In this document: one piece after another, positions 1 to 43,298 of the stretch
Layout: each line of letters starts with the position of its first letter
How positions within the stretch are numbered: position 1 is the stretch's first letter
NCBI GenBank assembly: GCA_001001205.1
Contig: LCKE01000015.1
Coordinates: forward strand, 1-43,298
Length of the DNA: 43,298 nucleotides
Direction of reading: 5' to 3'
Origin: Parcubacteria group bacterium GW2011_GWF2_45_11
Lineage (GTDB): Bacteria > Patescibacteriota > Patescibacteriia > UBA1558 > UBA10009
Made by a program: the position numbers and the translations under genes
The notes under the pieces: model-generated
Databases searched by the model: none
The model's input: only the letters and a program-made list of their open reading frames with translations
What the model was told of the DNA's origin: nothing

Positions 1-165
1 TTTTTAAAACGACCTTTTATGTTATTATTATCTCACAAAGTTGTATTTTAATGAATTGACTAACTTTCGGCTGTTTTTAAGCCAAAGGCGTAAGTCCTAT
101 ATATCAAAATTAATAGACTAAGCCAATAAATCTTAGGGTTTAACGGCCAAAGAAAGCCAACGTCA

Positions 166-276
166 ATGCAAGACGAATTTACCAATGACGAAGATACTGA
201 TTTAGACAAAGACACGTCATTCACCGATGAAGTAGCCGAGGAAGAGGCTGAAACGGAAGATGAAGAAACAGTGTAA
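166..276 (+). CDS. hypothetical 36-aa acidic micro-ORF
   Basis: ATG 166, TAA 274-276. Product ends ...DEVAEEEAETEDEETV. A hairpin plus T-run follows directly. No clear RBS, and it is below the ORF-track size cutoff. Confidence 0.15.
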   Translation: MQDEFTNDEDTDLDKDTSFTDEVAEEEAETEDEETV

Positions 277-291
277 ACATTTCTAACAATC

Positions 292-328
292 AAAAAATCC
301 AGCCCGAATCATCAGACTGGATTTTTTG
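292..328. terminator. bidirectional rho-independent terminator
   Basis: Stem ATCCAG (297-302) / CTGGAT (317-322), flanked by an A-run upstream and a T-run downstream. It lies just past the 3' end of valS (-). Confidence 0.6.
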
Positions 329-339
329 CTGGGCGAATA

Positions 340-2955
340 TTACCCGGGAGACGAGAGTTTTTTAAATCTGTCTTGGGCCTGAGCGAGCTTGGCTTGCTCC
401 CCCATAATGACCGTGGCCGGCGCTTTGCCGGTAAATTCCTTATTGGCCAATTTTGCCTCCTGGATATTAATATACCGTTCCAAATTCTTAAGCTCTTTCG
501 CCCGGGTTTTAAAAACTTCCTGATTAATTTTTATGTCTAAAGTAATATTGGCTGAACCAACGGACAGCTTTAAGCCGGGAGATTTGGGCGTCAGCCTCAC
601 CTTGGCCAAACCTTCAATAATTTTTTGATTGCCAGCCACCAGCTGGTGCCGGTCAGTTTCAATCGCGCAGGTAAAAATCTTTTTAGGGTTAACCCTATGC
701 TCGGCGCGGGCGTTTCTAATAGCCGAAACCAATGCCTGAATGTAAGCAAACTCGATTAAGGCCGGCTTTTTAATTTTGCCCGCCAGTGATGGCCAAGACT
801 GGATGATTAACGGCTCCGGACTTAAATTTTGCCAGAGAACTTCCGTAACAAACGGACAGAAAGGATGCCACAGAATCAGCAGGCGCTCTAAAATGTATAA
901 TAAAATTTCCTCCTTAGCCCCTTCCAGCTTGGCAACCTCTAAATACCAGTCGGCCAGTTTGGACCAGGTAAATTCATACAGCTCTTCGCCGGCCTGAGAA
1001 AATTTAAATTCTTCAATATTCTTAGTGGTGGTCTGAATAATCTTATTCAGTTCCGCCAAAATCCACTCATCAGCCAAGGTTTTTGGATTTTGATTTTTGA
1101 TTTTTGATTTTGTTTGAATCTTAACATTAGTTTCTTGAAGTTTGGATATAATATAGCGGCTGATATTCCAAAGTTTATTGACGAAATTACGGTAGCCGGC
1201 GATTTTTTCTTCATAAAGCCGCAGATCGGTCCCGGGCGTTGAACCGACGACCATGGAAAGCCGCAATGCGTCAGCGCCGAATTTTTTTATCATCTCCAAA
1301 GGATCAATACCATTACCTAAAGACTTGGACATTTTCCGTCCCTGTTTATCCTTGATCATGGCATGCAAATAAACTGTGGCAAAAGGCTTTTCCTTGAGGA
1401 AATAAAGGGACATAATAATCATCCGGGCCACCCAAAAAAACAGGATGTCGTACATGGTTTCCAAAACCGAAGTCGGATGATAAATTTTTAAATCTTTTGT
1501 TTGCTTGGGCCAGCCTAAAGTGGAAAAAGTCCATAAGCCGGCAGAAAACCAGGTGTCCAAAGTATCCTGATCCTGAATCCAGCCTTCGCCGGTGGGCGGT
1601 TCCAGACCCACAAAAATCTCCTGCTTGTTTACCTGTGGAAATAATTTACTGTTTTTTCGTATTTTTGATTTCTTGTCCGGCTGACGATACCACACCGGAA
1701 TCTGATGGCCGTACCAGATTTGCCGCGAAATGCACCAATCCCTCAGATTATCCATCCACTGAAAATAGATTTTATTAAAACGGTCTGGGATAATCGTTAT
1801 CTCATGACTGCTAACCGCCTCGGTCGCCAACTGCTTCAAGGACTTACCCCGGGAGGGCACTTTTTTGTTAACATCCACAAACCACTGTCTGGAGGTTAAC
1901 GGTTCGATTGAAGTTTTACAGCGATAACAAACGGAAAGATTGTTTTTATAATCTTCAATTTTTTCCAGCAAACCTGCTTTGCGTAAATCAGCCACCAAAC
2001 GGTTTCGACACTCTAAAGTTGACAGTCCCTGATATTTGCCGGCGGCGGCCGTCATTTCCCCCCGTTCATCAATGACTTTAATTAAAGGCAAATTATATTT
2101 TTCCGCCCATTTAAAATCCTGCTGGCTGTGCGCCGGCGTCACGCCGATGGCGCCGCTGCCAAAATTTTGATCAACTTCGCTATCGCCAAAAACCTTAACC
2201 GCAAGCTTGTGACCGGCCAGATCAATCGGTAAAACCTGACCAATCAATTTTTTATAGCGCTCGTCTTTAGGATTCACGGCCACTCCCGTATCACCCAACT
2301 TGGTTTCCGGCCGGGTGGTAGCAATGGTTAGCGGGCCGTATTTGATAAAATAAAACTGGCCTTGAGACTCTTCATATTCCACTTCATCATCGGCCAGAGT
2401 GGACTGGCACCTCGGACACCAGTTGACTACCCGATCGCCGCGATAAATCAAGCCGTCATCATACATTCTCTTAAAAGCAGTCCTGACGGCCAAAGATAAA
2501 TTTTCATCCAAAGTAAAGCGCTCGCGCGACCAGTCCAAAGAAGAGCCCATCTTTTTTATTTGCTGCCTGATAATTTTTTTTGAGGCTTCGGCAAAATCGT
2601 TAACCTTGGCTAAAAATGCCGCCCGGCCTAAATCATGCCTGGTTTTACCCTGCTGCTTCAGTTCTTTTTCCACCACGTTCTGAGTGGCGATGGCGGCATG
2701 ATCCATGCCCGGCAACCATAAAGTTTTATCGCCCTTAAGCCGGTGATAACGGATCATGATATCCTGATAGGACAGCATGGAAGCGTGCCCCAAATGCAGC
2801 TTGCCGGTCACGTTTGGTGGCGGCAAAACGATAGTGAAAGCTTTCTGCCGCTGACCGGGCAAATTATCGGGATTAAAATAGCCCGACTCTTCCCACCTTT
2901 GGTAAATGGCATCTTCATGTTTATGGGGCTCGTAAGTTTTATCTAAGGTCGGCAT
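340..2955 (-). CDS. valS: valyl-tRNA synthetase
   Basis: 871-aa ORF with class I signatures HLGH (PPNVTGKLHLGHA) and KMSKS (GRKMSKSLGNG), a ValRS-type editing/CP1 region and a C-terminal coiled coil. Confidence 0.97.
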   Translation of the reverse strand: MPTLDKTYEPHKHEDAIYQRWEESGYFNPDNLPGQRQKAFTIVLPPPNVTGKLHLGHASMLSYQDIMIRYHRLKGDKTLWLPGMDHAAIATQNVVEKELKQQGKTRHDLGRAAFLAKVNDFAEASKKIIRQQIKKMGSSLDWSRERFTLDENLSLAVRTAFKRMYDDGLIYRGDRVVNWCPRCQSTLADDEVEYEESQGQFYFIKYGPLTIATTRPETKLGDTGVAVNPKDERYKKLIGQVLPIDLAGHKLAVKVFGDSEVDQNFGSGAIGVTPAHSQQDFKWAEKYNLPLIKVIDERGEMTAAAGKYQGLSTLECRNRLVADLRKAGLLEKIEDYKNNLSVCYRCKTSIEPLTSRQWFVDVNKKVPSRGKSLKQLATEAVSSHEITIIPDRFNKIYFQWMDNLRDWCISRQIWYGHQIPVWYRQPDKKSKIRKNSKLFPQVNKQEIFVGLEPPTGEGWIQDQDTLDTWFSAGLWTFSTLGWPKQTKDLKIYHPTSVLETMYDILFFWVARMIIMSLYFLKEKPFATVYLHAMIKDKQGRKMSKSLGNGIDPLEMIKKFGADALRLSMVVGSTPGTDLRLYEEKIAGYRNFVNKLWNISRYIISKLQETNVKIQTKSKIKNQNPKTLADEWILAELNKIIQTTTKNIEEFKFSQAGEELYEFTWSKLADWYLEVAKLEGAKEEILLYILERLLILWHPFCPFVTEVLWQNLSPEPLIIQSWPSLAGKIKKPALIEFAYIQALVSAIRNARAEHRVNPKKIFTCAIETDRHQLVAGNQKIIEGLAKVRLTPKSPGLKLSVGSANITLDIKINQEVFKTRAKELKNLERYINIQEAKLANKEFTGKAPATVIMGEQAKLAQAQDRFKKLSSPG

Positions 2956-2959
2956 AAAT

Positions 2960-3949
2960 TTACTTAATAAAAGTTGCCTTCATGGCATTACGGTTAAACT
3001 CGTCAATTTGCTTGGAGTTAAAAATTCCCTGATCCACCAAAAACTGCCTTTCCTTGAACAAATTAGTGCGGTACATTTCCGGACCGTCGGTATTAATCGT
3101 CAGTTTAACGCCGTTTTTATAAAGCGTCTGATAAATTTCTTTCATAGCGGCCACGGACTTGATCACGCCACAGCGTAAATTGGAAGTCGGGCAAAGTTCA
3201 AGGACGGTTTTTTGTCTTGCCAGCTCTTTCATCAGATGCTGGTCCTGCCAGGCTAAAAAGCCGTGGCCGATGCGCTCAGGCCTGATCACCTTAACCAAAT
3301 CGCGCATTTCGCGCAAATTGCCCTCTTCGCCTGTATGAATGGTCAAACCCAGACCGGATTTTTTGGCTTGTCTGAACAGGGGATACAGCCGAGTCAGCTT
3401 AAAACCTTGAACCTGCGGTCCGGCGATATCCAGACCGACAATGCCGCGGTTTTTATATTTAAGCGCTTTGGCAAGAATAATCTCATTCTGGGTAAAAGTG
3501 AATTTACGATCCATCATCAAAATCAGGCCGGCCTTAACCTGGGGATATTCTTGAACCGCCCGATCCATGCCCCTGATGGCCGCTAAAATAATATGATCTA
3601 AATCCTTTTCGCCCGAACGGTTCCGGTTCATGGGGTTAAACCTGAGCTCGTGGATGACAATATTGCATTTACGGTAACCGCCGCCGATAACCGATTTGAC
3701 CGACGTTTCCACCGCTTCCGGCGAAGACTGTACCAGCTCGGTCCAATAAAACAAAGCCTTATCTACTTCCGCCACGCTGTTGTAACCTTCGGCCACGTCA
3801 ATGGTAATCAAATCTTCAAAATCCCAGTAATTTTTGGAGGGCAGCCTGATGCCCTGGCTGTGGGCGATTGACCACATAATCGGCGGATCAACGGCCGCAC
3901 CTAAATGATTATGTAATTCAGCCCGGTCGGGCATGTTGATTTTTGGCAT
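2960..3949 (-). CDS. add: adenosine deaminase family amidohydrolase
   Basis: 329 aa. Metal-ligand motifs AELHNHLGA, HTGEEG, RIGHGF and INTDGP are typical of adenosine/AMP deaminases. Confidence 0.85.
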   Translation of the reverse strand: MPKINMPDRAELHNHLGAAVDPPIMWSIAHSQGIRLPSKNYWDFEDLITIDVAEGYNSVAEVDKALFYWTELVQSSPEAVETSVKSVIGGGYRKCNIVIHELRFNPMNRNRSGEKDLDHIILAAIRGMDRAVQEYPQVKAGLILMMDRKFTFTQNEIILAKALKYKNRGIVGLDIAGPQVQGFKLTRLYPLFRQAKKSGLGLTIHTGEEGNLREMRDLVKVIRPERIGHGFLAWQDQHLMKELARQKTVLELCPTSNLRCGVIKSVAAMKEIYQTLYKNGVKLTINTDGPEMYRTNLFKERQFLVDQGIFNSKQIDEFNRNAMKATFIK

Positions 3950-3971
3950 ATAATTCAGTGAATTTAAATTA

Positions 3972-4100
3972 ATCCAGCACCCTTTCTAAAGGGTATTAGA
4001 TCCTTTAGAAAAGAATCTCTGCCAGGTAACCCTGCGGCAAGCCCGGCACCAGAAATTGGTGCTTGGGTAAGACCGCAGGGTATTAGAAAAGGTGCTGGAT
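3972..4100. repeat. 129-nt nested palindromic element, copy 1
   Basis: 16-bp terminal inverted repeat with one mismatch: ATCCAGCACCCTTTCT / AGAAAAGGTGCTGGAT. Inner hairpin is ACCCTGCGG...CCGCAGGGT, and its loop carries a further hairpin CCCGGCACCA...TGGTGCTTGGG. The last 36 nt (4068-4103) are identical to 42986-43021. Confidence 0.75.
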
Positions 4101-4195
4101 AAAAAATTACAGTATTATTATATCATTGTTTTAAAATAAAAACCCCTATTGCCATAAGGGTCCCAAAAATACTTTCAGGACGGTACCACCTTACT

Positions 4196-4237
4196 TACCC
4201 TGAATCAAACGAGCGAAGCGAGTTCTAATTCAGGGTA
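4196..4237. repeat. palindromic hairpin of the ACCCTG...CAGGGT family
   Basis: TACCCTGAAT (22-nt loop containing GAGCGAAGCGAG) ATTCAGGGTA. The stem ends are the same as in the neighbouring hairpins. Confidence 0.6.
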
Positions 4238-4333
4238 TCTTATTTACTGCTATAACGGGCCTGCCCGTCTGGATCTGCTAACCGCCGAAGTTTCAGCGGC
4301 GTTCTGCCAGCCACTCACCGGATGACATGATTT

Positions 4334-4440
4334 CCGGATAATCCTTAAACAAAAGAGGATACGTTTTCAGCAAATGAATTACCCTGCGGCAAGACCGCAG
4401 GGTAAACTGTGGTAATGTATCCTCATTATAAATTATCCGG
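4334..4440. repeat. 107-nt nested palindromic unit
   Basis: Outer stems CCGGATAAT/ATTATCCGG and GAGGATAC/GTATCCTC. Apical hairpin TACCCTGCGG-CAAGA-CCGCAGGGTA lies at 4380-4404. Confidence 0.65.
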
Positions 4441-4465
4441 CAGTGATCGTCAATTAAATTTAGGC

Positions 4466-4876
4466 TCAGCGGCTCCGGGCGTGGGCGTAGGGCGGACTGG
4501 TTAAAACTTCCGGCACGCCGGCCAATATATTACCCGTCACGGCGAAAATCCGGCCTAAGCCCTGAATGGAATTCCGCCAGGTCCCCAAGCATAAAGCATC
4601 AAAATGTTCGCCAACCGCTTCCGCCGCCACGGCCGTATCATACCACATGTTCCGGACGGCCAGACTCAGGCTCGGTGCCGAAGCCCGGATAAAATTATCA
4701 CCGGGTATTTTGGAATTTGCGCTGAGCAAACCATTGAACATCATCAGGGAAAAAATAATCAAACAAGAACCGAGAATATAGGTTCCCCGCAGGAGATATT
4801 CCTGAAAAGCGTCCATGGTGGCCATGAAATCCCTTTTTTTCCTAGGTAAACAAGCCTGGCAATCATTTGTCTGCAT
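4466..4876 (-). CDS. hypothetical membrane protein
   Basis: 136-aa ORF with one hydrophobic segment (ILGSCLIIFSLMMFNGLL). GGAGGAG lies 15 nt upstream of ATG 4876. An internal ATG (MATMDAF) preceded by AAGGGA is an alternative start. Confidence 0.5.
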   Translation of the reverse strand: MQTNDCQACLPRKKRDFMATMDAFQEYLLRGTYILGSCLIIFSLMMFNGLLSANSKIPGDNFIRASAPSLSLAVRNMWYDTAVAAEAVGEHFDALCLGTWRNSIQGLGRIFAVTGNILAGVPEVLTSPPYAHARSR

Positions 4877-5098
4877 AATTTGTCCCTGAGGCTCCTCCGC
4901 CTAATTGGCGGTTTCGCTCGGGGTATTTTTATTTTTGTTTTTGCTTAATTATTAATTATCTAAATTCTTAAGATCTGACAATATAAAAACATAGGCCAAA
5001 ATTCCTATGTTATGTTCTTATGATAGCACACTTAATCTAAAAAGTCAAGAACTTTTTAAAATAAAGCCCGATTCACCGGCCGCGATTTTAAAAATATT

Positions 5099-5542
5099 TT
5101 AAATTATTTTTTGGAAATTAACTCTTCTCTGATTTTCACCGCGACCGGGATTAAATTCAATTATGATAGTTTTAGCCGGTAGCCAATCTTTAACCTTATC
5201 GGCCCACTCAATCACCACAACCGTATCCGGACCGTTAAGATATTCCTTAAGGCCGATGTTGTCCAGTTCGTCAGCTGAGTTTAAACGATAAGCATCAACG
5301 TGAATAAAACCGTGGATCGTTGATCGTGGATCGTTGATCGTGTATTCTTTCATTAAGACAAAGGTCGGACTATTGACTATCTCAGTAACGCCTAGAGCGG
5401 CGGCCAATCCCTGGGTAAAAACGGTTTTACCCGAACCAAGGTCGCCGATTAAGCCGATAACCTCGCCGCCTTTCAAAGTCAGGGAGATTTTAGCCGCCAG
5501 CTTTTTTGTTTCTCCCGCATTGTTAGTAATAGATTCTGGCAT
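5099..5542 (-). CDS. tsaE: tRNA t6A37 biosynthesis ATPase TsaE
   Basis: 147 aa. P-loop [15 protein letters not shown] and the downstream HVDAYRL motif are typical of the YjeE/TsaE family. Confidence 0.9.
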
Positions 5543-5675
5543 ATAATTGATCTGTCAGGCATCGTCTGCCCCGTTTTATAAAAAAATGCCGGATAAAAGC
5601 TGGACAAACGCGAAATTATTTACAGTTTGGCTTAGACAGGATAAAATGTCAATAAGAAACCAAGTTATTTAAAGT

Positions 5676-6071
5676 ATGTCAAAAATACTTTACTGGTTGC
5701 CGCGCCTGCTTTCTCTTTTCATAACCGGCTTTTGGCTATTCTATACGGTCCGCGCTTACGGGCTTTCTTTAACGGCCTTATCAAAAAACGGCGTCTGGAT
5801 CGCCCTCTTGGTTTTTAGCCTTTTGGCCTGGCGCGGCCAGCTGATCGGCCGACTGGGTTTTATTTTAATGGCAGTACTGTATGTGATGAAAGCGGGGGCC
5901 AATCTGCCGTTTAAAACAGTGGCGCTAACTGCCGGCCCGCTTTTATTCATCGGACTGCTTTATTTTTTTGACCGACAAAGAATCTTCTTAAAACCGGTAA
6001 AAGAAACGCTGGACAATCTTAAAAAAAAATACGACGATAAAACCAAGACGGACGATCATGAACTGATTTAA
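5676..6071 (+). CDS. hypothetical multi-pass membrane protein
   Basis: 131 aa with about 4 hydrophobic helices and a Lys/Asp-rich C-terminal tail. It converges on tsaD with a 4-nt overlap. Confidence 0.6.
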   Translation: MSKILYWLPRLLSLFITGFWLFYTVRAYGLSLTALSKNGVWIALLVFSLLAWRGQLIGRLGFILMAVLYVMKAGANLPFKTVALTAGPLLFIGLLYFFDRQRIFLKPVKETLDNLKKKYDDKTKTDDHELI

Positions 6072-7162
6072 ACGATGCTTAAATTAGCTTCGGCAATTAA
6101 CTTGCGCCAGTTATTTTTTCTGGCGCTTTTTTGCTTGAAGTAACCGGTTAGGGCGATCATGGCCGCATTATCGCCGGTCAGCCATTTTTCCGGATAATAA
6201 AATGCCAGGCCTAAATTGAAAATTGACGATTGGAAATCGGCAATTAACATTTCATTGGCGCTGACGCCCCCGCCTAAAATAACGGACTTGGCCTTATGCT
6301 TAACCGCCGCCTTGATGGTTTTACCAACCAACACGTCAATAACGGCCTGCTGAAAACTGGCGCAGACGTCATTAATAAAAGCCTGGCTGAAATTGCCGGT
6401 CGGGACCATATCGTTCAGCTGATATTTTACGGCGGTTTTGAGGCCGGAAAAAGAAAAATCAAAATCGCCTGATTCCATCATCGGACGGGGGAAATTAATC
6501 TGGGACGAATTTCCTTTTTTGGCAAAATGGGCGATGACAGGGCCGCCTGGATAACCCAAATTCAGCATCTTGGCCACCTTGTCAAAAGCTTCGCCGGCCG
6601 CATCGTCTCTGGTCCGGCCGATTAGCCGATAGGTGCCCGGACCTTTAACTAAAATCATCTCCGTATGTCCGCCGGAAATGATAAGCCCAATCGCTGGAAA
6701 TAGCGTATCTTGCCCACCCGCCACGACAACGAGCCGGGCGGGTAACTTGTGGCTTGTATCTTGATTCAATAGGTAACTCCAGAGGTGCGCTTCCAGATGA
6801 TTGACGCCGACAAGCGGAACGTCCCAAACATAAGACAGCGTCTTGGCCGTCTGCAGACCAACTTGCAGAGAAGTGATTAAGCCAGGCCCCCGCGTTACCG
6901 CAATCAAATCAGGCTTTTGACCGTTTAATGCTTCTGCAATAACCGGACTTATGGTTTCTACATGCTTTCTGGCTGCCACTTCCGGCACAACCCCGCCGTA
7001 CTTTTTATGTATATTAACTTGCGACAGCACAACATTACCCAATATTTGAAATTTGAGATTTGAAATTTGAGATTTTTTTGTTTTGTGGGAATTGTAATCT
7101 GCAACTTCCAGCAAAGCGGCCGCTGTTTCGTCGCATGATGTTTCTATGCCTAAAATTTTCAT
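6068..7162 (-). CDS. tsaD: tRNA N6-adenosine threonylcarbamoyltransferase TsaD
   Basis: 364 aa. Starts MKILGIETSCDETAAAL; also carries GGVVPEVAARKH, SGGHTE and GGGVSAN, as in Kae1/TsaD. Contains lineage-specific inserts. Confidence 0.95.
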   Translation of the reverse strand: MKILGIETSCDETAAALLEVADYNSHKTKKSQISNLKFQILGNVVLSQVNIHKKYGGVVPEVAARKHVETISPVIAEALNGQKPDLIAVTRGPGLITSLQVGLQTAKTLSYVWDVPLVGVNHLEAHLWSYLLNQDTSHKLPARLVVVAGGQDTLFPAIGLIISGGHTEMILVKGPGTYRLIGRTRDDAAGEAFDKVAKMLNLGYPGGPVIAHFAKKGNSSQINFPRPMMESGDFDFSFSGLKTAVKYQLNDMVPTGNFSQAFINDVCASFQQAVIDVLVGKTIKAAVKHKAKSVILGGGVSANEMLIADFQSSIFNLGLAFYYPEKWLTGDNAAMIALTGYFKQKSARKNNWRKLIAEANLSIV

Positions 7163-7256
7163 ATGACTTTAGGGTATCACCTTAAAATAAAAAAGCCCTG
7201 GGGACCGGGCCGGCTGAGAAAAAAACTGGCAAACTTTAGTTTAATTGACTTTAAGA

Positions 7257-8474
7257 TTAGGCTCGGCGCTCTTCCCACTTGTCTAAAGCTTTGGCTAAAA
7301 TTTCCATGGCCCGCCTGAGATCGTCCTCCTTTAAAACGTAAGCAAGGCGGACTTCGTCTTTGCCGGAACCCTGGCTTAAATAAAACCCGGCCGCCGGCGC
7401 CAGCATGACCGTTTCGTTGCGGTCCTTAAAATCAGTTAAAAGCCATTGGCAAAATTCATCCGCATCTGCAACCGGCAATTTGACAATAATGTAAAAAGCG
7501 CCTTCCGGCTCGCAAAAGACCAAGCCCTCAATCCGATTAAGCCCGTCAATTAAAACTTGACGGCGCTTGGCGTATTCCGCCAAGGTCTGTTCCAGATAGT
7601 CTTCATCCTGGCCGATAATGTTCGCCGTCATTAACATGTTAATTGAACCGGCGGACAGGCGCGCTTGGCCGTACCGCAGCATCACGGCGATTATCTTTTT
7701 GTTCCTGGAACAAACCAGCCCGACCCTGGCGCCGCACAGAGAATAGCGCTTGGAAAAACTGTCCAAAACCAAAACGCGGCTCTCGGCTAAATCGGCCTGA
7801 CGTTCCTTTTCCACTGTCAGAATGGAAATCATCCGATGCTCTCCGTAAGCAAACTCGCGGTAAACTTCATCGGACAACAAGTAAAGATTTTTTTCCTGGG
7901 CGATGTCGTACAATAAATCCAGCTCCGCCCGGCGATATACCGTGCCGGTAGGATTATTAGGGTTACAAAACATGATCGCCTTGGTCTTTTCGTTTATCTG
8001 AGACAGGATCGCCTTTTTATCGGGCAGATGAAAACCCTCTTCAATTTTGGTGGCGACCGCCTTAAGTTTAACGCCGGCCATGATAGCCAGACTGTTATAG
8101 TTGGTGTAAAAAGGCTCAAAAGTAATAATTTCGTCGCCTGGATCGGCCACCGTCATAATCGCCCACAAAATCGCTTCACTGCCGCCCAAAGTGGCGATAA
8201 AATTATCCTTATCCAAATCTTGATGCCCGAGACGGTGATAATATTTCACCAGACTTTCCAGATAATCATGTTCGCCCTGGGAGTGGCTGTATTCAATCAC
8301 CGGCCCGTGATAGTTATTTAAAAAATCAAAAACTGCGGCTGGCGGCGGCAGATCGGGCTGACCGATATTCAAATGATAAACCTTGACCCCGCGCTTTTTA
8401 GCCTCCAGACCAAAGCCGGCCAGTTTTCTGATGGGACTTTGCGGGATTAAATTTGCTCTCTGGGATAACGGCAT
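7257..8474 (-). CDS. pyridoxal-phosphate-dependent aminotransferase, class I/II (AspC-like)
   Basis: 405 aa. PLP-lysine motif SFSKRYSLCGARVG and NPNNPTG are typical of fold-type I aminotransferases. Confidence 0.9.
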   Translation of the reverse strand: MPLSQRANLIPQSPIRKLAGFGLEAKKRGVKVYHLNIGQPDLPPPAAVFDFLNNYHGPVIEYSHSQGEHDYLESLVKYYHRLGHQDLDKDNFIATLGGSEAILWAIMTVADPGDEIITFEPFYTNYNSLAIMAGVKLKAVATKIEEGFHLPDKKAILSQINEKTKAIMFCNPNNPTGTVYRRAELDLLYDIAQEKNLYLLSDEVYREFAYGEHRMISILTVEKERQADLAESRVLVLDSFSKRYSLCGARVGLVCSRNKKIIAVMLRYGQARLSAGSINMLMTANIIGQDEDYLEQTLAEYAKRRQVLIDGLNRIEGLVFCEPEGAFYIIVKLPVADADEFCQWLLTDFKDRNETVMLAPAAGFYLSQGSGKDEVRLAYVLKEDDLRRAMEILAKALDKWEERRA

Positions 8475-8503
8475 ATATTTTTATGGCTACATCTTAGCAT
8501 ACC

Positions 8504-8532
8504 TTGACTTTTGTTTCAATTTCCATTAGTAT
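8504..8532 (+). promoter_or_regulatory. candidate sigma70 promoter
   Basis: TTGACT (8504-8509), 17 nt spacer, TAGTAT (8527-8532). It would give a leader of about 270 nt before tRNA-Glu. Confidence 0.35.
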
Positions 8533-8804
8533 AGCTAAAGTTTAGGACGGCCGCGGCAAAAACCTGACGACCGACCAACCGGCAAAAGCAAAACGAAAAA
8601 ATTGAAATTAAATCGTTCGCCGCGCAGTACAGGCATCCTGGCTGAGGCAACGGAATTTTCAAAAAACAGCACTCTTTATTGACTGACGGCCCTACCGTCT
8701 AATGGTTTGCCGCCTCATCGGCGACCGGCTGGAGAGGCGGACCTGCCGGCAGGGATACCAAATTTTGTTCATCCGCGCCAAAAAACTTCAAATTAAAAAA
8801 TCTC

Positions 8805-8879
8805 GCCGCCTTCGTCTAGTGGTTAGGACACCAGGTTTTCATCCTGGTAACAGGGGTCCGATTCCCCTAGGCGGTACCA
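8805..8879 (+). tRNA. tRNA-Glu(UUC)
   Basis: Cloverleaf by eye: acceptor GCCGCCT/AGGCGGT, anticodon stem CCAGG/CCTGG, loop TTTTCAT, T-loop TCCGATT, CCA encoded. Confidence 0.93.
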
Positions 8880-8881
8880 CA

Positions 8882-8906
8882 AAATCTTGCACGTCAGGAT
8901 TTTTTG
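8882..8906 (+). terminator. rho-independent terminator after tRNA-Glu
   Basis: ATCTTG-CACGT-CAGGAT stem with one G-U pair, followed by TTTTTTG. Confidence 0.5.
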
Positions 8907-8990
8907 TTTAAGCCATGGCTGAAAAATCTGTATGGAGCGACGCCGGCCTGACTCTCCGGTACCCTTAAGGGTCTTGCCTCAGCGTTTCCC

Positions 8991-9019
8991 TTGCCCTGTG
9001 GGTAAAAATATCGTATAAT
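8991..9019 (+). promoter_or_regulatory. candidate sigma70 promoter for hsp20
   Basis: TTGCCC (8991-8996), 17 nt spacer, TATAAT (9014-9019), 35 nt upstream of the hsp20 ATG. Confidence 0.5.
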
Positions 9020-9053
9020 AATAACACTAAAGTTGCTTTAAATTTTATAAATT

Positions 9054-9548
9054 ATGAAATTATTCCTTAAAAAGAAAAAACCGCAAACGGAGCAAACAGA
9101 AACAACCGAAGATAATTTTTTCCTTGACGACAGTGCCGAGAGTGTCGCCAAAGTTAAAACAACGACAGAGCCGCCCAAGAAAGAAGACAGCTGGCTGGAA
9201 GAAGATTACGAAGAAGGACAACTGTCGGTTGACGTTTACCAGACCAAAGACGCCATTGTCATCAAATCCACGATTGCCGGCGTTAAACCGGAAGACATTG
9301 ATATCTCCATTAACAACGACATGGTAACCATAAGAGGTAAAAGGGAATTTGACGACTCGGTTCAGGAAGATGACTATTTTTACCAGGAATGTTACTGGGG
9401 CGGCTTTTCTCGTTCCATTATTTTGCCGGTGGAAATTCAGCCGGATAAAGTTCAAGCGAATCTAAAAAATGGGGTTTTAACCATTACTTTGCCTAAAGTG
9501 GCCAAAGCCAAAGCCGTTTCCATTAAAGTCCAGGAAGAGGGTGATTAA
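9054..9548 (+). CDS. small heat-shock protein, Hsp20/alpha-crystallin family
   Basis: 164 aa. Alpha-crystallin domain is visible: LSVDVYQTKDAIVIKSTIAGVKPEDIDISI...GVLTITLPK. Confidence 0.9.
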   Translation: MKLFLKKKKPQTEQTETTEDNFFLDDSAESVAKVKTTTEPPKKEDSWLEEDYEEGQLSVDVYQTKDAIVIKSTIAGVKPEDIDISINNDMVTIRGKREFDDSVQEDDYFYQECYWGGFSRSIILPVEIQPDKVQANLKNGVLTITLPKVAKAKAVSIKVQEEGD

Positions 9549-9551
9549 TTT

Positions 9552-9800
9552 ATGGCCAAGCCTTTAATTATCCGCGGGATAATCGATCGTTTTGAAAATA
9601 AGCTGGCCGTTATTGTAACGCCGGACAAAACGGAAATTTTATGGCCGATTAAAAATCTGCCCGAAGAAATAGGCCAGGGCAGTGCCGTCAGGCTGACGCT
9701 TTCCACCAATGAATCCGCAGAGCAGGAACGCGAAGCGCTGGCTAAATCAATGCTTAATGATATTTTAAATAATGCTCCTGAAGAAACAAACCTCAGTTAA
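9552..9800 (+). CDS. DUF3006-like small protein
   Basis: 82 aa. The N-terminal pattern IIDRFENKLAVIV...LPEEIGQGSAV resembles DUF3006. This is from recollection and was not searched. Confidence 0.55.
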   Translation: MAKPLIIRGIIDRFENKLAVIVTPDKTEILWPIKNLPEEIGQGSAVRLTLSTNESAEQEREALAKSMLNDILNNAPEETNLS

Positions 9801-11520
9801 AATTGTCCTGCCCCTGTTGATGAAGTGGTTGCTGTCCGGCGTAACCATTTTTTTGATTGCCGCCACCGCGGTGATCATGCTGGCCTTGATTTATGATAAG
9901 GCCCATGAGTTAAAATTCTTCCCTGGCGTGACCATTAACCATCAGACGTTAAAAAAAATGAGCCATGCCGAGGCGGTCAATTTTTTCCAAAATCAGGTGG
10001 ACGACTTCACCGCCCAAGGCCTAAATTATATTCTGGAGGGCAAAGCCATCAATCTGTTAACCACTTTGCCCGCCACCTCCGATCCTGACGTTTCTCATAA
10101 TTTAATTAATTTTGAGGTGCAAAAAACGGTTGACGAAGCTTACCTGTACGGGCGCAAGCAGGGTTATAGGATGAATTTTTTTAACCAAATGTGGTCTTTG
10201 ATCTTTGGCCATGACATACCCTTAAAATTCAACCTGCAAAACAAGGAATTCTTTAACCTGCTGGAGGCTAATCTAAAACCGTTGACTCAGGCCAAAACAG
10301 ACGCCCGGCCGATCATTGATGAACAGCTTAAAATTACCATCAGACACGAAACCGCCGGCAGCACTTTTGATTATGAAGAAATCTACCGGCAAACCCTGGA
10401 CCGCCTGACCAAGCTTTCCGACCAACCAATCCAGGCGACCTTAATGACTGACCAGCCGGCGGTAACGGGAAAAAATATCAGCCCCGAACTCTTAAACCGC
10501 CTGGAAAAAGTGATCGCCACGTCAACTTTGACTCTAACTTACCATAATCAAAGCTGGCCGGTGGCCAATCAAATATTTAAAGACTGGCTGGTCTTTAAAA
10601 AATCGCCCGCTCAGGTTGAATTAGGTTTTGATTCATCAACCACGGCCGCTTATTTAACCAACGAAGTCGCCCAAGATATTTACCGGCCGACCCTGGATGC
10701 CAAGTTTGAAATTATCAACGGCCGGGTGGTGGAATTTCAGGGTAGCCAAGACGGGCTGGATCTTGATATTGACAAATCAATCAGCCAACTGGAACAAGAT
10801 TTTCTGCAAAATCAGCAGACCGCCGTTAACTTAGTGGTGAACCAGACCAAGTCTAAAATTACTACCGACAGCGTTAATGATCTGGGCATCACCCAGATTA
10901 TCGGCACGGGCTATTCTGATTTTTCCGGCAGCCCGGTAAACCGGCGCCACAATATCAGCGTCGGCGCCCAGACTTTAAACGGGGTTTTGATCAAGCCTGA
11001 AGAAGAATTTTCTTTAATCACCGCCTTGGGCGATATTAACGCGGCTGCCGGCTACAAACCGGAACTGGTGATTAAGGGAGACAAAACCATCCCCGAATAC
11101 GGCGGCGGCCTCTGCCAGATAGGCACCACGGTTTTTAGATCGGCGCTGGCTGGCGGACTGCCGATCACCTTAAGAAGAAATCATTCTTACCGGGTCAGCT
11201 ATTATGAACCGGCGGGCAAGGACGCCACCATTTACGACCCCTGGCCGGATTTAAAATTTATCAATGACACTGGCGCCCACATTTTAATCCAGTCGCGTAT
11301 AGAAGGGGATGACTTATATTTTGACTTTTGGGGGACGAGCGACGGCCGGATCATTGAACAGTCGGACTCGGTCATCTATAATATCAAAAGTCCAGGCCCG
11401 ACCCAGTATATTGAAACGCCCGACCTGGCCCCCGGAGAAAAAAAATGCACCGAAAGCGCCCACGCCGGCGCCGATGCCTATTTTGATTATCAGGTCACTT
11501 ACCCTAAAGCTCGCTGGTAA
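9772..11520 (+). CDS. VanW domain-containing protein
   Basis: 582 aa. N-terminal TM helix and a C-terminal VanW core (GGGLCQIGTTVFRSALAGGLPITLRRNHSYRVSYY). Alternative start at ATG 9820. Confidence 0.85.
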   Translation: MLLKKQTSVKIVLPLLMKWLLSGVTIFLIAATAVIMLALIYDKAHELKFFPGVTINHQTLKKMSHAEAVNFFQNQVDDFTAQGLNYILEGKAINLLTTLPATSDPDVSHNLINFEVQKTVDEAYLYGRKQGYRMNFFNQMWSLIFGHDIPLKFNLQNKEFFNLLEANLKPLTQAKTDARPIIDEQLKITIRHETAGSTFDYEEIYRQTLDRLTKLSDQPIQATLMTDQPAVTGKNISPELLNRLEKVIATSTLTLTYHNQSWPVANQIFKDWLVFKKSPAQVELGFDSSTTAAYLTNEVAQDIYRPTLDAKFEIINGRVVEFQGSQDGLDLDIDKSISQLEQDFLQNQQTAVNLVVNQTKSKITTDSVNDLGITQIIGTGYSDFSGSPVNRRHNISVGAQTLNGVLIKPEEEFSLITALGDINAAAGYKPELVIKGDKTIPEYGGGLCQIGTTVFRSALAGGLPITLRRNHSYRVSYYEPAGKDATIYDPWPDLKFINDTGAHILIQSRIEGDDLYFDFWGTSDGRIIEQSDSVIYNIKSPGPTQYIETPDLAPGEKKCTESAHAGADAYFDYQVTYPKARW

Positions 11521-11927
11521 CGGTGGTGGCGGCGGCGGAGCGAAACCGGAAGCGGCCACTTCCACGGAAGCGGTCATTGAGTAATCTTATAAAAATAACC
11601 GTGGGGGGGTCTAAAACAAAAAAACCAAACACGGGACAAATTAAAAATAAGTCCTGCACCTTTTCACCTAAAACTAAAAAGACGCTATCTTGATACTGCG
11701 TCCAAGAAAATTATTGTAAGCACAAATCTAGCAATTCAACAAATGAGAAAAGCCGGATGTAAAGCGCTTACAAAAATCCCCATGCTTGTCGTGGACGCAG
11801 AAGCAAAATAGCATCTTGTAATCAACGGACTCGTTAGTATAGCAGATATATAAATTATGTCAAGCTTAAAGTAGATAGTCGCCTGGATTTTGGCTAAAGT
11901 TAGCTTAATTCATACTAACAAAGACAG

Positions 11928-11956
11928 TTGACAAGCCGGCCGATATCCGCTAAACT
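11928..11956 (+). promoter_or_regulatory. candidate sigma70 promoter for rpmF operon
   Basis: TTGACA (11928-11933), 17 nt spacer, TAAACT (11951-11956). Confidence 0.5.
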
Positions 11957-12013
11957 GGTGCTGATCTTTATTAAAACAATTTTACCTAACAAATATTTAC
12001 TAATTATAAAATT

Positions 12014-12217
12014 ATGGCCTTACAATCGCAAAAAAGAACCAAGTCTTCAAAAAAACGCCGGGCATCGCATTTTGCTTTAACTAAAATTAATTTAAGCCAA
12101 TGTTCGCACTGCCATCAACCAGTTCAGCCTCATCACGCCTGCGCCAATTGCGGCTACTATAAAGGCAAGGAAGTCATAAAACAAAAAAGCGCCATGACTA
12201 AAAAGGGTAAAACTTAA
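12014..12217 (+). CDS. rpmF: 50S ribosomal protein L32
   Basis: 67 aa. Basic N-terminus (KRTKSSKKRRASH) and Zn-ribbon cysteines CSHC...CANCGYYKG. Confidence 0.93.
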   Translation: MALQSQKRTKSSKKRRASHFALTKINLSQCSHCHQPVQPHHACANCGYYKGKEVIKQKSAMTKKGKT

Positions 12218-12255
12218 TTGTTACAAATTACCGCTGACAAACTACTTAAACCTCC

Positions 12256-13119
12256 ATGTCTAATCGCCATCTGGCCCGAACCATAGTCTTACAAAGCTTA
12301 TTTCAATGGGACTTTAACAACCGGGCGGAAAACATCAATAAGCTTTTGGAAATGAACAGGGCGGAATTTGCCCCTGATTTTGATGACCAAGGTTTTTCCG
12401 AAAGTCTGCTGAAGTCTTTAATAGACAAAATCCAGGACATTGACGGTCTGATCAGCCAATACGCTCCGGAATGGCCGATTGAGCAAATCACGCCCATTGA
12501 CCGCAACGTCCTGAGAATCGGCATTTACGAACTAAAATTCGCCCAGGATATTCCGCCAAAAGTGGCGATTAATGAAGCGATTGAACTAGCCAAAACTTAC
12601 AGCGGCGGCTCTTCCGGAAAATTTATTAATGGAGTTCTGGGCAGTATTTACAAAGATATGCAGGCAAAGGGGGAAAAACAGGACTTGGAAGTTGATCCAC
12701 CCAGGGAATATTCCGCCGGAGGTGTGGTCTACCGTAAATCAGGCGCCGACTGCGAATTTGTCCTGGTTTTGGACGCCTACAATAAATGGACTTTCCCCAA
12801 AGGCCATATTGAAGAAAATGAAGACCGGGAAAAAGCCGCCGCCCGGGAAATCTGCGAAGAGGTCGGTATTAAAAATACCATTAATCAGGGCTACTTAGGC
12901 AGCATTGACATTAAAGTCAACGAACCCAATAAACGGGCCACACCAAAAACCGTTTTTTATTATTTGATCGAGACTGCGGATAAAACCCTGACGGTCACCA
13001 AAGAGCCGGAAGTCAAAGAAGCTAAATGGCTAACTAAAGAAGAGGCGCTGGCGACGATTAGTTACGAAAATGCCAGAGAAATTTTTAAGCTGGCTTTAAA
13101 AAAATTAAACCTTAAATAG
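12256..13119 (+). CDS. nusB: NusB antitermination factor fused to a Nudix hydrolase domain
   Basis: The N-terminal ~140 aa are NusB-like (RHLARTIVLQSLFQWDF, PPKVAINEAIELAK). The C-terminal part carries a perfect Nudix box GHIEENEDREKAAAREICEEVGI (Gx5Ex7REUxEExGU). Confidence 0.85.
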   Translation: MSNRHLARTIVLQSLFQWDFNNRAENINKLLEMNRAEFAPDFDDQGFSESLLKSLIDKIQDIDGLISQYAPEWPIEQITPIDRNVLRIGIYELKFAQDIPPKVAINEAIELAKTYSGGSSGKFINGVLGSIYKDMQAKGEKQDLEVDPPREYSAGGVVYRKSGADCEFVLVLDAYNKWTFPKGHIEENEDREKAAAREICEEVGIKNTINQGYLGSIDIKVNEPNKRATPKTVFYYLIETADKTLTVTKEPEVKEAKWLTKEEALATISYENAREIFKLALKKLNLK

Positions 13120-13200
13120 CTTGTCTATCGCATGTCGTGTATCGTGCATCCTTTATTAGGAGATACGATAGAGGATACGGGATTGACGCTTGAGGAACCT

Positions 13201-13890
13201 ATGAAACAATTTAATGAACTGGAAAAAAACCTGGGCGTGAGTTTTAAAAATACGGATTATTTAAAAATGGCGGTTGTCCACCGTTCCTATTTAAATGAAC
13301 ACAAAAGCTTTGCCCTGGATCATAACGAACGTTTGGAATTTTTGGGCGACGCGGTGCTGGAGCTGGTCACCACGGACTATCTTTACCGCACTTATCCCAA
13401 CCCTGAAGGCGACCTGACCAACTGGCGCGCCAGCCTGGTCAACGCCAAAATGCTCTCCGACATCGCCAGGGCCCTGGAGATTGAAAAATTTCTCTACATG
13501 AGCAAAGGCGAAACCAGGGACGCCAATCCCAAAGCCCGCAATTACATTCTGGCTAACGCCATCGAAGCCATTATCGGCGCCCTTTATTTGGATCAGGGCT
13601 ACGCGGCGGCGGAAAAATTTATCGGCGAAAAAATCCTGGTCAAGCTGCCTCATATTTTAAAAAACCAGCTTTACCTGGATGCTAAAAGCAAATTTCAGGA
13701 AAAAGCCCAGGAAATATACGGCCTAACGCCCTCCTACAAGGTTTTATTGGAATCCGGCCCCGATCATAATAAATTTTTCAAAATCGGCATCTACGTCAAT
13801 AACGAACTGGTGGCCGAAGGCGAGGGCACTTCCAAACAGGAAGCGCAAATGAATGCCGCGGAAAACGCGCTGGCAGTGAAAAATTGGTAA
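13201..13890 (+). CDS. rnc: ribonuclease III
   Basis: RNase III signature ERLEFLGDAVLELV plus a C-terminal dsRBD (GPDHNKFFKIGIYVNN...EGTSKQEAQMNAAENAL). ATG 13201 has GAGGA 4 nt upstream. The ORF is open from 13132. Confidence 0.92.
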   Translation: MKQFNELEKNLGVSFKNTDYLKMAVVHRSYLNEHKSFALDHNERLEFLGDAVLELVTTDYLYRTYPNPEGDLTNWRASLVNAKMLSDIARALEIEKFLYMSKGETRDANPKARNYILANAIEAIIGALYLDQGYAAAEKFIGEKILVKLPHILKNQLYLDAKSKFQEKAQEIYGLTPSYKVLLESGPDHNKFFKIGIYVNNELVAEGEGTSKQEAQMNAAENALAVKNW

Positions 13891-13901
13891 TCAACATCTT
13901 T

Positions 13902-13941
13902 AAAACAAAACCGGACGAGTCTGACTCGTCTGGTTTTGTTT
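13902..13941. terminator. rho-independent terminator after rnc
   Basis: AAAACAAAACCGGACGAGT-CTG-ACTCGTCTGGTTTTGTTT: a long stem flanked by A- and T-rich arms. Confidence 0.65.
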
Positions 13942-13994
13942 ATCTGAGCTGTAACTAACGCTTAGTTGTCTGATAGCGTTTGCGGAGCTAAAGA

Positions 13995-14345
13995 TTAATG
14001 AAATCTGCTTAAACCCATACCATCCGGCCCGGACAAACCCAGCTGTTCGCCAATCTGCCGCGCTTCGGCCATGAGCTGATGCATTTTAACTAGCTGAGCA
14101 AAATTATCAGCATTGATCTTTTCAGCGACCTTGGTCCCGGCCATTAAAGAAGCCCAGGTGTCGTAATCATTAGTCTCCACAGCCTGTTTGATATCCTGAC
14201 TTTTAGCCTGCCAGACTTCCCTTTGTTCAGTCGCGGGCGCCAATCCCTTTTTAGCAAACTCCGCATGATGAGCATAGACGGTTGTGCCGGCGATAATCAT
14301 TAAGGCTAAAAGAGTCAACGGCACCAGATATTTAATTTGTTTCAT
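13995..14345 (-). CDS. hypothetical secreted protein
   Basis: 116 aa with an N-terminal signal-like segment (YLVPLTLLALMIIAGTTVYA). The remainder is helical and charged. Confidence 0.6.
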   Translation of the reverse strand: MKQIKYLVPLTLLALMIIAGTTVYAHHAEFAKKGLAPATEQREVWQAKSQDIKQAVETNDYDTWASLMAGTKVAEKINADNFAQLVKMHQLMAEARQIGEQLGLSGPDGMGLSRFH

Positions 14346-14424
14346 GGATAAAAATGGTTAATGATTAGAGGGAGAGCGGCCAACTGCTCTGCCTAAATAT
14401 TACGCCGGCACCGCCTATTTTATT

Positions 14425-14862
14425 TTACCGGCTGATGACTGCCGGTCTTTGCTCAACCGACTGAGCCGTGACGCTGCCGTCATCATTAACCGTTCCGACA
14501 ACGCTGATGTTCTCGCCGACGGCCAAGGCCACGGCCGTGCTGGTAACGGCTTGACTGAAATGAGTCGCCGGACCATAAAAAATAATCTTAGAGCCGTCGT
14601 CCGGCAATTTGATGGTCAGGCTGGTCTCGTCCTGACTGATGATTTCACCGGACAAAAAACCGGCGCTGGAGCCGTTTAAGCGGTTAGCCAGATTCCCGCC
14701 CGCCTGGCCCTCAGCTAACTTTTGACGATTCGGCGTAAAATTACCAAAATTTTGACGGCCGGCCGTTTGATCGGCGGAGACAAATTTGGTACCAGCGTAA
14801 AAAGAACCGCCGGCCGCAATTAAACAGATAATAATGTAAGTGACGATATGTTTTTTGGACAT
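14425..14862 (-). CDS. hypothetical membrane-anchored protein
   Basis: 145 aa. N-terminal TM helix, a Gly/Asn-rich linker and a beta-rich C-terminal domain. It is the last gene of the ABC cluster. Confidence 0.6.
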   Translation of the reverse strand: MSKKHIVTYIIICLIAAGGSFYAGTKFVSADQTAGRQNFGNFTPNRQKLAEGQAGGNLANRLNGSSAGFLSGEIISQDETSLTIKLPDDGSKIIFYGPATHFSQAVTSTAVALAVGENISVVGTVNDDGSVTAQSVEQRPAVISR

Positions 14863-14926
14863 ACTTGGTTAAGGTTAAATAAAAATAAAGCTTCATTTAA
14901 ATAAAACGGGCCGCGCGCTACCTTAA

Positions 14927-16150
14927 TTATTCGTATCTCAAAGCTTCAATCGGATTTAAACGCGCTGCGCGCTGAGCCGGATAATAGCCAAAAATAATGC
15001 CAATCGCACCGGAGACGCCAAAGGCCAAAACTACCGAAGACAAAGTCACGGCCGTGGTCATGCCGCCAAATTTGTTGATTAAAGAAGCAATCAGCCAGCC
15101 CAACAGCAGGCCGAACAAACCGCCCAGGAAAGTCAGCATGACCGCTTCGGTTAGAAATTGACGGCTGATATCCTTGTTTTTAGCCCCTAAGGATTTGCGC
15201 AAGCCGATTTCCCTGGTCCTTTCGGTGACGGTGGTCAGCATCATATTCATAATGCCGATACCGCCGACTAGCAAAGAAATGCCGGCGATCGCCCCTAAGA
15301 GCAAAGTAAAAATGCCGGCGGCCGAAGAAACGGCGGAAAGAATATCCGCCTGATTTAAAATGGTAAAATCAACGGCACTGACGTCTTTAATGTTGTGCCT
15401 GACCATCAATAAATCATTAATCTGCTGTTGAACCATGGACATCAGTTCCGCCGATTGAACTTCCACGTTAATAGTGCTAACGGCATCACTGCCCGTTAAA
15501 TATTGCTGAGCCGTGGATAAAGGCACGTAAATCAGATCATCGGAACTGCCAAAGCCGCTGCCGCCCTTGGCTACGGTCACCCCAATAACGGTAAACTCAA
15601 TTTTATCAATCCGCACTTTTTGACCAACGGCGGCGGGCAGTTCCGGAAACAGGGTCGTTTTTGTTTCCGGTCCTAAAATGGCTACTTTGGAACGGCTTTT
15701 GACCTGCTGACTGCTTATAAAAGAACCCTCCGTCAAAGCCAGGCTTTGCACCGCCTGATACTCCGGTCCTACGCCATAAATGCTGGTATTGGTATTATTG
15801 CCTTTGACCGTTACCTGTTTTCGGGTGGAAACGTCTGGGGCGACGTTTTTAATATTCGGCACGGCGCCGGCGATAGCCTCGGCATCGGCTAAAACCAATG
15901 TGGAAGCCGAACCGAAACCGCTCCTGACCTGCGTGCCCACGGCCCGTTGCGCCCCGGGCATGACCATCAATAAATTGGAGCCCAAGGCCTGAAAATTGCT
16001 TTCAATATCTTGTTGCGCGCCCCGGCCGACGGAAATCATGCCGATAACCGAGCCGATGCCGATAACAATGCCTAAAATGGTCAGGCTGGAGCGGACTTTA
16101 TTGGCGGTTAACGAGGCAACTGTTTCCTTAAGCAAATCAGTGAACAACAT
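14927..16150 (-). CDS. ABC transporter permease, MacB/FtsX type
   Basis: 407 aa. TM1, a large periplasmic domain and 3 C-terminal TM helices ending in an FtsX-like motif (YPAQRAARLNPIEALRYE). Confidence 0.9.
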   Translation of the reverse strand: MLFTDLLKETVASLTANKVRSSLTILGIVIGIGSVIGMISVGRGAQQDIESNFQALGSNLLMVMPGAQRAVGTQVRSGFGSASTLVLADAEAIAGAVPNIKNVAPDVSTRKQVTVKGNNTNTSIYGVGPEYQAVQSLALTEGSFISSQQVKSRSKVAILGPETKTTLFPELPAAVGQKVRIDKIEFTVIGVTVAKGGSGFGSSDDLIYVPLSTAQQYLTGSDAVSTINVEVQSAELMSMVQQQINDLLMVRHNIKDVSAVDFTILNQADILSAVSSAAGIFTLLLGAIAGISLLVGGIGIMNMMLTTVTERTREIGLRKSLGAKNKDISRQFLTEAVMLTFLGGLFGLLLGWLIASLINKFGGMTTAVTLSSVVLAFGVSGAIGIIFGYYPAQRAARLNPIEALRYE

Positions 16151-16153
16151 AAT

Positions 16154-16855
16154 TTATACAATTCGTCTGTTAAAATTTTTCTCGTCGGAAATTATCTGGC
16201 CGTCCTGGATTTTAATAATTCTATCGGCGTGTTCCGCCACGTAACGTTCGTGAGTGATTAAAACAATAGTATGACCCTGCCGACGGTTAAGCCGCTGAAA
16301 GGTGTTTAAAACAATTTCGCCAGTTTGAGAATCTAAATTGCCGGTCGGCTCGTCCGCCAAAATAAGATCGGGAGAATTAACCAAAGCCCGGGCAATAGCC
16401 ACCCGTTGCATTTGACCGCCGGAAAGCTGGTTGGAAAGGTGCTGCCAGCGGTCTGCCGACAGACCGGCCGCCGTTAAGGCCGCCTGAGCTTTAAGTTGGC
16501 GTTCCGCTTTGGGTACCAGCGGATTATAAATCAAAGGTAGCATGACGTTCCTTAACACAGAAGTGCGGGATAATAAATTAAAGGACTGAAAAACAAAACC
16601 GATTTTTTGCGATCTGATTTCGGCCAGCTGATTATCGGATAGCTTAAACATATCCTGGCCGTTAAATTCGTACTGGCCCTCGGTCGGCCGGTCCAAGGCG
16701 CCCAAAATATGCATCAGGGTTGATTTACCCGAACCGGAAGGCCCCATAATGGCCACAAATTCGCCGCGGCCGAGGCTAAACGAAACATCCTTTAAAACTT
16801 TAAGGTCTGCTTCGCCGGTTTTGTAAATTTTTATCAAATGCCGACAAGTGATCAT
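16154..16855 (-). CDS. ABC transporter ATP-binding protein (MacB/LolD-like)
   Basis: Walker A GPSGSGKST, signature LSGGQMQRVAIARAL and Walker B LILADEPTGNLD. Confidence 0.95.
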   Translation of the reverse strand: MITCRHLIKIYKTGEADLKVLKDVSFSLGRGEFVAIMGPSGSGKSTLMHILGALDRPTEGQYEFNGQDMFKLSDNQLAEIRSQKIGFVFQSFNLLSRTSVLRNVMLPLIYNPLVPKAERQLKAQAALTAAGLSADRWQHLSNQLSGGQMQRVAIARALVNSPDLILADEPTGNLDSQTGEIVLNTFQRLNRRQGHTIVLITHERYVAEHADRIIKIQDGQIISDEKNFNRRIV

Positions 16856-18633
16856 TTGGGTATCATGCGAATCATGGTACGCATTTCGTTATTTTGATTG
16901 TTGCCGCCGCCGAATGAAGTCTGGATGCTGGCGGTGGCAGCGCTGTGGCCGTTAATTGTCTGGGTGACGATCTCGTCGCCCACATTCAGGCCGGAGACTA
17001 TTTCCGTAGATAAATCGCCGGCCAAACCGATTTCCACCGGCTGGGGCTGAAGCAACCCGTCTGTCATAACTTCCACGTAATAAATATCCCCCTGGCTCTT
17101 AAGAGCGGAGTTAGGCACAATGATAATGTCCTGCTTAAAATCGGTGATGATATTGGCCGATAAGCTCATGCCCGGCTTAATCCGTTCATCCTGGGCGTCA
17201 AAGGCCACGGTGACGTCGTAGCCGACTACCCCGGAAGAGACCTCGCCCAAAGTATCAATATCAGCCACCTCGCCGCTCAGGCTAAAATCTTCCACGGCAT
17301 CAAAAGTTAAAGTCACTTTTTGGCCTAAGGCCACCTGAGCGATATCCACTTCATTTAAAGAAATTACGGCCAGCTGTTTGGTGGTGATCAGGGAGGCCAA
17401 AACCGTGCCAGTAGAAACCTGATCACCCAGATGAACGTCGGTTTCGGCTACCACGCCGTCAAAAGGCGCGCGGACATAATAATCAGCTAAATTTTCCTTG
17501 GCGTCGGCTAGGGCGTTTTCTTTCTGCTTGAAAAAAATTCTTTGTGATTCAATGTCCAGTTCGTCTTCACCGGCTAAAAGCTGGTTGTGAGAAACATTTT
17601 TTTCCTCAATCTCCCTGTCCGCGTCAATAATGGACTGCTTATATGCGCTGATGGCATTGACCATGTTCAGCAGGCTGGAAACCTGACCGTTGGCCAACGA
17701 GGTGTTGGCGGCCAAAGTTGATTGATACTCCAAAACCTGGCTATAAACCCTTTTATTTCTTTGGGAGCGATAGTCAACCCAATAATCCAGCATATTGGTC
17801 ATCTTTTTAATGGAATCGGTAATTAATTTGGCAGTAGCCAGAGATTCATCCAATAAAATACCGATGGTTTCTTTGTCGGAGGATCGGCTTGACCGGCTAT
17901 AATGATCAAGGTTGAGATCATAAGCGCGGCGGGCGTCCTGGTAAGCGCTTTCGGCGTTGTCAAGATAACTCTGCATGGCTTCCTGCTCGTTATAATCAGC
18001 ATAAGCGATGGCATTCAACAAAGCCGATTTATTGTTTGTAAGTGCCAAGCCGGTTTCGCCGTCGGCAATTTCATAACTGTATAGGGTGCCATCCAAATCG
18101 CTCATAATGTCGGGAAAATCCAAAAAGGCGTCGGTAATGGCGTTATAACTGTCTTCAAAAGACTCGGCCAAATCGCTGACCGCCTGTTCTTTGGTCTCCT
18201 CGGCCTTGGCTAAAGCATGTTCTGACTGCAAAAGCTCAAGCTCATTGGCCGGTTTTAACAATTTTTCCAAAGACAGCCTGGCGCTGGCCAAATTAGCCTC
18301 GGCGTCCCTGACGCTTTTTAAAACCTCACTAGCATCAAGCTGAACCAATAAAGTCGCGGTTTTAACTGCCTGCCCCTTGGTCATGCCCAAATAAACAATG
18401 TCTCCCGAAGTTCTGGGCGACAGGTCTATCTGCTGGGAAACAGTCACTTGGCCACTGCCGGAAACGACCGCGGAAAGAGTGCCTGAGGCTACGGTCTGCG
18501 TCATATAACTTATTTCGTCCTGTACGGGCTTAAAATTCCGGTAAGCCCAGATCGCTCCAATGGCGATGACAACCAGAATAAAAATGGCTGATTTTTTATG
18601 GCCCGTGATCAATGCTTTGACTTTAGCAATCAT
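16852..18633 (-). CDS. HlyD-family periplasmic adaptor (membrane fusion protein)
   Basis: 593 aa. N-terminal TM helix, a very long coiled-coil middle and beta-barrel/lipoyl-like ends. Its stop overlaps the ATPase start by 4 nt. Confidence 0.8.
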   Translation of the reverse strand: MIAKVKALITGHKKSAIFILVVIAIGAIWAYRNFKPVQDEISYMTQTVASGTLSAVVSGSGQVTVSQQIDLSPRTSGDIVYLGMTKGQAVKTATLLVQLDASEVLKSVRDAEANLASARLSLEKLLKPANELELLQSEHALAKAEETKEQAVSDLAESFEDSYNAITDAFLDFPDIMSDLDGTLYSYEIADGETGLALTNNKSALLNAIAYADYNEQEAMQSYLDNAESAYQDARRAYDLNLDHYSRSSRSSDKETIGILLDESLATAKLITDSIKKMTNMLDYWVDYRSQRNKRVYSQVLEYQSTLAANTSLANGQVSSLLNMVNAISAYKQSIIDADREIEEKNVSHNQLLAGEDELDIESQRIFFKQKENALADAKENLADYYVRAPFDGVVAETDVHLGDQVSTGTVLASLITTKQLAVISLNEVDIAQVALGQKVTLTFDAVEDFSLSGEVADIDTLGEVSSGVVGYDVTVAFDAQDERIKPGMSLSANIITDFKQDIIIVPNSALKSQGDIYYVEVMTDGLLQPQPVEIGLAGDLSTEIVSGLNVGDEIVTQTINGHSAATASIQTSFGGGNNQNNEMRTMIRMIPK

Positions 18634-18644
18634 AAGATTAAAAA

Positions 18645-19403
18645 TTAATATAAAGATTTAAACGGCCGCACCTTAATAACTTTATCGCCCAAAAACATCG
18701 GCGGCCGCAGGCGCGCCGGCAAAATCTGCCTGGCTTCAAAATCAAACTCATCCACTTGACGACCTAACATTTTAATCATGTTATGCAGGCGTAAATCAGG
18801 CATGGTCCTAAAATCCTCCGGCCTGAACTGAACGTGCCACTGCTGTTGGCCGGCATCCAAAAGCCTAAATTCATCCGACGATTCCACTTTAATAATCACG
18901 CCCGCCAGAAAGCCTTTTTCCGGCGACAGCCAGATTCTGGCGCGCGGACCCAGCAAAAAACGGTACAGGTGCGAACGGTAAATTAAAGCCTCGTCAATCA
19001 CCTGACCAAAACCCAAACTGTAAAAAATACCGCCCAAAAAAATGCTGGCGATAACGCTGATGACGGTCAGCTTAAAAACGCTTAAACGATAGCCTTTTTT
19101 GGTATGCTGAAAATAGTAATAAGCCACACCCATAAACAATGCCAAACAGATAAACCAAAAATAGGGTAAAGTGACCAAAATAAACCCGAGCAGGCTGTCA
19201 TTAATATCCCGATAAATATCCCAGTCGTTATTCAGCATCATATGAATAATGACCGCGGCGGCAAACGCGCCCACCAGCAAAGCGAAAATGCCGGCCGTCC
19301 AGACCGCGTAATCTTTAAGCAAAAACTGCCAGCGGGGCCTTGGCTTAATGGCTTGAACTTTAATGGTTTGAATGACGTCCTGGCCTAAATTTTTTTCCAT
19401 CAT
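18645..19403 (-). CDS. hypothetical membrane protein (possible anti-sigma partner)
   Basis: 252 aa with 4 hydrophobic helices, immediately downstream of the ECF sigma gene. No zinc anti-sigma motif was seen, so the function is inferred from position only. Confidence 0.45.
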   Translation of the reverse strand: MMEKNLGQDVIQTIKVQAIKPRPRWQFLLKDYAVWTAGIFALLVGAFAAAVIIHMMLNNDWDIYRDINDSLLGFILVTLPYFWFICLALFMGVAYYYFQHTKKGYRLSVFKLTVISVIASIFLGGIFYSLGFGQVIDEALIYRSHLYRFLLGPRARIWLSPEKGFLAGVIIKVESSDEFRLLDAGQQQWHVQFRPEDFRTMPDLRLHNMIKMLGRQVDEFDFEARQILPARLRPPMFLGDKVIKVRPFKSLY

Positions 19404-19419
19404 ATTTTAAAATATTATT

Positions 19420-20016
19420 TTACAAAAATTGGACATGAATATCTTTGTGCCGCTCAAACTCCGCTCTGAATTTATCCTTGGCTTTATTAAGCAAAGTGCC
19501 CACCGTGCCCATCGGTTTTTTTAAAATATCGGAAATTTCCCGGTAATTCTTATCTTCAAAGTATTTTAAAACAATGACCTCTCGATATTTCTCATCCAGC
19601 CGGTTCAAAACTTTATAAATATCCGCCCGTAAGAGTGCAAGCTCAACATCCGCCTCAAGATTCAAAGAGGAAATCAGGCTGTCTATCAGCTGGCTGTTTT
19701 CACCCAAAGCCAAGCCGACAGGCCGAGCCTTAAGCCGGCGGTAATGGCTGATGACCTGATTATGCGTAATGCGATAAATCCAGGATGAAAATTTAAGATC
19801 CGGATCAAAATCGTTGAGTTTCAAGTAAACCTTGATAAAAACTTCCTGTAGCACATCCTCGGCGTCTTCGGCCGAGACGCCGGAAATCCGCCTAATATAC
19901 CGCAAAAGCTTAGTTTCGTAACGCTGGACTATAAATAAAAAATTGTCCTGATTTTGTAAGGACAGACGGACAAGCTCGGCATCGCTTTTGCCTAAGACAT
20001 CATTTGGTCTGCTCAT
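19420..20016 (-). CDS. RNA polymerase sigma factor, ECF/sigma-70 family
   Basis: 198 aa. Region 2 (DAEDVLQEVFIKVYLKL, SWIYRITHN) and region 4 HTH (YREISDILKKPMGTVGTLLNKAK). Confidence 0.9.
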   Translation of the reverse strand: MSRPNDVLGKSDAELVRLSLQNQDNFLFIVQRYETKLLRYIRRISGVSAEDAEDVLQEVFIKVYLKLNDFDPDLKFSSWIYRITHNQVISHYRRLKARPVGLALGENSQLIDSLISSLNLEADVELALLRADIYKVLNRLDEKYREVIVLKYFEDKNYREISDILKKPMGTVGTLLNKAKDKFRAEFERHKDIHVQFL

Positions 20017-20224
20017 AGGCTTATAATGTATATACGCCCTTGAAACAATTATTATTTTAAGTTTTTAATTCAAAACATTGGACAGCCGGCTGAAATCATA
20101 AGGCATAAATCCGGCGCCACCTGAAATATACCTAGCTTTAATATTTTAGTAAATCCAGTCGCCAGCCTAATTAAAGTGGTTAGTGGTTAATTTTAAAAAC
20201 GTGAATAGCGAAATTAGTTTTTCC

Positions 20225-20452
20225 TCAAGAAATAGCCATAATCTGGTAGCCTAAGAGGATTCTAACATAGTGAAGCAGATAACCGGCGACTGATCTTGGG
20301 AATGAGCTGACCAGGTTAAGATGTTCTTTTAAGTAATCAAAGACAGATTCAATCTTAGGTCTGGTTCTAAGTAAGGCATATTGCCAATCAGTGATTAATT
20401 TTTTGTTCTGTTTAAAGTGAGGCTGTGAAACAACTAAAGTGCCATAGGTCAA
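20225..20452 (-). pseudogene. IS982-family transposase, C-terminal part in a shifted frame
   Basis: Continues the transposase (RPKIESVFDYLKEHLNL). It is open only after a 1-nt frame change near 20452-20475. Confidence 0.7.
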
Positions 20453-21045
20453 AGATATGCTTTCTCATTACACTGGCTCACGTAGCCTCCGTCGTCAACC
20501 GCTACATTGGCATACTGATTAAGAATTTTAGGCATCTGCTGGGAGTCAGCATAGCTGGCCGGAGTTAAAGCTAAACCGCAAAGCTGTCTGTCTAAATTAA
20601 TACTGGCGTGAAGTTTGAATCCATAATGCCAGCCTTGGTGATTTTTACCGAAATCAGCAACATTTAAAGCTGTTTTATGCGAATCAGCCCTGACTAATTT
20701 ACACACTTGAAGCATTGTTGAATCCATTATTCTGACAGTGGAAGTTGACTGAAGTAAATCGTTTAAAACCTTACTCATTAAAGGTAAAATTCTGTGGCAA
20801 TGTTTAACGAAATTTTCATAGCAAGGCAGATGAGGAAATTCACTTTGATACTCTAAATTAATCCAGTAATAAATATCCTTTAAATTTCTTTGTTTAACCG
20901 TTAAAATATTCCAAATCAAGATGGTTATTAATTCACTATTAGCTAAACAGCTTAATCTGCCGGTTTTAGCCAGACTAGGCTTAGGCAGGGCATCATCTAC
21001 CCAAACATACAAATTTATGATATGTTTTTTATTAAGAACAAGCAT
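20449..21045 (-). CDS. IS982-family DDE transposase, N-terminal part (frameshifted)
   Basis: Motifs MDSTMLQVC, GWHYGFKLH, LTPASYADS and DDGGYVS match the IS982 transposase pattern as I recall it. The frame ends at 20449. Confidence 0.8.
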   Translation of the reverse strand: MLVLNKKHIINLYVWVDDALPKPSLAKTGRLSCLANSELITILIWNILTVKQRNLKDIYYWINLEYQSEFPHLPCYENFVKHCHRILPLMSKVLNDLLQSTSTVRIMDSTMLQVCKLVRADSHKTALNVADFGKNHQGWHYGFKLHASINLDRQLCGLALTPASYADSQQMPKILNQYANVAVDDGGYVSQCNEKAYL

Positions 21046-21140
21046 TTTGGTTTTGGTTAAGGCTATTAAGACACCTTAATTATATCAAAAAGCTTGTTTT
21101 TATTAGAGAAAGTTAATTTCGCTATTCACGTTCTATATTA

Positions 21141-21169
21141 TTGACAAATATTATAAAAGGTGCTATAAT
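21141..21169 (+). promoter_or_regulatory. consensus sigma70 promoter for pilin gene
   Basis: TTGACA (21141-21146), 17 nt spacer, TATAAT (21164-21169). It starts 11 nt after the IS982 right inverted repeat. Confidence 0.65.
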
Positions 21170-21195
21170 TATACATTAATCTTAAATATAAAACT

Positions 21196-21642
21196 ATGAA
21201 TTACAATAAAGTTAGCCAATTTTTTTCTAAAATCAAAAACGATCGGGCTGGTTTTAGTCTGACTGAATTAATGGTCACAATGGGCATTATCGGCTCAATC
21301 GCCACTGTTTCTACGGCGCAAATGGACGATCATTTGCCGGCCGCGAGAGACGCCCAAAGAAAGGCCAATATCCACCAGGTGCAAACTGCTTTAAACTTAT
21401 ATTATGACGATCATTTGACTTATCCGGTGACTGACGATTTTGAGCCGACTGCCATGGGCTGGCAGATGATTACGACAATCTTGGAAAATGAAAACAAGAT
21501 GTATATGCCTGAAGTGCCGGAAGATCCATTAAACACGGACCAATACGTCTTTACCTACTGGAGCGATGGCCAGACCTTTAAAATCAACTATGAAACCGAA
21601 GACCCGGCTGACCCATCGCCCCTGACCGCCTGGGGCGCGTAA
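21196..21642 (+). CDS. type IV pilin / pseudopilin with prepilin-type N-terminal methylation motif
   Basis: 148 aa. Leader ...NDRAG then FSLTELMVTMGIIGSIATV, the class III signal peptide pattern G|F..E plus a hydrophobic helix. Confidence 0.85.
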   Translation: MNYNKVSQFFSKIKNDRAGFSLTELMVTMGIIGSIATVSTAQMDDHLPAARDAQRKANIHQVQTALNLYYDDHLTYPVTDDFEPTAMGWQMITTILENENKMYMPEVPEDPLNTDQYVFTYWSDGQTFKINYETEDPADPSPLTAWGA

Positions 21643-21656
21643 TCTCAATCGTCATT

Positions 21657-21692
21657 AAAAACGTCCACGGTTAACCCGCGGACGTTTTGTTT
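21657..21692 (+). terminator. rho-independent terminator after pilin gene
   Basis: AAAACGTCCACGG-TTAAC-CCGCGGACGTTTT stem with one mismatch, followed by GTTTT. Confidence 0.6.
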
Positions 21693-21931
21693 TAAGGAAA
21701 AATGATTAACCTGCTCTCCATAAAGCCGGCGCCTGTGCTAGAGGATATTAAACCATCTAGACAAGAAGCCGAATAAAAAGCTGGCAGGGCATCTTTGGCG
21801 CCATGTTACAGTTTAAATTCACGCCCCTGGCCTTAACCTTTTGCACACCCGGCTGGTTACAGGCTTGCGCATTCTTATTTTGGCTGGCCTTGGGCATATG
21901 CTGATGGATGGCTGATTGATAAAACTAAATC

Positions 21932-21966
21932 AAAAAATCCCCGTTGGCGTCGGCCGGGGATTTTTG
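21932..21966. terminator. bidirectional terminator
   Basis: AAAAAATCCCCG...CGGGGATTTTT: a 7-bp GC stem flanked by A6 and T5. It lies 25 nt beyond the end of the minus-strand ATP-grasp operon. Confidence 0.55.
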
Positions 21967-21990
21967 CGTGTGGCTTTTTATGGGATGCTA

Positions 21991-22275
21991 TTATAGCTTG
22001 ATTGATGAAGGTTTGGCTAAAAAAATTCGGCCATTCTTTATTGTTACGCCGCCTTTAGCCGGATCATCTTTAAAATCAAAGTGGCCGCTGTCCAACTCCA
22101 CATAATCCAAATCCAGAGCTAAAGCCAGGGCAACGCTGGTGGTAATGGAAATATTGGATTTGTTAATACAACCCATCATAATAATTTTTCTAAAACGTTT
22201 AGCCTGCTGGGCTACCAACCCTTGAACACCCGCCGGATCTTTTGATAATGATATTTCAATGAGGAAAGCGGCTGA
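21991..22275 (-). pseudogene. C-terminal remnant of an enolase-superfamily dipeptide (L-Ala-D/L-Glu-type) epimerase
   Basis: The open frame encodes only about 95 aa: ...IEISLSKDPAGVQGLVAQQAKRFRKIIMMGCINKSNISITTSVALA...LDLDYVELD. This resembles the last barrel strands of MLE/dipeptide epimerases. The N-terminal ~250 aa are absent and there is no ATG (TTG only). Confidence 0.55.
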
Positions 22276-22334
22276 TCAAAAAAATCAAAGCTTAACTTAT
22301 GAAGTTTATATATTAACCTCAAAATCCATCATAA

Positions 22335-23711
22335 TTATTTTGGTAAATTTTTAGCGAATGATTTTAACTCTTCATTAAAAATTTTAAAAAGCCGGGCCTG
22401 GTATGGTAAAGGTAAATTATAGTTTTCATGAATTTTTGAAAAATATCTTTTATACCAAGGCCAGGGTTTAAGCACGGGCAATTTATTTTTTTTGAATAAC
22501 TCATGATAAATCGAGGGCACCTGACGTTTATAAGCCGCATAAAAAGCAAAATCCAGTTCAATTACGGAACCGCTTTTAACGTCACTGCCAAAATAATGAT
22601 TAAACATACCTTTCTTTAAAAGCAAATCCTTCTTAAAACCGAGATTAAAAGGATTCAGGCCACAGGCTCTGGCAAACAAAAACATTCTGGCGCATTTATA
22701 ACAATTGTGGCACCACTGCGAACCTTTTAAAAGAGGCTTTTCGGCGCTGCAAGAAAATTGCATCTGGCCCAGCTTGGGATAACGGTGATGCAGAATGTAA
22801 AAAATATTTACTTCTTCCAACGGCTGCAGGCTGCTTTTGACCTGAGCCTGGCCGTTGGTAAACAATCTGGCCATATTATCCTGCAACGCCATGACTGCCG
22901 CAGTCTGGTCGGCGGACAAAAACGCCTTAAAACCCTCAATAAATTCAAACTCATTATTGGCAAATTCACTGCCAAAAAAGATGTAACCGGCGCGGTGAGC
23001 CAAAACAAAAGGCAGGGCCAGCAGGGTTAAAATAGAAGTTTGCGAACCCCAGCCCAGTTCGGTTGATGAATTTTTAAACCAGGCGCGGCCGTAGCGAAAC
23101 AGTCCCGGCTCATGTTGCAAAAAATAAACCGGAACCTTAATCAACCGGCTCAGACTGGCCAGTTGTCTTTTTTTATAAGATTCTTCGTAGGGCTGAACCG
23201 GCTCCTGGGAATAGAATAAAACCGGCCGCAAGCCGATTTCCAAAGACAAGGCCAGCGTGGTTAAACTTTCCTTGCCAAAAGTAAACGGAATAACCACAGT
23301 TTTTGGATCAAACGAAAATGGCCGGCCGGTTTTTGCCTTTGGCCAGCGGCTGATTGATGAAGCAAAGGAAAATGTCAAATTATAAAACCGGCGCAGATAG
23401 CTTAAAGGCTTAACCTTGTCGGTCTTTTCGCAAATCAGCATGTCTAAAAGCTGATTTTTGTAAAATATCGGTTCAAAAAGAGGATAATTGGTAGAATAAT
23501 CAACGCCTGATTTTTTTAACATCAGCGGTAAATAATGAGTTTCGGCGAAAGTCAGGTTATCTAAAAGAAACTTCTTAAGCCAAATAGGAGTCGATTGCCA
23601 GATTTTTTTAGGATAAACAATGGGAAACTTTCTTTGTTCCACTATAATATCCAAACCTTGCCTGGTTAAACAACCCCCAACTGATAAAGTCTGAGTGGTT
23701 TTTGTTTTCAT
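22335..23711 (-). CDS. uncharacterized protein with PP-loop-like (QueC/ExsB-like ATP pyrophosphatase) core
   Basis: 458 aa. Strand-loop-helix VVIPFTFGKESLTTLALSLEIG mimics the SGGxDS PP-loop. A C-terminal Cys cluster C-x12-C-x2-C-x2-C (SCSAEKPLLKGSQWCHNCYKC) resembles the QueC Zn site. Its start overlaps the upstream stop by 4 nt. Confidence 0.7.
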   Translation of the reverse strand: MKTKTTQTLSVGGCLTRQGLDIIVEQRKFPIVYPKKIWQSTPIWLKKFLLDNLTFAETHYLPLMLKKSGVDYSTNYPLFEPIFYKNQLLDMLICEKTDKVKPLSYLRRFYNLTFSFASSISRWPKAKTGRPFSFDPKTVVIPFTFGKESLTTLALSLEIGLRPVLFYSQEPVQPYEESYKKRQLASLSRLIKVPVYFLQHEPGLFRYGRAWFKNSSTELGWGSQTSILTLLALPFVLAHRAGYIFFGSEFANNEFEFIEGFKAFLSADQTAAVMALQDNMARLFTNGQAQVKSSLQPLEEVNIFYILHHRYPKLGQMQFSCSAEKPLLKGSQWCHNCYKCARMFLFARACGLNPFNLGFKKDLLLKKGMFNHYFGSDVKSGSVIELDFAFYAAYKRQVPSIYHELFKKNKLPVLKPWPWYKRYFSKIHENYNLPLPYQARLFKIFNEELKSFAKNLPK

Positions 23712-26152
23712 AATGAAAAATTATATAAATTGTAATCGAAAGATTTTTTTTGATAGCGCTTAACGGCTAAAACGATAAGTTGTTCCAATAAGTCACCATA
23801 ATCCTCGCCAACCAGCTTAGCCGCCGCCGGCAACATGGCCTTAGGACTTAAGGAGGGATTGGGATTCAATTCCAAAACGTAAGGATTGTTATTTTTATCT
23901 ACCTTGATTTCCACCCGGCCGTAGTCATGACAATCCAAAATGCTGTAAGTGTCCAAAGCAATCTCGCTGATTAAGGAACTGAGCTTGACGTTGATGTTTT
24001 TGGCCGGCTCCTGCAGTTCAATATTATTTTTATAGATCGGATCGTTTAAAAACTTGGCTTCGAAAGGATAAATATGCCAGTAGCCTGCGGGCAACTTATC
24101 AAAAATTGAACGGGAAAGCGGCAAAACCCTGAGGTCCTTTTCTTCGCTGCCTAAAATAGCCACGTCATATTCGTCGCCTTCTATGTATTCTTCAATCAAC
24201 GCCGGGCGCTTAAGCTCCACAATCACCTGTTTAAGCTGCCTTTTAAGTTCGGCCGGATTGGTCACCACCGAATCGTTGGAAATGCCGGTGGAGTTATCGG
24301 TGTTGGAGGGCTTAACAATCAGCGGATATTCCAGATCAGCCCTAATCTCTTCGTCTAAAGAATAAACGTAATCCCATTTAGGCGTAGGGATATTATGGTA
24401 AGTCAAAAGTTTCTTGACTTTGATTTTATCAATACAAATGCCAAGAGTCAGGGGATTGGAGCCGGTATAAGGTATTTGCAGAGTATCCAGCAAAGCGGCA
24501 ACGTGCGGTTCCAGCAAACTGGAGCCGTTAATTCTTTCGCAGACGTTAAAGGCCAAATCAATATTGCTTTCCTTAAGTTCCTGATAGGCCTTGGCCACGT
24601 TATTAAAGTCAAAAAGGGTCACCTGATAACCGCGTTCGGCTAGCACTTCCATCATCTGGTTACCTACAGAAGCCGGCTCGTTCTGTACCGTGCCCTCAAT
24701 CCCGGCAAAATTATTGCCGATAATGCCAATCCTAAAATCCCGTTTGTCCTTAAGAACCAAACGGCGGATATTTTCTATCTTAGCCGCGCCTTTAAGAATA
24801 TTAGTATTAATGGCGGCCATGGAAAAACGGTTTTTACGCGACGTCTTGCCGATGGAAGAGGCCGGATCGTATTTGGCCACCTCAAATTTTATGTCTTTAA
24901 GCACTTCCTCCAAATTTTCTTCGGCGTCCAAATCGTTATAACCTTGGACTGTAACCCAGCCCATATATTCATAGCCTTCGGGCGGCACTAAAACTGAATC
25001 ACCCACTTCTTTAAAGATAAATAAATCCACGATATTTTTATTAGTCTTTAGTTTTTCATCCAGATCCAGCTTAACCAATAACCCTGAATGGGGCGGGGTT
25101 AAAGTCTGGCTAATAAGATACTTATAAGGCTCTTCGGGCTTAATCACTTTATCCAGATAAATGCCGATGGCAATTTTTAAAGCCCCATCAATCAAATCAA
25201 CATGCCAGGCCTCTTTGGAAAAAGCAAAAGCCTCGTCGCCGCCCAGGCGTAAATTCACTTCCAAGGGCATGGGGCCGGTTTTGGTGATTTTAGCTTCAAA
25301 ATGAACACAACCGTTCTGTACGCCCAATTTTTCCAAGATCTTTTCCGCCATTTCCACTAATTTATCCTGATCTTTGTCGGGCAAACTGGAAGGCACCGCT
25401 TCCTGAGTTTCAATAAAAAACGGTTCTTCCGTCTTAAAATTATCAACGATGGAAAAAAACTTCAGCTTGCCATTCTGCAAAAGCATGTCAATATCCACTT
25501 CATTGCCGTCAATATATTCTTCCACCATGATATCCATACCGTCAGCCAAGGCTGATTCGCCGGTCGTGGAAATATTTTTCTTGACGTAATTATAAATCTC
25601 CTGCAATTCCTCAAAATTCTCGGCCTTAACCACGTAGGCGCTACTGGAGCCGTAAGTCGGCTTAATCACCAAAGGAAAAACGAAATTATTCTGAACATAC
25701 TCCATATCTTCAGGGGCTTTGACCAACTTATAACGCGGGGCCGGCAAACCATGGCTGACGCAAAACTCCCTGAATAAATGCTTATTTCTAGCCTTCTTCG
25801 CCACGTCAAAAGGAATTCCGATAAAATTAAAACGGTCACAAATTCTGGCAGTCAGCAGAACATCATCCTCCCAAAAAGTCATTACGCCGTCCACGTTAAC
25901 CTTTTGCTTGTCCTGTAAAAAAACCTTGACCGCCTGCAAGGCTTCCTGATGATTACCGGTATCCGCCAAAATCCACTGGTCAACGTAAGGCTGGGCCCAG
26001 CTGACTATTTCCTTATTAAGCACAATAAGATGAAGGCCTAATTTTTTAATGCGCTGGACAATAAATTTCTTTTTGATTGAGCCGGTATTGACCAACAGGA
26101 TGGTTTTGCCTGAAAGTTCGCCGTTTTGTCCGACGATTTTGCCGTTTTTCAT
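23708..26152 (-). CDS. fused double ATP-grasp ligase (carnosine-synthase/L-amino-acid-ligase-like N-module plus D-Ala-D-Ala-ligase-like C-module)
   Basis: 814 aa. N half: VDGVMTFWEDDV, FPLVIKPTYGSSSAYV, MVEEYIDGNEVDIDML, PLEVNLRLGGD. C half: RIGIIGNNFAG, PYTGSNPLTLGICIDK, YPLIVKPSNTDNSTGI, IEEYIEGDEYDVAILG, YVLELNPNPSL. Confidence 0.88.
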   Translation of the reverse strand: MKNGKIVGQNGELSGKTILLVNTGSIKKKFIVQRIKKLGLHLIVLNKEIVSWAQPYVDQWILADTGNHQEALQAVKVFLQDKQKVNVDGVMTFWEDDVLLTARICDRFNFIGIPFDVAKKARNKHLFREFCVSHGLPAPRYKLVKAPEDMEYVQNNFVFPLVIKPTYGSSSAYVVKAENFEELQEIYNYVKKNISTTGESALADGMDIMVEEYIDGNEVDIDMLLQNGKLKFFSIVDNFKTEEPFFIETQEAVPSSLPDKDQDKLVEMAEKILEKLGVQNGCVHFEAKITKTGPMPLEVNLRLGGDEAFAFSKEAWHVDLIDGALKIAIGIYLDKVIKPEEPYKYLISQTLTPPHSGLLVKLDLDEKLKTNKNIVDLFIFKEVGDSVLVPPEGYEYMGWVTVQGYNDLDAEENLEEVLKDIKFEVAKYDPASSIGKTSRKNRFSMAAINTNILKGAAKIENIRRLVLKDKRDFRIGIIGNNFAGIEGTVQNEPASVGNQMMEVLAERGYQVTLFDFNNVAKAYQELKESNIDLAFNVCERINGSSLLEPHVAALLDTLQIPYTGSNPLTLGICIDKIKVKKLLTYHNIPTPKWDYVYSLDEEIRADLEYPLIVKPSNTDNSTGISNDSVVTNPAELKRQLKQVIVELKRPALIEEYIEGDEYDVAILGSEEKDLRVLPLSRSIFDKLPAGYWHIYPFEAKFLNDPIYKNNIELQEPAKNINVKLSSLISEIALDTYSILDCHDYGRVEIKVDKNNNPYVLELNPNPSLSPKAMLPAAAKLVGEDYGDLLEQLIVLAVKRYQKKSFDYNLYNFSL

Positions 26153-26270
26153 AAATCAAAAAAGCTAAAGACTAGCTTTTGAATTAAGTTATTAAATTTT
26201 TTAATTAAAGTTAATTGGTTTTGGAAAGCCCCGGGGGGCTGGTCGTCACTATCCATAATGTTATAGCAAT

Positions 26271-26298
26271 ATTATAAATCTTCTAAAACGGTTGTCAA
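26271..26298 (-). promoter_or_regulatory. near-consensus sigma70 promoter for the ATP-grasp operon
   Basis: On the minus strand: TTGACA (26298-26293), 16 nt spacer, TATAAT (26276-26271). The leader is about 110 nt. Confidence 0.55.
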
Positions 26299-26333
26299 GA
26301 ACAGATAATGGCTGGCTATATTTTACGACGCCG

Positions 26334-26342
26334 TGATATAAT
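26334..26342 (+). promoter_or_regulatory. extended -10 promoter (TGaTATAAT) for the recombinase gene
   Basis: TGATATAAT at 26334-26342. It lies inside the 5' extension of the long ORF, which argues for the internal start at 26425. Confidence 0.4.
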
Positions 26343-26424
26343 AGAAAGTGAAACTAGGAAACATATCCGTCCGACTCGTTGTCGTGGCAAGCGGGCATGT
26401 TACGTATTGCATCCTACATTCTTT

Positions 26425-27255
26425 ATGCAAAAATACTTTAATTACCTCAAGAGCCGGGGCTTAAGCCAGCGAACCGTCCGCAACTACCGTTTTTATTTAG
26501 CAAGGTTTTTTAACTTTGCCAAAATCGCCAATGGTTCGGACATTACGGTCGCAAAAATCACCGCTTTTACCCGTTATTTAAGCCAAATACAAATCAATCA
26601 TCGGCCTTTAAGCCAGTTGACCAGAAATTACCATCTGATCGCCTTAAGGTCATTGTTAAAATACCTGGAGCAGCAAAAACTTCCCAAACTGCCGGCGGCC
26701 AAAACCGTGGTCTTGGCCAAAACCGAGCGCCGTCCGCAGACCTTGATTAACGCTGACCTCAACAAACTCCTGGCCGCTCCCCTAAAATTCAATAACCCCA
26801 AAATCGTCAAAAGCCGCGACAAGGCGATTCTGGAACTGCTTTTTGCCACCGGCTTAAAAGTCAGTCGCCTGAGCGGGCTGACAAGGTCATGCCTTAACCG
26901 AGTTACGGGACACCTTAAAGCCAGTTCAAAAAAATGCCAGCTGTCGCATCAGGCGCTTTACTGGCTCAAGGAATATCTTAATTTACGCACAGACAACCAT
27001 CCGGCTTTATTCTTAAGCCACGACCGGGCCGCCCGGAGACGGAGCAAAATCAGCAACCTCAGCCCCCGCTCGGTCCAAAGGCTGGTGGAAAAGTACGCCA
27101 AATCCGCCGGGCTTAATAAAAAAATCACCCCCGAGACCTTAAGACGCGCCTATGCCAACCGGCTGCTCGGCCTAGGGCTGAACGTTCAAGAACTGCAAAA
27201 AAAGCTGGGACACCGTTCAATCAACGCCACCAATCTGATGTATAAGAAAAAATAA
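26425..27255 (+). CDS. tyrosine site-specific recombinase, XerC/XerD-like
   Basis: SAM-like N-domain (YLKSRGLSQRTVRNYRFYLARFF). Catalytic C-domain with ...LRRAYANRLL..., LGHRSINATNLMY (R..H-x-x-R..Y pattern). The ORF is open from 26308 but the first 39 aa look non-native. Confidence 0.85.
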   Translation: MQKYFNYLKSRGLSQRTVRNYRFYLARFFNFAKIANGSDITVAKITAFTRYLSQIQINHRPLSQLTRNYHLIALRSLLKYLEQQKLPKLPAAKTVVLAKTERRPQTLINADLNKLLAAPLKFNNPKIVKSRDKAILELLFATGLKVSRLSGLTRSCLNRVTGHLKASSKKCQLSHQALYWLKEYLNLRTDNHPALFLSHDRAARRRSKISNLSPRSVQRLVEKYAKSAGLNKKITPETLRRAYANRLLGLGLNVQELQKKLGHRSINATNLMYKKK

Positions 27256-27428
27256 TCTTTTAAACGTTGACTTTGACGACGATTAATGTTATTTTGTGCG
27301 AGTTAACCACGCCCGCTTGTCTGGCAGTTTCAGCCATAGGCTGACCCCACACACACCAGCCGTCGGGCATGACCCCTGTGGCGGGCAACGGATGCTGAGA
27401 GTAAAAAGAAATAACAATTAAACCACAT

Positions 27429-27503
27429 GCCCTGGTAGTTCAACGGATAGAATAGGAGCCTTCTAAGCTCTAGATCAAGGTTCGATTCCTTGCCAGGGCA
27501 CCA
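27429..27503 (+). tRNA. tRNA-Arg(UCU)
   Basis: Acceptor GCCCTGG/CCAGGGC, anticodon loop CTTCTAA, T-loop TTCGATT, CCA encoded. Confidence 0.93.
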
Positions 27504-27524
27504 ATCTGACTTTTAAATTAATTT

Positions 27525-27601
27525 GTCCCCGTAGCTTAACTGGATAAAGCGCAGGGTTCCGGTCCCTGAAACTGTAGGTTCAAGTCCTGCCGGGGACACC
27601 A
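27525..27601 (+). tRNA. tRNA-Arg(CCG)
   Basis: Acceptor GTCCCCG/CGGGGAC, anticodon stem CAGGG/CCCTG, loop TTCCGGT, T-loop TTCAAGT, CCA encoded. Confidence 0.93.
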
Positions 27602-27725
27602 TATAACCGAGCCGAGCTCGGCAACAAGAAGCAAAATCCAATTGCCAAATAAATTTGAATGCTCATATTGTTTGTAACTTGTATCTTGTAACTGGTGTCT
27701 TGGGAATTTATCACTTATCAATCGC

Positions 27726-27801
27726 GGTGGCTATGGTGTAACGGTTAACACAGCGGGTTGTGGTCCCGCTAATCTGGGTTCAATTCCCAGTAGCCACCCC
27801 A
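27726..27801 (+). tRNA. tRNA-His(GUG)
   Basis: Encoded G-1 (GGTGGCTA...TAGCCACCCCA), anticodon stem GCGGG/CCCGC, loop TTGTGGT. Confidence 0.93.
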
Positions 27802-27875
27802 AGTTATAAGAAGGGGCTTATTGTGTGTAAGAAAAAGCGTAATTCTAACTCTGGTTATACTATGGTGCGTGGGCA

Positions 27876-27921
27876 ATCCAGCACAGGTTTTTATTGCCTA
27901 TTTTTGTGCTGTTGATTTTTT
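27876..27921 (+). terminator. possible terminator of the Arg-Arg-His tRNA operon
   Basis: ATCCAGCACA...TGTGCTGTTGAT hairpin followed by T6. It shares the ATCCAGCAC arm with the palindromic repeat family. Confidence 0.4.
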
Positions 27922-27929
27922 ATATTTAC

Positions 27930-27971
27930 AACTTTATAAAGTTACGCCATTTTGCATAACTTTATAAAGTT
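27930..27971. promoter_or_regulatory. two copies of the 14-bp perfect palindrome AACTTTATAAAGTT
   Basis: Copies at 27930-27943 and 27958-27971 (centres 28 bp apart), next to the IS200-like right end. This is an operator-like arrangement with no assignable regulator. Confidence 0.25.
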
Positions 27972-28010
27972 TGGTAATATAGTAAATATACATTACAAAA
28001 AAATAAACTT

Positions 28011-28492
28011 CCCCGAGCTTACGCTCGGGGTATTAGCCGAACGCAAGCTTCGCTTGTCCAGAGTCCTCTTGCCCCTGCTGCTCAATATATCGCCTAATAA
28101 CCTTCAGACCAGACGCTGTCGGTGCCCCAATAGGCCTCTTTGACGAACGGGAATTTTTGCTTCAATGATTTGGCGGTATTGCTCTTTATTATCCTGACCG
28201 CATTACCCACTGACATCGTGGGAGGAATGGAGACCAAAAGGTGAATATGGTCAAAATCGTGATTAACCGTCTTACAGCTAATTAGTGGGTAATGCTTGTG
28301 AATTTCATCAAGCTTGGTCTCCAAATAGGCAAAAATTCCCTCGTTAAATATCCTCTTTCGATATTTAGTCACTAAAACAAGGTGGTAATCGCAATAGTAG
28401 ACACAATGGCTAAGTCTTGTCACTTCCATACCTTACAGTATGAGGCAAGAGGACTCTGGAATCAACTCCATCCCACGGCCTTACGGCCGGGG
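28011..28492 (-). mobile_element. IS200/IS605-family element (tnpA only), decayed
   Basis: Subterminal hairpins with an identical GTAA loop on the element strand: CCCCGAGC-GTAA-GCTCGGGG (28011-28030) and CCCCGGCC-GTAA-GGCCGTGGG (28472-28492). A 17-bp inverted repeat GGCAAGAGGACTCTGGA (28057-28073 / 28444-28460) brackets tnpA. Confidence 0.75.
28094..28429 (-). pseudogene. tnpA: IS200/IS605 Y1 (HUH) transposase TnpA, C-terminally disrupted
   Basis: HUH motif DHIHLLVSIPP is present. The frame stops after ...VWSEGY. The expected C-terminus VIRRYIEQQGQ..., with the catalytic Tyr, is readable only in another frame (about 28040-28100). About 12 codons (FVSTVG...) are missing. Confidence 0.8.
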
Positions 28493-28610
28493 AATTAAGT
28501 TGTGACTATTAAAAACTTTCGGCTCGAACTTTATTCTAAAAGGCAGAAAATTCAGATTTTTAGCCGATTTTGGCTGGGAAATTTTGGCGCAAAGCGCCTC
28601 ATTTGCGTGC

Positions 28611-28684
28611 TGGCAGGGGTGGTAGGAATCGAACCCACGTTACCGGTTTTGGAGACCGGAGTCCTACCACTGAACGACACCCCC
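28611..28684 (-). tRNA. tRNA-Trp(CCA)
   Basis: Minus strand: GGGGGTG...CACCCCTGCCA, anticodon stem CCGGT/ACCGG, loop CTCCAAA, T-loop TTCGATT. Confidence 0.9.
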
Positions 28685-28817
28685 ACAATTTTAGGTTAAA
28701 CTATTAGCAATACGTTTCTTTAAATAAACATAACACATAATCGCTTTTCATAAATTTTTTAAAAACGCAAAAATTACAAACATCAAAAACAAACCACCCC
28801 ATCACCTAATCGCAAAC

Positions 28818-29228
28818 CTAATTCCCTAAATATTGGCTAAGGTTGAGCTGGCTGACTAAATCCGGAAACTTGTCCAAAAGATAAGCGTAGCGGTCGGTGG
28901 CCTGGCCGGTGGACTCGTCAAATAACGGCGTGCCGCCGGTATAAAGGGTGCCGCGGCTGTCACCGTACTGGTTAAGATCGCGTTCGGCCAGCCAGTCGTC
29001 AATTTTAGCTTTACCCTGCACGGTTAAATCAGCAACCAGCTGATCAGCCCAATCCTGCCCGTAAGTCTCCCACCAATCCTTAGACTCGGTTAAACCGGCA
29101 TTGATCAGGCCGGGGACCTTTTCCTCGGCTTGCTTTTGACCTTCTTTAACCCAGCCCCCGATTTCATCATGCCAAAAAAACATCACTACCGCGCCCATAA
29201 TGATAATAAAAATCAAGGCTCTAATCAT
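28818..29228 (-). CDS. hypothetical membrane-anchored protein
   Basis: 136 aa with an N-terminal TM helix (LIFIIIMGAVVMFFW) and a Trp/Asp-rich soluble part. It lies 15 nt downstream of rpmG. Confidence 0.6.
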   Translation of the reverse strand: MIRALIFIIIMGAVVMFFWHDEIGGWVKEGQKQAEEKVPGLINAGLTESKDWWETYGQDWADQLVADLTVQGKAKIDDWLAERDLNQYGDSRGTLYTGGTPLFDESTGQATDRYAYLLDKFPDLVSQLNLSQYLGN

Positions 29229-29243
29229 AAAATTATGATTATT

Positions 29244-29399
29244 TTATTTAGTCTCTTTATGAATTGTATGTGTTTTGCAGAAAGGGCAATGCTTTTTAAG
29301 TTCCAACCGCTCTTTATTGGTTTTTTTGTTCTTGTGTGAATATTGCGTTACTCTTTTGCATTCAGTACATTCCAATTTGATCAAGTTATCCTGTGACAT
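29244..29399 (-). CDS. rpmG: 50S ribosomal protein L33
   Basis: 51-aa ORF translated by hand: [51 protein letters not shown]. It has the L33 CxxC...CxxC pattern and the RLELKK.CP.C..HT.H.E.K motif. It is below the ORF-track cutoff. Confidence 0.9.
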
Positions 29400-29554
29400 G
29401 GTTTTAATAGGTTAATAAATTAATTGGGTCATAGATTGAGGAAAATCTGGGAAAGGAATCAAGCCCCCAAAATCCAATACAAATTAGTCGCCGAGTCCGC
29501 CGAAAAGGCGGATATACTCCGCGAGGTGAACTAAAACTCTTTAACTTTTCATTC

Positions 29555-29648
29555 TGGAGCCGACGGTCGGATTCGAACCGACGACCTACAGTTTATGCCG
29601 CCCTTGGCGGCACCCCGCCGAAGGCGGTGGCAAAACTGTTGCTCTACC
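29555..29648 (-). pseudogene. partial tRNA-Thr(UGU) copy A with a 35-nt insert in the anticodon loop
   Basis: The 3' half at 29555-29595 is 41/41 identical to the intact gene. The 35-nt insert is at 29596-29630. Then 18 nt, GGTAGAGCAACAGTTTTG (29631-29648). The acceptor 5' strand and D-stem 5' strand are absent. Confidence 0.85.
29596..29630 (-). repeat. 35-nt two-hairpin GC-rich mini-insert (copy in Thr-UGU fragment)
   Basis: Plus strand TGCCGCC-CTT-GGCGGCA CCCCGCC-GAA-GGCGGTGG. It is 32/35 identical to 30349-30383, and all 3 differences fall in the hairpin loops. Confidence 0.85.
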
Positions 29649-29659
29649 TGCCGAACGAC

Positions 29660-29716
29660 TGGAGCCGACGGTCGGATTCGAACCGACGACCTACAGTTTA
29701 TGCCGCCCTTGGCGGC
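29660..29716 (-). pseudogene. partial tRNA-Thr(UGU) copy B: 3' half plus one hairpin
   Basis: The 3' half at 29660-29700 is 41/41 identical. It is joined at the same anticodon-loop position to TGCCGCCCTTGGCGGC (29701-29716). It shares the trailer GTCGTTCGG with the intact gene. Confidence 0.85.
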
Positions 29717-29725
29717 CCGAACGAC

Positions 29726-29801
29726 TGGAGCCGACGGTCGGATTCGAACCGACGACCTACAGTTTACAAAACTGTTGCTCTACCAACTGAGCTACGTCGG
29801 C
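29726..29801 (-). tRNA. tRNA-Thr(UGU)
   Basis: GCCGACG TA GCTC AGTTGGTA GAGC A ACAGT TTTGTAA ACTGT AGGTC GTCGG TTCGAAT CCGAC CGTCGGC T CCA. Confidence 0.93.
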
Positions 29802-29822
29802 GACTGGCGACTGGCGGGCAGG

Positions 29823-29859
29823 CAAAACTGTTGCTCGGCAAATCAGCTTAACATATCGC
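29823..29859 (-). pseudogene. degenerate 5' half of tRNA-Thr(UGU)
   Basis: GAGCAACAGTTTTG is exact (29823-29836) and is preceded by a diverged acceptor/D-arm-like stretch. It ends at the same anticodon-loop position and abuts CCTGCCCGCCAGTCGCCAGTC and then the intact gene. Confidence 0.55.
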
Positions 29860-29979
29860 TGATGGCTCGCCATAAAATTTTTGCGGACATCAACAACTTG
29901 TTAACCGCTACCCTAAAGCAAAAACTTTATTCGCTTCGGGGTATAAAATATTTGCTCAGCCTAGTTCGCAAATACTTTT

Positions 29980-30065
29980 TGGTGGGCCGGGTAGGATTCG
30001 AACCTACGAAGGCGAAAGCCAACAGATTTACAGTCTGTCCCGTTTGACCGCTTCGGTACCGACCC
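29980..30065 (-). tRNA. tRNA-Tyr(GUA)
   Basis: 86 nt, class II with a long variable arm. Acceptor GGGTCGG/CCGGCCC, anticodon stem ACAGA/TCTGT, loop CTGTAAA, T-loop TTCGAAT, CCA encoded. Confidence 0.92.
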
Positions 30066-30075
30066 ATATAGACTT

Positions 30076-30321
30076 TTAATTTTCAATTAGCTTTTTAAAT
30101 GCTTCACCGCCTTTATATGATTTTATTCGCAACTCTCTTTTATATGCTTCTTGTTTTGTTAAATACTTTTCCTGATATATAAATTTCCAAGGTACGCCTG
30201 GTTTTGTTGATCTGACTAAACCAGCATTGTGTCTTTTCAATCTTTGCTCCAAATTACCTGTGTGACCAATATAATACTTCTTAATTGAAACACTATATAA
30301 AATGTAAACAATATACTTCAT
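30076..30321 (-). CDS. GIY-YIG nuclease-domain protein (small, catalytic domain only)
   Basis: 81 aa. Motifs YIVYILYS...KYYIGHT (GIY-YIG), RLKRHN, and the conserved Arg/Glu region (KRELRIK). Confidence 0.85.
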   Translation of the reverse strand: MKYIVYILYSVSIKKYYIGHTGNLEQRLKRHNAGLVRSTKPGVPWKFIYQEKYLTKQEAYKRELRIKSYKGGEAFKKLIEN

Positions 30322-30341
30322 TATCCCTTTTCTTAAGCTTT

Positions 30342-30418
30342 AGATTTATGCCGCCTGTGGCGGCACCCCGCCAAAGGCGGTGGCAGTCTGTCCCGTTTGA
30401 CCGCTTCGGTACCGACCC
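30342..30418 (-). pseudogene. duplicate of tRNA-Tyr positions 1-41 interrupted by the 35-nt insert
   Basis: GGGTCGG...ACAGACTG (30418-30384), then the 35-nt insert (30383-30349), then TAAATCT (30348-30342). The tRNA-derived parts are identical to the intact gene 277 bp downstream on the same strand. Confidence 0.85.
30349..30383 (-). repeat. 35-nt two-hairpin GC-rich mini-insert (copy in Tyr fragment)
   Basis: Plus strand TGCCGCC-TGT-GGCGGCA CCCCGCC-AAA-GGCGGTGG. It sits between TTTA and CA, exactly as in the Thr-UGU copy. Confidence 0.85.
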
Positions 30419-30626
30419 TCGTTGTAATCGCGCTCCAGCCTCCGTTGCCGAATGAAATTCGGGTACTCCGGCTTACGCGCGCGCTTGCAATCTTAAGTTT
30501 GCTCAATCTAATAAATATTTTTTAAAATAACTATGCCATAATATAATATAAATCGGCTAAAAAATCAAGAGGATTAAATATAAAACCCAGATTTACTGGG
30601 CGTTATGGCAATACCTGCTAATTAAC

Positions 30627-30724
30627 TGGAGCCGATGTGCGGACTTGAACCGCGGACCTACTCCTTACTCCGCCTACACCCCTTGTTTTGCTTGGGGTTT
30701 CGGCGGACAGGCATGGAGTTGCTC
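30627..30724 (-). pseudogene. partial tRNA-Thr(GGU) copy with a 44-nt insert in the anticodon loop
   Basis: The 3' part at 30627-30668 is 41/42 identical to the intact gene. A 44-nt hairpin insert TCCGCC...GGCGGA-CAGGC lies at 30669-30712. Then ATGGAGTTGCTC (30713-30724). The acceptor 5' strand and D-loop are absent. Confidence 0.8.
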
Positions 30725-30741
30725 CCCGCCTGCCGATCGCC

Positions 30742-30817
30742 TGGAGCCGATGTGCGGACTTGAACCGCAGACCTACTCCTTACCATGGAGTTGCTCTACC
30801 AACTGAGCTACATCGGC
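30742..30817 (-). tRNA. tRNA-Thr(GGU)
   Basis: GCCGATG TA GCTC AGTTGGTA GAGC A ACTCC ATGGTAA GGAGT AGGTC TGCGG TTCAAGT CCGCA CATCGGC T CCA. Confidence 0.93.
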
Positions 30818-30838
30818 GCCCGGAGACTGGCGGGCAGG

Positions 30839-30859
30839 TACTAACTGAGCTACAACGGC
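30839..30859 (-). pseudogene. orphan tRNA 5' fragment (acceptor strand plus D-stem/loop)
   Basis: GCCGTTGTAGCTCAGTTAGTA is 19/21 identical to the Thr-GGU 5' end. It stops after D-loop ...GTA and abuts CCTGCCCGCCAGTCTCCGGGC and then the intact gene. Confidence 0.65.
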
Positions 30860-30971
30860 GGATTTTGTAAAATTAGCTATCAGCTTTCTAAAATCAAAGA
30901 ACCAACTATAACACAACGTATTGGAAGCTACTAGTTTAAAACTGCTTCGTTAAAAGCGTACGAAACAACAA

Positions 30972-31868
30972 TTATAATTCTTCTATCCTTTTCTTAAAAT
31001 CATCCAGCTTTTGATTTTCCGGATTAGCCTCGGCTAATTGCCTCAAAGCCTTGCGTGCGGCAACTTTATCTTGAAGTATTATACTGATCTCTATCAAAAA
31101 GTCAAGAATCTTGGGATTTTTCGGCTCTTGCGTCACCGCCTGGGTAATAACTTCAAACGCCTTATTCGGCTCATCCAGGTTTAAATAAACCTGAGCCAGG
31201 TTTAAATAAACCGAAATGTCCTTGCTGTTTAACTGTAATGACTTTAAATACTTATCCTCGGCCGTTTTTAAATCGCCGCGATCAACGGAAATTTCGCCTA
31301 AACTTTGGTAAACAAAAGGATCGGCGTCGTCTAAAATCATTAAAAATTCAAAAGTCTCTTTGGCGTGTTCATAATCTTTCTGCAACAAATAAAGCCGGCC
31401 TAAACCTTTATAAGCCTCAACGTTCTTTTCGTCTAAAGTTAAAGCTTCTATATATTTCTTTTCCGCCTCCTGGTACTTTTCCTCGTCAGTCAGCTGTTCC
31501 GCCTCTTTGATAATTTCATCATTTTTTTGCTCCTGCATCACCTTATCCTTAAAACTTGACTGCAAAACTTTATGACGGTAATCTTCCTCCAAATCCACCA
31601 ACTTCTGATATCCCTGCCTCAGCTTTAAGCCTAAGTGATTAAAGGCCGGTTTTAAAAAAACCCACAGCTTGGCGCCGCCGTCCCTCAGCCGGCGCTCCAG
31701 CCTTTGCCTGATCAGCTGCTGTTTGATGGTCATTTGCTGAATCACAGGCGAGGCTTTAGGATTAACGGATTTAACCGCCGGCAACTTACGCGCCGCGATG
31801 TAGATAATCACGCCCAAACACAAGACGATTATTAAAATGATAAAAGGGGTAAACATATAATTATTCAA
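30972..31868 (-). CDS. TPR-repeat protein with N-terminal membrane anchor
   Basis: 298 aa. TM helix FTPFIILIIVLCLGVIIYIAA and several TPR-like 34-aa units (AYKGLGRLYLLQKDYEHAKETFE, VYLNLAQVYLNLDEPNKAFE). Confidence 0.8.
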   Translation of the reverse strand: MNNYMFTPFIILIIVLCLGVIIYIAARKLPAVKSVNPKASPVIQQMTIKQQLIRQRLERRLRDGGAKLWVFLKPAFNHLGLKLRQGYQKLVDLEEDYRHKVLQSSFKDKVMQEQKNDEIIKEAEQLTDEEKYQEAEKKYIEALTLDEKNVEAYKGLGRLYLLQKDYEHAKETFEFLMILDDADPFVYQSLGEISVDRGDLKTAEDKYLKSLQLNSKDISVYLNLAQVYLNLDEPNKAFEVITQAVTQEPKNPKILDFLIEISIILQDKVAARKALRQLAEANPENQKLDDFKKRIEEL

Positions 31869-32619
31869 GGGCTTTGATTAACTGCCAGAATATTTTGGCC
31901 TCCAGGCTGGCGCCGCCCACCAGAGCGCCAACGATGGTCGGCTGCGACAAAAATTCCCTGATGTTCAAGGGATTAACGCTACCACCGTACAATAAATGAA
32001 TTCTTTTGTTAATAACTTCCAGGGGAAAATAATCCAATAAAACCTGACGAATGACCTGAGTGGTATGCTCGGCCTCGCTCGGTTCAACCGCCTGTCCGGA
32101 ACCAATAACCCAAACCGGTTCGTAAGCGATAATCAGCTGATTTTGTGCCGTCAGCTCAATCCCCGCCAAAGCTTTGTTAACCTGCTGCATGATGATAAAA
32201 TCCTTGCTACTTGATTGCCTTTGCTCCAAAGTCTCGCCGACGCAGATAATCGGTACTAAATTATTCTCCAAAGCCGCTTTGACCTTTTGCCTGACCATGG
32301 CATCGGTTTCGTTCAAATAACCGCGCCGCTCCGAATGGCCGACGATAACGTAATCACAGCCTATCTCCTTTAAATTTAAAGGCGAGACCTCGCCGGTAAA
32401 CGCCCCTTCGTCATGCCAAAAACAGTCCTGGGCGCCCAGCTTAATTCCGGAATTGGCGATTTTTGGGGCCACGGCCACCAGGGAGATAAACGACGGGCAG
32501 ACGACTATCTCCGTCTTGTCGCTCGGCTGAATTTGTTGGACTATTTGATCAACTAAATCCAAAGTCTGTTCATGCCCCAGACTCATTTTCCAGTTGGCGA
32601 TAATAAAATTTTTAGCCAT
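31861..32619 (-). CDS. tpiA: triosephosphate isomerase
   Basis: 252 aa. Motifs IIANWKM, VIVGHSERR, IAYEPVWVIGSG and LYGGSV. Confidence 0.95.
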   Translation of the reverse strand: MAKNFIIANWKMSLGHEQTLDLVDQIVQQIQPSDKTEIVVCPSFISLVAVAPKIANSGIKLGAQDCFWHDEGAFTGEVSPLNLKEIGCDYVIVGHSERRGYLNETDAMVRQKVKAALENNLVPIICVGETLEQRQSSSKDFIIMQQVNKALAGIELTAQNQLIIAYEPVWVIGSGQAVEPSEAEHTTQVIRQVLLDYFPLEVINKRIHLLYGGSVNPLNIREFLSQPTIVGALVGGASLEAKIFWQLIKALE

Positions 32620-32630
32620 ATGTTTTAAAA

Positions 32631-33104
32631 TTAAAAAATATTAACGGAAGTGATAACGCCTAAGGTGGCCAGAGCGACCAAGACGCCGGCGATCATGATG
32701 CCTGCGCTAATCAGCCAAAAGGCCTGGGCTTTAGGAATGTCTAACAAATAAGCGATTAACGCGCCGGTCCAGGCGCCCGTGCCGGGCAAGGGAATGCCCA
32801 CAAAAATCACCAAAGCCCATTTGCCGTATTTAAGATACTTTTTAACCGCCCGGTCGCGGGTGCGCTCAAAGATCCAGTGCATGGCCCTGGCAATAAATTT
32901 TTCTTTCCGGCTGAAAAAATCAGCTAAAGGCGGTAGCCAGCTCAACAAGAGATAAGTTATCAAAATATTGCCGAGCACCGACCAAAAAAAAGCTGAAGCC
33001 ACGGATAAGCCGTAAACCGTCATGGCAATGGGAATGGAAGCGCGTATTTCCGTTACCGGTAAAATCGCCAGCAACATTGTCCAGATCTCTTGGCTAAAAT
33101 CCAT
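32631..33104 (-). CDS. small multidrug-export-like membrane protein (COG2426 type)
   Basis: 157 aa, 4 TM helices. Motifs LPVTEIRASIPIA and GIPLPGTGAWTGALIA are as I recall for the Sm_multidrug_ex family. Confidence 0.65.
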   Translation of the reverse strand: MDFSQEIWTMLLAILPVTEIRASIPIAMTVYGLSVASAFFWSVLGNILITYLLLSWLPPLADFFSRKEKFIARAMHWIFERTRDRAVKKYLKYGKWALVIFVGIPLPGTGAWTGALIAYLLDIPKAQAFWLISAGIMIAGVLVALATLGVITSVNIF

Positions 33105-33187
33105 CTTTAAAATAGCTTAATTGATAAAAAAAGTAAACCAACGGCCCGGCAGTCATGCAGAGCGCTTCAACCGCTGATCCGCTTAAA

Positions 33188-34105
33188 TTAGGGCCAATAA
33201 TAATGGTCAAATGCCCACTGGGCCAGCGCTTTTAACTCCTGAAAACGCTCAAATTCGCCCAGACTGCCCAAAACCACCACGTATATTTCCTGACGATCAG
33301 GCCCTTTGACCAAACTGGTTAAACAATAGCCGGCTTCGTCCAAATAGCCGGTCTTGCCCGCCTCAATCTTTAAATAACTGCCGACCAGCTGGTTGGTGTT
33401 AGTTAAAGTGTAATGTCTCGGCGCGTTCAGGACATTAAAAGAAAACTCCGGCCTGGAAGTGGCGCTGGCGATCTCCGCCTGGGCAAAGGCCACTTTAATC
33501 AATTTAACCAGATCATTGGCGGTGGTGACATTGCCTGGATCCAGACCGGTCGGTTCAACAAAATGGCTTTGAGCCATACCCAAGCTTTGAGCCTTAAGGT
33601 TCATTTCGTTAACAAATTCTTCCGCGCTTAAGCCCGTGGATCGGGCCAAAGCCGCCGTGGCGTTGTTGGAAGATGCCAGCAGACTGGCCTGGAATAAATC
33701 GCTGACAAAGATCTGCTCGCCCGCATATACATAAATCCTGCCGCCTTCCCGATAATCCCCGGGCTGGATGGTGACAACACTTTGCCAGCCCGGATTGTGA
33801 TCCAAAAAGACCAAAGCGGACATCAGCTTGGTCAGGCTGGCCAGCGATCTGAGTTCCGCGGGATTCTTTTGCCAAAGGACAAAATCCGTCCGCTTGTCCA
33901 CAATAATGGCGGACTGGGCTGTCACATCCACGCCCAATGAAATGTTGTTCTTTTTATAAGGCGCGCCGGCTCGGTAAGCTCGTTCCAAAAAAACGATCTG
34001 CCCGTTTTCAGAAAAAGCGCTGACATCAATCGTCTGAGCGGTCATAAGCGGCCAAACCACCAGCCCAAATAAGCCTGCCAAATTAGCTAAAATCGATAGT
34101 AACAT
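33188..34105 (-). CDS. D-alanyl-D-alanine carboxypeptidase (peptidase S11, PBP5-like)
   Basis: 305 aa. Signal/TM segment, then SxxK (SLTK), SxN (SSNNA) and KTG (KTGY) motifs in the canonical order. Confidence 0.88.
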   Translation of the reverse strand: MLLSILANLAGLFGLVVWPLMTAQTIDVSAFSENGQIVFLERAYRAGAPYKKNNISLGVDVTAQSAIIVDKRTDFVLWQKNPAELRSLASLTKLMSALVFLDHNPGWQSVVTIQPGDYREGGRIYVYAGEQIFVSDLFQASLLASSNNATAALARSTGLSAEEFVNEMNLKAQSLGMAQSHFVEPTGLDPGNVTTANDLVKLIKVAFAQAEIASATSRPEFSFNVLNAPRHYTLTNTNQLVGSYLKIEAGKTGYLDEAGYCLTSLVKGPDRQEIYVVVLGSLGEFERFQELKALAQWAFDHYYWP

Positions 34106-34475
34106 ACATCGGACCTTTTAATAACTGCCAAATGTCTGCCCAGTGGATAAAAAAAGAAGCGATCAAGGAAGCGATAATAAACAAAAAGGCAAACTGAAAA
34201 GCCAGGACCAAAACAGCGAACAGCATAGCCCCGCCGCCCAGTTTAAGCGAAACTTTAACCAGAATCAGGACGATTAAAAAAGGCAGTAATAAATAAATAA
34301 CCAAATAATACAAAAAGGCCAGCAAAGGAATCAAATACTCCAGGCCGTTAGCCCTAAACGCCCAGGCTAAGCCGTTGCAAAAAAAGAAATTAAACGCCGC
34401 CACTAAAAAACAGCCTAAACTTCCCGAAAAAGTCATGCCGTAAACCCTGCTTAAATCTTGACGGTAAGCTGGCAT
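34083..34475 (-). CDS. hypothetical multi-pass membrane protein
   Basis: 130 aa with 3-4 hydrophobic helices, tightly packed between rluB-like and dac genes. Confidence 0.55.
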   Translation of the reverse strand: MPAYRQDLSRVYGMTFSGSLGCFLVAAFNFFFCNGLAWAFRANGLEYLIPLLAFLYYLVIYLLLPFLIVLILVKVSLKLGGGAMLFAVLVLAFQFAFLFIIASLIASFFIHWADIWQLLKGPMYVTIDFS

Positions 34476-35158
34476 TAAATTATGTCTGTTTTATTAATAA
34501 ATTTATACCGGCCTAAAGGCAGGTCGCCTAATTTTAGTTTATTGACCCTGATTCTGATCAAGGCGACGGCTTTATAGCCTAAAGCTTCGCACATTCTCCT
34601 TACTTGGCGCTTCCAGCCCTGGTGCAAAACAATTCTGAACTGGTCAGGCGCCACCCTGACCAAACGATCAGCCGACGCCAGCCCCTCTCCCAGTTTAACG
34701 CCGCGCCTCAAACTGTGAATTGCTCCGCTGTCCAAAGGCCGGTCAACGGTTACCAGGTATTCCTTTTCGTGCTTATATTTAGGATGAGTCAGCTCCTGGA
34801 TTAACCGGCCGTCATTGGTAAAAATCAACAACCCTTGAGAATTTTTATCCAAACGGCCAACGGGCTTGATTTTTAAATCGGACGGCAATAACTCCATCAC
34901 CGTGCGGACCTTAGGCCTGTCCTTAACAGCAGTCACATAGCCCTTGGGCTTATTCAGCATCACGTAAACCAAAGCCGCGGCCGGCTTAACCAGCTGATGG
35001 CCGCAAACAACCACGTCTTTGAGGGGGTCCACTTTAACCCCAGGCTCGGTCACAATCTGATTATTGACTTTAATCTTGCCCTGAGCGATCAGTTTTTCGG
35101 CCGCCCGACGGGAGGCGATGCCGGCATCAGCTAAGTATTTCTGCAAACGGATTAACAT
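34475..35158 (-). CDS. pseudouridine synthase, RsuA/RluB family
   Basis: N-terminal S4 domain (RLQKYLADAGIASRRAAEKLI) and catalytic motif GRLDKNSQGLLIFTNDG. Confidence 0.9.
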   Translation of the reverse strand: MLIRLQKYLADAGIASRRAAEKLIAQGKIKVNNQIVTEPGVKVDPLKDVVVCGHQLVKPAAALVYVMLNKPKGYVTAVKDRPKVRTVMELLPSDLKIKPVGRLDKNSQGLLIFTNDGRLIQELTHPKYKHEKEYLVTVDRPLDSGAIHSLRRGVKLGEGLASADRLVRVAPDQFRIVLHQGWKRQVRRMCEALGYKAVALIRIRVNKLKLGDLPLGRYKFINKTDII

Positions 35159-36051
35159 AATTCGCGTGAACGGCGCCGAAAAACCTCAAGCATCTGGTTA
35201 TCGCTTTTACTACGCAAAGCCTGGCGCCCGTAATTTATGACCTGGCTTAAATGCCCATGACCTGATTGTAAAACACTCAACTTTATGCCGGGCAAAGGGT
35301 CAACCACTAAAACTTGATGGTTCTGGCAAAACTCCGTAAAGTCTTGCTGGTTGGCGCGGATAATTTTCAAATGGTTTTTTAGTAACCCCTTAATCTCGGC
35401 CGGAAAATGCCGGGTCTGAAAAATCCTGAACAGCCAAAAGCCCAGCCGCTGCTGAACCGACCAATCCTGTTTTTTATCGGCGTTAATGATTAAAAAATGA
35501 GTCACGCCCAGATCAATGGCTTTTTGGTAAACGAACGGACTGACCAATTCCGGATCAACGTAATGGGACATGGGCGATACCCGCTCCGGCAAATGATGAT
35601 GATTAATGGTCATGGTCGCTTTCATAGACTCCCAGATGTCAAAACCGTTCTTCTCATGGTTATGGTAATAAACGATTTTCTGATTCTGATAATCATAAAA
35701 AGGGATGAACAAATCGCCCGGCTGGTTTATAAGCTTGGCCAAATCCACGGGATACCGTCGCCGGAAAATTTCATCCACCAGGTAATCAAGGTTAAAAATC
35801 GGCCGACCGCTGAAAAGATTTAATTTGTTTAAAAAAAGCCGCGTATTCAATTCCTTGGTCCATATCTGGCTGATGGCGCCGTATTGCCCGGTATAAAAAT
35901 AAGTCAGGGTCGGAGCGCTGGAGGAAGCGCCGATCAAAACGTCAAAATTTGTCACGCCAAAATTTTTGGCTAACTCAATCAAAGCGCCGGCCGTAAAAGC
36001 CACCTTCATTCCCCCGCCATAACAAATTAAGGCTGTTTTAACTTGTTCCAT
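35152..36051 (-). CDS. patatin-like phospholipase family protein
   Basis: 299 aa. Oxyanion motif YGGGMKVAFTAGAL and a nucleophile-elbow-like IGASSSA. Assigned from motifs only. Confidence 0.65.
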   Translation of the reverse strand: MEQVKTALICYGGGMKVAFTAGALIELAKNFGVTNFDVLIGASSSAPTLTYFYTGQYGAISQIWTKELNTRLFLNKLNLFSGRPIFNLDYLVDEIFRRRYPVDLAKLINQPGDLFIPFYDYQNQKIVYYHNHEKNGFDIWESMKATMTINHHHLPERVSPMSHYVDPELVSPFVYQKAIDLGVTHFLIINADKKQDWSVQQRLGFWLFRIFQTRHFPAEIKGLLKNHLKIIRANQQDFTEFCQNHQVLVVDPLPGIKLSVLQSGHGHLSQVINYGRQALRSKSDNQMLEVFRRRSRELC

Positions 36052-36142
36052 AAACTGCTTTAAACCGTCAATGATTAAACTTCAGCCGGAGCGTTAAATT
36101 TAAACGCCGCCTTGGCCTGCCTGAACAATCGCCAGAAGACTC

Positions 36143-36754
36143 CTATGACTGATTAACCGCCACCTTAATCACGCGGTCGTCATCAGCCTCCAGTTGCTGA
36201 GGCGCGGCGGCAAAAAGTTTCTCCAAATTTTCATCGCTGTTCAACTTGGCAAAATCCGGCAGCTCATTCACGGAATTTAAACCCAAAAATTTAACAAAAT
36301 CAAGGGTGACGGCATACTCGGTGGCTGAGCGCTCCTTGTTATACTCGGCCTCAACTAAGCCACGAATCATCAGATTTCTTAAAATCAGGCTGCAGTTTAC
36401 TCCCCTGATTTGCTCAATTTCCGCTTTGGTGATCGGCTGCCTGTAAGCGATAATGGTCAAAGTTTCCAAAGACGGCTTGGTCAGCTCGCCCGTCAGATCA
36501 TTTTTTAAATATTCCTGGACTAAAGCGGCGTTGTCCGGAGCGGAAGCCAGCTGAACCTGGCCGTTATTTTGCAGCAGACGGATGCCACCGCCTTTATTGT
36601 TCAAATCGCGACTGATGAGTTCTATCCGCTCCTCCACTTCCTTGGGCTTCACGCTTAAAACTTCGGCTAATTTTTTGATGGAGACCGGCTTAGACGTGAC
36701 GATCAGCAAACTCTCAATTTTTGATTTTAATTCATCAGACATAATTTTCATCAA
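36143..36754 (-). CDS. scpB: segregation and condensation protein B
   Basis: 203 aa with two winged-helix repeats (IESLLIVTSKPVSIKKLAEVL; TLTIIAYRQPITKAEIEQIRGV). Confidence 0.88.
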   Translation of the reverse strand: MMKIMSDELKSKIESLLIVTSKPVSIKKLAEVLSVKPKEVEERIELISRDLNNKGGGIRLLQNNGQVQLASAPDNAALVQEYLKNDLTGELTKPSLETLTIIAYRQPITKAEIEQIRGVNCSLILRNLMIRGLVEAEYNKERSATEYAVTLDFVKFLGLNSVNELPDFAKLNSDENLEKLFAAAPQQLEADDDRVIKVAVNQS

Positions 36755-36803
36755 TAAGTTTTTGTATTAATGCCAACCAATCACCCTTCTTTATTCTTAA
36801 TTC

Positions 36804-37514
36804 TTATTCCTGATCAATCCTCTTTATTTTAATCTCCGCGAACATGGCCGTCTGCTCCACCTCAATGGTCTGCTGTTTAACCAGTTCCAGCATGGCTAAA
36901 AAGGCCACCACCACTTCGGTTTTACCGCCCTGGTTCAATAATTTTTTAAAGCTGAAATTAACCTGGCTGATGATGTAATCCTTGATCTGCCTGATTTTCT
37001 CGCTGATGGAAATTGTCCGGCGGATCACCTCCTGGGGCAAATTAACCACCGGTTCAAGCTTTTTCAAAACCTCAAAAAAAAGCGCCGGCAAGTCCCGCAG
37101 GCTGAATTTTTCCGGCGGACTAAATCTGGGCGTAAACACTCTCAGCGGTTTTTCCCTGGCAAAAATAAAATGCTTCCGCTTAATCAGTTTATCCATCGCC
37201 TTGGCGGCCTCGTAATATTCTTTATAGATTTTTAACTGGCGTTCCAAATCCAAAGTTTCTTCATCGTCAATATCCAAAGTTGGTATTAAGACTTTTGACT
37301 TTATCAATAATAACTTGGAGGCGACCACTAAAAAATCCGCCACTTCTTCGGGATTCATGGCCGCGGCCTGATTGACGTAATCCAAAAACTGTTCGGTCAC
37401 TTTGGCCAGCGAAACCCGGGTAATGTCCAGCTCTTCGTTTTCTATCAACTGCAACAAGAGGTCCAAAGGACCTTCAAAATGTTCAAGCTGAATTTTATAT
37501 AAAGATTGGCTCAC
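36804..37514 (-). CDS. scpA: segregation and condensation protein A
   Basis: 236 aa. N-terminal kleisin motif FEGPLDLLLQLIENEELDITRVSLAKVTEQF. Confidence 0.9.
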   Translation of the reverse strand: MSQSLYKIQLEHFEGPLDLLLQLIENEELDITRVSLAKVTEQFLDYVNQAAAMNPEEVADFLVVASKLLLIKSKVLIPTLDIDDEETLDLERQLKIYKEYYEAAKAMDKLIKRKHFIFAREKPLRVFTPRFSPPEKFSLRDLPALFFEVLKKLEPVVNLPQEVIRRTISISEKIRQIKDYIISQVNFSFKKLLNQGGKTEVVVAFLAMLELVKQQTIEVEQTAMFAEIKIKRIDQE

Positions 37515-38116
37515 CTGACTTGTTTACTTTTTCTTTTTGCCTTAAGGCCGGCCGCCTGTTTAGGTTTTGACCTTAGGCTTTGTTTGCTGGACTGGCCGCC
37601 TGCTCGCTTAACCGGCCGGGCTAGCCTTTTTGGTTTATTAATCTTTCTCGCCACGGTAAAATTGCCCAAAACCGGATTTTCTACGGCCAAAAAATCCTTG
37701 ACTTTAAGACGGAGGCTTTCCACAAAACTGCCGCTGGAAAATACCGCCGTTTTAACCTTGGTTAAACTCTGGTCAACGACCACGGGAATTTTATACAATG
37801 AGCCGAAAGCGCTGATCGCGCCCGGTTTAACCTTAAAAGCGGCGGTCATGACTTTTTCCTTGGGAATGGAAATCTTGCTGACCTGGACATTTAAAACTTT
37901 GGCTAATTTTTTAAAATCCAGATTCTTATCGGCCGGCAACAGGGCCAGATAAAAATCTTTGCCCACTTTGACCAGCAAAGACTTAACCACCTCGCCCAGC
38001 TTAACTTTAAGAGTAGCGGCGGCGTCAAAAGCCGTAAAGACCTGACGGTGTCCGACAATTTCAAACTGCGCCTTGGCCTGGCCTAACTTATCTAATAATT
38101 TTTGGGATATTGGCAT
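37511..38116 (-). CDS. YbaK/EbsC-type aminoacyl-tRNA deacylase domain protein with Lys-rich tail
   Basis: 201 aa. A YbaK-like core (KSLLVKVGKDFYLALLPADKNLDFKKL...AISAFG) is followed by a basic tail of about 45 aa. Confidence 0.65.
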   Translation of the reverse strand: MPISQKLLDKLGQAKAQFEIVGHRQVFTAFDAAATLKVKLGEVVKSLLVKVGKDFYLALLPADKNLDFKKLAKVLNVQVSKISIPKEKVMTAAFKVKPGAISAFGSLYKIPVVVDQSLTKVKTAVFSSGSFVESLRLKVKDFLAVENPVLGNFTVARKINKPKRLARPVKRAGGQSSKQSLRSKPKQAAGLKAKRKSKQVR

Positions 38117-38268
38117 GAATTATTGGGTTAAGGGTTAAGTGTCACCCGCCCGACTCACCGTCGTAACGGGCGGGCACGTTATGGGTTAAGTGATTGTTTA
38201 ATTTTTTGCCGCGCCCCGCTCGCTCCGCTTGCGGCGTCGGGTCTGGGATTATTTGTTTTCTTGATTTT

Positions 38269-38589
38269 TTAATTTTTGATTATTGGCTTTCTGGCTTTCT
38301 TAAACGGCAACTGACGCTGTTCGCCCAGAATCTTTTTGGTCACCCGCCGGCCGAGCGGCGTTAAAGCCACCTCTTTAATGAACCATTTATCCTTGGTCCG
38401 TTGGCCAAAACCGACCATCAAGCCTTTATCAATCAACCGCTCCAGACTTTTGGTGATGACGTTAACCAAATCTTTTTTGCTGGGTGATTTTTTTTGCTTA
38501 GCATAAAATCCGGCAAAAATTCTGCGATCAGTCTTTTTCTGCCCGTAGGCCTCCAAGACAATAAATTTTTGCAGGACGGAAAGCTTCAT
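38269..38589 (-). CDS. hypothetical basic protein (winged-helix-like)
   Basis: 106 aa, Lys/Arg-rich, with a helix-turn-helix-like central part. No diagnostic motif. Confidence 0.55.
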   Translation of the reverse strand: MKLSVLQKFIVLEAYGQKKTDRRIFAGFYAKQKKSPSKKDLVNVITKSLERLIDKGLMVGFGQRTKDKWFIKEVALTPLGRRVTKKILGEQRQLPFKKARKPIIKN

Positions 38590-38662
38590 ACTTTCTATGA
38601 TTTATCCGGCACCCCCTGAAGTATATTTATATAACTTAAGAGTGGTGCTCGGGGCGCTGGCT

Positions 38663-38986
38663 TTATTCATTACCGGGCTCTTTATACCCCATGTCCAACG
38701 GCTCGTCATGCCTAAGCAAATAATAGCTGTTGTCATTGTCATCGTGTTCTAATAAACTTTTCTTAACCAGGTAGTCAAAATCCGCTTGGTCAAATCTGAC
38801 TATTTCAACATCGTCTTGCTTGGGTTTCCGGCGAGTTTGATCGTTATATTCTTCCTGAATCTCGGCCACGGTGAACCTGTCCCGGCCGGTCTCCTTTAAT
38901 ATCTCATAAAGTCTCCTAGCCTGATCAGCATCTTTTCCTTCTCTTTTTTCGGCTGACCAGCCAAAATGACGCTCAAAATTTGTCAT
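38663..38986 (-). CDS. hypothetical acidic protein
   Basis: 107 aa with no recognisable motif. It lies 17 nt upstream of aspS on the same strand. Confidence 0.55.
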   Translation of the reverse strand: MTNFERHFGWSAEKREGKDADQARRLYEILKETGRDRFTVAEIQEEYNDQTRRKPKQDDVEIVRFDQADFDYLVKKSLLEHDDNDNSYYLLRHDEPLDMGYKEPGNE

Positions 38987-39003
38987 AATAATAACGTTAA
39001 TGA

Positions 39004-40389
39004 TTATTTTTTGATCTTAAGGCCAAGCTCCGCCAATTGTTCCGGTTCCACGGCCGCGGGCGAATCCATTAACGGATCGCGGTTATCGGAAGTTTTAGGA
39101 AAAGCCATAACTTCTCTGATTGAAACTTCGCCGCAAAGAATGGCGACCAGGCGATCCAAGCCAAAAGCAATGCCGCCATGCGGGGGCACGCCGTATTTAA
39201 AGGCTTCCAAAAGATGCCCGAACTTCGCCTGAATCTCTTTGTCGCTATGCCCTAAAACTTCAAAAACTTTGTGCAAAATTTCGGGATTATGCGTTCTGAT
39301 GGAACCGCCGGCCACTTCATTGCCGTTTAAAACCAGGTCGTATTGCAGCGCGCGGATACTTTCCAGCTCGCCTTTTTCCAACAGCGGCAAGTCTTCTGGA
39401 TTAACTGACGTAAATGGATGATGGGTGGCGCCCCAGCGCCGGTCGCCTGCCTTATATTCAAACATCGGAAAATCAGTCACCCACAAAAAAGCGTATTCTT
39501 CGGGATTGTTTTTGTCTTGCCTAATGTCCGGCTTGTCGGAATTATATTTTTCCATCGCTACCTTATAAGTCATCCTCGGAAAAGTGATTTTAATCCCGGG
39601 TTTGATTTTGGCCAAGACAGCCATGATCATTTTTTCCATTAAAGACAAAACGTCCGCCTGTTCCACAAAACTCATTTCCACGTCCAGTTGGGTGAATTCC
39701 GCCTGCCGGTCGCCGCGCTGATCTTCGTCCCGGAAACAGCGGACTATTTGAAAATACTTTTCCAGGCCGGCCACCATTAGCATCTGCTTGTACTGCTGCG
39801 GCGACTGCGGTAGGGCGTAAAACTTGCCCGGATAATTTCTGGACGGCACCAAAAAATCACGGGCGCCTTCGGGGGTTGATTTGGACAAAAACGGCGTTTC
39901 AATTTCCAAAAAGTCATTCTGATAAAAAAACTCCCGCATCGCCCGGATGATCTGATGCCGGGTAACGATGTTTTTTTTCATCCGTTCGTGCCTTAAATCC
40001 AGATAGCGGTATTTAAGCCTCAGCTCTTCATTGGCCTGCCGGTCTTCGTTATCAATTTCAAACGGCGGCGTTGCGGCCTCCGCCAAAATAGTAACTGACG
40101 TGGCCAAAACCTCAACCGTGCCGGTCAATAAATCTTGATTAATCTGCTTCGCGCCCCTTGTCTGCACCCGGCCTTCTATGGCCAGAACATATTCGGGCTT
40201 AATGTCTTTGATGATTTCCGCCGATCGCTCATCCAATTCAGACGGCACTAAAACTACCTGCACCAACCCCGAACGGTCCCTTAGGTCAACAAACACAATC
40301 TTGCCCATTTTGCGGACCACGTGCACCCAGCCCATGAGTAAAACTTTTTGATCAACCTGATTAATGGTTTCTCTATTGTTGATTTTCAT
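39004..40389 (-). CDS. aspS: aspartyl-tRNA synthetase, bacterial type lacking the GAD insertion domain
   Basis: 461 aa. OB-fold N-domain, motif 2 FRDEDQRGDRQAEFTQLDVEMSF, motif 3 GIAFGLDRL. YNSDKPDIRQDKNN runs straight into FLWVTDFPMFEY, where the ~130-aa GAD domain sits in E. coli AspRS. Confidence 0.93.
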   Translation of the reverse strand: MKINNRETINQVDQKVLLMGWVHVVRKMGKIVFVDLRDRSGLVQVVLVPSELDERSAEIIKDIKPEYVLAIEGRVQTRGAKQINQDLLTGTVEVLATSVTILAEAATPPFEIDNEDRQANEELRLKYRYLDLRHERMKKNIVTRHQIIRAMREFFYQNDFLEIETPFLSKSTPEGARDFLVPSRNYPGKFYALPQSPQQYKQMLMVAGLEKYFQIVRCFRDEDQRGDRQAEFTQLDVEMSFVEQADVLSLMEKMIMAVLAKIKPGIKITFPRMTYKVAMEKYNSDKPDIRQDKNNPEEYAFLWVTDFPMFEYKAGDRRWGATHHPFTSVNPEDLPLLEKGELESIRALQYDLVLNGNEVAGGSIRTHNPEILHKVFEVLGHSDKEIQAKFGHLLEAFKYGVPPHGGIAFGLDRLVAILCGEVSIREVMAFPKTSDNRDPLMDSPAAVEPEQLAELGLKIKK

Positions 40390-40442
40390 AAAATTACAAA
40401 ATCGTATTTTCCGTTTTCCCCATATGACTAAATTGATTTATA

Positions 40443-40682
40443 TTATAAACCGTTCTCTTGCCTGTCCGAGATTTTTTCGCGAGTACTGACTGTGTCCCCA
40501 TAATTTCTTTCAGTCTGATCAAGATCAGGCTTAGTTCCGCGTTGTCCCCGGGGCCGCCTGATTTCCTCGGCAAAAATCTCGGCGACTTCAGGATCCTGAG
40601 GCGAATCAGAATATTCAGATAAAGTTTCTCTGATTTGATCATCAGGCAACCTAGGGACAAACCTTTCCCGTGGATTTAACAT
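40443..40682 (-). CDS. hypothetical small charged protein
   Basis: 79 aa. Preferred over the overlapping 40394-40660 frame because of its composition and ATG start. No motif. Confidence 0.45.
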   Translation of the reverse strand: MLNPRERFVPRLPDDQIRETLSEYSDSPQDPEVAEIFAEEIRRPRGQRGTKPDLDQTERNYGDTVSTREKISDRQENGL

Positions 40683-40802
40683 AAAATTTAAAATTAATGA
40701 TTAAGTCCTCCAAAATTTTTCCTTCTTACCCAGGGCCAAATCCGGCCGAACCGGCCCCCGCCTTCATTCTTTATTCTTTATTCTTCCTACGGCCTGAGTC
40801 TG

Positions 40803-42092
40803 TTAATCATTCTGGGAAACGGAATGGTTTCGCGGATATGATGCACGCCGGCCAACCAACCGACCAGTCGTGTATTTTCTCAAATCCAAATACCATTGAA
40901 AAGCTTCTACCGGCAATTTTTCTTTTTTGATTCTTTCTAGCAAGATCTGATAATCATCCTCCCTTTGCGAACCCCCGATAACTTCGCCAAAGCCTTCGGT
41001 GGCGATTAAATCATCGCACAAAGCCACTTGATCGGCGCTATCGTGCTTCATGTAAAAAGCTTTGATGTGCGCCGGCCATTTTTCCACAAAAACTGGCACG
41101 TCTGAATCTTTAGTCAGTAAAGTTTCATCATCGGCGCCCAGATCGTCATCTTCTTTAATGTCGGAACCCAGGGCCTGCAGTTTTTTAACGGCCTCGGCGT
41201 AAGTCAGCCTTAAAAACGGCGCTTTGATTTTCTTTAACGGCGCAATTTCCCTTTCCAAAATTTCCAGTTCTTTTTGATTCTCGGCCAAAACCTGGCTAAC
41301 CACAAAACTGATTAAGTCTTCCTGAATTTTCATGTTTTCTTCATGTTGAACAAAAGCGGCTTCGGCATCCATCATCCAAAATTCCGTCAAATGCTTTCTG
41401 GTTTTAGATTTTTCCGCCCGGAACACCGGACCAAAATCAAAGACCCGGCCGTGGGCGAAAATTGCCGCTTCAATATAAAGCTGCCCGGATTGCGAAAGAT
41501 AAGCCGATCCAAGATCAAAATACGGCACTTCAAACAAAGTGGTGGTGCCTTCGCAGGCGGTGGGCGTTAAAATCGGCGAATCTATTTTAATAAAGCCGTT
41601 AGCATTCAAATATGCGTAAAGTGAGTTGATGACGGTGTTTCTGAGTTGCTGGATGGCCCATTGCTTAGGGCTCCTAAGCCACAAATGACGGTTTTCCAAA
41701 AGAAAATCCGGACCATGTTCTTTGTTGCCGATCGGATATTCTTCGGCCACCTGAATCAGCTTAATATCGCTGACCTGCAATTCGTATTCTTCTTTTTTAG
41801 GATGTTTGCTGATAATACCAGTAAGTTCTACTGAAGTTTCCTGGGTGATTTTTTGACAATCAGCCCAAACCTGGGCGCTAACCACCGACTTATTGACGAT
41901 CGCCTGAATAAAACCCGCGCCGTCCCTGATTTGCAAAAAATAAAGACTCCCGCTTGATCGAAAGTTATAGACCCAACCTTGAATTTTCACCTCCTGCCCG
42001 ACAAATTTTCCAGCCTTTAATATGCTTATTATAGTCATAGATTTATGGTAATTATAATATTTTTTGGTTTTTTTGTAAAACTGGTTTGCCAT
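40803..42092 (-). CDS. asnS: asparaginyl-tRNA synthetase with deletion/frameshift at motif 3 (possible pseudogene)
   Basis: OB-fold N-domain and motif 2 ([28 protein letters not shown]) are intact. After WYLDLRKY the frame yields a non-homologous tail. The conserved end [28 protein letters not shown] is readable in the +1 frame (40790-40871, stop 40787-40789). About 13 codons (G..PH.GFGLG.E) are missing. Confidence 0.85.
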
Positions 42093-42159
42093 AAACCCGA
42101 ACGAGTAAAACGAGTGAGTGGTTTATGGCTCCAAGACTTAAGATTTCACCCCGCCGCAT

Positions 42160-42234
42160 TGGCTGTGGAGGCTGGATTCGAACCAGCGACATCATGATTA
42201 ACAGTCATGCGTTCTACCACTGAACTACTCCACA
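42160..42234 (-). tRNA. tRNA-Asn(GUU)
   Basis: TGTGGAG TA GTTC AGTGGTA GAAC G CATGA CTGTTAA TCATG ATGTC GCTGG TTCGAAT CCAGC CTCCACA G CCA. Confidence 0.93.
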
Positions 42235-42332
42235 ACTAATGTAGCGGGGCGGCTTGGACAATAACTAACTGCCACGCCGGCGCTCCTGTGATATAATAGA
42301 ATAACTAATCAACAGCTAATTTTTTTTAAAAT

Positions 42333-42749
42333 ATGACTAATCTTGAATCGTCCGAACCGGCCAGATTAAGCCGTCAATTATATCGTAATCTGGTTTTTGT
42401 CGTCGGCATCATCGCCACTTTTGCCTATAGAATCATCGTGGTTTTGAATTATTACAGCCAGCTGTGGGTGGAAATTTCCTGGTACATCGGCACGCTGGGA
42501 TTTATCTGGTACTTTGCCCATCGCTACCGGGTGGAAAACAAACGCGATAAACTGGTGGAAGAAAAACAGCTGGCGGAAAAAATCGTGTCGCAGGGGGAAC
42601 TGAGCGCAGCAGACCGTGAATCGCTGGCTTACATCTTAAATGGCCTAAAAACCAGCAAAGCCAAATGGAACTATATTTTTATCTTTATTTTCTCGGTCTT
42701 AGCCCTGATTTACGGCATTTATAACCATTTAACTCTGTGGTTAAAATAA
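42333..42749 (+). CDS. hypothetical membrane protein
   Basis: 138 aa with 3 hydrophobic helices separated by a charged helical segment. Confidence 0.6.
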   Translation: MTNLESSEPARLSRQLYRNLVFVVGIIATFAYRIIVVLNYYSQLWVEISWYIGTLGFIWYFAHRYRVENKRDKLVEEKQLAEKIVSQGELSAADRESLAYILNGLKTSKAKWNYIFIFIFSVLALIYGIYNHLTLWLK

Positions 42750-42810
42750 TCTAAACGGCCGGGCGCTGATTTCAGCTTCAACGGGCTTGGCCACGCCCTC
42801 AAAAAATCAA

Positions 42811-42904
42811 TGGCTCCGAGACCTAGAATCGAACTAGGATCGCTGCATTAACAGTGCAGGGTTTCCTGTCTGCCGGCAGGCAGGTACCAATAAACTATCT
42901 CGGA
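42811..42904 (-). tRNA. second tRNA-Asn(GUU)-like gene carrying a 20-nt hairpin insert in the D-loop (function uncertain)
   Basis: TCCGAGA TA GTTT ATTGGTA [CCTGCCTGCCGGCAGACAGG] AAAC C CTGCA CTGTTAA TGCAG CGAT CCTAG TTCGATT CTAGG TCTCGGA G CCA. The cloverleaf is perfect once 42865-42884 is removed. Confidence 0.7.
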
Positions 42905-42908
42905 ATAA

Positions 42909-43018
42909 ATCCAGCGCCCTTTTTTGAGGGTATTCGTAAGCACCACCCTAAAGTTATATAAACTATACTTCAGGGTAGGGTTGGCTAAGACCGCAGGGTA
43001 TTAGAAAAGGTGCTGGAT
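42909..43018. repeat. nested palindromic element, copy 2 (110 nt)
   Basis: Left arm ATCCAGCGCCCTTTTTTGAGGGTATT and right arm GGGTATTAGAAAAGGTGCTGGAT. 42986-43021 is identical to 4068-4103. It starts 4 nt from the 5' end of the interrupted tRNA-Asn. Confidence 0.75.
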
Positions 43019-43298
43019 AAATCTATATTAAGCATCAAAAAACCGACTCTCTTTAAAACTCGGTTGATTTTTTCCTTTCTTGCCTGCCCTGAGCGAAGTC
43101 AAAGGGCTTTCTGGTTTTATTGTTTTCTTGCTTTATGGAAAAATCACCAAGCCTTTAGTCGGTTATTATTATCGTTATTATTGTTGGTGAACTGTCTCAT
43201 ATTCTTAACTTAACAAAAAATCATTGACTAGTCAAATAAATCGCATTGGGACATCTAAAACCTTACTTTACCTTCTCTCATTGGGTCATTTAAAATGT

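Follow-up and report, generated by a model that had tools for sequence, protein, structure and literature searches.

The window, a 43,298-nt stretch of DNA, comes from an ultra-small groundwater bacterium of the candidate phyla radiation with a 1.14-Mb genome; the assembly used for the family and transposase searches is 93% complete. A block of about 0.5 kb (3972-4440) lies between the minus-strand gene pair add-valS and, on its other flank, an unnamed 136-aa ORF (4466-4876, minus). The adenosine deaminase gene add (2960-3949, minus; Pfam A_deaminase, E 6.7e-49) is the nearest gene downstream of the leader described below, while valS (340-2955, minus) starts 4 nt past add and its 871-aa ORF matches the Pfam families tRNA-synt_1, Anticodon_1 and Val_tRNA-synt_C. 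An earlier note on this DNA had described the block as free of ORFs, and 3950-4465 indeed holds no frames of at least 30 aa, with the sole exception of a 31-aa frame at 4409-4504. The note had also seen no features of RNase P, SRP domain IV, tmRNA or 6S RNA in it. At the Rfam gathering score the window matched tRNAs only, with nothing within the block, but a permissive scan gave a full-length T-box match that explains one part of the block and not the whole. We consider it probable, at roughly 80%, that a host RNA element and small palindromic repeats of three kinds together make up the block; all of its parts belong to known kinds.

The predicted valine T-box leader

About 210 nt of the block (4139-4351, minus) are identified from sequence as a valS-type T-box leader, a known kind of cis-regulatory RNA. 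The RF00230 match, of Val specificity, spans 4153-4351 (minus) and model positions 1-219 at 32 bits (E 2.4e-5), and is full-length in the genome-wide search as well (E 1e-5). This permissive-scan score lies below the Rfam gathering cut-off of 93 bits, as do all RF00230 matches in this bacterial family (15/15, 23-80 bits). Read along the minus strand, the specifier hairpin (4319-4337) holds the codon GUC at 4326-4324 followed by A, after which come the Stem II region and a IIA/B-like hairpin, and the T-box core GGUGGUACCG lies at 4190-4181 (minus), with the core sequence AAGGUGGUACCG present. Within the antiterminator, AAGG[UGGUACC]GUCC...GGACCCUU, the segment at 4194-4179 (minus) pairs with GGAC-CCUU around the 7-nt bulge, an arrangement kept in four genera. 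An intrinsic terminator found by a terminator scan (4139-4164, minus) consists of GGGACCCTTAT-GGCA-ATAGGGG and a T run; its 5' arm doubles as the antiterminator 3' strand (common part GGGACCCUU), and the two helices are mutually exclusive.

Comparison with related genomes points the same way. Orthologous leaders lie upstream of valS or add-valS in three related genera (G002, G003 and G005), directly before valS in G003 and with add between leader and valS in G000, G002 and G005. The specifier loop AUGUC plus a purine is common to the three orthologues, so that GUC followed by A or G is kept in the loop of a covarying hairpin with valS downstream, and the terminator is kept in all four leaders, including that of the window. 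In a four-sequence alignment 90% of the cells are paired, against 18-65% in slid controls, and the specifier stem carries compensatory changes on both sides at 4/7 pairs. A tRNA-Val(GAC) with the 3' end ACCA is present in the genome. The distal platform of Stem I, the interdigitated T-loops that bind the tRNA elbow, is missing, the Rfam alignment having 10 nt for 74 model positions.

Upstream, a promoter-like site TTGACG-17-TATAAT (4425-4453, minus), assigned by consensus match alone at 11/12 positions, could start the leader transcript near 4418; a similar TTGACT-17-TAAAAT is found at the equivalent place in G002. The T-box parts are backed by sequence, structure and comparison, and their regulation can be sketched by analogy with known T-box workings. 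Transcription would run from the promoter-like site (4453-4425) into the leader (about 4351-4139, minus strand), where the short Stem I would show the valine codon GUC in its terminal loop. An uncharged tRNA-Val could then base-pair through its ACCA end with the UGGU of the bulge and stabilise the antiterminator, which would compete with the terminator (4164-4139) and thereby control read-through into add-valS. Such control of both genes would be weakened if TGATATAAT, which lies 3' of the terminator (4125-4117, minus) and is kept in G002, acted as a separate add promoter, for which it is a candidate. A literature search for T-boxes in Patescibacteria gave no papers. The vague label of a structured block can thus be replaced by a concrete annotation, a previously unannotated, sub-cut-off valS T-box with a short Stem I and a transcriptional terminator.

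One part of this leader appears to be foreign. The Rfam alignment puts a 42-nt hairpin, TACCCTGAAT...ATTCAGGGTA (4196-4237, minus; fold z -4.1), at Stem III of the T-box. The hairpin is absent from all three orthologous leaders (G002, G003, G005), which have just a short A/U-rich Stem III at this position, and relatives with 85-89% identity occur at unrelated intergenic sites of G006. On these comparisons it is a dispersed hairpin whose insertion is specific to this lineage, and which would have entered the leader at the Stem III position. Hairpin elements can therefore sit within a predicted riboswitch, where RNA-family models lose score at such inserts, and the case bears on the tolerance of selfish hairpins in genomes with very little spare DNA.

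Family A, a dispersed set of nested palindromes

A 129-nt nested palindrome (3972-4100, plus) with the termini ATCCAGCACC...GGTGCTGGAT separates the T-box terminator from the start codon of add. It is a member of what we call family A, and from its position it would ride in the add-valS leader transcript. Its terminal inverted repeats, already claimed in the earlier note, have arms of 21 nt (3969-3989 and 4083-4103) that are 90% complementary, and the single strand folds at -35.4 kcal/mol (z -8.3), with 0/200 shuffles as low. Direct comparison with the hairpin at 4380-4404, treated below as an insertion sequence (IS) end, also bore out the proposed inner structure: a copy of that hairpin at 4029-4081 (plus) has the arms ACCCTGCGG (4029-4037) and CCGCAGGGT (4073-4081), and its CAAGA loop is split by an extra 26-nt hairpin at 4042-4067 (CCCGGCACC...GGTGCTTGGG) with AAG repeated on both sides. 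A second family A copy of 110 nt (42909-43018, plus) abuts the 5' end of a hairpin-interrupted tRNA-Asn. The 36-nt exact segment said to link the two (4068-4103 = 42986-43021) is there, and the left arms agree at 22/26. This second copy is present in all sampled strains, and in the diverged strain L173 it carries a 13-nt insertion in the innermost loop.

The genome-wide search for further terminal repeats that the earlier note had suggested found the 10-mer ATCCAGCACC at 32 sites of the genome, where shuffled motifs average 1.4, and 25 of the 32 are intergenic. The family has at least 22 paired copies of 37-171 nt, besides half-sites; its copies are all intergenic, and the paired ones have conserved flanks, TAA|...|AAA. 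The basic unit measures 42 nt, larger copies having inserts in its loop, and short direct repeats (GTAT, AATACCC, AGGGTATTAGA) flank some of the inner modules. G001, G006, G007, G042 and the distant G291 have elements with these termini and flanks but other interiors; G291 has about 30 copies, and there the flanks vary (TAA|...|TTT, TTT|...|AAA). Two wider readings of the motif were discarded. A derivation of ATCCAGCACC from the tRNA 3' end (T-arm plus acceptor) was rejected, as it occurs in no tRNA of the genome. As for a class-wide spread of the family, AAATCCAGCACC is present in 94/301 genomes of the class with true expansion only in G291; 18 sites that are single or at low copy number were inspected, and all of them fall in sequence that seems to be coding and lack a right end, which points to chance or a codon effect.

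Copy number, distribution and absence in other genera suggest that family A is mobile, and it may be a non-autonomous element of the REP/REPIN or MITE kind. At the site orthologous to 3972-4100 the element is absent in G002 and G005, two other genera. Among strains it is identical in 6/6 assemblies, and no presence/absence difference was seen at the add, tRNA-Asn, ychF and glyoxalase loci. We looked for a precise empty site, a target-site duplication and a cognate transposase of family A and found none, nor is a direct repeat evident at its flanks. None of the 13 Y1_Tnp matches in the 93% complete assembly is bounded by ATCCAGCACC termini, the RAYT-like genes of this genome carrying other palindromes, and neither this genome nor G291 holds kilobase-scale autonomous elements bounded by family A termini. 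A RAYT-like gene beside one G291 copy was considered as a shared mobiliser and dropped, with no homologue here at E 1e-20 or better. The termini common to distant Patescibacteria nevertheless offer a handle for finding the mobiliser.

These hairpins might instead be functional elements of the host, such as protein-binding cruciforms, mRNA-stabilising or attenuating stem-loops or weak terminators, with the conserved 13-nt ends as a binding site and their spread due to recruitment or recombination. Conserved termini and A/T-rich flanks across genera and families despite differing interiors would fit this, as would the fixation of copies in all sampled strains and the fact that several abut stop codons; co-option of REPs for functions of this sort is documented (PMC6006769). 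However, the copies show no orientation bias with respect to the transcription of neighbouring genes (9 in the same direction, 6 opposite), their positions are not conserved between genera, copy number swings from 0 to about 30 between genomes, and copies that are nested or truncated are a usual mark of selfish repeats. We regard a host function as the sole explanation as unlikely, and co-option and mobility are compatible with each other.

A probable IS200/IS605-type remnant in a host hairpin

The hairpin at 4380-4404 had been taken for a free-standing simple unit of the ATCCAGCACC family, a view that did not survive. It is, on sequence identity, the end hairpin of an IS200/IS605-type insertion sequence encoding a Y1 (HUH) transposase. 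In the genome the hairpin is found 8 times without a mismatch; 7 of the 8 lie 60-90 nt (in one case about 400 nt) from a contig end, forming four left ends and three right ends. The interior of the multi-copy IS encodes a Y1 transposase (PF01797, 108 bits; HUH motif HYH), and relatives with 54-80% identical transposases and the same end architecture are found in other Patescibacteria, Legionella and others. All five left ends come after (A/T)TT, and right ends of full-length relatives finish in TCATT, TAATT or TGATT. The hairpin loops have the same polarity at both ends, with no terminal inverted repeats and no target-site duplication. A 29-nt hairpin in three of the left ends was considered as a further insertion and rejected, being a conserved part of the left end in full-length relatives that is lost in the C61 copy.

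The copy in the block is a single-hairpin derivative of 41 nt (4373-4413, minus) made up of an outer left end, one hairpin of 21 nt and an outer right end (ACCACAGTTTA + hairpin + TAATTCATT). Its outer 11 nt on the left, outer 9 nt on the right and hairpin are identical to the multi-copy IS ends, and the repeated CATT leaves an uncertainty of 4 nt in where it starts and stops. The host hairpin whose loop the element occupies is conserved (GAGGATAC...GTATCCTC, then TTTTGTTT; 4355-4424, minus) and terminator-like for the 136-aa ORF. This host stem is kept in G002 with a 13-nt loop, in G003, and in L067 with an uninterrupted 15-nt loop. Strains L066 and L069 have the filled allele and L067 (GCA_003528665.1) a precise empty one, GAGGATACATT|TGCTG, on contigs otherwise identical; the CATT repeat at the empty site matches the final 4 nt of the IS on its right side.

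Presence and absence were judged from assemblies, and two further ones have scaffold (N) gaps exactly at this site, which are uninterpretable. Could the 41-nt element be an artefact, in which assembly merged the two identical 25-nt end hairpins of a full-length IS? Other copies of the same IS break the assembly, and the N gaps would fit as well. Yet the identical 41-nt junction recurs in this genome and in two JGI metagenomes, all assembled independently, a fourth assembly has the clean empty site, and assemblers usually finish with k-mers longer than a repeat of 25 nt, so that junction k-mers presumably exist in the reads. A collapse is thus very unlikely. We favour a real element: an IS200/IS605-type IS, moving by the single-strand peel-and-paste route of Y1/HUH transposases, would have inserted 3' of CATT in the loop of hairpin 4355-4424, and most likely lost its interior between the two identical end hairpins; a one-hairpin mini-element mobilised in trans seems a less likely origin. 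The solo junction was found once in the genome, and exact 41-mer and 30-mer searches of metagenome contigs other than records near this genome were negative. With a single site, the element may be a deletion relic rather than a transposing unit. Through it, one of the many nested palindromes in such very small genomes can be assigned to a particular transposase family, and both its filled and its empty allele occur naturally.

Nesting and comparison with known systems

The earlier note had left two readings of the block side by side, a family of mobile palindromic elements or a large structured RNA. The former proved largely right, inasmuch as the units belong to dispersed repeat families and 4373-4413 shows precise presence and absence in near-identical strains, but the block is not one entity. 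The latter was wrong: some 210 nt are the T-box leader and the rest is repeats. That the whole 0.5 kb forms one large structured non-coding RNA gene is extremely improbable. Two sub-regions do fold very strongly in prediction and the block has no ORF, but its parts have separate histories, 3972-4100 being absent in G002 and G005, 4373-4413 in a conspecific strain and 4196-4237 in three orthologues. Between genera only 4139-4351 is conserved, which matches the T-box model, and the remaining parts are multi-copy repeats.

Hairpin-in-loop nesting itself, the geometry emphasised at the outset, was seen repeatedly. The three-tier hairpin proposed at 4334-4440 is a partial exception. As a single strand, 4327-4447 does fold in three tiers (-27.5 kcal/mol, z -7.2; 0/200 shuffles as low), but the outermost tier pairs part of the T-box specifier region (4334-4342) with the spacer of the promoter-like site (4432-4440) and is probably fortuitous, since this pairing is not conserved in the G002 orthologue.

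How nesting arises can be outlined tentatively. The single-stranded loops of existing hairpins may be where insertions land, or the only places where they survive, and either targeting of single-stranded DNA or selection against stem-breaking insertions would then lead to the nested geometry. One possible generalisation, which we consider doubtful as it stands, is that in Patescibacteria hairpins mobilised by Y1/HUH enzymes prefer the loops of pre-existing DNA or RNA hairpins, building Russian-doll palindromes and remodelling structured RNAs (the T-box Stem III loop, a terminator loop, tRNA loops elsewhere), and that inserts can be co-opted as a functional helix, e.g. Stem III. Alternatively, replication might have built the palindromes on the spot, through hairpin-primed template switching or slippage that extends and duplicates them, without pre-formed elements being inserted into loops. 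The direct repeats around inner modules of family A could point in this direction rather than to insertion, and their length varies (3, 4, 7 and 11 nt); inner hairpins resemble outer termini (ACCCAGCACC vs ATCCAGCACC), and strain L173 shows a 13-nt loop indel. We nevertheless rate an origin in place as quite unlikely, given that the same modules recur in other combinations and free-standing at unrelated loci, and that there is a precise empty site for the 41-nt element, whose ends are defined in sequence and the same as those of the IS.

Similar nesting is reported from elsewhere: in Genome Research in 2008, Elhai and colleagues reportedly described the small dispersed repeats (SDR) that Nostoc and further cyanobacteria carry. 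These are likewise very small hairpin repeats, nested in one another and inserted in conserved sequences including RNA genes. The sequences and the phylum differ here, and one unit only is linked to an IS200-type transposase.

Family A is close to the REP/REPIN/BIME elements mobilised by RAYT (TnpA-REP) (PMC2817692, PMC3116915, PMC6006769) in being short, high-copy, intergenic and palindromic without coding capacity, and in its inverted doublets forming long hairpins, its mosaic, modular arrangement and its conserved short flanking nucleotides. It differs in that there is no GTAG or CGTC tag and no RAYT gene flanked by family A, and in that the termini are common to several genera while the interiors differ. 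Classical MITEs of DDE transposons have terminal inverted repeats and a target-site duplication of fixed length; family A has terminal inverted repeats, and its flanks are TAA|...|AAA in this genome but vary in G291.

The 41-nt element and its parent IS resemble IS200/IS605 elements (IS608, ISDra2) and PATEs: the complete form carries the gene for a Y1 HUH TnpA of some 140 aa, subterminal hairpins have the same sequence and orientation at both ends, and there are no terminal inverted repeats. Insertion occurs 3' of a short conserved target without duplication and leaves a precise empty site. The window copy departs from these elements in using a single hairpin as both ends within 41 nt, a size well below that of known PATEs. 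The target also differs, (A/T)TT or CATT here and TTAC in IS608. The ends, guide and target tetranucleotides of IS200/IS605 elements, as well as REPs, are covered in PMC6006769.

The leader, finally, has the hallmarks of T-boxes (RF00230). It shows the core sequence and a bulge of 7 nt, UGGUACC; its antiterminator and terminator helices compete, a purine comes after the specifier codon, and a Stem II region, a IIA/B-like hairpin and, downstream, an aminoacyl-tRNA synthetase gene are all present. Closest to it are the ileS leaders of Actinobacteria with naturally truncated Stem I (PMC7583486), where Stem III and the truncated-Stem-I class are described. Stem I of the window leader is a hairpin of only 5-7 bp with the codon in its terminal loop, and, as in that truncated class, the distal tRNA-elbow platform is not seen. 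The actinobacterial short-Stem-I T-boxes are translational (PMC7583486), whereas the window leader has an intrinsic terminator. Its further peculiarities are a score below the Rfam gathering cut-off, the gene add between leader and valS, and a Stem III that appears to be an inserted dispersed hairpin.

The block upstream of add and its T-box leader

The genome (1.14 Mb in 69 contigs, 45% G+C, 93% completeness; the window is contig C15) holds a block at 3950-4465, flanked by the start codon of add (2960-3949, minus strand) and by the stop codon of an unnamed 136-aa ORF (4466-4876, minus strand), that consists of a T-box leader and three kinds of palindromic repeat. Only 4 nt separate add from valS. 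The earlier note had described 3972-4440 as hairpins nested within hairpins, and this architecture was confirmed: the terminal inverted repeat of 3972-4100 measures 21 nt, its inner hairpin shares its arms with the perfect hairpin at 4380-4404 and holds a further hairpin in its loop, 4327-4447 is three-tiered, and the 36-nt match with 42986-43021 is exact. Folding of 3972-4100 and 4327-4447 far exceeds what chance would give (z -8.3 and -7.2; 0 of 200 shuffles equally good), and the terminus does recur genome-wide, its 10-mer being found at 32 sites (25 of them intergenic) versus about 1.4 expected. The absence of any recognised RNA family held at Rfam gathering thresholds, where only tRNAs were reported, and gave way in a permissive scan, where 4153-4351 (minus strand) matched the T-box model over its full length (32 bits, E 2.4e-5).

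In the Rfam alignment, 10 nt replace 74 model positions of distal Stem I. The leader contains the T-box core AAGGUGGUACCG, the antiterminator AAGG[UGGUACC]GUCC...GGACCCUU, and an intrinsic terminator (4164-4139) in which GGGACCCUU of the antiterminator is used again. Ten of the 11 genomes in this bacterial family have sub-cut-off T-box matches, and in three of these, from related genera (G002, G003 and G005), a match is an orthologue of the leader. A short hairpin is common to all four leaders: its specifier loop reads A(A/G)U(A/C)AUGUC(A/G), i.e. GUC followed by a purine, and its stems covary (CCGGA/UCCGG, CCGGG/CCUGG, CUUUGAG/CUCAAAG). For an author-specified structure, 90% of the cells in the alignment of the four sequences were paired compared to 18-65% with slid partners, and four of seven specifier-stem pairs had changed on both sides. 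Directly after the leader follows valS in G003, and add and then valS in the present genome, G002 and G005. Moreover, the tRNA-Val(GAC) of the present genome ends in ACCA and is thus compatible with the GUC codon as well as the UGGU bulge. Together, hallmarks, GUC loop, orthologues, covariation, valS and tRNA-Val(GAC) identify the leader, at the level of sequence, as a valS T-box with a short Stem I, predicted to be Stem II-dependent as described for such T-boxes (PMC7583486). A promoter-like TTGACG-17-TATAAT at 4453-4425 (minus strand) matches the consensus at 11 of 12 positions, with a similar site at the same place in G002.

The hairpin at 4196-4237 is aligned by Rfam to Stem III, a position occupied by just 18-19 A/U-rich nt in the three orthologous leaders, and its relatives in another genome (G006) lie at unrelated, terminator-like intergenic positions with 85-89% identity. 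It is therefore a dispersed hairpin, inserted into the Stem III region in the present lineage. Stem III varies in both its stem and its loop (PMC7583486), so the insert is plausibly tolerated or might even act as Stem III.

Just downstream of the terminator, an extended -10-like sequence (4117-4125, minus strand; TGATATAAT) is conserved in G002, at a distance of ~7 nt from the ATG of add; it may serve as a leaderless promoter of add that escapes T-box control. In part of the bacterial family, add appears to have been inserted between leader and valS (G003 locus L064 versus the other three genomes), which would have placed a purine-salvage gene under a tRNA-Val-sensing leader.

An IS200/IS605-type remnant and its empty site

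The hairpin at 4380-4404 belongs to an insertion sequence of the IS200/IS605 type. Eight exact copies of its 21-nt core are present in the genome, seven of which lie 60-90 nt from contig ends (one about 400 nt) and run into a shared interior, four at one IS end and three at the other. This interior encodes a Y1 transposase (PF01797, 108 bits, HUH motif HYH) whose closest relative is from a Falkowbacteria assembly, and full-length relatives of the same plan occur in other Patescibacteria, Legionella and other lineages. At their left end the hairpin is accompanied by another conserved one upstream of tnpA; their right end has the same hairpin in the same polarity, then ~9 nt finishing TCATT, TAATT or TGATT. 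The window copy (4373-4413, minus strand) comprises ACCACAGTTTA, hairpin and TAATTCATT, i.e. the outer left-end part, one hairpin and the outer right-end part. It sits in the loop of a host hairpin, GAGGATAC...GTATCCTC with TTTTGTTT after it, which is also conserved in G002, where the loop has 13 nt, and in G003.

We compared contigs encoding an identical Add protein, and these were 100% identical over the whole region, with the sole difference at this 41-nt site. The 41 nt are present in two JGI contigs, GCA_003528665.1 has a precise empty site (GAGGATACATT joined to TGCTG), and in two further assemblies an N gap falls exactly at the site, flanked on each side by CATT. That three independent assemblies agree on the remnant makes an assembly artefact unlikely. 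IS left ends are preceded by (A/T)TT in five of five cases and the right end finishes CATT, which fits the family rule that cleavage takes place at the target flanking the left end and at the final bases of the right end (PMC6006769). The remnant junction occurs once in the genome and had no match in the other metagenome contigs searched (records close to this genome excluded). Hence we favour, at about 60%, a loss in place, where the IS interior would have been lost between two identical end hairpins; a one-hairpin mini-element mobilised in trans is a distinctly less probable origin.

Other copies vary as well. The IS copy at C61:1-434 is without the 29-nt hairpin (TTTGAAAACC...GGTTTTCAAA) conserved upstream of tnpA in other IS copies and in relatives from other phyla, and in the Falkowbacteria MAG with the closest TnpA (L071:1381-1445) the first 32 nt of the left end, hairpin included, are tandemly duplicated. 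Between tRNA-Trp and tRNA-His lies a second, distinct IS200-type tnpA (28091-28405, minus strand; PF01797, 86 bits), which is broken by a TAG stop and has end hairpins of its own, CCCCGGCCGTAAGGCCGTGGG and CCCCGAGCGTAAGCTCGGGG.

Family A and other dispersed repeats

The genome is unusually repeat-rich for 1.1 Mb: all-against-all BLAST of intergenic DNA gave 145 short segments (7.5 kb), each repeated at least three times, in at least eight families. Family A, with window copies at 3972-4100 and 42909-43018, has half-sites and at least 22 paired copies, 37-171 nt long; all copies are intergenic, without orientation bias (9 along transcription, 6 against). They share the termini ATCCAGCACC...GGTGCTGGAT, flanked by TAA and AAA. 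The basic unit is a 42-nt hairpin (17-bp stem, loop GAGGGTAT), and larger copies carry extra hairpin modules within this loop, such as AGCACC...GGTGCT, CCCTGAAGT and ACTTCAGGG around an A/T-rich loop or, in 3972-4100, an IS-type hairpin interrupted in turn by one of 26 nt. Module junctions often show short direct repeats.

Family A termini and flanks surround unrelated interiors in G001, G006, G007 and G042, and G291, from another bacterial family, contains 64 termini, in elements of discrete sizes (61, about 100 and about 118 nt). The add locus of G002 and G005 lacks the element, and there the terminator lies about 40-57 nt from the add start versus 203 nt here; within the species, all family A copies checked are fixed. 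No precise empty site was found among the strain and cross-genus loci compared, and no associated transposase among the Y1 and RAYT-like genes of the present genome and G291. From its distribution, we consider it quite probable that family A is a REP/REPIN- or MITE-like non-autonomous element. On the opposite strand its flanks read xTTT before the element and GGATTTATT at its end, resembling the IS target and right end, and thus a Y1-type mobiliser is plausible.

A family A relative (ATCCGGCACC-CCCTGAAGT...) lies at 38601-38653, and 38144-38178 is a member of a GC-rich hairpin family (ACCCGCCCG...CGGGCGGGC) that is abundant in the genome, where it has dozens of copies. RAYT-like Y1 genes at C68:4788-4958 and C69:4232-4561 (190 and 207 aa) have their own palindromic repeats on both sides (CACAGGCA...TGCCTGTG; AATAGACCAGGTCT...), an arrangement that looks REPtron-like and distinct from family A. 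A second tRNA-Asn gene (42811-42905, minus strand), called by neither ARAGORN nor Rfam, has a 20-nt palindrome (CCTGCCTGCCGGCAGACAGG) between D and anticodon arms, and a family A copy starts 4 nt from its 5' end. At the window end (~43266-43298; loci L165-L172), strain assemblies take two forms after ...AAATAAATC, which points to another structural polymorphism or insertion.

Nesting of hairpins and comparison with known T-boxes

Hairpin nesting is real and recurrent here: the IS remnant within a terminator-like loop, a hairpin within the loop of an IS-type hairpin, modules within the loop of family A, the insert at Stem III, and a 13-nt loop indel in one diverged strain (L173). This could stem either from a targeting of single-stranded loops or from selective survival of insertions that leave stems intact. 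To this the locus contributes a T-box context and a link to IS200 with a natural empty site. Unlike actinobacterial short-Stem-I T-boxes, the leader here ends in a transcription terminator.

Follow-up and report, generated by a model that had tools for sequence, protein, structure and literature searches.

A gene for an 814-aa fused ATP-grasp ligase and a gene for a 458-aa protein, a distant relative of the ATP-dependent peptide C-terminal epimerase MurL, were found to form a widely conserved module of Patescibacteria, rather than a peculiarity of one locus next to an IS element. This module probably makes a short D-amino-acid peptide without ribosome or NRPS. No published description of the gene cluster was found in the literature on MurL-like, ATP-grasp or CPR clusters, and no published pathway was found for the gene combination, which the original prediction had likewise not recognised as a characterised pathway.

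Organization of the locus

The module was found in a window of 43,298 nucleotides, by which we mean the whole stretch of DNA that was analyzed, from a groundwater ultra-small CPR/Patescibacteria bacterium. On the minus strand, the gene of the 814-aa fused ligase is followed by that of the 458-aa protein and by a degraded enolase-superfamily epimerase gene, in the following arrangement:

26271..26298, minus strand: sigma-70-type promoter match, TTGACA-16 nt-TATAAT (12/12 consensus positions; consensus match only)
23708..26152, minus strand: 814-aa ORF, fusion of LAL-type and Ddl-type ATP-grasp modules (Pfam and PDB matches)
22335..23711, minus strand: 458-aa ORF, MurL-family PP-loop protein as judged from profile comparison and structure model
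21991..22334, minus strand: pseudogene, L-Ala-D/L-Glu-epimerase-like, enolase superfamily (tblastn with intact syntenic orthologues)
21991..22218, minus strand: 75-aa ORF inside the epimerase pseudogene (orthologue match)
21930..21966, minus strand: intrinsic-terminator-like hairpin followed by a U6 run (−16.4 kcal/mol, z −2.86 vs shuffles)

The candidate promoter lies ~120 nt upstream of the start codon of the 814-aa protein and, together with the hairpin and U6 run, agrees with the prediction that the operon has a promoter and a terminator of its own. The predicted overlap of the ligase stop codon with the start codon of the 458-aa protein (ATGA; ...TCATTATGAAAACA) was confirmed in the sequence. 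Neither core ORF is truncated, and each keeps every invariant position of its family. Since the 814-aa protein keeps 105 of the 106 positions conserved at a level of at least 94% in 33 orthologues, the gene arrangement is not due to chance.

The third gene is dead, as had been proposed, and consists of two remnants. By using the intact syntenic orthologues as queries, positions 22203..21997 were assigned to orthologue residues ~280–350 (48–63% identity, E 1e-16 to 6e-23), and positions 22313..22179, in another frame, to residues ~61–107 (best E 1e-5). The survival of two fragments in different frames indicates that the epimerase gene was internally deleted and frameshifted, so that its description as simply the last ~95 codons had to be revised to include the upstream fragment. 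Intact capping and barrel domains of a dipeptide epimerase, with their catalytic Lys pair and metal ligands, are absent from the remnant. The syntenic orthologues are intact (347–389 aa) and match MR_MLE_C at 3e-39 and, as the best NCBIfam model, the L-Ala-D/L-Glu epimerase at 2.7e-53. The sibling contig L066 carries the same remnant, identical at 499 of 500 nt.

Surroundings of the module

The genes around the operon are listed below.

20198–21132, no strand assigned: IS element with 35-nt inverted repeats and a split DDE transposase (DDE_Tnp_1_3 7e-19, Pfam-family level)
21196–21642, plus strand: type IV pilin-like gene (N_methyl 3e-5, T2SSG 4e-4)
26308..27255, plus strand: tyrosine recombinase, divergently transcribed, flank only (Phage_integrase 2e-21, Phage_int_SAM_1 5e-11)
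27429–27801, strand not given: tRNA-Arg, tRNA-Arg and tRNA-His, beyond the recombinase gene

The pilin gene and the tyrosine recombinase are thus the flanks that had been named at the outset, and the recombinase belongs to the flank, outside the pathway. The transposase is broken into 198-aa and 75-aa ORFs, both between the inverted repeats. Repeats of tRNA fragments were observed close to the module, and the GC content dips slightly at 20–24 kb (0.37–0.41, compared to about 0.45 elsewhere in the window).

These surroundings raise the possibility that the genes are cargo in decay within a mobile or rearranged region and currently serve no function here: the third gene is a pseudogene, the IS element with its split transposase, the recombinase, the tRNA genes and the tRNA-fragment repeats are all nearby, the GC content is slightly lowered, and accessory genes seen in other lineages are missing from the 43-kb window. 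On the other hand, both core ORFs have kept their full length and all invariant family positions, the perfect consensus promoter match and the terminator are retained, and the core pair occurs alone in many other lineages. Moreover, no att-like direct repeats were found on the two sides of the module, and the search for such bracketing repeats gave only short, chance-level ones besides the inverted repeats of the IS element. Decay is therefore the least probable of the explanations considered here.

The fused ATP-grasp ligase

The 814-aa protein was originally described as a fusion of a carnosine-synthase/L-amino-acid-ligase (LAL)-type and a Ddl-type ATP-grasp, each complete, and the matches to ATP-grasp_4, LAL_C2 and Dala_Dala_lig_C bear this out. 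The two modules are encoded as follows:

24788..26152, minus strand: N-terminal module (aa ~1–455), L-amino-acid-ligase-type ATP-grasp (ATP-grasp_4 1e-31, ATPgrasp_N 2e-6, LAL_C2 4e-11)
23708..24745, minus strand: C-terminal module (aa ~470–814 and stop), Ddl-type ATP-grasp (Dala_Dala_lig_C 3e-38, Ddl 3r23 1e-26)

The Pfam matches of the N-terminal module span aa ~30–430. This module aligned with residues 19–397 of 425 of the L-amino acid ligase BL00235 (3vot) at 3e-27 and with BacD at 7e-16, showing the ATP-grasp domains, the LAL_C2 domain and the full-length alignment to a solved structure that are expected of the LAL fold. It is predicted from these similarities to synthesize alpha-dipeptides from free L-amino acids.

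Matches of the C-terminal module cover aa ~483–800 and did not reach the NCBIfam cut-offs of the Ddl family (PRK01372, 207.3 bits vs 243; TIGR01205, 170.2 vs 245.65). The ATP/Mg residues of Ddl (DdlB K97, K144, E180, E187, K215, R255, D257, E270 and N272) are kept with a single change of D257 to E; across the 34 fused proteins, the window protein included, they are conserved in 24–34 members except for R255, which is kept in 20/34, and D257, the position of which is occupied by Glu in 26/34. At the positions for D-Ala specificity, comparison with E. coli DdlB gave S150 to N, Y216 to F, S281 to A and L282 to M, with an ambiguous column for E15. The Y216 position is F in the window protein and W in most orthologues, and the S281 and L282 positions are variable. 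Since S150 and Y216 are lacking, the module should not be a D-Ala-D-Ala ligase proper, and a housekeeping role as such a ligase was rejected on this ground and on that of the scores under the family cut-offs.

Fold and motifs of the 458-aa protein

When the 458-aa protein was searched directly against family models, Pfam returned only DUF6395 at 0.028 and NCBIfam nothing relevant, and PDB sequence searches by phmmer and with the family profile gave zero matches at E<=10. Informative results were obtained only from structure prediction and from profile-profile or transitive searches. The AF2 model (pLDDT 91.4, pTM 0.91) was matched by Foldseek to QueC, QatC, Cap9, YcfA and TtuA at a probability of about 1.0 (0.9–1.0 when MnmA is included), and so the predicted structure has the PP-loop fold that the original prediction had proposed to look for, with a core modelled as a Rossmann-like alpha/beta PP-loop ATP pyrophosphatase. 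Two motifs, both noticed at the outset as a degenerate PP-loop and a cysteine cluster of a QueC-like protein, are located at:

23265..23285, minus strand: variant PP-loop F143-T-F-G-K-E-S149, equivalent of SGGxDS (conservation, model and alignment)
22692..22751, minus strand: C321-x12-C334-x2-C337-x2-C340 cluster, probable metal site (four Cys invariant in 34 homologues)

Among 34 homologues, F143, G146 and K147 are invariant, and E148 and S149 are conserved in at least 90%. In the model, TFGKES is placed between the strand 135–142 and the helix 147–158; it grades into TGGKES and SGGKES in relatives and aligns with LTGGKES of MurL-domain proteins, and may bind ATP. The four-Cys cluster, which we take to resemble the QueC zinc site, has a counterpart (C-x10-C-x2-C-x2-C) in the MurL-domain proteins P0109–P0111.

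Two identities suggested by this fold were rejected. For QueC (7-cyano-7-deazaguanine synthase), the window protein had no match to the Pfam family PF06508, for which one relative scored 0.058, below cut-off, and no queD/E/F genes of the queuosine pathway were found near the module, either in the window or among the 56 related loci. For a defence role of the QatC/Cap9 type, neither protein had a PADLOC match, and Qat or CBASS neighbours were absent.

Relationship of the 458-aa protein to MurL

Profile comparisons point to MurL, and not QueC, as the closest characterised relative of the 458-aa protein, so that the original QueC-like reading stands for the fold and gives way for the relationship. 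The family profile, searched against 5.8 billion sequences, matched proteins bearing PF26298 (MurL_epimerase_C) and PF26299 at about 1e-13; in hhalign, it aligned with such a protein over 299 columns that take in the PP-loop, GNE and Cys motifs (98.4% probability, E 4e-15), and these proteins in turn matched NCBIfam MurL at 3e-26 and 4e-30. NCBIfam MurL (NF041275) was also matched directly by 22 of the 34 family members (best 9.6e-12) and, at 3.6e-8, by an in-cluster paralogue that is 30% identical to the window protein (3e-49), and three distant members carry precomputed PF26298 matches. The window protein itself gave nothing at E<=1 against NF041275, its relatives scored far below the 700-bit equivalog cut-off, and its first ~135 residues were unaligned with MurL-domain proteins, indicating a superfamily relative of MurL, not an orthologue. 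When P0111 was used to search for the Xanthomonas MurL, only environmental MurL-domain proteins were returned.

MurL is ATP/Mg-dependent, releases AMP and converts L to D in one direction, and its gene adjoins that of the ligase adding the L-Glu (PMC5808125, PMC8788868). By analogy, the 458-aa protein may catalyze an ATP/Mg-dependent, AMP-forming one-way epimerisation, and the standing of MurL as nearest characterised relative makes epimerisation more likely than amidation. PP-loop enzymes lead an adenylate to an amide, nitrile or thio-product more often than to an epimer. A PP-loop protein of this kind could be an amidotransferase or amide-forming ligase, in which the adenylated carboxylate is attacked by ammonia or an amine to give a peptide amide or conjugate; such chemistry is used by QueC, WbuX-type N-acetyl-sugar amidotransferases, NAD and asparagine synthetases, Cap9 and QatC conjugating enzymes. 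The closest solved folds (QueC, QatC, Cap9 and YcfA), the invariant QueC-like Cys cluster and weak matches of 3 of the 34 family members to the WbuX amidotransferase model (up to 5.8e-8) speak for it. Against it, the profile links with MurL have greater strength and occur much more often (22 of 34 members, and the hhalign result), neither the window nor the 56 related loci contain a glutaminase domain or partner, the PADLOC and neighbour searches above were negative, and the cluster seems devoted to D-residue chemistry, as described below. We thus regard amide formation as unlikely, in favour of MurL-like epimerisation.

Conservation of the module in Patescibacteria

A strict motif scan gave 56 species-level matches of 185,579. 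In 32 of the 56 species genomes, the gene immediately preceding that of the 458-aa homologue on the same strand encodes the fused ligase; the two genes are separated by a median of about 5 bp, their reading frames overlap in 8 cases, and a single LAL was found in three additional loci. Of the 56 loci, 16 continue with an intact gene for a Thermotoga-type dipeptide epimerase, which answers the question of its co-occurrence posed by the original prediction, and the three-gene form with an intact epimerase is ancestral. This epimerase and the Ddl-type module suggest D-residue chemistry as the theme of the cluster. An observation against the MurL-like reading is that an enolase-type epimerase in the same ancestral cluster looks redundant if both enzymes invert the same centre. 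Frequent companions in other genomes are a LysA-like decarboxylase, a third ATP-grasp and a DegT-like enzyme, and a FemAB-like gene also recurs; none of these four was found in the whole window. In many lineages, the core pair occurs alone.

The recurring families all have a peptidoglycan archetype (Ddl, MurL, L-Ala-D/L-Glu epimerase, LysA-like DAP decarboxylase and FemAB-like transferase), and the Ddl module scored near the cut-off of a Ddl subfamily (207 vs 243 bits). The module might accordingly serve peptidoglycan synthesis or salvage by supplying D-amino-acid building blocks, for instance a dipeptide with D-Ala or D-Glu, to Mur ligases in racemase-less CPR, with the Ddl-type module acting as the D-Ala-D-Ala (or D-Ala-D-X) ligase of the cell. 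Such a role concerns physiology and could go together with the epimerase mechanism, but we consider it quite improbable: the specificity positions S150 and Y216 carry other residues and those of S281 and L282 vary, none of the 56 loci has mur, mraY or ddl-operon genes next to the module, and the module is present in a minority of Patescibacteria genomes, as the 56 matches show, a pattern more in keeping with an accessory than with an essential trait. In addition, at least one glutamate racemase of Saccharibacteria reportedly has experimental support.

Clustering of the neighbours gave no conserved small-ORF family, and so a RiPP-style precursor was rejected and the precursor peptide that had been suggested as a possible companion did not appear. 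The same result bears on a further explanation, in which the C-terminus of a ribosomally made protein or peptide is modified, as by RimK or tubulin-tyrosine ligase, with the ATP-grasp modules adding residues, the MurL-like enzyme processing the new terminus and the neighbouring pilin as a possible target. The module has a pilin-like gene next to it both in the window and in locus L001, short unannotated ORFs of 29–36 aa lie beside the genes in L002 and L007, and weak RimK and TTL Pfam matches were found inside the ATP-grasp modules. However, pilin adjacency is confined to two lineages, the RimK and TTL matches reflect generic ATP-grasp similarity and are far weaker than those to LAL and Ddl, and LAL_C2 is typical of free-amino-acid ligases. 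Together with the lack of a conserved small ORF in the clustering, this makes protein modification very improbable, and synthesis of a free D-amino-acid peptide is preferred.

A proposed route to a D-amino-acid peptide

We infer a route in which L,L-peptide ligation, MurL-like C-terminal inversion and Ddl-type extension are carried out by the two enzymes, and give it an about even chance of being right. The LAL module would join two L-configured substrates with ATP through an acyl-phosphate. The translationally coupled 458-aa protein would then adenylate the free C-terminal alpha-carboxylate of the ligase product, with release of AMP and PPi, which would render the alpha-proton labile and allow the peptide to be released after a one-way change of its last residue from L to D. 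Finally, the Ddl-type module, coming from a family that activates a D-configured carboxylate, would add a further amine or amino acid. The order of the steps and the D-configured donor for the Ddl module are argued from family habit only, and the peptide-carboxylate adenylation, the epimerisation outcome and all substrates are likewise meant as proposals, whereas the assignments of domains and fold, the homology to MurL, the conservation of the pair and the intactness of its two genes are results of the analysis. In ancestral or fuller clusters, the product would be elaborated by the dipeptide epimerase, the third ATP-grasp, the LysA-like PLP decarboxylase and the DegT-like PLP enzyme, and in the source genome the core pair is the sole intact survivor of the cluster. 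The general logic of the original prediction, two acyl-phosphate-forming ligations and one adenylation on a small peptide, is retained in this route; of the assembly or amidation that it had offered, amidation is replaced by epimerisation as the likelier outcome in view of the relation to MurL.

If this is true, the irreversible change of a peptide's C-terminal residue from L to D at the expense of ATP, as carried out by MurL-type enzymes, would acquire a second and much larger context, and D-residue peptides would be made by soluble ligases and an epimerase without NRPS or RiPP machinery. Placing the chemistry of MurL in the PP-loop superfamily would also suggest a concrete mechanism for an enzyme whose mechanism is still described as unclear. 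About 1,600 clusters at 50% identity were detectable from the profile of the 458-aa family. A wider and more tentative idea, which we hold to be possible but rather doubtful, is that MurL is the founding member of a large PP-loop family of ATP-driven, one-way peptide C-terminal epimerases, and that Patescibacteria have such an epimerase fixed between two ATP-grasp ligations, as an NRPS-independent assembly line for D-peptides, which the fuller clusters could go on to decarboxylate or transaminate. CPR genomes are tiny, and a multi-enzyme cluster kept across many lineages therefore points to a product important for episymbiotic life, for which a cell-wall component, a signal and an antimetabolite are candidates. 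Even if the reading is wrong, about 100 'hypothetical' proteins would still be annotated as adenylating enzymes of the MurL/QueC superfamily.

Comparison with known systems

The gene logic of MurL, an ATP-dependent ligase gene directly beside a MurL-type gene, is repeated here, and the MurL-domain proteins P0109–P0111, which do not include the Xanthomonas enzyme itself, have [ST]-x-G-K-E-S, GNE and C-x(10-12)-C-x2-C-x2-C in common with the 458-aa family. The similarity is nevertheless very distant, and the partner is a fused LAL-Ddl ATP-grasp, not a Mur-family ligase; MurL acts on UDP-MurNAc-dipeptide beside MurD2 in Xanthomonadales or actinobacteria, whereas the module here belongs to Patescibacteria and is without UDP-MurNAc context.

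QueC (2pg3/3bl5), QatC (9y01/9y02), Cap9 (9nto) and YcfA (9kq6) were the best structural matches of the 458-aa protein (E 3e-4 to 5e-3, probability about 1.0, TM on target 0.5–0.7 for the core), with an adenylate-forming PP-loop core and a four-Cys site in common. They differ from it in that identity is only 13–15%, SGGxDS takes the place of TFGKES, and the 458-aa protein has extra N- and C-terminal domains.

The intact third gene belongs to the enolase-superfamily dipeptide epimerases (YcjG/YkfB and the Thermotoga maritima L-Ala-D/L-X epimerase), but the known enzymes work in murein-peptide recycling, not beside ligases, and the window copy is a deleted pseudogene. An engineered cascade of an LAL and a dipeptide epimerase yields L-X-D-Y dipeptides in vitro, and enolase-type epimerases give an 80:20 equilibrium (PMC13338154), which the irreversible epimerisation proposed here would surpass.

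As for stand-alone LALs (BL00235, BacD, TabS and RizA) and Ddl, each half of the 814-aa ligase aligns with its counterpart over the full length and keeps the catalytic ATP-grasp residues, whereas here a single polypeptide unites both types and its gene is coupled to a MurL-like one.

Operon layout, promoter match and flanking elements

Three consecutive reading frames were found on the minus strand from 21991 to 26298, encoding a fused double ATP-grasp ligase, a PP-loop protein and a remnant of an enolase-superfamily dipeptide epimerase.

Features of the operon and its adjoining flank
26298..26271, minus strand, sigma-70-type promoter match TTGACA-16-TATAAT (12/12 consensus positions)
23708..26152, minus strand, 814-aa ORF (ORF call)
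22335..23711, minus strand, 458-aa ORF (ORF call)
21991..22218, minus strand, 75-aa ORF (ORF call)
21196-21642, plus strand, type IV pilin-like gene
20198-21132, insertion sequence with 35-nt imperfect inverted repeats (80% complementary)

The ATGA overlap between the first two genes, which had been predicted earlier, is real, because the stop of the 814-aa ORF can be read overlapping the start of the 458-aa ORF within TCATTATGAAAACA. A hairpin of −16.4 kcal/mol (z = −2.9 against shuffles) followed by six U lies 3' of the 75-aa ORF. The flanks were also as described, with an insertion sequence and pilin gene on one side and a recombinase on the other; the transposase match was DDE_Tnp_1_3, split into ORFs of 198 and 75 aa by either a frameshift or inactivation, and the recombinase is of the Phage_integrase family and followed by three tRNA genes.

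A pilin-like gene adjoins the module in two lineages, that of the window and that of the related locus L001 (5931-6413), which is probably a coincidence. Modification of a protein or peptide C-terminus, a reading whose entire basis is this adjacency together with a few unconserved small ORFs, is considered very unlikely.

An IS200-type Y1 transposase ORF (28094-28429, minus strand, Y1_Tnp 9e-24), located between tRNA-His and tRNA-Trp, represents a second mobile element near the recombinase. Next to the tRNA-Thr(tgt) gene at 29726-29801 are two identical 58-nt copies of its own 3' half (29554-29611 and 29659-29716) and a piece resembling its 5' part (29631-29659); these partial copies resemble the scars that repeated integration at tRNA-Thr would leave. 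Elsewhere, an operon-like run of minus-strand ORFs at 14927-20016 encodes an ECF-type sigma factor (19420-20016), an HlyD-family adaptor (16852-18633), a putatively membrane-spanning protein of 252 aa with no Pfam match, and ORFs of 233 aa (16154-16855) and 407 aa (14927-16150), of which one groups with proteins provisionally labelled ABC-type; our guess is a sigma/anti-sigma-controlled efflux or secretion unit.

Epimerase remnant

When intact syntenic epimerases were used as queries against the window, the 75-aa ORF matched their final ~70 residues (48-63% identity), and another fragment, in a different frame and immediately behind the 458-aa stop, matched residues ~61-107; residues 1-60 and ~108-279 are absent. 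The same remnant was present at 499/500 identical nucleotides in L066, a 7.2-kb contig of a near-identical sibling strain (ENA ERZ909578, run SRR2177954, groundwater metagenome, PRJNA292723), so the pseudogene is real and not an assembly error, and the gene had rightly been called dead. Gene order in L066 was as in the window: recombinase, 814-aa protein, 458-aa protein (99% identical), remnant and pilin. The match to this contig suggests that the window, too, came from groundwater. A 25-nt direct repeat (84% identity, 22170-22194 and 22323-22347) containing ATTATGATGG has one copy at the ancestral epimerase start, right after the 458-aa stop, and the other inside the surviving 3' fragment, and may be a trace of the deletion by which the gene was inactivated.

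The 814-aa protein joins two ATP-grasp ligases

In the 814-aa protein a single chain contains two complete ATP-grasp enzymes. Residues ~30-430 matched ATP-grasp_4 (1e-31), ATPgrasp_N and LAL_C2, and aligned with nearly all of the L-amino acid ligase (LAL) BL00235 (3vot, 3e-27) as well as with BacD. Residues ~483-800 matched Dala_Dala_lig_C (3e-38) and numerous D-Ala-D-Ala ligases of solved structure (Ddl; best 1e-26), and scored under the cut-offs of the NCBIfam Ddl models (207 vs 243 bits). For 34 fused proteins (that of the window and 33 orthologues), the C-terminal half was then aligned to E. coli DdlB. The ATP/magnesium residues are retained (K97, K144, E180, E187, K215, R255, E270 and N272, with D257 replaced by Glu) and the D-Ala recognition residues are altered (S150 to Asn, Y216 to Phe or Trp, S281 and L282 variable; the E15 column was ambiguous), and therefore, judging from this alignment, the Ddl-type module is very probably active as a ligase and is ruled out as a true D-Ala-D-Ala ligase.

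Conservation of at least 94% among the 33 orthologues is seen at 106 positions, and the window protein retains 105 of them; it is thus intact. That the operon is dead cargo in this genome is highly improbable, being contradicted by ORFs that are intact and fully conserved and by regulatory signals that are likewise intact.

The 458-aa protein belongs to the MurL superfamily

No significant match to the 458-aa protein was found in Pfam, NCBIfam or PDB sequences, nor did its family profile significantly match the PDB; a collection of 5.8 billion proteins yielded 105 homologues, all unannotated and, wherever named, from Patescibacteria. In an alignment of 34 homologues, F143-x-x-G146-K147, inside P-F-[TS]-F-G-K-E-S, was invariant, as were E176, E249 (inside G-[NS]-E), C321, W333, C334, C337 and C340, and the D268-Q269 pair was nearly so (at least 90%). 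This conservation establishes that the TFGKES and C-x12-C-x2-C-x2-C motifs noticed earlier are real. A confident AlphaFold2 model built with this alignment (pLDDT 91.4, pTM 0.91) placed the TFGKES motif between strand 135-142 and helix 147-158, and the top Foldseek matches in the PDB were exclusively PP-loop ATPases (QatC, QueC, Cap9, YcfA and TtuA and, after them, MnmA and NMN synthetase; probabilities near 1.0). The PP-loop fold, whose absence the original prediction had named as refuting it, is present in the predicted model.

The link to MurL came from distant relatives. Three distant family members carry a precomputed match to PF26298, named MurL_epimerase_C in the neighbourhood table, and a family-profile search reached proteins bearing PF26298 as well as PF26299, the two MurL domains, at ~1e-13. 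Those proteins contain L-T-G-G-K-E-S, G-N-E-Y-S and C-x10-C-x2-C-x2-C and match the NCBIfam equivalog model for Xanthomonadales MurL (3e-26 and 4e-30); hhalign aligned one of them with the 458-aa family from the PP-loop to the C-terminus (98.4% probability, E = 4e-15, 299 columns). The NCBIfam model was matched directly by 22 of the 34 aligned members (best 9.6e-12) and by a paralogue whose gene lies in some of the same clusters (3.6e-8), which shares 30% identity with the window protein (3e-49). All family scores were far under the equivalog cut-off of 700 bits and the window protein itself had no direct match to this model; sequence comparison assigns it to the MurL superfamily and not as a MurL orthologue. 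MurL, reported with 'no known conserved domains', requires ATP and Mg, releases AMP and is not reversible, adenylation of the alpha-carboxylate having been proposed; its gene adjoins murD2, whose product adds the L-Glu (PMC5808125, PMC8788868).

The operon combines two active-looking ATP-grasp ligase modules with a PP-loop protein of this superfamily. An exhaustive profile search gave 171 clusters (50% identity) at E ≤ 1e-30 and 1,595 at E ≤ 1e-3. Archaea-labelled bins also contain relatives: a homologue in L057 (labelled Candidatus Woesearchaeota archaeon, 10001-11401, 30% identity) and the SGGKES-type protein P0108 (Thermoplasmatota). They result from horizontal transfer or else from mis-binning.

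Conservation of the gene pair and its cluster

Scanning a single genome for each GTDB species with the motif gave 56 loci, most titled as Patescibacteria lineages; the minority labels (about nine 'uncultured Gammaproteobacteria', three Bdellovibrionota, and single Pseudomonadales, Vicinamibacterales and Woesearchaeota) may be mis-assignments. ORFs were called in these loci and compared with the window proteins. A fused double ATP-grasp protein (~780-890 aa) lay directly upstream on the same strand in 32 of the 56, with a median gap of ~5 bp and overlapping frames in eight. Three loci had a single LAL-type ligase in its place, one (L009) had the ligase downstream, and in two (L010 and L019) the ligase was present and the anchor gene was missed by ORF calling; 15 loci, mostly of a subfamily at ≤33% identity, had no ligase.

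Some of these most distant loci have other neighbours: for example, L008 and L048, on one contig, adjoin a FemAB-like Acetyltransf_6 protein and a PLP enzyme with an alanine-racemase/ornithine-decarboxylase fold, and L062 a FemAB-like protein only, suggesting different partner chemistry; most other loci at ≤33% identity have neither partner.

Companion genes were counted over 59 loci (the window, L005, L006 and L009-L064) after clustering neighbours and annotating representatives. An intact enolase-superfamily epimerase of ~350 aa occurred in 16 related loci (17 with the window remnant), its best match being an L-Ala-D/L-Glu epimerase model (2.7e-53). A ~430-aa ATP-grasp protein paired with a LysA-like PLP decarboxylase was found in 22, a divergent DegT-like PLP protein in 16, a FemAB-like acyltransferase in seven and a SET-domain protein in six; a second MurL-like paralogue is sometimes present. 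Coupling of the ligase and 458-aa genes is tight and widespread, with a cluster-wide association with dipeptide epimerisation. No other accessory genes of the fuller clusters were found within the 43-kb window.

Examples of fuller clusters
L012, 7544-16210
L025, 7584-16131
L039, 3093-13057
L044, 7367-15735

Their order is double ATP-grasp, MurL-like (sometimes two), intact MR_MLE epimerase, DegT-like protein, ~430-aa ATP-grasp and LysA-like decarboxylase. The DegT-like protein has no Pfam match of its own and carries D131...S153-x-R-K156, and FemAB-like, SET-domain and PurD-like genes recur nearby.

A role in peptidoglycan, which concerns physiology and would be compatible with an epimerase mechanism, is unlikely, because the D-Ala residues are altered, no mur genes lie nearby and the distribution is patchy.

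Proposed mechanism and comparison with known systems

We propose that the LAL module would couple two L-substrates, and that the MurL-like enzyme would adenylate the free C-terminal carboxylate, the product leaving with its terminal residue inverted. The Ddl-type module would add the next unit, and is placed last because its family activates a D-configured carboxylate. The case for this full ligation-epimerisation-ligation statement is evenly balanced, because several points weaken it: the usual fate of PP-loop adenylates is an amide, a nitrile or a thio-compound, three aligned family members weakly resemble WbuX amidotransferases, and the second, enolase-type epimerase of the ancestral cluster looks partly redundant. 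That the PP-loop enzyme amidates or conjugates instead is rather doubtful, chiefly given how heavily the MurL links weigh and that no glutaminase partner was found in the window or the 56 related loci. The narrower claim, a conserved pair of ligase and MurL-superfamily adenylating enzyme acting on a small peptide, is considerably more probable than the full epimerisation scheme.

An engineered cascade of TabS and a Thermotoga epimerase has shown that the product of a LAL can be epimerised at its C-terminus (PMC13338154). Tentatively, MurL-type ATP-driven epimerases could form a large family at the centre of an NRPS-independent assembly line for D-peptides. In the literature searched, no description was found of the LAL/Ddl-type fusion, of a MurL-superfamily PP-loop enzyme as its obligatory partner or of the extended Patescibacteria cluster. 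Every part falls in a known superfamily, and the logic of a ligase plus a MurL-type enzyme has one precedent, MurD2/MurL, which by analogy supports a 'ligase then epimerase' scheme.

What the first reader, a model, noticed from the sequence alone, without database searches (positions are those of the whole stretch)
29555..29859. tRNA-Thr(UGU) nested in an array of its own halves, all broken at one anticodon-loop position
Order on the minus strand:
1. Decayed 5' half ending ...GAGCAACAGTTTTG.
2. CCTGCCCGCCAGTCGCCAGTC.
3. Intact tRNA-Thr(UGU).
4. Trailer GTCGTTCGG.
5. Hairpin GCCGCCAAGGGCGGCA.
6. 3' half, 41/41 identical to the intact gene.
7. Trailer GTCGTTCGGCA.
8. GGTAGAGCAACAGTTTTG.
9. 35-nt two-hairpin insert.
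10. 3' half, 41/41 identical.
11. A different trailer.

Every junction falls between UUUG and UAA of the anticodon loop. The intact gene therefore sits where the insert would be in a broken outer copy.

Three explanations seem possible:
- (a) Scars of serial site-specific integration at an anticodon-loop att site. Only the outermost 3' half keeps a distinct trailer, as expected for an original attR.
- (b) Hairpin elements that transpose into loops of single-stranded DNA.
- (c) Least likely: tRNA pieces that are really processed.

The perfect identity of the 3' halves, against the decayed 5' half, is not what neutral decay predicts.
Basis: seen in the sequence. Interest (0 to 1): 0.85.

Follow-up and report, generated by a model that had tools for sequence, protein, structure and literature searches.

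The report
tRNA halves left by nuclease cassettes
The broken tRNA-Thr copies are real and carry a 35-base double hairpin that is conserved in many ultra-small (CPR) bacteria; they look like footprints of small GIY-YIG nuclease gene cassettes that split tRNA genes at a loop while an intact copy stays next door, a system that seems not to have been described.

Summary
**Observation.** The base structure recurs in 16 independent assemblies. Only the 66-nt middle unit is unique to this window.

**More than one array.**
- tRNA-Thr(GGU) and tRNA-Tyr, a few hundred bases upstream on the minus strand, show the same anatomy.
- The 35-nt insert (E35: CCACCGCCnnnGGCGGGGTGCCGCCnnnGGCGGCA) sits at the same YG|WAAA anticodon-loop site in 33 other genome loci. 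Most are Patescibacteria, and in all but one (cut by a contig end) an intact tRNA copy lies alongside.
- In 22 of those 33 loci an 80-aa UPF0213/Slx1-like GIY-YIG nuclease gene is directly attached.
- GIY-YIG homologues chosen without regard to E35, including two in the complete genome of cultured Melioribacter roseus, also abut tRNA genes, broken tRNA pieces and GC hairpins.
- One strain of the window's species carries a 102-nt foreign patch exactly at the E35/GIY junction.

**Best reading (confidence about 0.55).** These are footprints of tRNA-targeting GIY-YIG/hairpin cassettes. The Thr(UGU) array is a nuclease-less derivative expanded by unequal recombination. Integrase scars and processed split tRNAs are not supported. 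Autonomous hairpin transposition remains a rival.

**Novelty and limits.** New variant of a known kind. The mechanism is inferred, not shown.

The parts
29823..29839 (-). Decayed outer 5' fragment of tRNA-Thr(UGU): GCC + GAGCAACAGTTTTG, ending at G35
   Evidence: 14-nt exact match to tRNA positions 22-35; sequence read
29802..29822 (-). Leader CCTGCCCGCCAGTCGCCAGTC. It is the 5' strand of an imperfect leader/trailer helix around the intact gene and a paralogue of the Thr(GGU) leader
   Evidence: Its first 14 nt are identical to the Thr(GGU) leader. The same leader/trailer occurs in L041 and L048
29726..29801 (-). Intact tRNA-Thr(UGU), CCA encoded
   Evidence: ARAGORN; Rfam RF00005, 78 bits
29701..29725 (-). 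Trailer GTCGTTCGG plus single hairpin GCCGCCAAGGGCGGCA. Together with the next 3' half it forms the 66-nt unit seen only in this window
29660..29700 (-). 3' half copy (positions 36-76), 41/41 identical to the intact gene
29631..29659 (-). Trailer GTCGTTCGGCA plus partial 5' half GGTAGAGCAACAGTTTTG (positions 18-35)
29596..29630 (-). E35, the conserved 35-nt double-hairpin element CCACCGCCTTCGGCGGGGTGCCGCCAAGGGCGGCA, inserted at G35|U36
   Evidence: The same element is found in 44 genome loci and in an unbiased metagenome sample. Fold: -29.8 kcal/mol, z = -4.2
29555..29595 (-). Outermost 3' half copy, 41/41 identical, followed by a different trailer (GAATG...)
30384..30418 (-). Pseudo 5' half of tRNA-Tyr(GUA), 35/35 identical to the intact gene, ending at G34
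30342..30383 (-). E35 copy (93% identical to the Thr copy; differences in the hairpin loops only) plus TAAATCT, the first 7 nt of the Tyr 3' half
   Evidence: repeat family D6
30076..30321 (-). GIY-YIG nuclease gene (81 aa, catalytic domain only, UPF0213/Slx1-like), lying between the pseudo Tyr half and the intact tRNA-Tyr
   Evidence: Pfam PF01541, E = 6.7e-15. PDB relatives 1zg2, 1ywl and SLX1. Conserved next to E35 in 22 loci
29980..30065 (-). Intact tRNA-Tyr(GUA)
30818..30859 (-). Outer pseudo 5' fragment of tRNA-Thr(GGU) (positions 1-21, 2 mismatches) plus leader CCTGCCCGCCAGTCTCCGGGC
   Evidence: Homologous nests occur in L041, L048, L025, L066 and L097
30742..30817 (-). Intact tRNA-Thr(GGU), nested in the D-loop of the outer pseudo copy
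30627..30741 (-). Four consecutive pieces: trailer GGCGATCGGCAGGCGGG; outer positions 22-34 (GAGCAACTCCATG); a 43-nt long-hairpin insert at G34|G35; and an outer 3' half (42 nt, 1 mismatch)

Best explanation
**What it is.** The array is the footprint of a family of small mobile cassettes that target tRNA genes.
- A full cassette carries an ~80-aa GIY-YIG (UPF0213/Slx1-like) nuclease gene.
- GC-rich hairpin modules bound it. The best conserved is the 35-nt double hairpin E35.
- The cassette sits in a loop of a tRNA gene, most often the anticodon loop at YG|WAAA. A whole tRNA, or the displaced half, is duplicated beside it.
- One intact gene therefore survives next to a dead half.

**How it probably spreads.** It probably spreads or is renewed by break-induced recombination. 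The conserved tRNA halves would serve as homology arms.

**How this applies to the window.**
- tRNA-Tyr carries the full version: pseudo 5' half, E35, GIY-YIG gene, intact tRNA.
- tRNA-Thr(GGU) and tRNA-Thr(UGU) carry nuclease-less versions. An intact gene, closed by a leader/trailer helix, is nested in a broken outer copy.
- At Thr(UGU) the 105-nt unit (3' half, trailer, partial 5' half, E35) has been amplified by unequal crossing-over. Gene conversion with the selected gene keeps the copies identical.

**Shown:** the anatomy, its recurrence, the linkage to the GIY-YIG gene, the copy-number variation, and sequence exchange between lineages at the junction.

**Inferred:** that the GIY-YIG protein makes the break, that E35 is its cis element, and that spread is by homing rather than transposition.
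For: **1. Same anatomy at three neighbouring tRNA genes**.

**2. E35 distribution.**
- E35 was found in 44 genome loci. In 33 of them it sits in a tRNA context at the same site: Tyr G34|U35, Thr(UGU) and Thr(CGU) G35|U36, Ser(UGA) G35|A36.
- In 32 of the 33 an intact tRNA lies within about 450 nt; the exception (L059) is cut by a contig end.

**3. Linkage to the GIY-YIG gene.**
- A GIY-YIG gene lies within about 400 nt of E35 in 22 of the 33 loci.
- There are three circularly permuted layouts: pseudo 5' half-E35-GIY-tRNA; GIY-tRNA-E35-3' half; tRNA-GIY-E35-3' half.

**4. Sample anchored on tRNA-Tyr rather than on E35**.
- 10 of 11 distinct inserts are followed by a GIY-YIG gene. The eleventh is cut by a contig end.
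- None of 22 uninterrupted tRNA-Tyr loci has a GIY-YIG gene next to tRNA-Tyr.

**5. GIY-YIG homologues picked without regard to E35 all abut a tRNA gene with broken pieces and hairpins.**
- Melioribacter roseus complete genome: two and a half tandem [pseudo tRNA-Ser 5' half-GIY] units before the intact tRNA-Ser(GCU), broken after GGTTTG in the anticodon loop.
- A second Melioribacter species shows the same locus.
- L102, L103 and L105 show it too. In L103 the cassette with tRNA-Ser(CGA) is nested in a different resident tRNA-Ser.

**6. Outer and inner tRNA alleles differ** in L041, L059, L022, L062 and L103.

**7. Exchange between lineages.**
- Strain L012 of the window's species shares a 141-nt exact match with a Falkowbacteria lineage that is otherwise about 69% identical.
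- The match runs from the tRNA-Tyr 5' half across E35 into the GIY start.
- That leaves a 102-nt foreign patch bounded by 28 nt and 11 nt of shared sequence.

**8. Structural polymorphism within the population:** 1, at least 2, or at least 3 units; a 76-nt deletion of E35 plus the GIY start in L016.
Against: - No nuclease activity or target has been shown.
- The 81-aa protein is a bare catalytic domain. It lacks the DNA-binding domain of known GIY-YIG homing enzymes.
- GIY-YIG identity to the window's protein roughly tracks that of ribosomal protein L33 across genomes. That fits long vertical residence better than frequent horizontal homing.
- The intact tRNA, and so any target site in it, persists in cassette-bearing genomes. 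Immunity is unexplained.
- The Thr(UGU) array itself contains no GIY-YIG gene or remnant.
- E35 also occurs in 8 intergenic, non-tRNA, GIY-less places in other phyla.
- E35 was not found in viral contigs.
Confidence: 0.55

Rival explanations
1. **Autonomous hairpin mini-elements.** The hairpins are REP/PATE-like elements that insert into single-stranded loops. A hairpin-binding transposase, such as an IS200/IS605 TnpA acting in trans, would mobilise them. They are tolerated only in redundant tRNA copies that arose by ordinary tandem duplication. The GIY-YIG gene would be a bystander.
For: - E35 is a discrete element with fixed ends and a YG|WAAA flank.
- It also occurs in non-tRNA intergenic sites.
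- Related hairpins occupy D-, anticodon- and T-loops.
- A second two-hairpin element is nested in the E35 hairpin-1 loop in L012 and L076 but not in other strains.
- An IS200-like Y1 TnpA pseudogene lies 1.1 kb away.
Against: - No TnpA homologue is present in any of the 44 E35 loci.
- The window's IS has different hairpins.
- Exact E35 copies number 4 or fewer per genome, so the element is not dispersed.
- This reading does not explain why the break in the tRNA copy always lies within about 3-9 nt of the hairpin.
- It also does not explain why a GIY-YIG gene is attached in 22 of 33 loci and in 10 of 11 unbiased inserts.
Confidence: 0.15
2. **Functional structured nucleic acid.** E35 and the tRNA-like pieces would be kept by selection as RNA. 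Possible roles are a stabilising or processing structure for the GIY-YIG and tRNA transcripts, or a decoy for an anticodon nuclease. They would not be scars.
For: - E35 stems are nearly invariant across distant lineages while the loops vary freely.
- Hairpin 2 shows a compensatory switch, TGCCGCC/GGCGGCA to TCCCGCC/GGCGGGA.
- Leader/trailer helices around the intact tRNA-Thr(GGU) covary between species.
- Insertions respect the tRNA stems.
- There are sub-threshold tRNA (28.2 bits) and YrlA-like (30 bits) matches.
- The Tyr break, G34|U35, coincides with the colicin E5 cleavage site (from my own knowledge; not tested).
Against: - The layouts are circularly permuted, so E35 is sometimes 5' and sometimes 3' of the GIY-YIG gene or the tRNA.
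- Copy number varies within one population.
- The pieces are truncated at different points.
- Complementarity of palindrome arms can be maintained at the DNA level by template switching.
- No expression data are available.
Confidence: 0.12
3. **Plain tandem duplication.** The tRNA genes duplicated in tandem and the copies then decayed by independent deletions. The hairpins would be ordinary terminators, and no dedicated mobile agent would be involved.
For: - The 105-nt unit behaves as a tandem repeat with variable copy number.
- tRNA-Thr(UGU) is tandemly duplicated in L032.
Against: - The same break point and the same 35-nt element recur in at least 33 genomes and four tRNA species.
- Outer and inner alleles differ.
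- A foreign patch is present in L012.
- The hairpins are not followed by T runs.
Confidence: 0.08
4. **Integrase scars.** These would be attL/attR-type scars left by serial integration and loss of integrase-encoding elements at a tRNA att site.
For: - Direct repeats of a tRNA 3' half flank inserted DNA. Only the outermost copy has a distinct trailer.
- A tyrosine recombinase gene lies at 26308-27255.
Against: - The inserted segments are 25-64 nt long.
- The recombinase lies 2.3 kb away beside other tRNAs and has no homologue in the other loci.
- Elsewhere 5' halves are duplicated as often as 3' halves.
- Breaks also occur in D- and T-loops next to hairpins.
Confidence: 0.04
5. **Assembly artefact** caused by the repeats.
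For: - Several contigs end inside the array (L004, L005), and one scaffold has an N gap there.
- The 66-nt unit is unique to the window.
Against: - The base structure is identical in 12 assemblies made from different samples with different assemblers.
- Analogous arrays exist in the finished genome of a cultured bacterium.
Confidence: 0.03

Closest known systems
Free-standing GIY-YIG homing endonucleases in tRNA gene clusters (phage T4 SegB; PMC2330249)
   Same: A GIY-YIG nuclease gene sits among tRNA genes. The neighbouring tRNA region is inherited together with it. Recombination tracts are anchored in conserved tRNA sequence.
   Different: - The protein here has 81 aa and no DNA-binding domain. 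It belongs to the UPF0213/Slx1-like branch.
- The setting is cellular, not phage.
- The target tRNA is split, and a duplicate half or whole tRNA is kept.
- Conserved hairpin modules mark the junctions.
- Cleavage has not been demonstrated.
Integrative elements that use tRNA genes as att sites and restore the gene with their own copy of the 3' end
   Same: Insertion at or near the anticodon loop. An intact gene is regenerated and a partial duplicate is left behind.
   Different: - No integrase is present.
- The inserted DNA is tens to a few hundred bases long.
- Either half may be the duplicated one.
- The junctions carry hairpins.
REP/REPIN elements with their RAYT transposase, and IS200/IS605 palindrome-associated elements
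   Same: - Short GC-rich hairpin pairs are conserved in structure.
- They flank a single-copy nuclease gene that is inherited largely vertically.
- Insertion occurs without target duplication next to a short motif.
   Different: - The associated enzyme is a GIY-YIG nuclease, not an HUH tyrosine transposase.
- Copy number is very low.
- The sites are loops of tRNA genes.
Double-hairpin elements of Allomyces mitochondrial DNA (Paquin et al. 2000, as cited in PMC3787672), and mitochondrial mobile endonuclease ORFs that carry a replacement gene end (the latter from my own knowledge)
   Same: Two adjacent GC-rich hairpins show evidence of mobility. An endonuclease insertion leaves a partial duplicate of the invaded gene.
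   Different: Those are organellar and invade protein-coding genes. No sequence relationship was tested here.
Split, permuted and multi-intron tRNA genes of Archaea (reviewed in PMC4390854 and PMC4033280)
   Same: tRNA genes are interrupted in the anticodon, D- or T-loops. GC-rich complementary sequences lie at the breaks.
   Different: Here an intact copy lies alongside in all but one locus cut by a contig end, the pieces are incomplete, and no bulge-helix-bulge motif was seen. Nothing indicates that the pieces are joined.

Membership tests
GIY-YIG homing endonuclease (SegB / I-TevI type) | GIY-YIG catalytic domain | tested here: met
   Pfam PF01541, E = 6.7e-15, 55.6 bits against a cut-off of 22.6
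GIY-YIG homing endonuclease (SegB / I-TevI type) | A separate DNA-binding domain that gives long-site specificity | tested here: not met
   The protein has 81 aa and a single domain. NCBIfam group I intron endonuclease scores only 16.8 bits against a cut-off of 56. The nearest solved structures are UPF0213 proteins and the SLX1 nuclease domain
GIY-YIG homing endonuclease (SegB / I-TevI type) | Site-specific cleavage of the allele that lacks the gene | not testable with these tools
   Needs a biochemical or genetic assay
GIY-YIG homing endonuclease (SegB / I-TevI type) | Presence/absence polymorphism at a fixed site, with co-conversion of flanks | tested here: inconclusive
   The cassette is present or absent at tRNA-Tyr across species, and L012 carries a 102-nt foreign patch at the junction. 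No empty allele was found within the window's own species
tRNA-att integrative element scars | Integrase gene linked to the repeats | tested here: not met
   The window's recombinase has no homologue in the 44 loci, and none is adjacent here
tRNA-att integrative element scars | Direct repeats of the tRNA 3' part flanking an element | tested here: inconclusive
   Repeats of the 3' half are present, but they flank only 25-64 nt. In other genomes the 5' half is the repeated one
IS200/IS605-derived or REP/RAYT hairpin elements | HUH Y1 transposase encoded in the genome and associated with the hairpins | tested here: not met
   A Y1_Tnp pseudogene lies at 28094-28429. It is absent from all other E35 loci, and its own end hairpins differ
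IS200/IS605-derived or REP/RAYT hairpin elements | Conserved hairpin ends, and insertion next to a short motif without target duplication | tested here: met
   The ends CCA...GCA are fixed, the flank is YG|WAAA, and no duplication of flanking bases is seen
IS200/IS605-derived or REP/RAYT hairpin elements | Many dispersed copies per genome | tested here: not met
   At most 4 exact copies per genome, all within tRNA clusters. Divergent copies were not counted
Split or intron-containing tRNA gene | The pieces together make the only functional copy of that tRNA | tested here: not met
   An intact copy lies within about 450 nt in 32 of the 33 loci; the exception (L059) is cut by a contig end. The pieces are truncated
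Split or intron-containing tRNA gene | Recognised by a tRNA model with an intron | tested here: not met
   29558-29665 scores 28.2 bits against the gathering score of 29, and it lacks positions 1-17
Rfam families (any) | E35 or the array reaches a curated family threshold | tested here: not met
   Only the three intact tRNAs pass. YrlA scores 30.1 bits against 69

The most novel reading that the evidence does not exclude
The small GIY-YIG protein and the double hairpins may form a previously unrecognised kind of mobile element guided by DNA structure. It would be a functional analogue of RAYT/REPIN built on an Slx1-like nuclease.
- The nuclease would cut at stem-loop junctions of extruded hairpins or tRNA-gene cloverleaves.
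- Hairpin-closed segments, from a 3-nt loop up to a whole tRNA gene, would move into the loops of other hairpins.
- Because the element destroys the resident tRNA gene while supplying its own copy, the host would become dependent on it.
Probability: 0.2. Interest if true: 0.9.

Novelty: new variant of a known kind. Interest (0 to 1): 0.74.

Why it matters
**A function for an uncharacterised family.** If correct, a very widespread but uncharacterised protein family gains a concrete context. The stand-alone UPF0213/Slx1-like GIY-YIG nucleases are common in CPR bacteria and are also present in Ignavibacteria. Their context would be selfish cassettes that live in tRNA genes, with a conserved 35-nt DNA or RNA module as their hallmark.

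**Annotation and assembly.** It explains tRNA fragments and odd hairpins that confuse tRNA annotation and break assemblies in CPR genomes.

**Horizontal exchange.** It shows how conserved tRNA sequence can serve as a portable homology arm for DNA exchange between distant lineages.

**An experimental system.** Cultured Melioribacter roseus carries a comparable array, so the idea can be tested at the bench.

**Evolutionary interest.** It gives a bacterial parallel to the disrupted tRNA genes of Archaea. That bears on the long-running debate over whether such genes are ancestral or are caused by mobile elements.

Tried and rejected
**Searches that gave nothing**
- Rfam at curated thresholds and at E ≤ 1 gave only the intact tRNAs. 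There was also a sub-threshold tRNA hit (28.2 bits) and a weak YrlA hit. No known RNA family matches E35.
- E35 was not found in viral contigs.
- tblastn with the window's IS200 TnpA and its tyrosine recombinase against all E35 loci gave no hits. Both were dropped as agents.
- No GIY-YIG remnant was found inside or beside the Thr(UGU) array.
- No fragments of the other six tRNAs in the window were found.
- Seven literature searches found no description of this arrangement.
- The attempt to name the organism from protein clusters returned no names.

**Ideas considered and rejected**
- Bulge-helix-bulge splicing. The junctions do not form that motif.
- Integron attC-like recombination. The flank is G|TAAA, not G|TTRRRY.
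- Reverse transcription of tRNA halves. The exact tRNA boundaries of the repeats are as well explained by selection on the intact copy.
- De novo fold-back synthesis of the palindrome. E35 is conserved across species.

**A correction**
- I first misread L012 as lacking a GIY start codon. Re-alignment shows a frameshifting foreign patch instead.
Full report
**1.

On the minus strand the region reads as follows.
- A decayed 5' fragment, GCC+GAGCAACAGTTTTG (29839-29823).
- The leader CCTGCCCGCCAGTCGCCAGTC.
- The intact tRNA-Thr(UGU) at 29801-29726 (ARAGORN; Rfam, 78 bits).
- GTCGTTCGG.
- The hairpin GCCGCCAAGGGCGGCA.
- A 3' half.
- GTCGTTCGGCA.
- GGTAGAGCAACAGTTTTG.
- The 35-nt insert CCACCGCCTTCGGCGGGGTGCCGCCAAGGGCGGCA.
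- A third 3' half.
- A different trailer.

The 41-nt 3' half occurs three times with no mismatch, against 0 matches in shuffles. The two 5' pieces are exact matches to tRNA positions 18-35 and 22-35. All breaks lie between G35 and U36, inside the anticodon.

**2. It is not an isolated oddity of one gene**

Two neighbouring tRNA genes on the same strand have the same anatomy.

*tRNA-Thr(GGU), 30817-30742.*
- It is preceded by a 21-nt outer 5' fragment (positions 1-21) and a leader whose first 14 nt equal the Thr(UGU) leader.
- It is followed by GGCGATCGGCAGGCGGG, then outer positions 22-34, a 43-nt hairpin insert, and an outer 3' half with one mismatch.
- The intact gene therefore sits inside the D-loop of a broken outer copy, and that outer copy also has an anticodon-loop insert.

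*tRNA-Tyr.*
- Upstream of it lies an exact 35-nt copy of its 5' half (30418-30384), ending at G34.
- Next comes a second copy of the 35-nt insert, 93% identical, with differences only in the two hairpin loops.
- Then come TAAATCT, an 81-aa GIY-YIG gene (30321-30076; Pfam E = 6.7e-15) and, 10 nt later, the intact tRNA-Tyr.

The other six tRNAs in the window have no fragments.

**3. It is real, and its copy number varies**

The GIY-YIG and L33 proteins of the window are encoded on dozens of public contigs. Seventeen loci from NCBI, JGI and ENA assemblies were retrieved.
- The region between the upstream TPR-repeat gene (window 30972-31868) and rpmG is almost identical in all of them.
- The number of 105-nt units differs. 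One unit is 3' half + GTCGTTCGGCA + 18-nt 5' piece + insert.
- Twelve assemblies have one unit. L004 has at least two. GCA_001001425.1 has at least three, with an N gap.
- The window has one unit plus a 66-nt derivative that no other assembly has.
- L016 lacks 76 nt that include the Tyr insert and the GIY start.

The array therefore behaves as an unstable tandem repeat. This also explains the perfect identity of the 3' halves. They are homogenised with one another and with the selected gene, whereas the isolated upstream 5' fragment is not.

**4. The 35-nt insert (E35) is a conserved element with a fixed site**

*Genome scan.* A scan of one genome per species with CCGCCNNNGGCGGGGTGCCGCCNNNGGCGG gave 44 loci.
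- Three are chance hits in GC-rich genomes.
- Eight are intergenic sites in other phyla, with neither a tRNA nor a GIY-YIG gene.
- Thirty-three are in tRNA clusters. Most records are labelled Patescibacteria; some labels on third-party MAGs may be unreliable.

*Position of E35 in the 33 tRNA-cluster loci*.
- ...CTG|E35|TAAATC in tRNA-Tyr (G34|U35).
- TTTTG|E35|TAAAC in Thr(UGU).
- TTCG|E35|TAAAG in Thr(CGU).
- CTTG|E35|AAAAC in Ser(UGA).
- The common site is YG|WAAA. In 32 of the 33 loci an intact tRNA lies within about 450 nt; the exception (L059) is cut by a contig end.

*Unbiased metagenome scan.* A second scan was anchored on the tRNA-Tyr 5' half and TAAATC, and left the insert free. It gave 11 distinct inserts.
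- Hairpin 1 is CCACCGCC/GGCGGGG in most of them.
- Hairpin 2 is either TGCCGCC/GGCGGCA or TCCCGCC/GGCGGGA, a compensatory change.
- The loops are 3-4 nt, or are expanded by 20-25 nt of AT-rich sequence.

*Fold.* E35 together with the anticodon stem forms a long imperfect palindrome.
- It can fold as two hairpins or as one long hairpin.
- As RNA the energy is -29.8 kcal/mol, z = -4.2.

*Known families.* No Rfam family matches it.

**5. The gene that travels with the breaks is the small GIY-YIG nuclease**

In 22 of the 33 loci a homologue lies within about 400 nt of E35. Three layouts occur, and they are circular permutations of one another.
- A: pseudo 5' half-E35-TAAATCT-GIY-tRNA-Tyr (the window and 13 others).
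- B: GIY-tRNA-Tyr-about 16 nt-CAGACTG-E35-3' half.
- C: tRNA-Tyr-GIY-CTGACTG-E35-3' half.

L076 has A and B together.

In the unbiased Tyr sample:
- 10 of 11 inserts are followed by a GIY-YIG gene, and the eleventh is cut by a contig end;
- none of 22 uninterrupted tRNA-Tyr loci has a GIY-YIG gene next to tRNA-Tyr.

The window's IS200-like TnpA pseudogene and its tyrosine recombinase have no homologue in any of these loci.

The protein is a bare catalytic domain.
- Its nearest solved relatives are UPF0213 proteins and the SLX1 structure-specific nuclease.
- The phylogenomic survey PMC1564403 treats prokaryotic relatives of Slx1 under its Slx1 cluster.

**6. The association holds when loci are chosen by the protein alone**

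A protein search found 296 homologues. Six proteins were looked up. They fall at five distinct loci, because two of them are the tandem copies at one Melioribacter roseus locus. All five loci abut a tRNA gene with fragments and hairpins.

- *Melioribacter roseus* (cultured; complete genome CP003557.1). The order is as follows.
  - A GIY C-terminal fragment.
  - Two units, each made of a promoter-like spacer, a pseudo tRNA-Ser 5' part and a GIY gene. The pseudo part has a 36-nt double hairpin in its D-loop and is broken after GGTTTG in the anticodon loop.
  - The same spacer and the intact tRNA-Ser(GCU).
- *A second Melioribacter species* has the same locus, with the break after GCTAAA.
- *L102* has pseudo Ser-tRNA-Ser-GIY-pseudo 3' part. 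In the 3' part, hairpins replace the anticodon arm and the T-arm, and the piece restarts at TAAACC.
- *L103 (Doudnabacteria)* is the cleanest nest.
  - It starts with a 14-nt resident 5' end (GGAGAGG...) and four hairpins.
  - These are followed by the GIY gene and an intact tRNA-Ser(CGA) whose acceptor is GGAAGCG.
  - It ends with two hairpins and the resident 3' end CCTCTCCGCCA.
- *L105* has hairpins, a GIY gene, tRNA-Ser(UGA) and then a second GIY gene.
- Within the E35 loci, GIY copies beside tRNA-Trp (L025) and tRNA-Arg (L022) show the same pattern.

**7. Signs of replacement and exchange**

Outer and inner tRNA copies are often different alleles.
- L041: GTCCACC/GGTGGGC outside against GCCGATG/CATCGGC inside, while the inner leader, tRNA and trailer are 91% identical to the window's over 150 nt.
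- L059, L022, L062 and L103 also differ.
- In the window, the outer Thr(GGU) 5' fragment has the acceptor GCCGTTG, which is the normal one in seven other species. With only 2 differences in 21 positions, simple decay cannot be excluded.

The strongest case is strain L012 of the window's own species.
- It is window-type on both sides.
- It shares a 141-nt exact match with the Falkowbacteria lineage L040/L076, which is otherwise about 69% identical.
- The match runs from tRNA-Tyr position 9 through E35, including a nested 36-nt two-hairpin element that other strains lack, and through TAAATCTGTTGGCC into the ninth GIY codon.
- The foreign patch is 102 nt. It is bounded by 28 nt of shared tRNA sequence and 11 nt of shared GIY sequence, and it frameshifts the GIY gene.
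- The tRNA half has therefore acted as a homology arm for exchange between lineages exactly at the cassette junction.

**8. Other structural regularities**

- Broken copies collect further GC hairpins precisely in or in place of the D-arm and the T-arm.
- On the truncated side of E35, only 3-9 nt of the anticodon stem-loop survive. E35 is therefore usually still closed by a short stem.
- A leader/trailer helix flanks the intact tRNA-Thr(GGU), and its sequence changes between species while complementarity is kept.
  - GCCAGTCGCC/GGCGATCGGC
  - GCCAATAGCC/GGCTATTGGC
  - CCCCGCCACCTC/GAGGCGGCGGGG
  - CCCCGCTGCTTC/GAGGCAGCGGGG
  - CCCACCGGCC/GGCCGGTGGG
- Whether this reflects selection on an RNA or maintenance of palindromes at the DNA level is open.

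**9. Most likely mechanism**

*Shown.* A GIY-YIG gene, hairpin modules and a duplicated tRNA or tRNA half form a recurrent unit inserted at tRNA loops. The unit varies in copy number and has exchanged sequence between lineages.

*Inferred.*
- The nuclease breaks the tRNA gene DNA at or near the loop. It may recognise structure rather than a long sequence, as Slx1 does.
- Repair from a cassette-bearing copy uses the tRNA halves as homology arms. It copies the hairpin, the GIY gene and the duplicated half.
- This would explain layouts A and C, which are the two products expected from recombination in the 5' arm or the 3' arm.
- Later the GIY gene decays (L016, L012, and the fragments in L060 and M. 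roseus). What remains is a hairpin-tagged half such as those at Thr(UGU).
- Unequal crossing-over then expands the 105-nt unit.

*Weak points.*
- The enzyme has no obvious specificity domain.
- Its divergence tracks that of L33, which suggests long residence.
- The target persists in cassette-bearing genomes.
- E35 also exists in non-tRNA sites in other phyla.

**10. Rivals**

- Autonomous hairpin transposition explains the nested element and the non-tRNA copies. It does not explain the coupled truncations or the GIY linkage, and it has no candidate enzyme outside this window.
- A functional RNA would explain the strong conservation and the covariation. It fits poorly with permuted layouts and variable copy number.
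- Integrase scars, plain duplication with decay, and misassembly are each contradicted by several results (see the rival entries).

**11. Comparison with what is known**

- The nearest described systems are listed here.
  - T4 SegB, a GIY-YIG homing enzyme in a tRNA cluster (PMC2330249).
  - Integrative elements that restore the tRNA gene they interrupt.
  - REP/REPIN-RAYT and IS200/IS605 hairpin elements.
  - The mobile double-hairpin elements of Allomyces mitochondria (cited in PMC3787672).
- The present system fails at least one defining feature of each. It has no DNA-binding domain, no integrase, no HUH transposase and no dispersal.
- I therefore file it as a new variant of tRNA-targeting selfish nuclease cassettes, not as a member of any of these families.
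- Seven full-text searches found no description of it. That library is incomplete, so prior description cannot be excluded.

Noticed in passing
window 28094-28429 (-), with flanking hairpins at about 28470-28490 and 28011-28030: An IS200-like Y1 transposase pseudogene. The reading frame breaks after ...WSEGY, and the C-terminal motif IRRYIEQQ continues in another frame. The element is present in some strains (L008) and replaced by a 187-aa gene in others (L009-L011).
   Followed up: partly
window 30627-30859 (-): tRNA-Thr(GGU) is nested in the D-loop of a broken outer copy, which also has a 43-nt hairpin insert in its anticodon loop. Homologous nests occur in L041, L048, L025, L066 and L097.
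   Followed up: yes
L021, L026, L032, L041, L048 and L059 (flanks of tRNA-Thr(GGU)); L048 (tRNA-Trp): Intact tRNAs in these clusters are enclosed by an 8-12 bp leader/trailer helix. Its sequence differs between species but stays complementary. This could be a processing stem or a DNA palindrome.
   Followed up: partly
L100 (Melioribacter roseus CP003557.1, 2579418-2584660) and L106: Tandem [pseudo tRNA-Ser 5' half with a D-loop double hairpin - GIY-YIG gene] units lie upstream of the intact tRNA-Ser(GCU). They are present in a cultured organism with a finished genome and in a sister species.
   Followed up: partly
L019, L020 (Omnitrophica), L023, L035, L036, L044, L049, L055: E35 with identical stems occurs in intergenic sites with no tRNA and no GIY-YIG gene nearby. 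In several cases it is closed by a short flanking inverted repeat and followed by AAA.
   Followed up: partly
L012 2049-2161, compared with L076 and L040: A 36-nt two-hairpin element (TCACCGCATATTGCGGGGGCCCGCTGTAAGCGGTAA) is nested in the loop of E35 hairpin 1. It is part of a 102-nt patch shared with a Falkowbacteria lineage.
   Followed up: yes
L059 1-1100 (-): Both tRNA-Tyr copies flanking the GIY-YIG gene carry inserts in the D-loop and the anticodon loop, and one also in the T-loop. No intact tRNA-Tyr is visible before the contig ends.
   Followed up: no
window 29611-29716 (-): A weak match to the Y RNA-like family YrlA (30.1 bits against a gathering score of 69). It spans a hairpin, a 3' half, the partial 5' half and a hairpin. 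It is probably a by-product of the tRNA-like T-arm.
   Followed up: no
window 26308-27255 (+): A XerC/D-like tyrosine recombinase gene lies directly upstream of the tRNA-Arg/Arg/His cluster. It is not linked to E35 in other genomes.
   Followed up: partly
window 30585-30601 and 30540-30568 (-): A terminator-like hairpin follows the Thr(GGU) nest, and a promoter-like site lies about 120 nt upstream of the pseudo tRNA-Tyr half. This suggests that the pseudo half, E35, the GIY-YIG gene and tRNA-Tyr form one transcription unit. These are consensus matches only.
   Followed up: no
window 42870-42883: The palindrome CTGCCGGCAGGCAG resembles an empty version of the CCTGCC...GGCAGG leader/trailer pair. 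It lies about 640 nt from tRNA-Asn.
   Followed up: no

Follow-up and report, generated by a model that had tools for sequence, protein, structure and literature searches.

Displaced halves of tRNA genes in many CPR/Patescibacteria carry a covarying 35-nt double hairpin, termed E35 here, at a fixed bond. Comparison of the sequences leads us to propose, at a probability of roughly 45%, that E35 is the conserved junction module of homing-type selfish cassettes that replace tRNA genes in these bacteria. The anatomy of the loci, the conservation and covariation of E35, its linkage to a nuclease gene and the horizontal spread of the cassettes are all visible in the loci compared. The starting point was a stretch of 43,298 nt from a Parcubacteria genome (contig LCKE01000015.1), referred to as the window, in which inserts bearing an intact replacement tRNA interrupt older tRNA genes precisely at a loop, one within another. 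Five or more assemblies of the species, made independently, show the same structure, which excludes an assembly artefact.

A pattern search with TGCCGCCnnnGGCGGCACCCCGCCnnnGGCGGTGG gave exactly two matches in the window, on the plus strand at 29596-29630 and 30349-30383, and none in shuffled window sequence. The two copies are 753 nt apart and identical at 32/35 positions, with all three differences confined to the two 3-nt hairpin loops, which bears out what the first-pass annotation had read from the letters. In the tRNA sense (minus strand), the Tyr copy (30349..30383) matches the pattern as CCACCGCC-TTT-GGCGGGGTGCCGCC-ACA-GGCGGCA (59.7 bits with covariance model R1) and the Thr-UGU copy (29596..29630) as CCACCGCC-TTC-GGCGGGGTGCCGCC-AAG-GGCGGCA (56.9 bits). 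Over the 43 kb, the covariance model recovered these two full copies and, also as first annotated, a half copy with the right hairpin alone (GCCGCCAAGGGCGGCA, 29701..29716, minus strand), and no others. The half element abuts TAAAC of a ghost 3' half and is part of a 66-nt unit missing from other assemblies of the species. Hairpins at 4897-4915, 8707-8746 and 29489-29505, annotated as relatives, do exist and are of the CCGCC/GGCGG type, but their model scores lie at or below noise. The plus-strand flanks are cagTTTA^..^CAaaac and agaTTTA^..^CAgtct, confirming an insertion between TTTA and CA, and no direct repeat or target duplication was seen flanking either window copy. Read on the minus strand, the flanks are TTTTG^TAAAC and GACTG^TAAATC, with TG^TAAA as the common bond. 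Together with the anticodon stem of its ghost, the Thr-UGU copy folds into a three-way junction (-19.2 kcal/mol, z = -5.1). A long-palindrome fold is energetically possible for the Tyr copy, and was rejected as covariation pairs the partners of two short hairpins instead.

All tRNAs at the locus, and all parts of them listed below, lie on the minus strand, and the functional genes are uninterrupted according to ARAGORN and Rfam. The inserts had been placed in tRNA anticodon loops; the fixed anticodon-loop bond stands, but the hosts are truncated copies (ghosts) adjoining the intact tRNA-Tyr and tRNA-Thr(UGU), and the working genes are not interrupted. The Tyr ghost consists of a 5' half (30384..30418; positions 1-35, ending at the anticodon G, 100% identical to the intact tRNA over 1-35 by blastn), E35, and TAAATCT from the rest of the anticodon arm (30342..30348), where the ghost ends in the window allele; in allele L002 it extends to position ~48. 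The gene of an 81-aa GIY-YIG nuclease lies between this ghost and the working tRNA-Tyr(GUA) at 29980..30065 (ARAGORN; Rfam 59.9 bits), so that the Tyr insert carries a nuclease gene as well as a tRNA.

The Thr-UGU gene is split exactly as positions 22-35, an insert of left flank x, intact tRNA, trailer and right hairpin, and positions 36-76. Positions 22-35, lying 5' of the 35|36 split in this copy, are at 29823..29836, x (CCTGCCCGCCAGTCGCCAGTC, a motif present in other genomes) at 29802..29822, the intact tRNA-Thr(UGU) at 29726..29801 (ARAGORN; Rfam) and the ghost 3' half, positions 36-76, at 29660..29700. A further ghost segment (positions 18-35, 29631..29648) precedes the Thr-UGU copy of E35, which is followed by a second copy of positions 36-76 at 29555..29595; all ghost segments were assigned by blastn. 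The Thr-GGU gene is likewise split exactly, into 1-21, x with intact tRNA and y, 22-34, a hairpin, and 35-76. Its outer ghost begins with positions 1-21 (30839..30859; mutated, A5->T and G18->A), and its D loop holds x (CCTGCCCGCCAGTCTCCGGGC, 30818..30838), the intact tRNA-Thr(GGU) (30742..30817; ARAGORN; Rfam) and y (GGCGATCGGCAGGCGGG, 30725..30741), identical copies of which occur at other tRNA-Thr genes in L034 and L041. Positions 22-34 follow at 30712..30724, a 43-nt hairpin insert (E43) at ATG^GTAA at 30669..30711, and positions 35-76 at 30627..30668 (97.6% identity), again by blastn. The annotation had counted E43 among the related hairpins and read TTAC beside it as a transposon target word; the hairpin is present, but its sequence is unlike E35 and TTAC is merely the equivalent loop position. 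Other genomes have 38-39-nt CCCCGCA..TGCGGGG hairpins at the bond of E43. The inner Thr-GGU cassette folds with z = -3.06, and the leaders and trailers of inner Thr tRNAs pair and lengthen the acceptor stem, for instance in L014. Swapped hexamers were also noticed in the flanks, with CCTGCC-CGCC in x and GGCAGG-CGGG in y.

The nuclease gene (30076..30321, minus strand; Pfam PF01541, 6.7e-15) encodes a stand-alone protein whose GIY-YIG domain spans residues 2-68 of 81 and which belongs to a known homing family. No DNA-binding module was found by Pfam or by profile-versus-structure comparison, leaving a bare catalytic domain. The nearest solved structures are UPF0213 proteins, followed by SLX1, and the profile matches I-TevI too. 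To sample its surroundings, 80 loci were fetched from 450 metagenome relatives of the nuclease and picked blind to E35. An intact tRNA lay at most 120 nt away in 70/80 (Tyr 43, Ser 25, Thr 4, Pro 2, Gln 1); the Thr genes, in all four cases, are merely upstream of the nuclease gene in the cluster. Beyond the nuclease gene, a cognate ghost was present in 43/60 and 10/15 loci. An E35 model match directly followed the Tyr ghost in 22 of 31 cases and 8 further ghosts had variants of the same architecture, giving a two-hairpin module at the same bond in 30/31 Tyr ghosts of this nuclease-chosen sample. The protein consistently linked to the arrangement of ghost and E35 is the GIY-YIG nuclease and no transposase. 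Cassettes measure 0.1-0.4 kb and contain the nuclease gene as their only ORF or no ORF at all, the Thr cassettes being without it.

Confinement of the motif to the window loci had been regarded as a sign of local duplication; instead, E35 was found at equivalent bonds in >100 loci from many lineages, with the exact motif at 41 genome loci across CPR/Patescibacteria. Its sequence is near-constant among Patescibacteria, Omnitrophica and UBP2 genomes, and a GTDB scan gave 1-4 exact copies per genome, with 2 in the 43 kb of the window. Wherever the contig permits a check, E35 in a tRNA context occurs only in partial copies adjoining intact cognate genes. Further sites include the anticodon loops of Thr-CGU and Ser-UGA, the D and T loops of ghosts, and ~8 intergenic, non-tRNA positions in three phylum-level groups. 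E35 thus occupies independent sites and must have been inserted more than once. The TTTA word first annotated precedes the insert at both Tyr and Thr-UGU on the plus strand; over 48 flank classes, no single word recurred and only a G^(A/T)AA bias was seen, and most copies share their site by descent. The orientation is always tRNA-sense in anticodon loops and is inverted in several D-loop copies (L030, L119, L120). E35 stands on both sides of the cassette in L024, L033, L036, L061, L109 and L111, and in a small number of ghosts the anticodon loop is uninterrupted (L130, L083, L062). Several downstream ghosts have a GC hairpin in place of the T arm, eliminating the T-loop motif, with the same length in one measured case. 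At gathering thresholds, Rfam reported tRNAs only for the window, and likewise for 11 loci having non-tRNA copies of E35. A phage vector was considered and rejected, the motif being absent from IMG/VR.

When 94 distinct elements were compared, 13/14 pairs proved canonical in 94% of them or more, 8 stem pairs show compensatory double changes, an A.G mismatch is kept in 84/94, and loop length varies from 3 to 43 nt. By this covariation, the stems of E35 appear to be under structural selection. The loops are apparently saturated with change and the stems unchanged, which argues against recent copy-and-paste.

Sequence relationships also indicate that the cassettes have spread horizontally between lineages. 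The Thr-GGU cassette of x, tRNA and y is 109/114 identical in L034, whose resident gene has a different acceptor stem, and in L041 the same x/y flanks surround two different Thr tRNAs. In L044, two ghosts and an intact gene stand in series with three different acceptor stems. Allele L002, from the species of the window, has a left junction of the Falkowbacteria type (L033) and is a recombinant. Tandem arrays with units of ~101-105 nt (stub, E35, 3' half and spacer) occur in L036, L009 and the window. In L055, a tRNA-Ser(GGA) ghost stub is joined to a window-type Tyr cassette exactly via E35, a join that may be an assembly chimera at the 35-nt repeat.

In its anatomy, a cassette sits within a resident tRNA gene at one fixed loop bond. 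In Tyr, Thr-UGU/CGU and Ser-UGA genes this bond is YG^WAAA of the anticodon loop; in some Ser and Thr genes it lies in the D loop. The cassette supplies a whole tRNA or the displaced half, which rebuilds a working tRNA, and at Tyr and Ser genes an ~80-aa stand-alone UPF0213/SLX1-type nuclease comes with it. What was displaced from the old gene stays behind as a ghost half, capped by E35 at the exact break, and the intact copy would serve the cell; host tRNA function is preserved via a rebuilt gene rather than by splicing. We infer the cutting agent, the cut position and the repair route as follows. The nuclease would cleave the loop of an uninterrupted tRNA gene, repair would copy the cassette-bearing allele with the ghost halves as homology arms, and E35 would then interrupt the cut site of the ghost. 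Recombination distal to E35 would yield a dead tRNA, so the cassette would be hard to lose and E35 would be maintained through selection on the cassette. Successive rounds would leave arrays of ghosts and cassettes nested in older genes.

Several observations count against this proposal. The intact inner tRNA retains the presumed cut site (CTGTAAATC), leaving self-immunity unexplained; the nuclease is a bare catalytic domain; and since the Thr cassettes have no nuclease gene, it would need to act in trans. No close nuclease homologue was found within the locus near the ~8 intergenic E35 sites, where one locus (L028) gave a weak GIY-YIG match (E = 7e-05). Interruption of a site or of homology needs no set sequence, yet the E35 stems are near-invariant across phyla. 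The few ghosts with uninterrupted anticodon loops also speak against it, and many ghosts are 100% identical to the adjoining intact gene, which also fits simple local duplication and later insertion.

A more tentative reading, possible in our estimate, is an undescribed kind of structure-directed mobile DNA, in which stem-closed modules enter single-stranded loops in tRNA genes and in one another and the SLX1-like GIY-YIG nuclease probably opens the loops. The modules may comprise the double hairpin by itself, a tRNA gene between GC-rich flanks that pair, and a nuclease gene combined with a tRNA. If so, a cassette that destroys an essential resident tRNA gene and supplies its replacement would act as a natural gene drive with addiction built in, and the displaced tRNA halves would form a readable fossil series.

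It is unlikely that E35 is instead a folded recombination site, attC- or Xer-like, through which circular cassettes integrate by E35 x E35 or E35 x loop exchange, with a recombinase encoded elsewhere and the GIY-YIG gene as cargo. The conserved structure with loops free in length and sequence, the cassettes flanked on both sides, the tandem arrays of ~101-105-nt units and the L055 join exactly at E35 would all suit such a site, as would a XerC-like integrase gene at 26308-27255. That gene, however, is of the normal housekeeping type and lies outside the cassettes, no integrase gene was found in or adjoining the cassettes of the examined loci, and the L055 join is the one that may be chimeric. 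Moreover, recombination would find no E35 partner in a naive tRNA gene, and first entry would go unexplained.

The first-pass annotation favoured an IS200/IS605 or REP/RAYT mechanism, and we consider it quite improbable that E35 is a non-autonomous single-strand transposon (an IS200/IS605 PATE or REP-like element) moved by a Y1/HUH transposase encoded elsewhere, inserting 3' of a T-rich word (TTTA, plus strand) in hairpin loops and surviving only where harmless, in ghosts. Two hairpins, the fixed bond TG^TAAA and the absence of target duplication agree with it, and so do the independent sites in other loops and intergenic DNA with their G^(A/T)AA bias, the near-same sequence in three groups and the nesting of one element within another. 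The decayed IS200-type tnpA reported 1.1 kb away was confirmed as a Y1_Tnp fragment, the only Y1_Tnp ORF in the window (28094-28429; truncated, disrupted before the RYIEQQ motif), but its end hairpins, CCCGGCC-GTAA-GGCCGTGGG and CCCCGAGC-GTAA-GCTCGGGG, are unrelated to E35 (6 bits with model R1). A scan of the 44 motif loci turned up no Y1_Tnp ORF, exact copies number at most 4 per genome, and the 48 flank classes lack a single target word. Copies from the same genome vary in loops, not stems, and are therefore old copies under selection rather than near-identical dispersed repeats. The shared bond of 30/31 Tyr ghosts in the motif-blind sample fits inheritance with the cassette, not repeated hits. 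REP/RAYT systems comprise high-copy extragenic palindromes and a RAYT gene between REPs. A GTAG or CGTC head is the published head-motif criterion for them (PMC3733652). Both heads are absent from E35, which begins CCACC (TGCCG on the opposite strand); it is low-copy, with no Y1 ORF nearby in the motif loci.

There is little probability that E35 acts in RNA, as a removable intron-like insert or as a structural insulator or stabiliser in a transcript (the nuclease mRNA, in its 5' leader, or the intact tRNA, in its 3' trailer); an insulator would guard the working tRNA against mispairing with ghost halves or keep the latter out of tRNA processing. The constant tRNA-sense orientation in anticodon loops and the covarying stems can be cited for it, as can the loss of the T-loop motif where a GC hairpin replaces the T arm, the paired leader and trailer extending the acceptor stem (L014) and the stable fold of the window Thr-GGU cassette. 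However, with half of the tRNA missing from the interrupted copies, splicing could yield no tRNA, and ARAGORN in intron mode detects no complete interrupted tRNA. Rfam matches nothing beyond tRNAs, several D-loop copies are inverted, hairpins placed in loops leave the mispairing strands unsequestered, and, anticodon-loop bases aside, there are no conserved unpaired nucleotides for a ribozyme core. Two specific RNA candidates were rejected: a ribozyme, as the conserved unpaired bases of the three-way junction belong to the anticodon loop only and do not, by eye, fit a hammerhead core; and a tRNA intron, on the truncated copies, the negative ARAGORN intron mode, the tRNA-only Rfam result and a length, 35 nt, far below that of group I. 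The size of the insert and the G at its 5' junction rule out a group I intron. Chance or purely local duplication can be dismissed: the window has only two full copies, 753 nt apart, but they lie in ghosts of different tRNAs, and >100 loci, drawn from many lineages, have the same element at the same bonds.

A full-text literature search found no description of an arrangement of E35-capped tRNA ghosts and nuclease cassettes. If the homing-cassette proposal is correct, selfish cassettes of ~0.1-0.4 kb would be serially overwriting essential tRNA genes across much of the bacterial tree. Made up of a hairpin module, a piece of tRNA that restores the target and a nuclease gene, these would be among the smallest self-sufficient mobile units proposed. 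The proposal would assign a role to the UPF0213/COG2827 stand-alone GIY-YIG proteins, which are widespread and uncharacterised, account for the tRNA fragments and odd hairpins that confuse CPR tRNA annotation, and provide a natural record of gene replacement events and a compact structure-directed nuclease/site pair that is directly testable in vitro. Whether the mechanism is right or wrong, a covarying 35-nt module at a fixed bond of displaced tRNA halves demands explanation.

Among known systems, the free-standing GIY-YIG homing endonuclease gene segB lies within the tRNA gene cluster of phage T4 (PMC2330249). The likeness to SegB-type genes is that of a small GIY-YIG gene among or within tRNA genes, sporadic and horizontally spread, with the expected route being a break repaired by copying the donor allele and flanking markers. 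Unlike SegB, the predicted CPR nuclease is an ~80-aa catalytic domain alone, of the UPF0213/SLX1 type, and its gene sits inside a duplicated target beside a rebuilt tRNA, with the displaced half capped by a double hairpin.

Integrative elements reportedly target tRNA genes, with attP/attB in the anticodon or T loop and a partial tRNA that restores the gene. The CPR cassettes share with them the insertion in a loop, restoration of the gene from carried sequence and a partial tRNA at the far junction. Partial tRNA genes can arise from integration (PMC9897764), and downstream CPR ghosts, with an anticodon-stem stub and a 3' half, resemble attR sites. Unlike integrative elements, the cassettes have no integrase in or beside them, are 0.1-0.4 kb rather than kilobases, have the 5' half displaced as often as the 3' half, and have a conserved hairpin module in the would-be crossover region. 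PATEs and REP/RAYT systems share hairpin-forming ends, no target duplication and insertion beside a short sequence, and their single-strand chemistry on stem-loops would be attractive for a loop-directed element. E35 differs in that no cognate Y1 was found in the window or the motif loci, the hairpins of the neighbouring IS200 are unrelated, copy number is very low, and there is no fixed word and no GTAG/CGTC head.

Integron attC sites are folded, with structure conserved over loop sequence and a central part very variable in length, and they bound cassettes arranged in arrays. E35 likewise has a conserved structure with a variable-length centre and bounds arrayed cassettes; unlike attC, which has R''/L''-L'/R' boxes with a G^TT crossover, it comes with no IntI gene at the examined loci and no R/L box consensus, its host site is a tRNA loop and its stems are near-invariant in sequence. 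Archaea are said to have tRNA introns, split and permuted tRNA genes and, in Thermoproteales, intron transposition. Like archaeal tRNA introns, the CPR inserts are short, structured, placed at several loop positions and related between different tRNAs, and the GC-rich paired flanks of the cassettes resemble split-tRNA leaders; unlike them, the interrupted copies are incomplete with an intact gene alongside, the hosts are bacterial and a bulge-helix-bulge motif is not established. Nostoc-type cyanobacterial hairpin repeats, reportedly tens of nt long with compensatory changes, nesting and no target duplication, are similar in small size, shared hairpin fold and these same three traits. In contrast to these high-copy, dispersed repeats, E35 has few copies, and they are bound up with ghost tRNA loops and a nuclease cassette.

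In the window, the 35-nt two-hairpin module E35 matches its exact pattern twice, at 29596-29630 and 30349-30383, and shuffled sequences gave no match. As the first-pass annotation had stated, the two copies agree at 32 of 35 positions, with the three mismatches confined to the two 3-nt loops (chance about 0.003 for three differences in six loop positions under random placement); on the plus strand the flanks are TTTA^ and ^CA (^, insertion bond), with no direct repeat. A covariance model (R1), made after the initial pattern search and run over the 43 kb, recovers both copies and the truncated copy proposed at 29701-29716, and nothing further. The annotation placed the inserts in the anticodon loops of two tRNAs; the loop position stands, but the hosts are ghosts, that is, partial, displaced copies beside an intact gene. 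The genes for tRNA-Thr-UGU (29801..29726), tRNA-Tyr (30065..29980) and tRNA-Thr-GGU (30817..30742), on the minus strand like all tRNAs in this stretch, are uninterrupted and functional.

Read on the minus strand, the Tyr locus comprises ghost 1-35, E35, TAAATCT, a spacer, an 81-aa GIY-YIG ORF and intact tRNA-Tyr. The Thr-UGU locus runs through ghost 22-35, left flank x (CCTGCCCGCCAGTCGCCAGTC), intact tRNA, GTCGTTCGG, the right hairpin of E35, ghost 36-76, GTCGTTCGGCA, ghost 18-35, E35 and ghost 36-76, and the Thr-GGU locus through ghost 1-21, x (CCTGCCCGCCAGTCTCCGGGC), intact tRNA, right flank y (GGCGATCGGCAGGCGGG), ghost 22-34, a 43-nt hairpin and ghost 35-76. Because, around the tRNA-carrying inserts, one ghost piece starts exactly where the other stops (21|22 at Thr-GGU, 35|36 at Thr-UGU), these small units, or cassettes, were inserted into an older copy of the same gene; the same exact fit rules out decayed tandem copies as the origin of the Thr ghosts. 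The outer Thr-GGU ghost carries the damaging changes A5->T and G18->A. E35 breaks Thr-UGU at TTTTG^TAAAC (35|36) and Tyr at GACTG^TAAATC (34|35); the common denominator is one sequence, TG^TAAA, not one tRNA position. The TTAC at the Thr-GGU insert, previously taken for the IS608 target word, is the same loop bond and no IS608 signature.

The x/y flanks (window 30725-30838 and 29802-29822; also L018, L019, L034 and L041 among the fetched loci) differ from simple inverted repeats. Their first hexamers pair (CCTGCC/GGCAGG, or CCCGCC/GGCGGG in L018). A second pairing that overlaps the first can also form, giving two mutually exclusive 6-bp helices that close the cassette. Upstream of tRNA-Glu (8805-8879), a GC-rich hairpin cluster at 8707-8758 ends in the palindrome CCTGCCGGCAGG, whose halves resemble x (CCTGCC..) and y (..GGCAGG) and which also adjoins an intergenic E35 in L037 (350-380). 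A XerC/XerD-like tyrosine recombinase gene (26308-27255, plus strand) lies immediately upstream of a tRNA-Arg/Arg/His cluster; no connection between it and the cassettes was found.

Scanning GTDB representative genomes with a 30-nt core, loops free, gave 44 stretches, three of which are GC-rich chance matches. The remainder are mostly MAGs labelled Patescibacteria or its classes, with two Omnitrophica and one UBP2 by label; about ten TPA MAGs carry the database label "uncultured Gammaproteobacteria". Exact copies number 1-4 per genome, and the exact motif was not found in IMG/VR. About 30 copies occupy the Tyr bond (..GACTG^..^TAAATC), about eight that of Thr-UGU or Thr-CGU (..TTTTG^..^TAAAC or TTCG^TAAAG) and one that of Ser-UGA (CTTG^AAAAC), while a single copy, inverted, occupies a Tyr-ghost D loop (L030). 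Wherever a tRNA-context locus could be checked on its contig, the interrupted copy is partial and an intact cognate tRNA is adjacent. In tRNA contexts, E35 sits at one fixed loop bond of a displaced tRNA half. The annotation had reasoned that a motif confined to its own loci would favour local duplication over mobility; the outcome is split: the window holds no more copies, but those in other genomes share the loop context. Insertion 3' of one fixed word, also proposed there, reduces to a bias across 48 distinct flank classes, with G before E35 in 29 and A/T-A-A after it in about 15 (20 counting GAA and AAG).

About eight copies are intergenic, at non-tRNA sites, including an orthologous 5'-UTR site in two related genomes. 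In the UBP2-like L042 and L048, E35 holds the same 5'-UTR position though the flanks have diverged, and in the Omnitrophica L012 and L013 a small GYAC-GAA-GTGC hairpin holds it within its loop (G^AA); the stems are unchanged in these four loci outside CPR. At the Tyr bond, L056 and L057 hold a 20-nt one-hairpin form (CCACCCCGCCAGAGGCGGCA) resembling a deletion between E35's repeated CCGCC blocks.

Searching with R1 yielded 122 non-overlapping elements in 100 loci, 94 of them distinct. In an alignment fitted to R1, and so biased toward pairing, all modelled pairs but one (13/14) are canonical in at least 94% of the distinct sequences; at the remaining one an A.G mismatch is conserved (84/94). 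Compensatory double changes occur at eight pairs, among them C8-G12 (CG 80, TA 7, AT 3), G20-C34 (GC 60, CG 23, TA 1), T19-A35 (TA 83, CG 5) and C25-G29 (CG 78, TA 4, AT 3), and they link the partners of the two short hairpins despite the model-fitted alignment. E35 is a conserved, covarying two-hairpin module. An alternative long palindrome also folds well; covariation does not connect its partners. Loops are mostly 3 nt and reach 43 nt. As their differences are confined to loops, the window copies appear to be old, with stems under constraint, and not fresh transposition products.

Where the tRNA concerned is Tyr or Ser, the displaced half and the intact gene are separated by a small GIY-YIG nuclease gene. 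The 44 motif loci contain 28 ORFs matching the window protein, a bare GIY-YIG domain whose nearest solved relatives are, in order, two UPF0213 proteins, the structure-specific endonuclease SLX1 and I-TevI. The usual Tyr arrangement consists of ghost 1-35 (often with a GC hairpin in the D loop), E35, positions 36-41..49 and the nuclease ORF, followed by intact tRNA-Tyr, about 13 nt, an anticodon-stem stub, E35 and ghost 36-end; several downstream ghosts have a CCCGCC..GGCGGG hairpin in place of the T arm. Against search bias, loci were also sampled via the nuclease protein instead of E35 (450 metagenome relatives, 80 loci fetched). An intact tRNA lies within 120 nt in 70 of the 80 and just downstream in 60 (median about 13 nt). 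The isotypes are Tyr (43), Ser (25), Thr (4), Pro (2) and Gln (1), and all four Thr genes simply precede the nuclease gene within a cluster. Bacterial tRNA-Tyr and tRNA-Ser belong to the class with a long variable arm, and their predominance indicates that such tRNAs are the chief targets. Across the nuclease gene from the intact tRNA, 43/60 and 10/15 loci have a ghost of the same tRNA. The sample includes 31 Tyr ghost 5' halves that stop at the anticodon G: a model match directly follows 22 of them, eight more show a variant two-hairpin architecture (loops of ~40 nt, nested hairpins, or one hairpin lost) and one has a deletion. In Ser cassettes the ghost/cassette junction falls in the D loop and carries a related module, in either orientation; L082 has a module in both the anticodon loop and the T loop. 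A few ghosts have an uninterrupted anticodon loop.

The T arm is replaced, not interrupted, by a CCCGCC..GGCGGGA hairpin in L021, L024, L031 (14 nt for 14 nt), L034, L050 and L130, so that the GTTCGAATC motif is lost yet a hairpin is retained at that position. In many loci (L033, L024, L014, L019, L025, L045, L030) the nuclease ORF, lacking its own stop, runs ~37 nt into the downstream tRNA-Tyr, to the TAA of the anticodon loop (C-terminus ..VDTEAVKRDRL, then stop). In L025, L026 and L017 an open frame (..PPPxAGCRxRRHKS..) crosses the upstream ghost and E35 and continues into the start of the nuclease; stops shut both readthrough frames in the window (30076-30321).

Contigs of NCBI, JGI and ENA assemblies encode an identical neighbouring TPI protein, and five same-species loci (L001, L003, L005, L006, L008) share the window's ghost structure, which is therefore no assembly artefact. 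A 66-nt unit (right hairpin, ghost 36-76 and trailer) occurs only in the window among the same-species assemblies compared; 50-nt direct repeats flank it, so recombination or collapse during assembly may account for its absence from the others. Extra units are present in L009, and in L004 a deletion of 76 nt starts in E35 and runs into the nuclease gene. The left junction of L002 is identical to that of a Falkowbacteria MAG (L033), with a related 36-nt two-hairpin element nested in the first hairpin of E35 and the ghost extending to position ~48; in L002 it is joined, with a frameshift, to a window-type nuclease gene. L002 is a recombinant of cassettes from different lineages.

Cassettes travel between lineages. 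The window Thr-GGU cassette (x, tRNA and y) shares 109 of 114 positions with its counterpart in a marine MAG (L034); there the cassette occupies the D loop of a resident gene whose acceptor stem differs (GTCCACC/GGTGGGC), and in L041 the same x/y flanks surround two different Thr tRNAs. In L014 two ghosts in a row and an intact gene each have a different acceptor stem, and a perfect 10-bp inverted repeat brackets the inner tRNA; L044 reads ghost1-E35-ghost2-E35-intact with three different Thr-UGU sequences. Such arrangements record one replacement after another. Many of the remaining ghosts, however, match the adjacent intact half at 100% identity, which is compatible with population-level spread, gene conversion or plain duplication. 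L055 (1332-1500) joins an intact tRNA-Ser(GGA), a 19-nt spacer and a stub, via E35, to window-type TAAATCT, nuclease gene and tRNA-Tyr; its nuclease gene is 100% identical to the window's, a second paralogue lies upstream, and the join either arose by genuine E35 x E35 recombination or is a chimera made at the 35-nt repeat during assembly.

We give a probability of roughly 45% to the following mechanism as a whole. The nuclease would open the loop of an uninterrupted tRNA gene, and repair would copy the cassette-bearing allele with the ghost halves as homology arms. In the ghost, E35 would mark and block the break site and, together with D-loop and T-arm hairpins, chop its homology to the working gene into short pieces; a crossover past the first piece would then yield a dead tRNA, stabilising the cassette. 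Repeated rounds would produce ghost arrays and nesting. Against this mechanism, the presumed cut site is retained in the intact gene, the nuclease lacks a DNA-binding domain, Thr cassettes carry no nuclease gene, and intergenic E35 sites have no close nuclease homologue nearby. Site interruption alone would also not require so conserved a sequence, which suggests that some factor binds E35 and leaves room for two further readings. That E35 is an attC-like recombination site seems improbable; that it is a single-strand transposon is slightly less probable still. No ORF in the 44 motif loci matches the window's Y1 transposase fragment, the partner expected under the Y1 (IS200/IS605 or REP/RAYT) reading of the first-pass annotation.

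The decayed IS200-type tnpA cited there is real (Y1 fragment 28094-28429; the segment preceding the RYIEQQ motif is lost, with a frameshift), but its flanking hairpins are of a different family. The decayed element spans 28011-28492 (minus strand), between tRNA-Trp and tRNA-His, with tnpA disrupted ahead of the catalytic motif and end hairpins CCCGGCC-GTAA-GGCCGTGGG (28472-28492) and CCCCGAGC-GTAA-GCTCGGGG (28011-28030); it is also found in other assemblies of the species.

No description of this tRNA-cassette arrangement was found in the full-text literature. What appears to be new is the combination: a ~0.35-kb cassette uniting a hairpin module and a bare nuclease domain with a piece of tRNA that restores the target, tRNA-only cassettes whose paired GC-rich flanks are conserved, and nesting. 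Its pieces have known counterparts: GIY-YIG homing genes located among tRNA genes, such as T4 SegB (PMC2330249), partial tRNA genes as left by integrating elements (PMC9897764) and structured recombination sites. There is a real, if lesser, chance that the insertion chemistry belongs to a kind not yet described; we file the E35 cassettes as a variant of homing or integrative elements.

Follow-up and report, generated by a model that had tools for sequence, protein, structure and literature searches.

A GIY-YIG nuclease gene between a tRNA-Tyr gene and its hairpin-interrupted partial copy: a possible homing-type cassette of bacterial tRNA genes

A small GIY-YIG nuclease gene, set between an intact tRNA-Tyr gene and a partial copy of it broken by a two-hairpin module, was found at positions 29980-30418 of the window, i.e. 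the whole 43,298-nt stretch of DNA analysed here (contig LCKE01000015.1, assembly GCA_001001205.1, Parcubacteria group bacterium GW2011_GWF2_45_11). The same arrangement recurs in other genomes, is missing from the conserved site in closer relatives, and encodes a protein of recognisable fold under purifying selection. These results are consistent with a widespread selfish cassette of the homing type that settles in tRNA genes while sparing one intact copy, a reading whose chance of being right we put at about even. A selfish element that invades tRNA genes yet leaves a working copy is apparently undescribed. No published account of the nuclease/tRNA-duplicate arrangement was found in open-access papers and preprints, in agreement with a preliminary description of this DNA.

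On the minus strand, nt 1-35 of tRNA-Tyr are followed by the 35-nt two-hairpin module, nt 36-42, 20 nt, the 81-aa ORF, 10 nt and the complete tRNA-Tyr gene (Table 1). All seven parts of this layout, as listed in the preliminary description, were found by ARAGORN, Rfam, Pfam and repeat search, and the duplicated nt 1-35 are indeed identical to the intact gene. The duplication stood but the bounds given for its segments did not: nt 1-34 and 35-41 (41 nt) are actually nt 1-35 and 36-42 (42 nt). The module, made up of CCACCGCC-TTT-GGCGGGGTGCCGCC-ACA-GGCGGCA, is placed between anticodon bases 1 and 2 (G^TA) of the partial copy. Where the window has TAAATCT, homologous loci retain tRNA nt 36-42 up to 36-50. 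The ORF is flanked by direct repeats of 35-43 nt, and the AAGGG ahead of its ATG in the 20-nt spacer may act as a weak ribosome-binding-like site. The 439-nt feature is spanned entirely in four independent metagenome assemblies (L001-L004; 99.5-99.8% identity) and the layout recurs in at least 60 species, which rules out an assembly artefact. The same layout, made from its own tRNA-Tyr allele, is present in the more distant genome L008.

Table 1. Positions in the window of the nuclease gene, tRNA genes, partial tRNA copies and hairpin segments.
Feature	Position	Strand	Basis
Intact tRNA-Tyr(GTA), working copy	30065..29980	-	ARAGORN; Rfam tRNA 59.9 bits
Spacer, 10 nt, from ORF stop to tRNA-Tyr start	30075..30066	-	
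81-aa single-domain GIY-YIG nuclease gene (UPF0213/SLX1-like), including stop codon	30321..30076	-	Pfam PF01541, E 6.7e-15
A-rich 20-nt spacer	30341..30322	-	sequence reading
TAAATCT, copy of tRNA-Tyr nt 36-42 (remaining anticodon loop and 3 nt of stem)	30348..30342	-	sequence reading
Two-hairpin GC module, 35 nt, ccaccgcctttggcggggtgccgccacaggcggca	30383..30349	-	repeat search, sequence
Partial ('orphan') 5' copy of tRNA-Tyr, nt 1-35	30418..30384	-	repeat D9, 35/35 identical to intact gene
Intact tRNA-Thr(GGT), between partial copies of itself	30742..30817	-	ARAGORN; Rfam 69 bits
5' partial tRNA-Thr(GGT), nt 1-21 (30859..30839), and GC-rich linker cctgcccgccagtctccgggc (30838..30818)	30818..30859	-	repeat D5; allele comparison
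Interrupted partial tRNA-Thr(GGT): nt 22-34 (30725..30712), 43-nt hairpin-forming anticodon insert (30711..30669), nt 35-76 (30668..30627)	30627..30725	-	repeats D1, D2
Intact tRNA-Thr(TGT)	29726..29801	-	ARAGORN; Rfam 78 bits
Partial tRNA-Thr(TGT), nt 22-35 (29836..29823), and remnant hairpin arm/linker cctgcccgccagtcgccagtc (29822..29802)	29802..29836	-	repeat D10
Single GC hairpin ggccgccaagggcggca (29717..29701) and tRNA-Thr(TGT) nt 36-76 (29700..29660)	29660..29717	-	repeat D1
tRNA-Thr(TGT) nt 19-35 (29647..29631), two-hairpin module 93% identical to Tyr module (29630..29596), nt 36-76 (29595..29555)	29555..29647	-	repeats D1, D8

Both flanking tRNA-Thr genes have hairpin-interrupted partial copies of the same kind without an ORF, a point that had gone unnoticed in the preliminary description. 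These copies are broken by a relative of the 35-nt module (repeat D8) and by other GC hairpins. Rfam scored 29555..29647 as a tRNA with an insert at 28.2 bits, slightly below the cut-off. The 66-nt unit made of the 29660..29717 hairpin and tRNA-Thr(TGT) nt 36-76 is missing in strains L001-L003, which amounts to a copy-number difference. In the 5' partial tRNA-Thr(GGT), the acceptor strand gccgttg is that of the relatives' allele; the intact gene instead has a variant with compensating changes. The acceptor stem of the intact tRNA-Thr(TGT), gccgacg/cgtcggc, is unlike the stem of syntenic relatives. No decayed ORF remnants were found at the tRNA-Thr loci by relaxed tblastn, and no remnant of the ancestral tRNA-Thr(TGT) allele was found within the window.

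In relatives L171/L172 and L174/L175, the same flanking genes enclose a compact Thr-Tyr-Thr cluster of 256 nt, from which the ORF, the partial copies and the hairpins are all missing. The equivalent of this cluster in the window is ~1570 nt, i.e. it has ~1.3 kb of extra DNA, in which no conserved ORF other than the GIY-YIG gene was found; the whole cassette insert is ~0.35 kb. TIM identity to the window is 57-58% for the cassette-free relatives and 49% for the cassette-bearing L008, the GIY-YIG protein of which is 75% identical to that of the window. Presence and absence at a conserved site, which characterises homing endonuclease genes, was thus observed when genomes with and without the cassette were compared, as the preliminary description had proposed, and the syntenic relatives entirely without it are the closer ones.

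The locus set (n=81) comprised the window and 80 loci from a species-representative genome collection; these 80 are the best matches to one subfamily, so that the survey is biased toward close relatives. The hosts are Patescibacteria, Ignavibacteria, Chlorobiota and Bacteroidota. A same-strand tRNA gene was found at the ORF end in 62 of the 81 loci, starting -63 to +53 nt from the stop codon (median ~5 nt); by chance, less than 1% per locus would be expected, as estimated from ~45 tRNA genes per Mb. The tRNA is of Ser type in 32 loci, Tyr in 29 and Thr in 1. An upstream copy of the tRNA 5' part, from nt 1, was present in 57 of the 62, being identical to the intact copy in 21 of the 57. Most of these upstream copies are broken by GC hairpins, in either the anticodon or the D loop. 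A survey of GIY-YIG ORFs near tRNA genes had been suggested in the preliminary description, with homologues lacking any tRNA association as the outcome that would speak against its reading; the linkage seen here is clearly the reverse.

The interrupted junctions (n=32) lie after anticodon base 1 or 2 in 19 cases and in the D arm in 13. D-loop hairpins within the partial copies are common to several Tyr cassettes. A mirror architecture was also found, with the intact tRNA upstream followed by ORF, hairpin and a 3' partial copy downstream, as were tandem arrays (Melioribacter, L075 and L091), truncated copies and genomes with several copies at different tRNAs. Hairpin-bearing partial copies without an ORF are present beside intact tRNAs in L035, L030, L102, L119, L129 and L141, as expected from ORF loss. 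One intact tRNA copy is always kept; the data thus agree with insertion of a nuclease cassette and rescue of the tRNA. The earlier suggestion of a cassette that rescues the tRNA is borne out in that the element is recurrent, tied to tRNAs, absent from closer relatives and accompanied by an intact copy. The cassette may or may not carry the 'fresh 5' portion' ascribed to it; in some loci the sequences speak for exchange of the entire tRNA. In L077, the partial copy is a natural tRNA-Tyr allele differing from the adjacent intact copy. This mismatch and the relatives' allele in the window's 5' partial tRNA-Thr(GGT) are sequence evidence suggestive of tRNA replacement.

In pairwise locus alignments made for the element ends, every high-identity pair came from related hosts with alignable flanks, and no element boundary emerged from these comparisons. 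L143, which seemed to have a different left flank starting exactly at the module, was rejected as a boundary marker; it is most likely a chimeric contig, a Levybacteria-like locus being apparently joined to window sequence at the shared 35-nt repeat. The protein family comprises 4,679 clusters at E <= 1e-10. Viral contigs gave only 2 weak matches with no tRNA nearby, and hence no obvious vector. A phage or defence origin was rejected on these weak matches, on the lack of a PHROG family and on a weak PADLOC match (E 0.003).

The 81-aa protein is, on sequence and model comparisons and with high confidence, a member of the UPF0213/SLX1-like clade. It matches PF01541 with 55.6 bits (cut-off 22.6). 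In profile searches against the PDB, the matches were 1zg2 (3.3e-10), 1ywl (7.5e-8), SLX1 (~5e-5) and I-TevI (0.01). The AlphaFold model (pLDDT 94.3) has the order strand-strand-helix-strand-helix-helix; with Foldseek, BH0048 and Slx1 were matched at E ~1e-4 to 1e-3 (TM 0.69-0.74) and I-TevI at E 0.12, and Slx1 superposed with an rmsd of 1.6-2.2 A. A C-terminal IKSYKGGEAFKKLI motif marks the subfamily. Across 40 homologues the catalytic residues Y6, Y17, G19, R27, H31, N32 and E63 never vary, and dN/dS is 0.08-0.23, which denotes purifying selection. Judged by these residues, the modelled fold and the selection, the protein is functional. Between the window and the nearest cassette-bearing relatives dS is saturated (~1.6); the cassette may thus have long sat upstream of tRNA-Tyr, which fits a domesticated function as well. 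Classical GIY-YIG homing endonucleases such as I-TevI, I-BmoI and the Seg proteins have the nuclease domain at the N terminus, followed by a DNA-binding region of ~100-150 aa with zinc finger, NUMOD or helix-turn-helix. The protein departs from them in its 81 aa, its single domain and the lack of a C-terminal DNA-binding region, and the group I intron endonuclease model TIGR01453 (NCBIfam) gave 16.8 bits (cut-off 56). To our knowledge, every characterised GIY-YIG homing enzyme carries a DNA-binding domain; as this protein has none, sequence-specific recognition of tRNA genes is hard to account for, a point against the homing-type reading.

The hairpin insert, noted in the preliminary description within the split tRNA copy, turned out to be more than a local scar: it is a dispersed mini-element that occurs outside tRNAs too. 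The motif CCGCC-N-GGCGG has 7 matches in the window, 5 of them in partial tRNA copies, and chance alone would give 0.25 over the whole window; neither this clustering in the tRNA cluster nor the module's membership of a dispersed repeat family had been noticed before. The same module consensus, with compensatory stem changes, precedes the ORF at most of the homologous loci, including those of Ignavibacteria. GC hairpins precede 75/80 ORFs at 8-45 nt before the ATG, and a strict adjacent hairpin pair was seen at 33/80 ORFs versus 1/220 control windows. Scanning metagenomes for the exact pattern returned 75 matches, distributed over 72 loci. Some 30 of these are outside tRNA contexts and have no ORF nearby, and the spread of the module cannot therefore rest on tRNA homology. 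Identical 36-nt copies stand at different, unrelated sites and one module forms an in-frame 12-aa insert in an Lnt-like ORF, as in dispersed palindromic mini-elements of the RPE/REP kind. Hairpin-in-hairpin insertions are seen. Elements of the IS200/IS605 type have subterminal hairpins at both ends, insert in one orientation 3' of a short target and carry a Y1 transposase in the autonomous copy. Set against these, the module showed hairpins, a single orientation and insertion after ..TG, but both hairpins lie on the same side of the ORF and no cassette has a Y1 gene; a truncated IS200 transposase is located 1.5 kb from the feature. The four hairpin arms can alternatively pair as a nested fold. 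The sense fold is lower in energy in 46/81 loci, i.e. sense and antisense are equally stable, and there is thus no sign of an RNA-only structure. No known RNA family for the hairpins was found in Rfam, where the matches were tRNA and a sub-threshold YrlA, the latter because the partial copy is tRNA-like.

For cleavage, target site, homing route, co-transcription and mode of movement we propose the following. Within a loop of the tRNA gene, the nuclease would nick or cut the DNA, with a probable preference for the sequence ..YTG^NAAA.. on the 3' side of the anticodon loop. A copy that bears the cassette would then serve as the recombination template for repair of the break, the two tRNA halves acting as homology arms, and the missing tRNA part, or the whole tRNA, would be supplied by the cassette. 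A functional tRNA would thus be regenerated and the insertion would be phenotypically silent. The gap between the ORF stop and the tRNA seems to leave no room for a promoter; transcription of the ORF probably starts at the tRNA promoter and runs through the partial copy, after which RNase P may part the ORF from the tRNA. The two-hairpin module, which marks the break in the partial copy, probably abolishes target and homology or else could be the binding site of the protein. Loss of the ORF would leave hairpin-interrupted tRNA fragments such as those at both tRNA-Thr genes. The intact tRNA keeps the presumed target sequence with no visible protection, and this counts against the homing-type reading. 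A bolder proposal, which we hold only tentatively and consider rather doubtful, is a new class of mobile element: a minimal, structure-specific SLX1-like GIY-YIG nuclease and its cognate two-hairpin module would invade DNA-folded tRNA loops with a replacement tRNA or tRNA half, so that the gene would never be lost to the host, and the 35-37-nt module would be a non-autonomous derivative mobilised in trans by this enzyme, entering further hairpin loops and, in its 36-nt form, protein genes in frame. If true, the element would be the GIY-YIG counterpart of RAYT/REP and a possible explanation for RPE-like elements.

An unlikely but serious alternative is that the ORF and a tRNA segment were moved by RecA-type homologous recombination and not by nuclease breaks in the tRNA gene. 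The route could be a Campbell-type single crossover in which an excised circle brings in a tRNA segment, or else replacement by DNA taken up from outside, for which conserved tRNA genes would offer portable homology, and the nuclease would have another task, e.g. cutting hairpins to release or stimulate the donor. A single crossover of a circle with tRNA nt 1-43 would give exactly the order partial copy, ORF, intact tRNA, and a circle with the 3' part the mirror form; both forms were observed. The direct repeats around the ORF agree with this, unequal recombination could yield the tandem arrays and the differences in copy number, the D-loop hairpins shared by Tyr cassettes suggest that the partial copy travels with the cassette, and a long target is unlikely to be read by a bare 81-aa domain. 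However, recombination by itself gives no reason for the clustering of breaks at ..TG^NAAA.. within the anticodon loop, nor for the presence in every cassette of a catalytically intact nuclease under purifying selection, and no circular form or junction was observed. It is quite unlikely that the module is a miniature palindromic element in its own right, moved for instance by a Y1 transposase of the IS200/IS605 type and collecting in dispensable tRNA pseudocopies, with an indirect link to the GIY-YIG gene. The identical copies at unrelated sites, the Lnt-like gene included, the nesting, the truncated IS200 transposase nearby, and the single orientation and constant insertion into loops, both typical of single-strand transposition, would suit such an element. 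Against it stand consensus hairpins that accompany the ORF across phyla as far as Ignavibacteria, the excess of strict pairs at ORFs over controls and the lack of a Y1 transposase in the cassettes, and the ORF-tRNA duplication would still have to be explained.

The nuclease could also be a domesticated host function that serves the tRNA locus by cruciform or R-loop resolution or by transcript processing, the hairpin-bearing partial copy being a structured leader that controls its expression. We regard this as improbable. A dN/dS of ~0.1, saturated synonymous sites, a position upstream of tRNA-Tyr kept in many Patescibacteria, a structure-specific nuclease fold, and hairpins close to the ATG with a possible nested fold all suit a host function, but closer relatives lack the cassette entirely, the tandem arrays, ORF-less relics and truncated and multiple copies are marks of selfish DNA, and the equal stability of the two strands' folds gives no RNA-only sign. 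Next to no probability is given to the hairpin-interrupted copy being a functional tRNA gene with a small spliced intron, which would make two tRNA-Tyr genes at the locus. The insert does lie in the anticodon loop, as in bacterial group I and archaeal tRNA introns, and Rfam reads one interrupted tRNA-Thr copy as a tRNA with an insert. But the Tyr copy ends at nt 42, without variable arm, T arm or 3' acceptor strand, and an uninterrupted tRNA was detected by ARAGORN at the ORF end of the 62 linked loci. A tRNA intron or split tRNA was ruled out because no complete interrupted copy was seen in the window or among the loci read in detail. A group I intron in a tRNA has a ribozyme core of ~200 nt or more, far above the 35 nt seen here, and no Rfam intron family matched the window even at E <= 1.

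If the homing-type reading holds, colonisation by a very small selfish unit of ~0.35 kb is routine for tRNA genes in ultra-small Patescibacteria, Ignavibacteria and some Bacteroidota. With one nuclease of ~80 aa and two hairpins, this unit would get round the difficulty of inserting into an essential gene, because it brings a spare copy along. The reading would show the minimum protein for a homing-type system, make that question testable and assign a concrete function to the UPF0213-like GIY-YIG family, which is large (thousands of clusters) and uncharacterised. It would also explain mis-annotated tRNA fragments, contig breaks and chimeric joins in metagenome assemblies of the host groups, and suggest a route for horizontal replacement of tRNA alleles. 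The dispersed module with its candidate enzyme provides an entry point to a long-standing question, namely what moves the short palindromic elements found in frame in genes.

UPF0213 proteins (BH0048, EF2693), a family to which E. coli YhbQ belongs, and eukaryotic SLX1 are the best sequence and structure matches of the nuclease, with which they have the motif set YxxYxG...R...HN...E in common. Unlike SLX1, the cassette protein has no Slx4 partner or RING domain, and IKSYKGGEAFKKLI sets it apart as a distinct subfamily; we know of no UPF0213/SLX1 member tied to tRNA genes. Rickettsia palindromic elements and REP/RAYT are dispersed short GC-rich palindromes, found in RNA-gene contexts and in frame in protein genes. 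The cassette module is likewise dispersed, both in RNA-gene contexts and in frame, and stands beside a candidate cognate enzyme gene. It differs from both in consisting of two direct hairpins of ~17 nt each and in being accompanied by a GIY-YIG nuclease, not an HUH/Y1 transposase.

Integrase-driven islands and prophages integrate into tRNA genes and restore them, as set out in PMC9897764, which cites Reiter 1989 and Williams 2002. As described there, such islands resemble the cassette: they land in a tRNA gene, often in the anticodon or T loop, carry a replacement segment, and have a partial tRNA copy at one end and the intact gene at the other (PMC9897764). Compared with the islands of that account, the cassette has no integrase or other gene, is ~0.35 kb, usually replaces the 5' part of the tRNA with its promoter side and not the 3' part, and has a partial copy that is additionally broken by hairpins. 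A direct repeat of a tRNA segment is present at the locus, but no tyrosine or serine recombinase gene. Bacterial group I introns also interrupt the anticodon loop of tRNAs and can be accompanied by homing-endonuclease ORFs (PMC3984707). Unlike these introns, the present insert has no ribozyme, the interrupted copy cannot be spliced into a tRNA, and function is kept by a second intact copy and not by splicing.

GIY-YIG-encoding non-intron insertions were described in rRNA genes of CPR bacteria by Tsurumaki et al. 2024 (PMC11270868), where CPR rRNA insertions in general lie mostly at the top or base of stem-loops. The hosts (Patescibacteria/CPR) and the placing of GIY-YIG ORFs in structured-RNA genes are alike. 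Those insertions, however, are in rRNA and are excisable or tolerated, and PMC11270868 makes no mention of tRNA genes, tRNA duplication or hairpin modules. The gene for phage T4 SegB, a free-standing GIY-YIG homing endonuclease, lies in a tRNA region (PMC2330249). In both systems the GIY-YIG gene stands among tRNA genes with no surrounding intron, and spread, known or proposed, is by break-induced copying with flanking tRNA sequence (PMC2330249). The parallel with SegB drawn in the preliminary description does not extend to the protein: SegB is a two-domain phage enzyme of the I-TevI type, whereas the nuclease here is a bare 81-aa UPF0213/SLX1-like domain encoded in cellular chromosomes. SegB loci are without partial tRNA duplication and without a hairpin module; the cassette has both.

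The preliminary description had given the minus-strand order of the feature as partial tRNA-Tyr copy, insert, TAAATCT, 20-nt spacer, 81-aa GIY-YIG ORF, 10-nt spacer and complete tRNA-Tyr, and it was read as stated. The duplicated tRNA-Tyr segments with an insert between them were also present, but their extents needed correction: the exact duplicate covers nt 1-35 of the gene (not 1-34) and TAAATCT corresponds to nt 36-42 (not 35-41). The insert thus splits the anticodon, separating G from TA. Its arms (CCGCC, GGCGG, CCGCC, GGCGG) permit two folds of similar energy, side-by-side hairpins or a nested form, and the nested form is favoured for this copy (RNAfold). An assembly artefact was ruled out, since the whole 439-nt feature is spanned by four independent metagenome assemblies at 99.5-99.8% identity.

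Parts of the tRNA-Tyr cassette and the intact tRNA-Thr genes in the window
Feature	Position	Strand	Basis
Partial tRNA-Tyr 5' end, exact 35-nt copy, nt 1-35	30418..30384	-	repeat D9
Two-hairpin GC-rich insert, 35 nt, ccaccgcctttggcggggtgccgccacaggcggca	30383..30349	-	sequence
TAAATCT, tRNA-Tyr nt 36-42	30348..30342	-	sequence
Spacer, 20 nt	30341..30322	-	sequence
81-aa ORF, GIY-YIG domain	30321..30076	-	Pfam E 6.7e-15
Spacer, 10 nt	30075..30066	-	sequence
Complete tRNA-Tyr(GTA)	30065..29980	-	ARAGORN; Rfam
Intact tRNA-Thr(TGT)	29801..29726	-	
Intact tRNA-Thr(GGT)	30817..30742	-	

The AlphaFold model of the 81-aa protein is confident (pLDDT 94.3). Its best matches in sequence and fold are UPF0213 BH0048/EF2693 and the Slx1 nuclease domain (TM 0.69-0.74, rmsd 1.6-2.2 Å), and the match to I-TevI is far weaker. 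No DNA-binding domain was found in it, and it falls outside the definition of classical two-domain homing enzymes. No variation was seen across 40 homologues at residues Y6, Y17, G19, R27, H31, N32 and E63. The dN/dS of 0.08-0.23 between homologues places the protein under purifying selection; it has thus been kept functional. Searches with the protein gave no phage family match, one weak defence-system match and, in viral contigs, only two weak relatives.

Close homologues of about 80 aa number hundreds, mostly in Patescibacteria, and a profile search of 1.84 billion representatives recovered 4,679 clusters at E <= 1e-10. A survey of GIY-YIG ORFs near tRNA genes for partial duplications, proposed in the preliminary description, was carried out by scanning one genome per species. 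This gave 389 relatives, of which the best 80 loci were analysed together with the window. At 62 of these 81 loci a same-strand tRNA starts between -63 and +53 nt from the ORF stop (median about 5 nt), and in some the stop codon is borrowed from within the tRNA. The tRNAs at the ORF end are nearly all of the long-variable-arm type (Tyr-GTA 29, Ser-GGA 11, Ser-TGA 10, Ser-GCT 8, Ser-CGA 3, Thr-TGT 1). At 57 of the 62 tRNA-linked loci the 5' part of the tRNA, from nt 1 on, is duplicated upstream of the ORF, bearing out the proposed association; the duplicate matches the intact gene exactly in 21 loci and has at least two differing positions in 15. Of 32 colinear interrupted junctions, 19 come after the first or second anticodon base and the other 13 are in the D arm. 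The break tracks the sequence (..YTG^NAAA..) and no fixed tRNA coordinate, being G34^U35 in Tyr and G35^U36 in Thr-UGU.

The loci other than the 62 are mostly contig ends, upstream units within tandem arrays, or of mirror-image architecture. The array of Melioribacter roseus has two full units and a truncated third ahead of tRNA-Ser(GCT). The mirror-image form, mainly in Ignavibacteria, runs intact tRNA, 2-14 nt, ORF, hairpin, 3' partial tRNA copy. A locus of the cultured flavobacterium Aquimarina rubra KCTC 52274 (L043, 1-960) holds three tandem units, the third cut off in the ORF; each complete unit consists of a GIY-YIG ORF, the 3' part of a CCA-anticodon (Trp) tRNA and a terminator hairpin, and no GC hairpin modules occur in 1-960 of this hairpin-free variant. 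Distant GIY-YIG paralogues in the analysed loci (27-42% identity) adjoin tRNA-Thr and tRNA-Arg too, and the tRNA association may reach beyond the Tyr/Ser subfamily. Three such paralogues, at comparison loci L051 (1970-2291), L069 (2764-3104) and L017 (1872-2444), show 27-38% identity to the window's protein and lie beside other tRNAs; two of them stop 5 nt ahead of tRNA-Thr(GGT) and tRNA-Arg(GCG).

The proposed comparison with and without the cassette was provided by syntenic relatives (loci L171/L172 and L174/L175), located via homologues of the TPR gene flanking the tRNA cluster. They share with the window the gene order peptidase S11, TIM, TPR, tRNAs, L33, Trp. Their compact cluster reads Thr-GGT, 13 nt, Tyr, 5 nt, Thr-TGT, 256 nt in total, and no ORF, partial copies or hairpins were found in it, whereas the equivalent region of the window measures about 1570 nt. 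Judged from this sequence comparison, the cassette region in the window is an insertion. The window stands nearer to these empty relatives (TIM 57-58%, TPR 59-61% identity) than to the cassette-bearing distant genome L008 (TIM 49%, TPR 28%, GIY-YIG 75%), and the distribution therefore needs gains or repeated losses. Between the window and the nearest relatives that carry the cassette, synonymous sites have reached saturation (dS about 1.6), which argues for long residence or ancient transfers over a recent jump.

All three minus-strand tRNAs of the window's cluster are flanked by their own partial copies, broken by GC hairpins. Upstream of tRNA-Thr(TGT) stand its nt 22-35 and a remnant hairpin arm; downstream follow a hairpin and nt 36-76, and farther on nt 19-35, a two-hairpin module sharing 93% identity with that of Tyr, and nt 36-76. 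The tRNA-Thr(GGT) gene is preceded by its nt 1-21 and a GC-rich linker and followed by nt 22-34, a 43-nt hairpin insert in the anticodon, and nt 35-76. No ORF or ORF remnant is detectable at either tRNA-Thr locus. The motif CCGCC-N-GGCGG occurs seven times in the 43-kb window against 0.25 expected by chance, five of them within partial tRNA copies. The 66-nt unit 29660-29725 (spacer, hairpin and tRNA-Thr(TGT) nt 36-76) is absent from the same-species contigs L001-L003 and L143, reflecting either a strain copy-number difference or a repeat collapsed in assembly.

Other elements were seen in these surroundings. A terminator-like hairpin, gcccagTAAATCTgggt, with a T run (30585-30601, minus strand) includes the TAAATCT that makes up the 3' portion of the anticodon loop in tRNA-Tyr; an earlier partial tRNA-Tyr copy, situated between the Thr-GGT and Tyr loci, may have left it behind. 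At 29611-29716 (minus strand) Rfam gives a sub-threshold match to YrlA, a Y RNA-like family (30 bits, cut-off 69), which is most likely not real and stems from the tRNA-like partial copy and hairpin. Between tRNA-His and tRNA-Trp lies a truncated IS200-like Y1 transposase ORF (28094-28429, minus strand; 111 aa; Pfam PF01797, E 9e-24) without the C-terminal catalytic part, flanked by a perfect 17-nt inverted repeat (28057-28073 / 28444-28460).

Several loci bear on how much of the tRNA is renewed. At L077 two different natural tRNA-Tyr alleles stand side by side, gggtcgg... in the partial copy and gggtgga.../...tccaccc in the adjacent intact one, in which both acceptor strands match. The relatives' acceptor strand gccgttg survives in the window's 5' partial Thr-GGT copy, whereas the compensated pair gccgatg/catcggc is carried by the intact gene as well as by the 3' partial copy of it. 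The acceptor stem of the window's tRNA-Thr(TGT) has four pairs unlike those of the syntenic relatives (gccgacg/cgtcggc vs gccacc[ct]/[ag]ggtggc; comparison with L174, L171 and L008). In its 5' part this gene (29726-29801) equals tRNA-Thr(GGT) of the comparison locus L168. It seems to have been replaced, or to have undergone recombination with the other Thr isoacceptor. A Doudnabacteria locus has the ORF and an intact tRNA-Ser(CGA) placed between the 5' and 3' ends of another tRNA-Ser. Together, the allele mismatches and this locus indicate that the whole tRNA, not only half, is renewed at least sometimes.

GC hairpins sit 8-45 nt 5' of the ATG, and 75 of 80 ORFs have one or more; they share the consensus CCACCGCC-loop-GGCGGGGT[G/C]CCGCC-loop-GGCGG[C/G]A, with compensatory stem variants. 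A strict adjacent pair was found at 33/80 ORFs vs 1/220 control windows. No Rfam family matched the module, and RNA folding gave no sense/antisense asymmetry. The module is itself dispersed. Scanning metagenome contigs for its exact pattern gave 75 matches in 72 loci: 20 are placed 9-27 nt ahead of a GIY-YIG ORF, 9 fall within a 3' partial tRNA-Tyr copy that directly follows ORF and intact tRNA, about 10 are in ORF-less partial tRNA-Thr or tRNA-Tyr copies beside the intact gene, and about 30 have neither tRNA nor ORF. In tRNA contexts the module follows the tRNA's orientation and lands in the anticodon loop, D loop, variable/T junction or loops of other module copies. Non-tRNA copies include identical 36-nt versions at different sites. 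At seven loci (L127, L100, L106, L135, L139, L157, L159) the 36-nt module is in-frame in long ORFs, a likeness to Rickettsia palindromic elements; at L127 (1016-2632, module 2146-2181) it adds 12 aa, AASGGTPPFGGG, to an Lnt-like (apolipoprotein N-acyltransferase-like) protein. Contig L143 (Ga0209212_1058910, 1-2672) joins a Levybacteria-like locus, with its own GIY-YIG and tRNA-Ser-GGA matching L064, to sequence of the window, and the junction falls precisely at the 35-nt hairpin module common to both. It is probably chimeric, and hairpin modules can mislead assemblers.

The cassette of hairpin-bearing partial tRNA copy, SLX1-like GIY-YIG ORF and intact tRNA is conserved and recurrent, is absent from closer syntenic relatives, and is accompanied by tandem arrays, by relics and by strain-to-strain variation in copy number. 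We infer that it is most likely a homing-type selfish element, a reading given about an even chance. The nuclease would break tRNA-gene DNA in a loop, and the cassette would be copied in by recombination with the tRNA halves as homology arms. The insertion would be silent through the tRNA part or whole tRNA that it carries, and the ORF would be expressed from the tRNA promoter. Loss of the ORF would leave hairpin-interrupted fragments, as at the tRNA-Thr genes. Movement by recombination only, through a Campbell-type crossover or replacement after DNA uptake, is unlikely. An independent palindromic mini-element merely accumulating in tRNA pseudocopies appears quite improbable. A domesticated function linked to tRNA is very doubtful. 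An intron is scarcely credible, being contradicted by the absent 3' half of the interrupted copy.

The preliminary description had held a small GIY-YIG protein with a split tRNA duplicate to be undescribed; no account of the arrangement was found in open-access papers or preprints, and an earlier description is possible. GIY-YIG ORFs occur in non-intron insertions of CPR rRNA genes (PMC11270868), a paper silent on tRNA genes. With the mobility that we infer, the cassette would work like T4 SegB, a free-standing homing endonuclease gene (PMC2330249), and like integrase-driven islands restoring the tRNA gene they enter (PMC9897764 and references there). It belongs to neither class, however, having no DNA-binding domain, integrase or intron.
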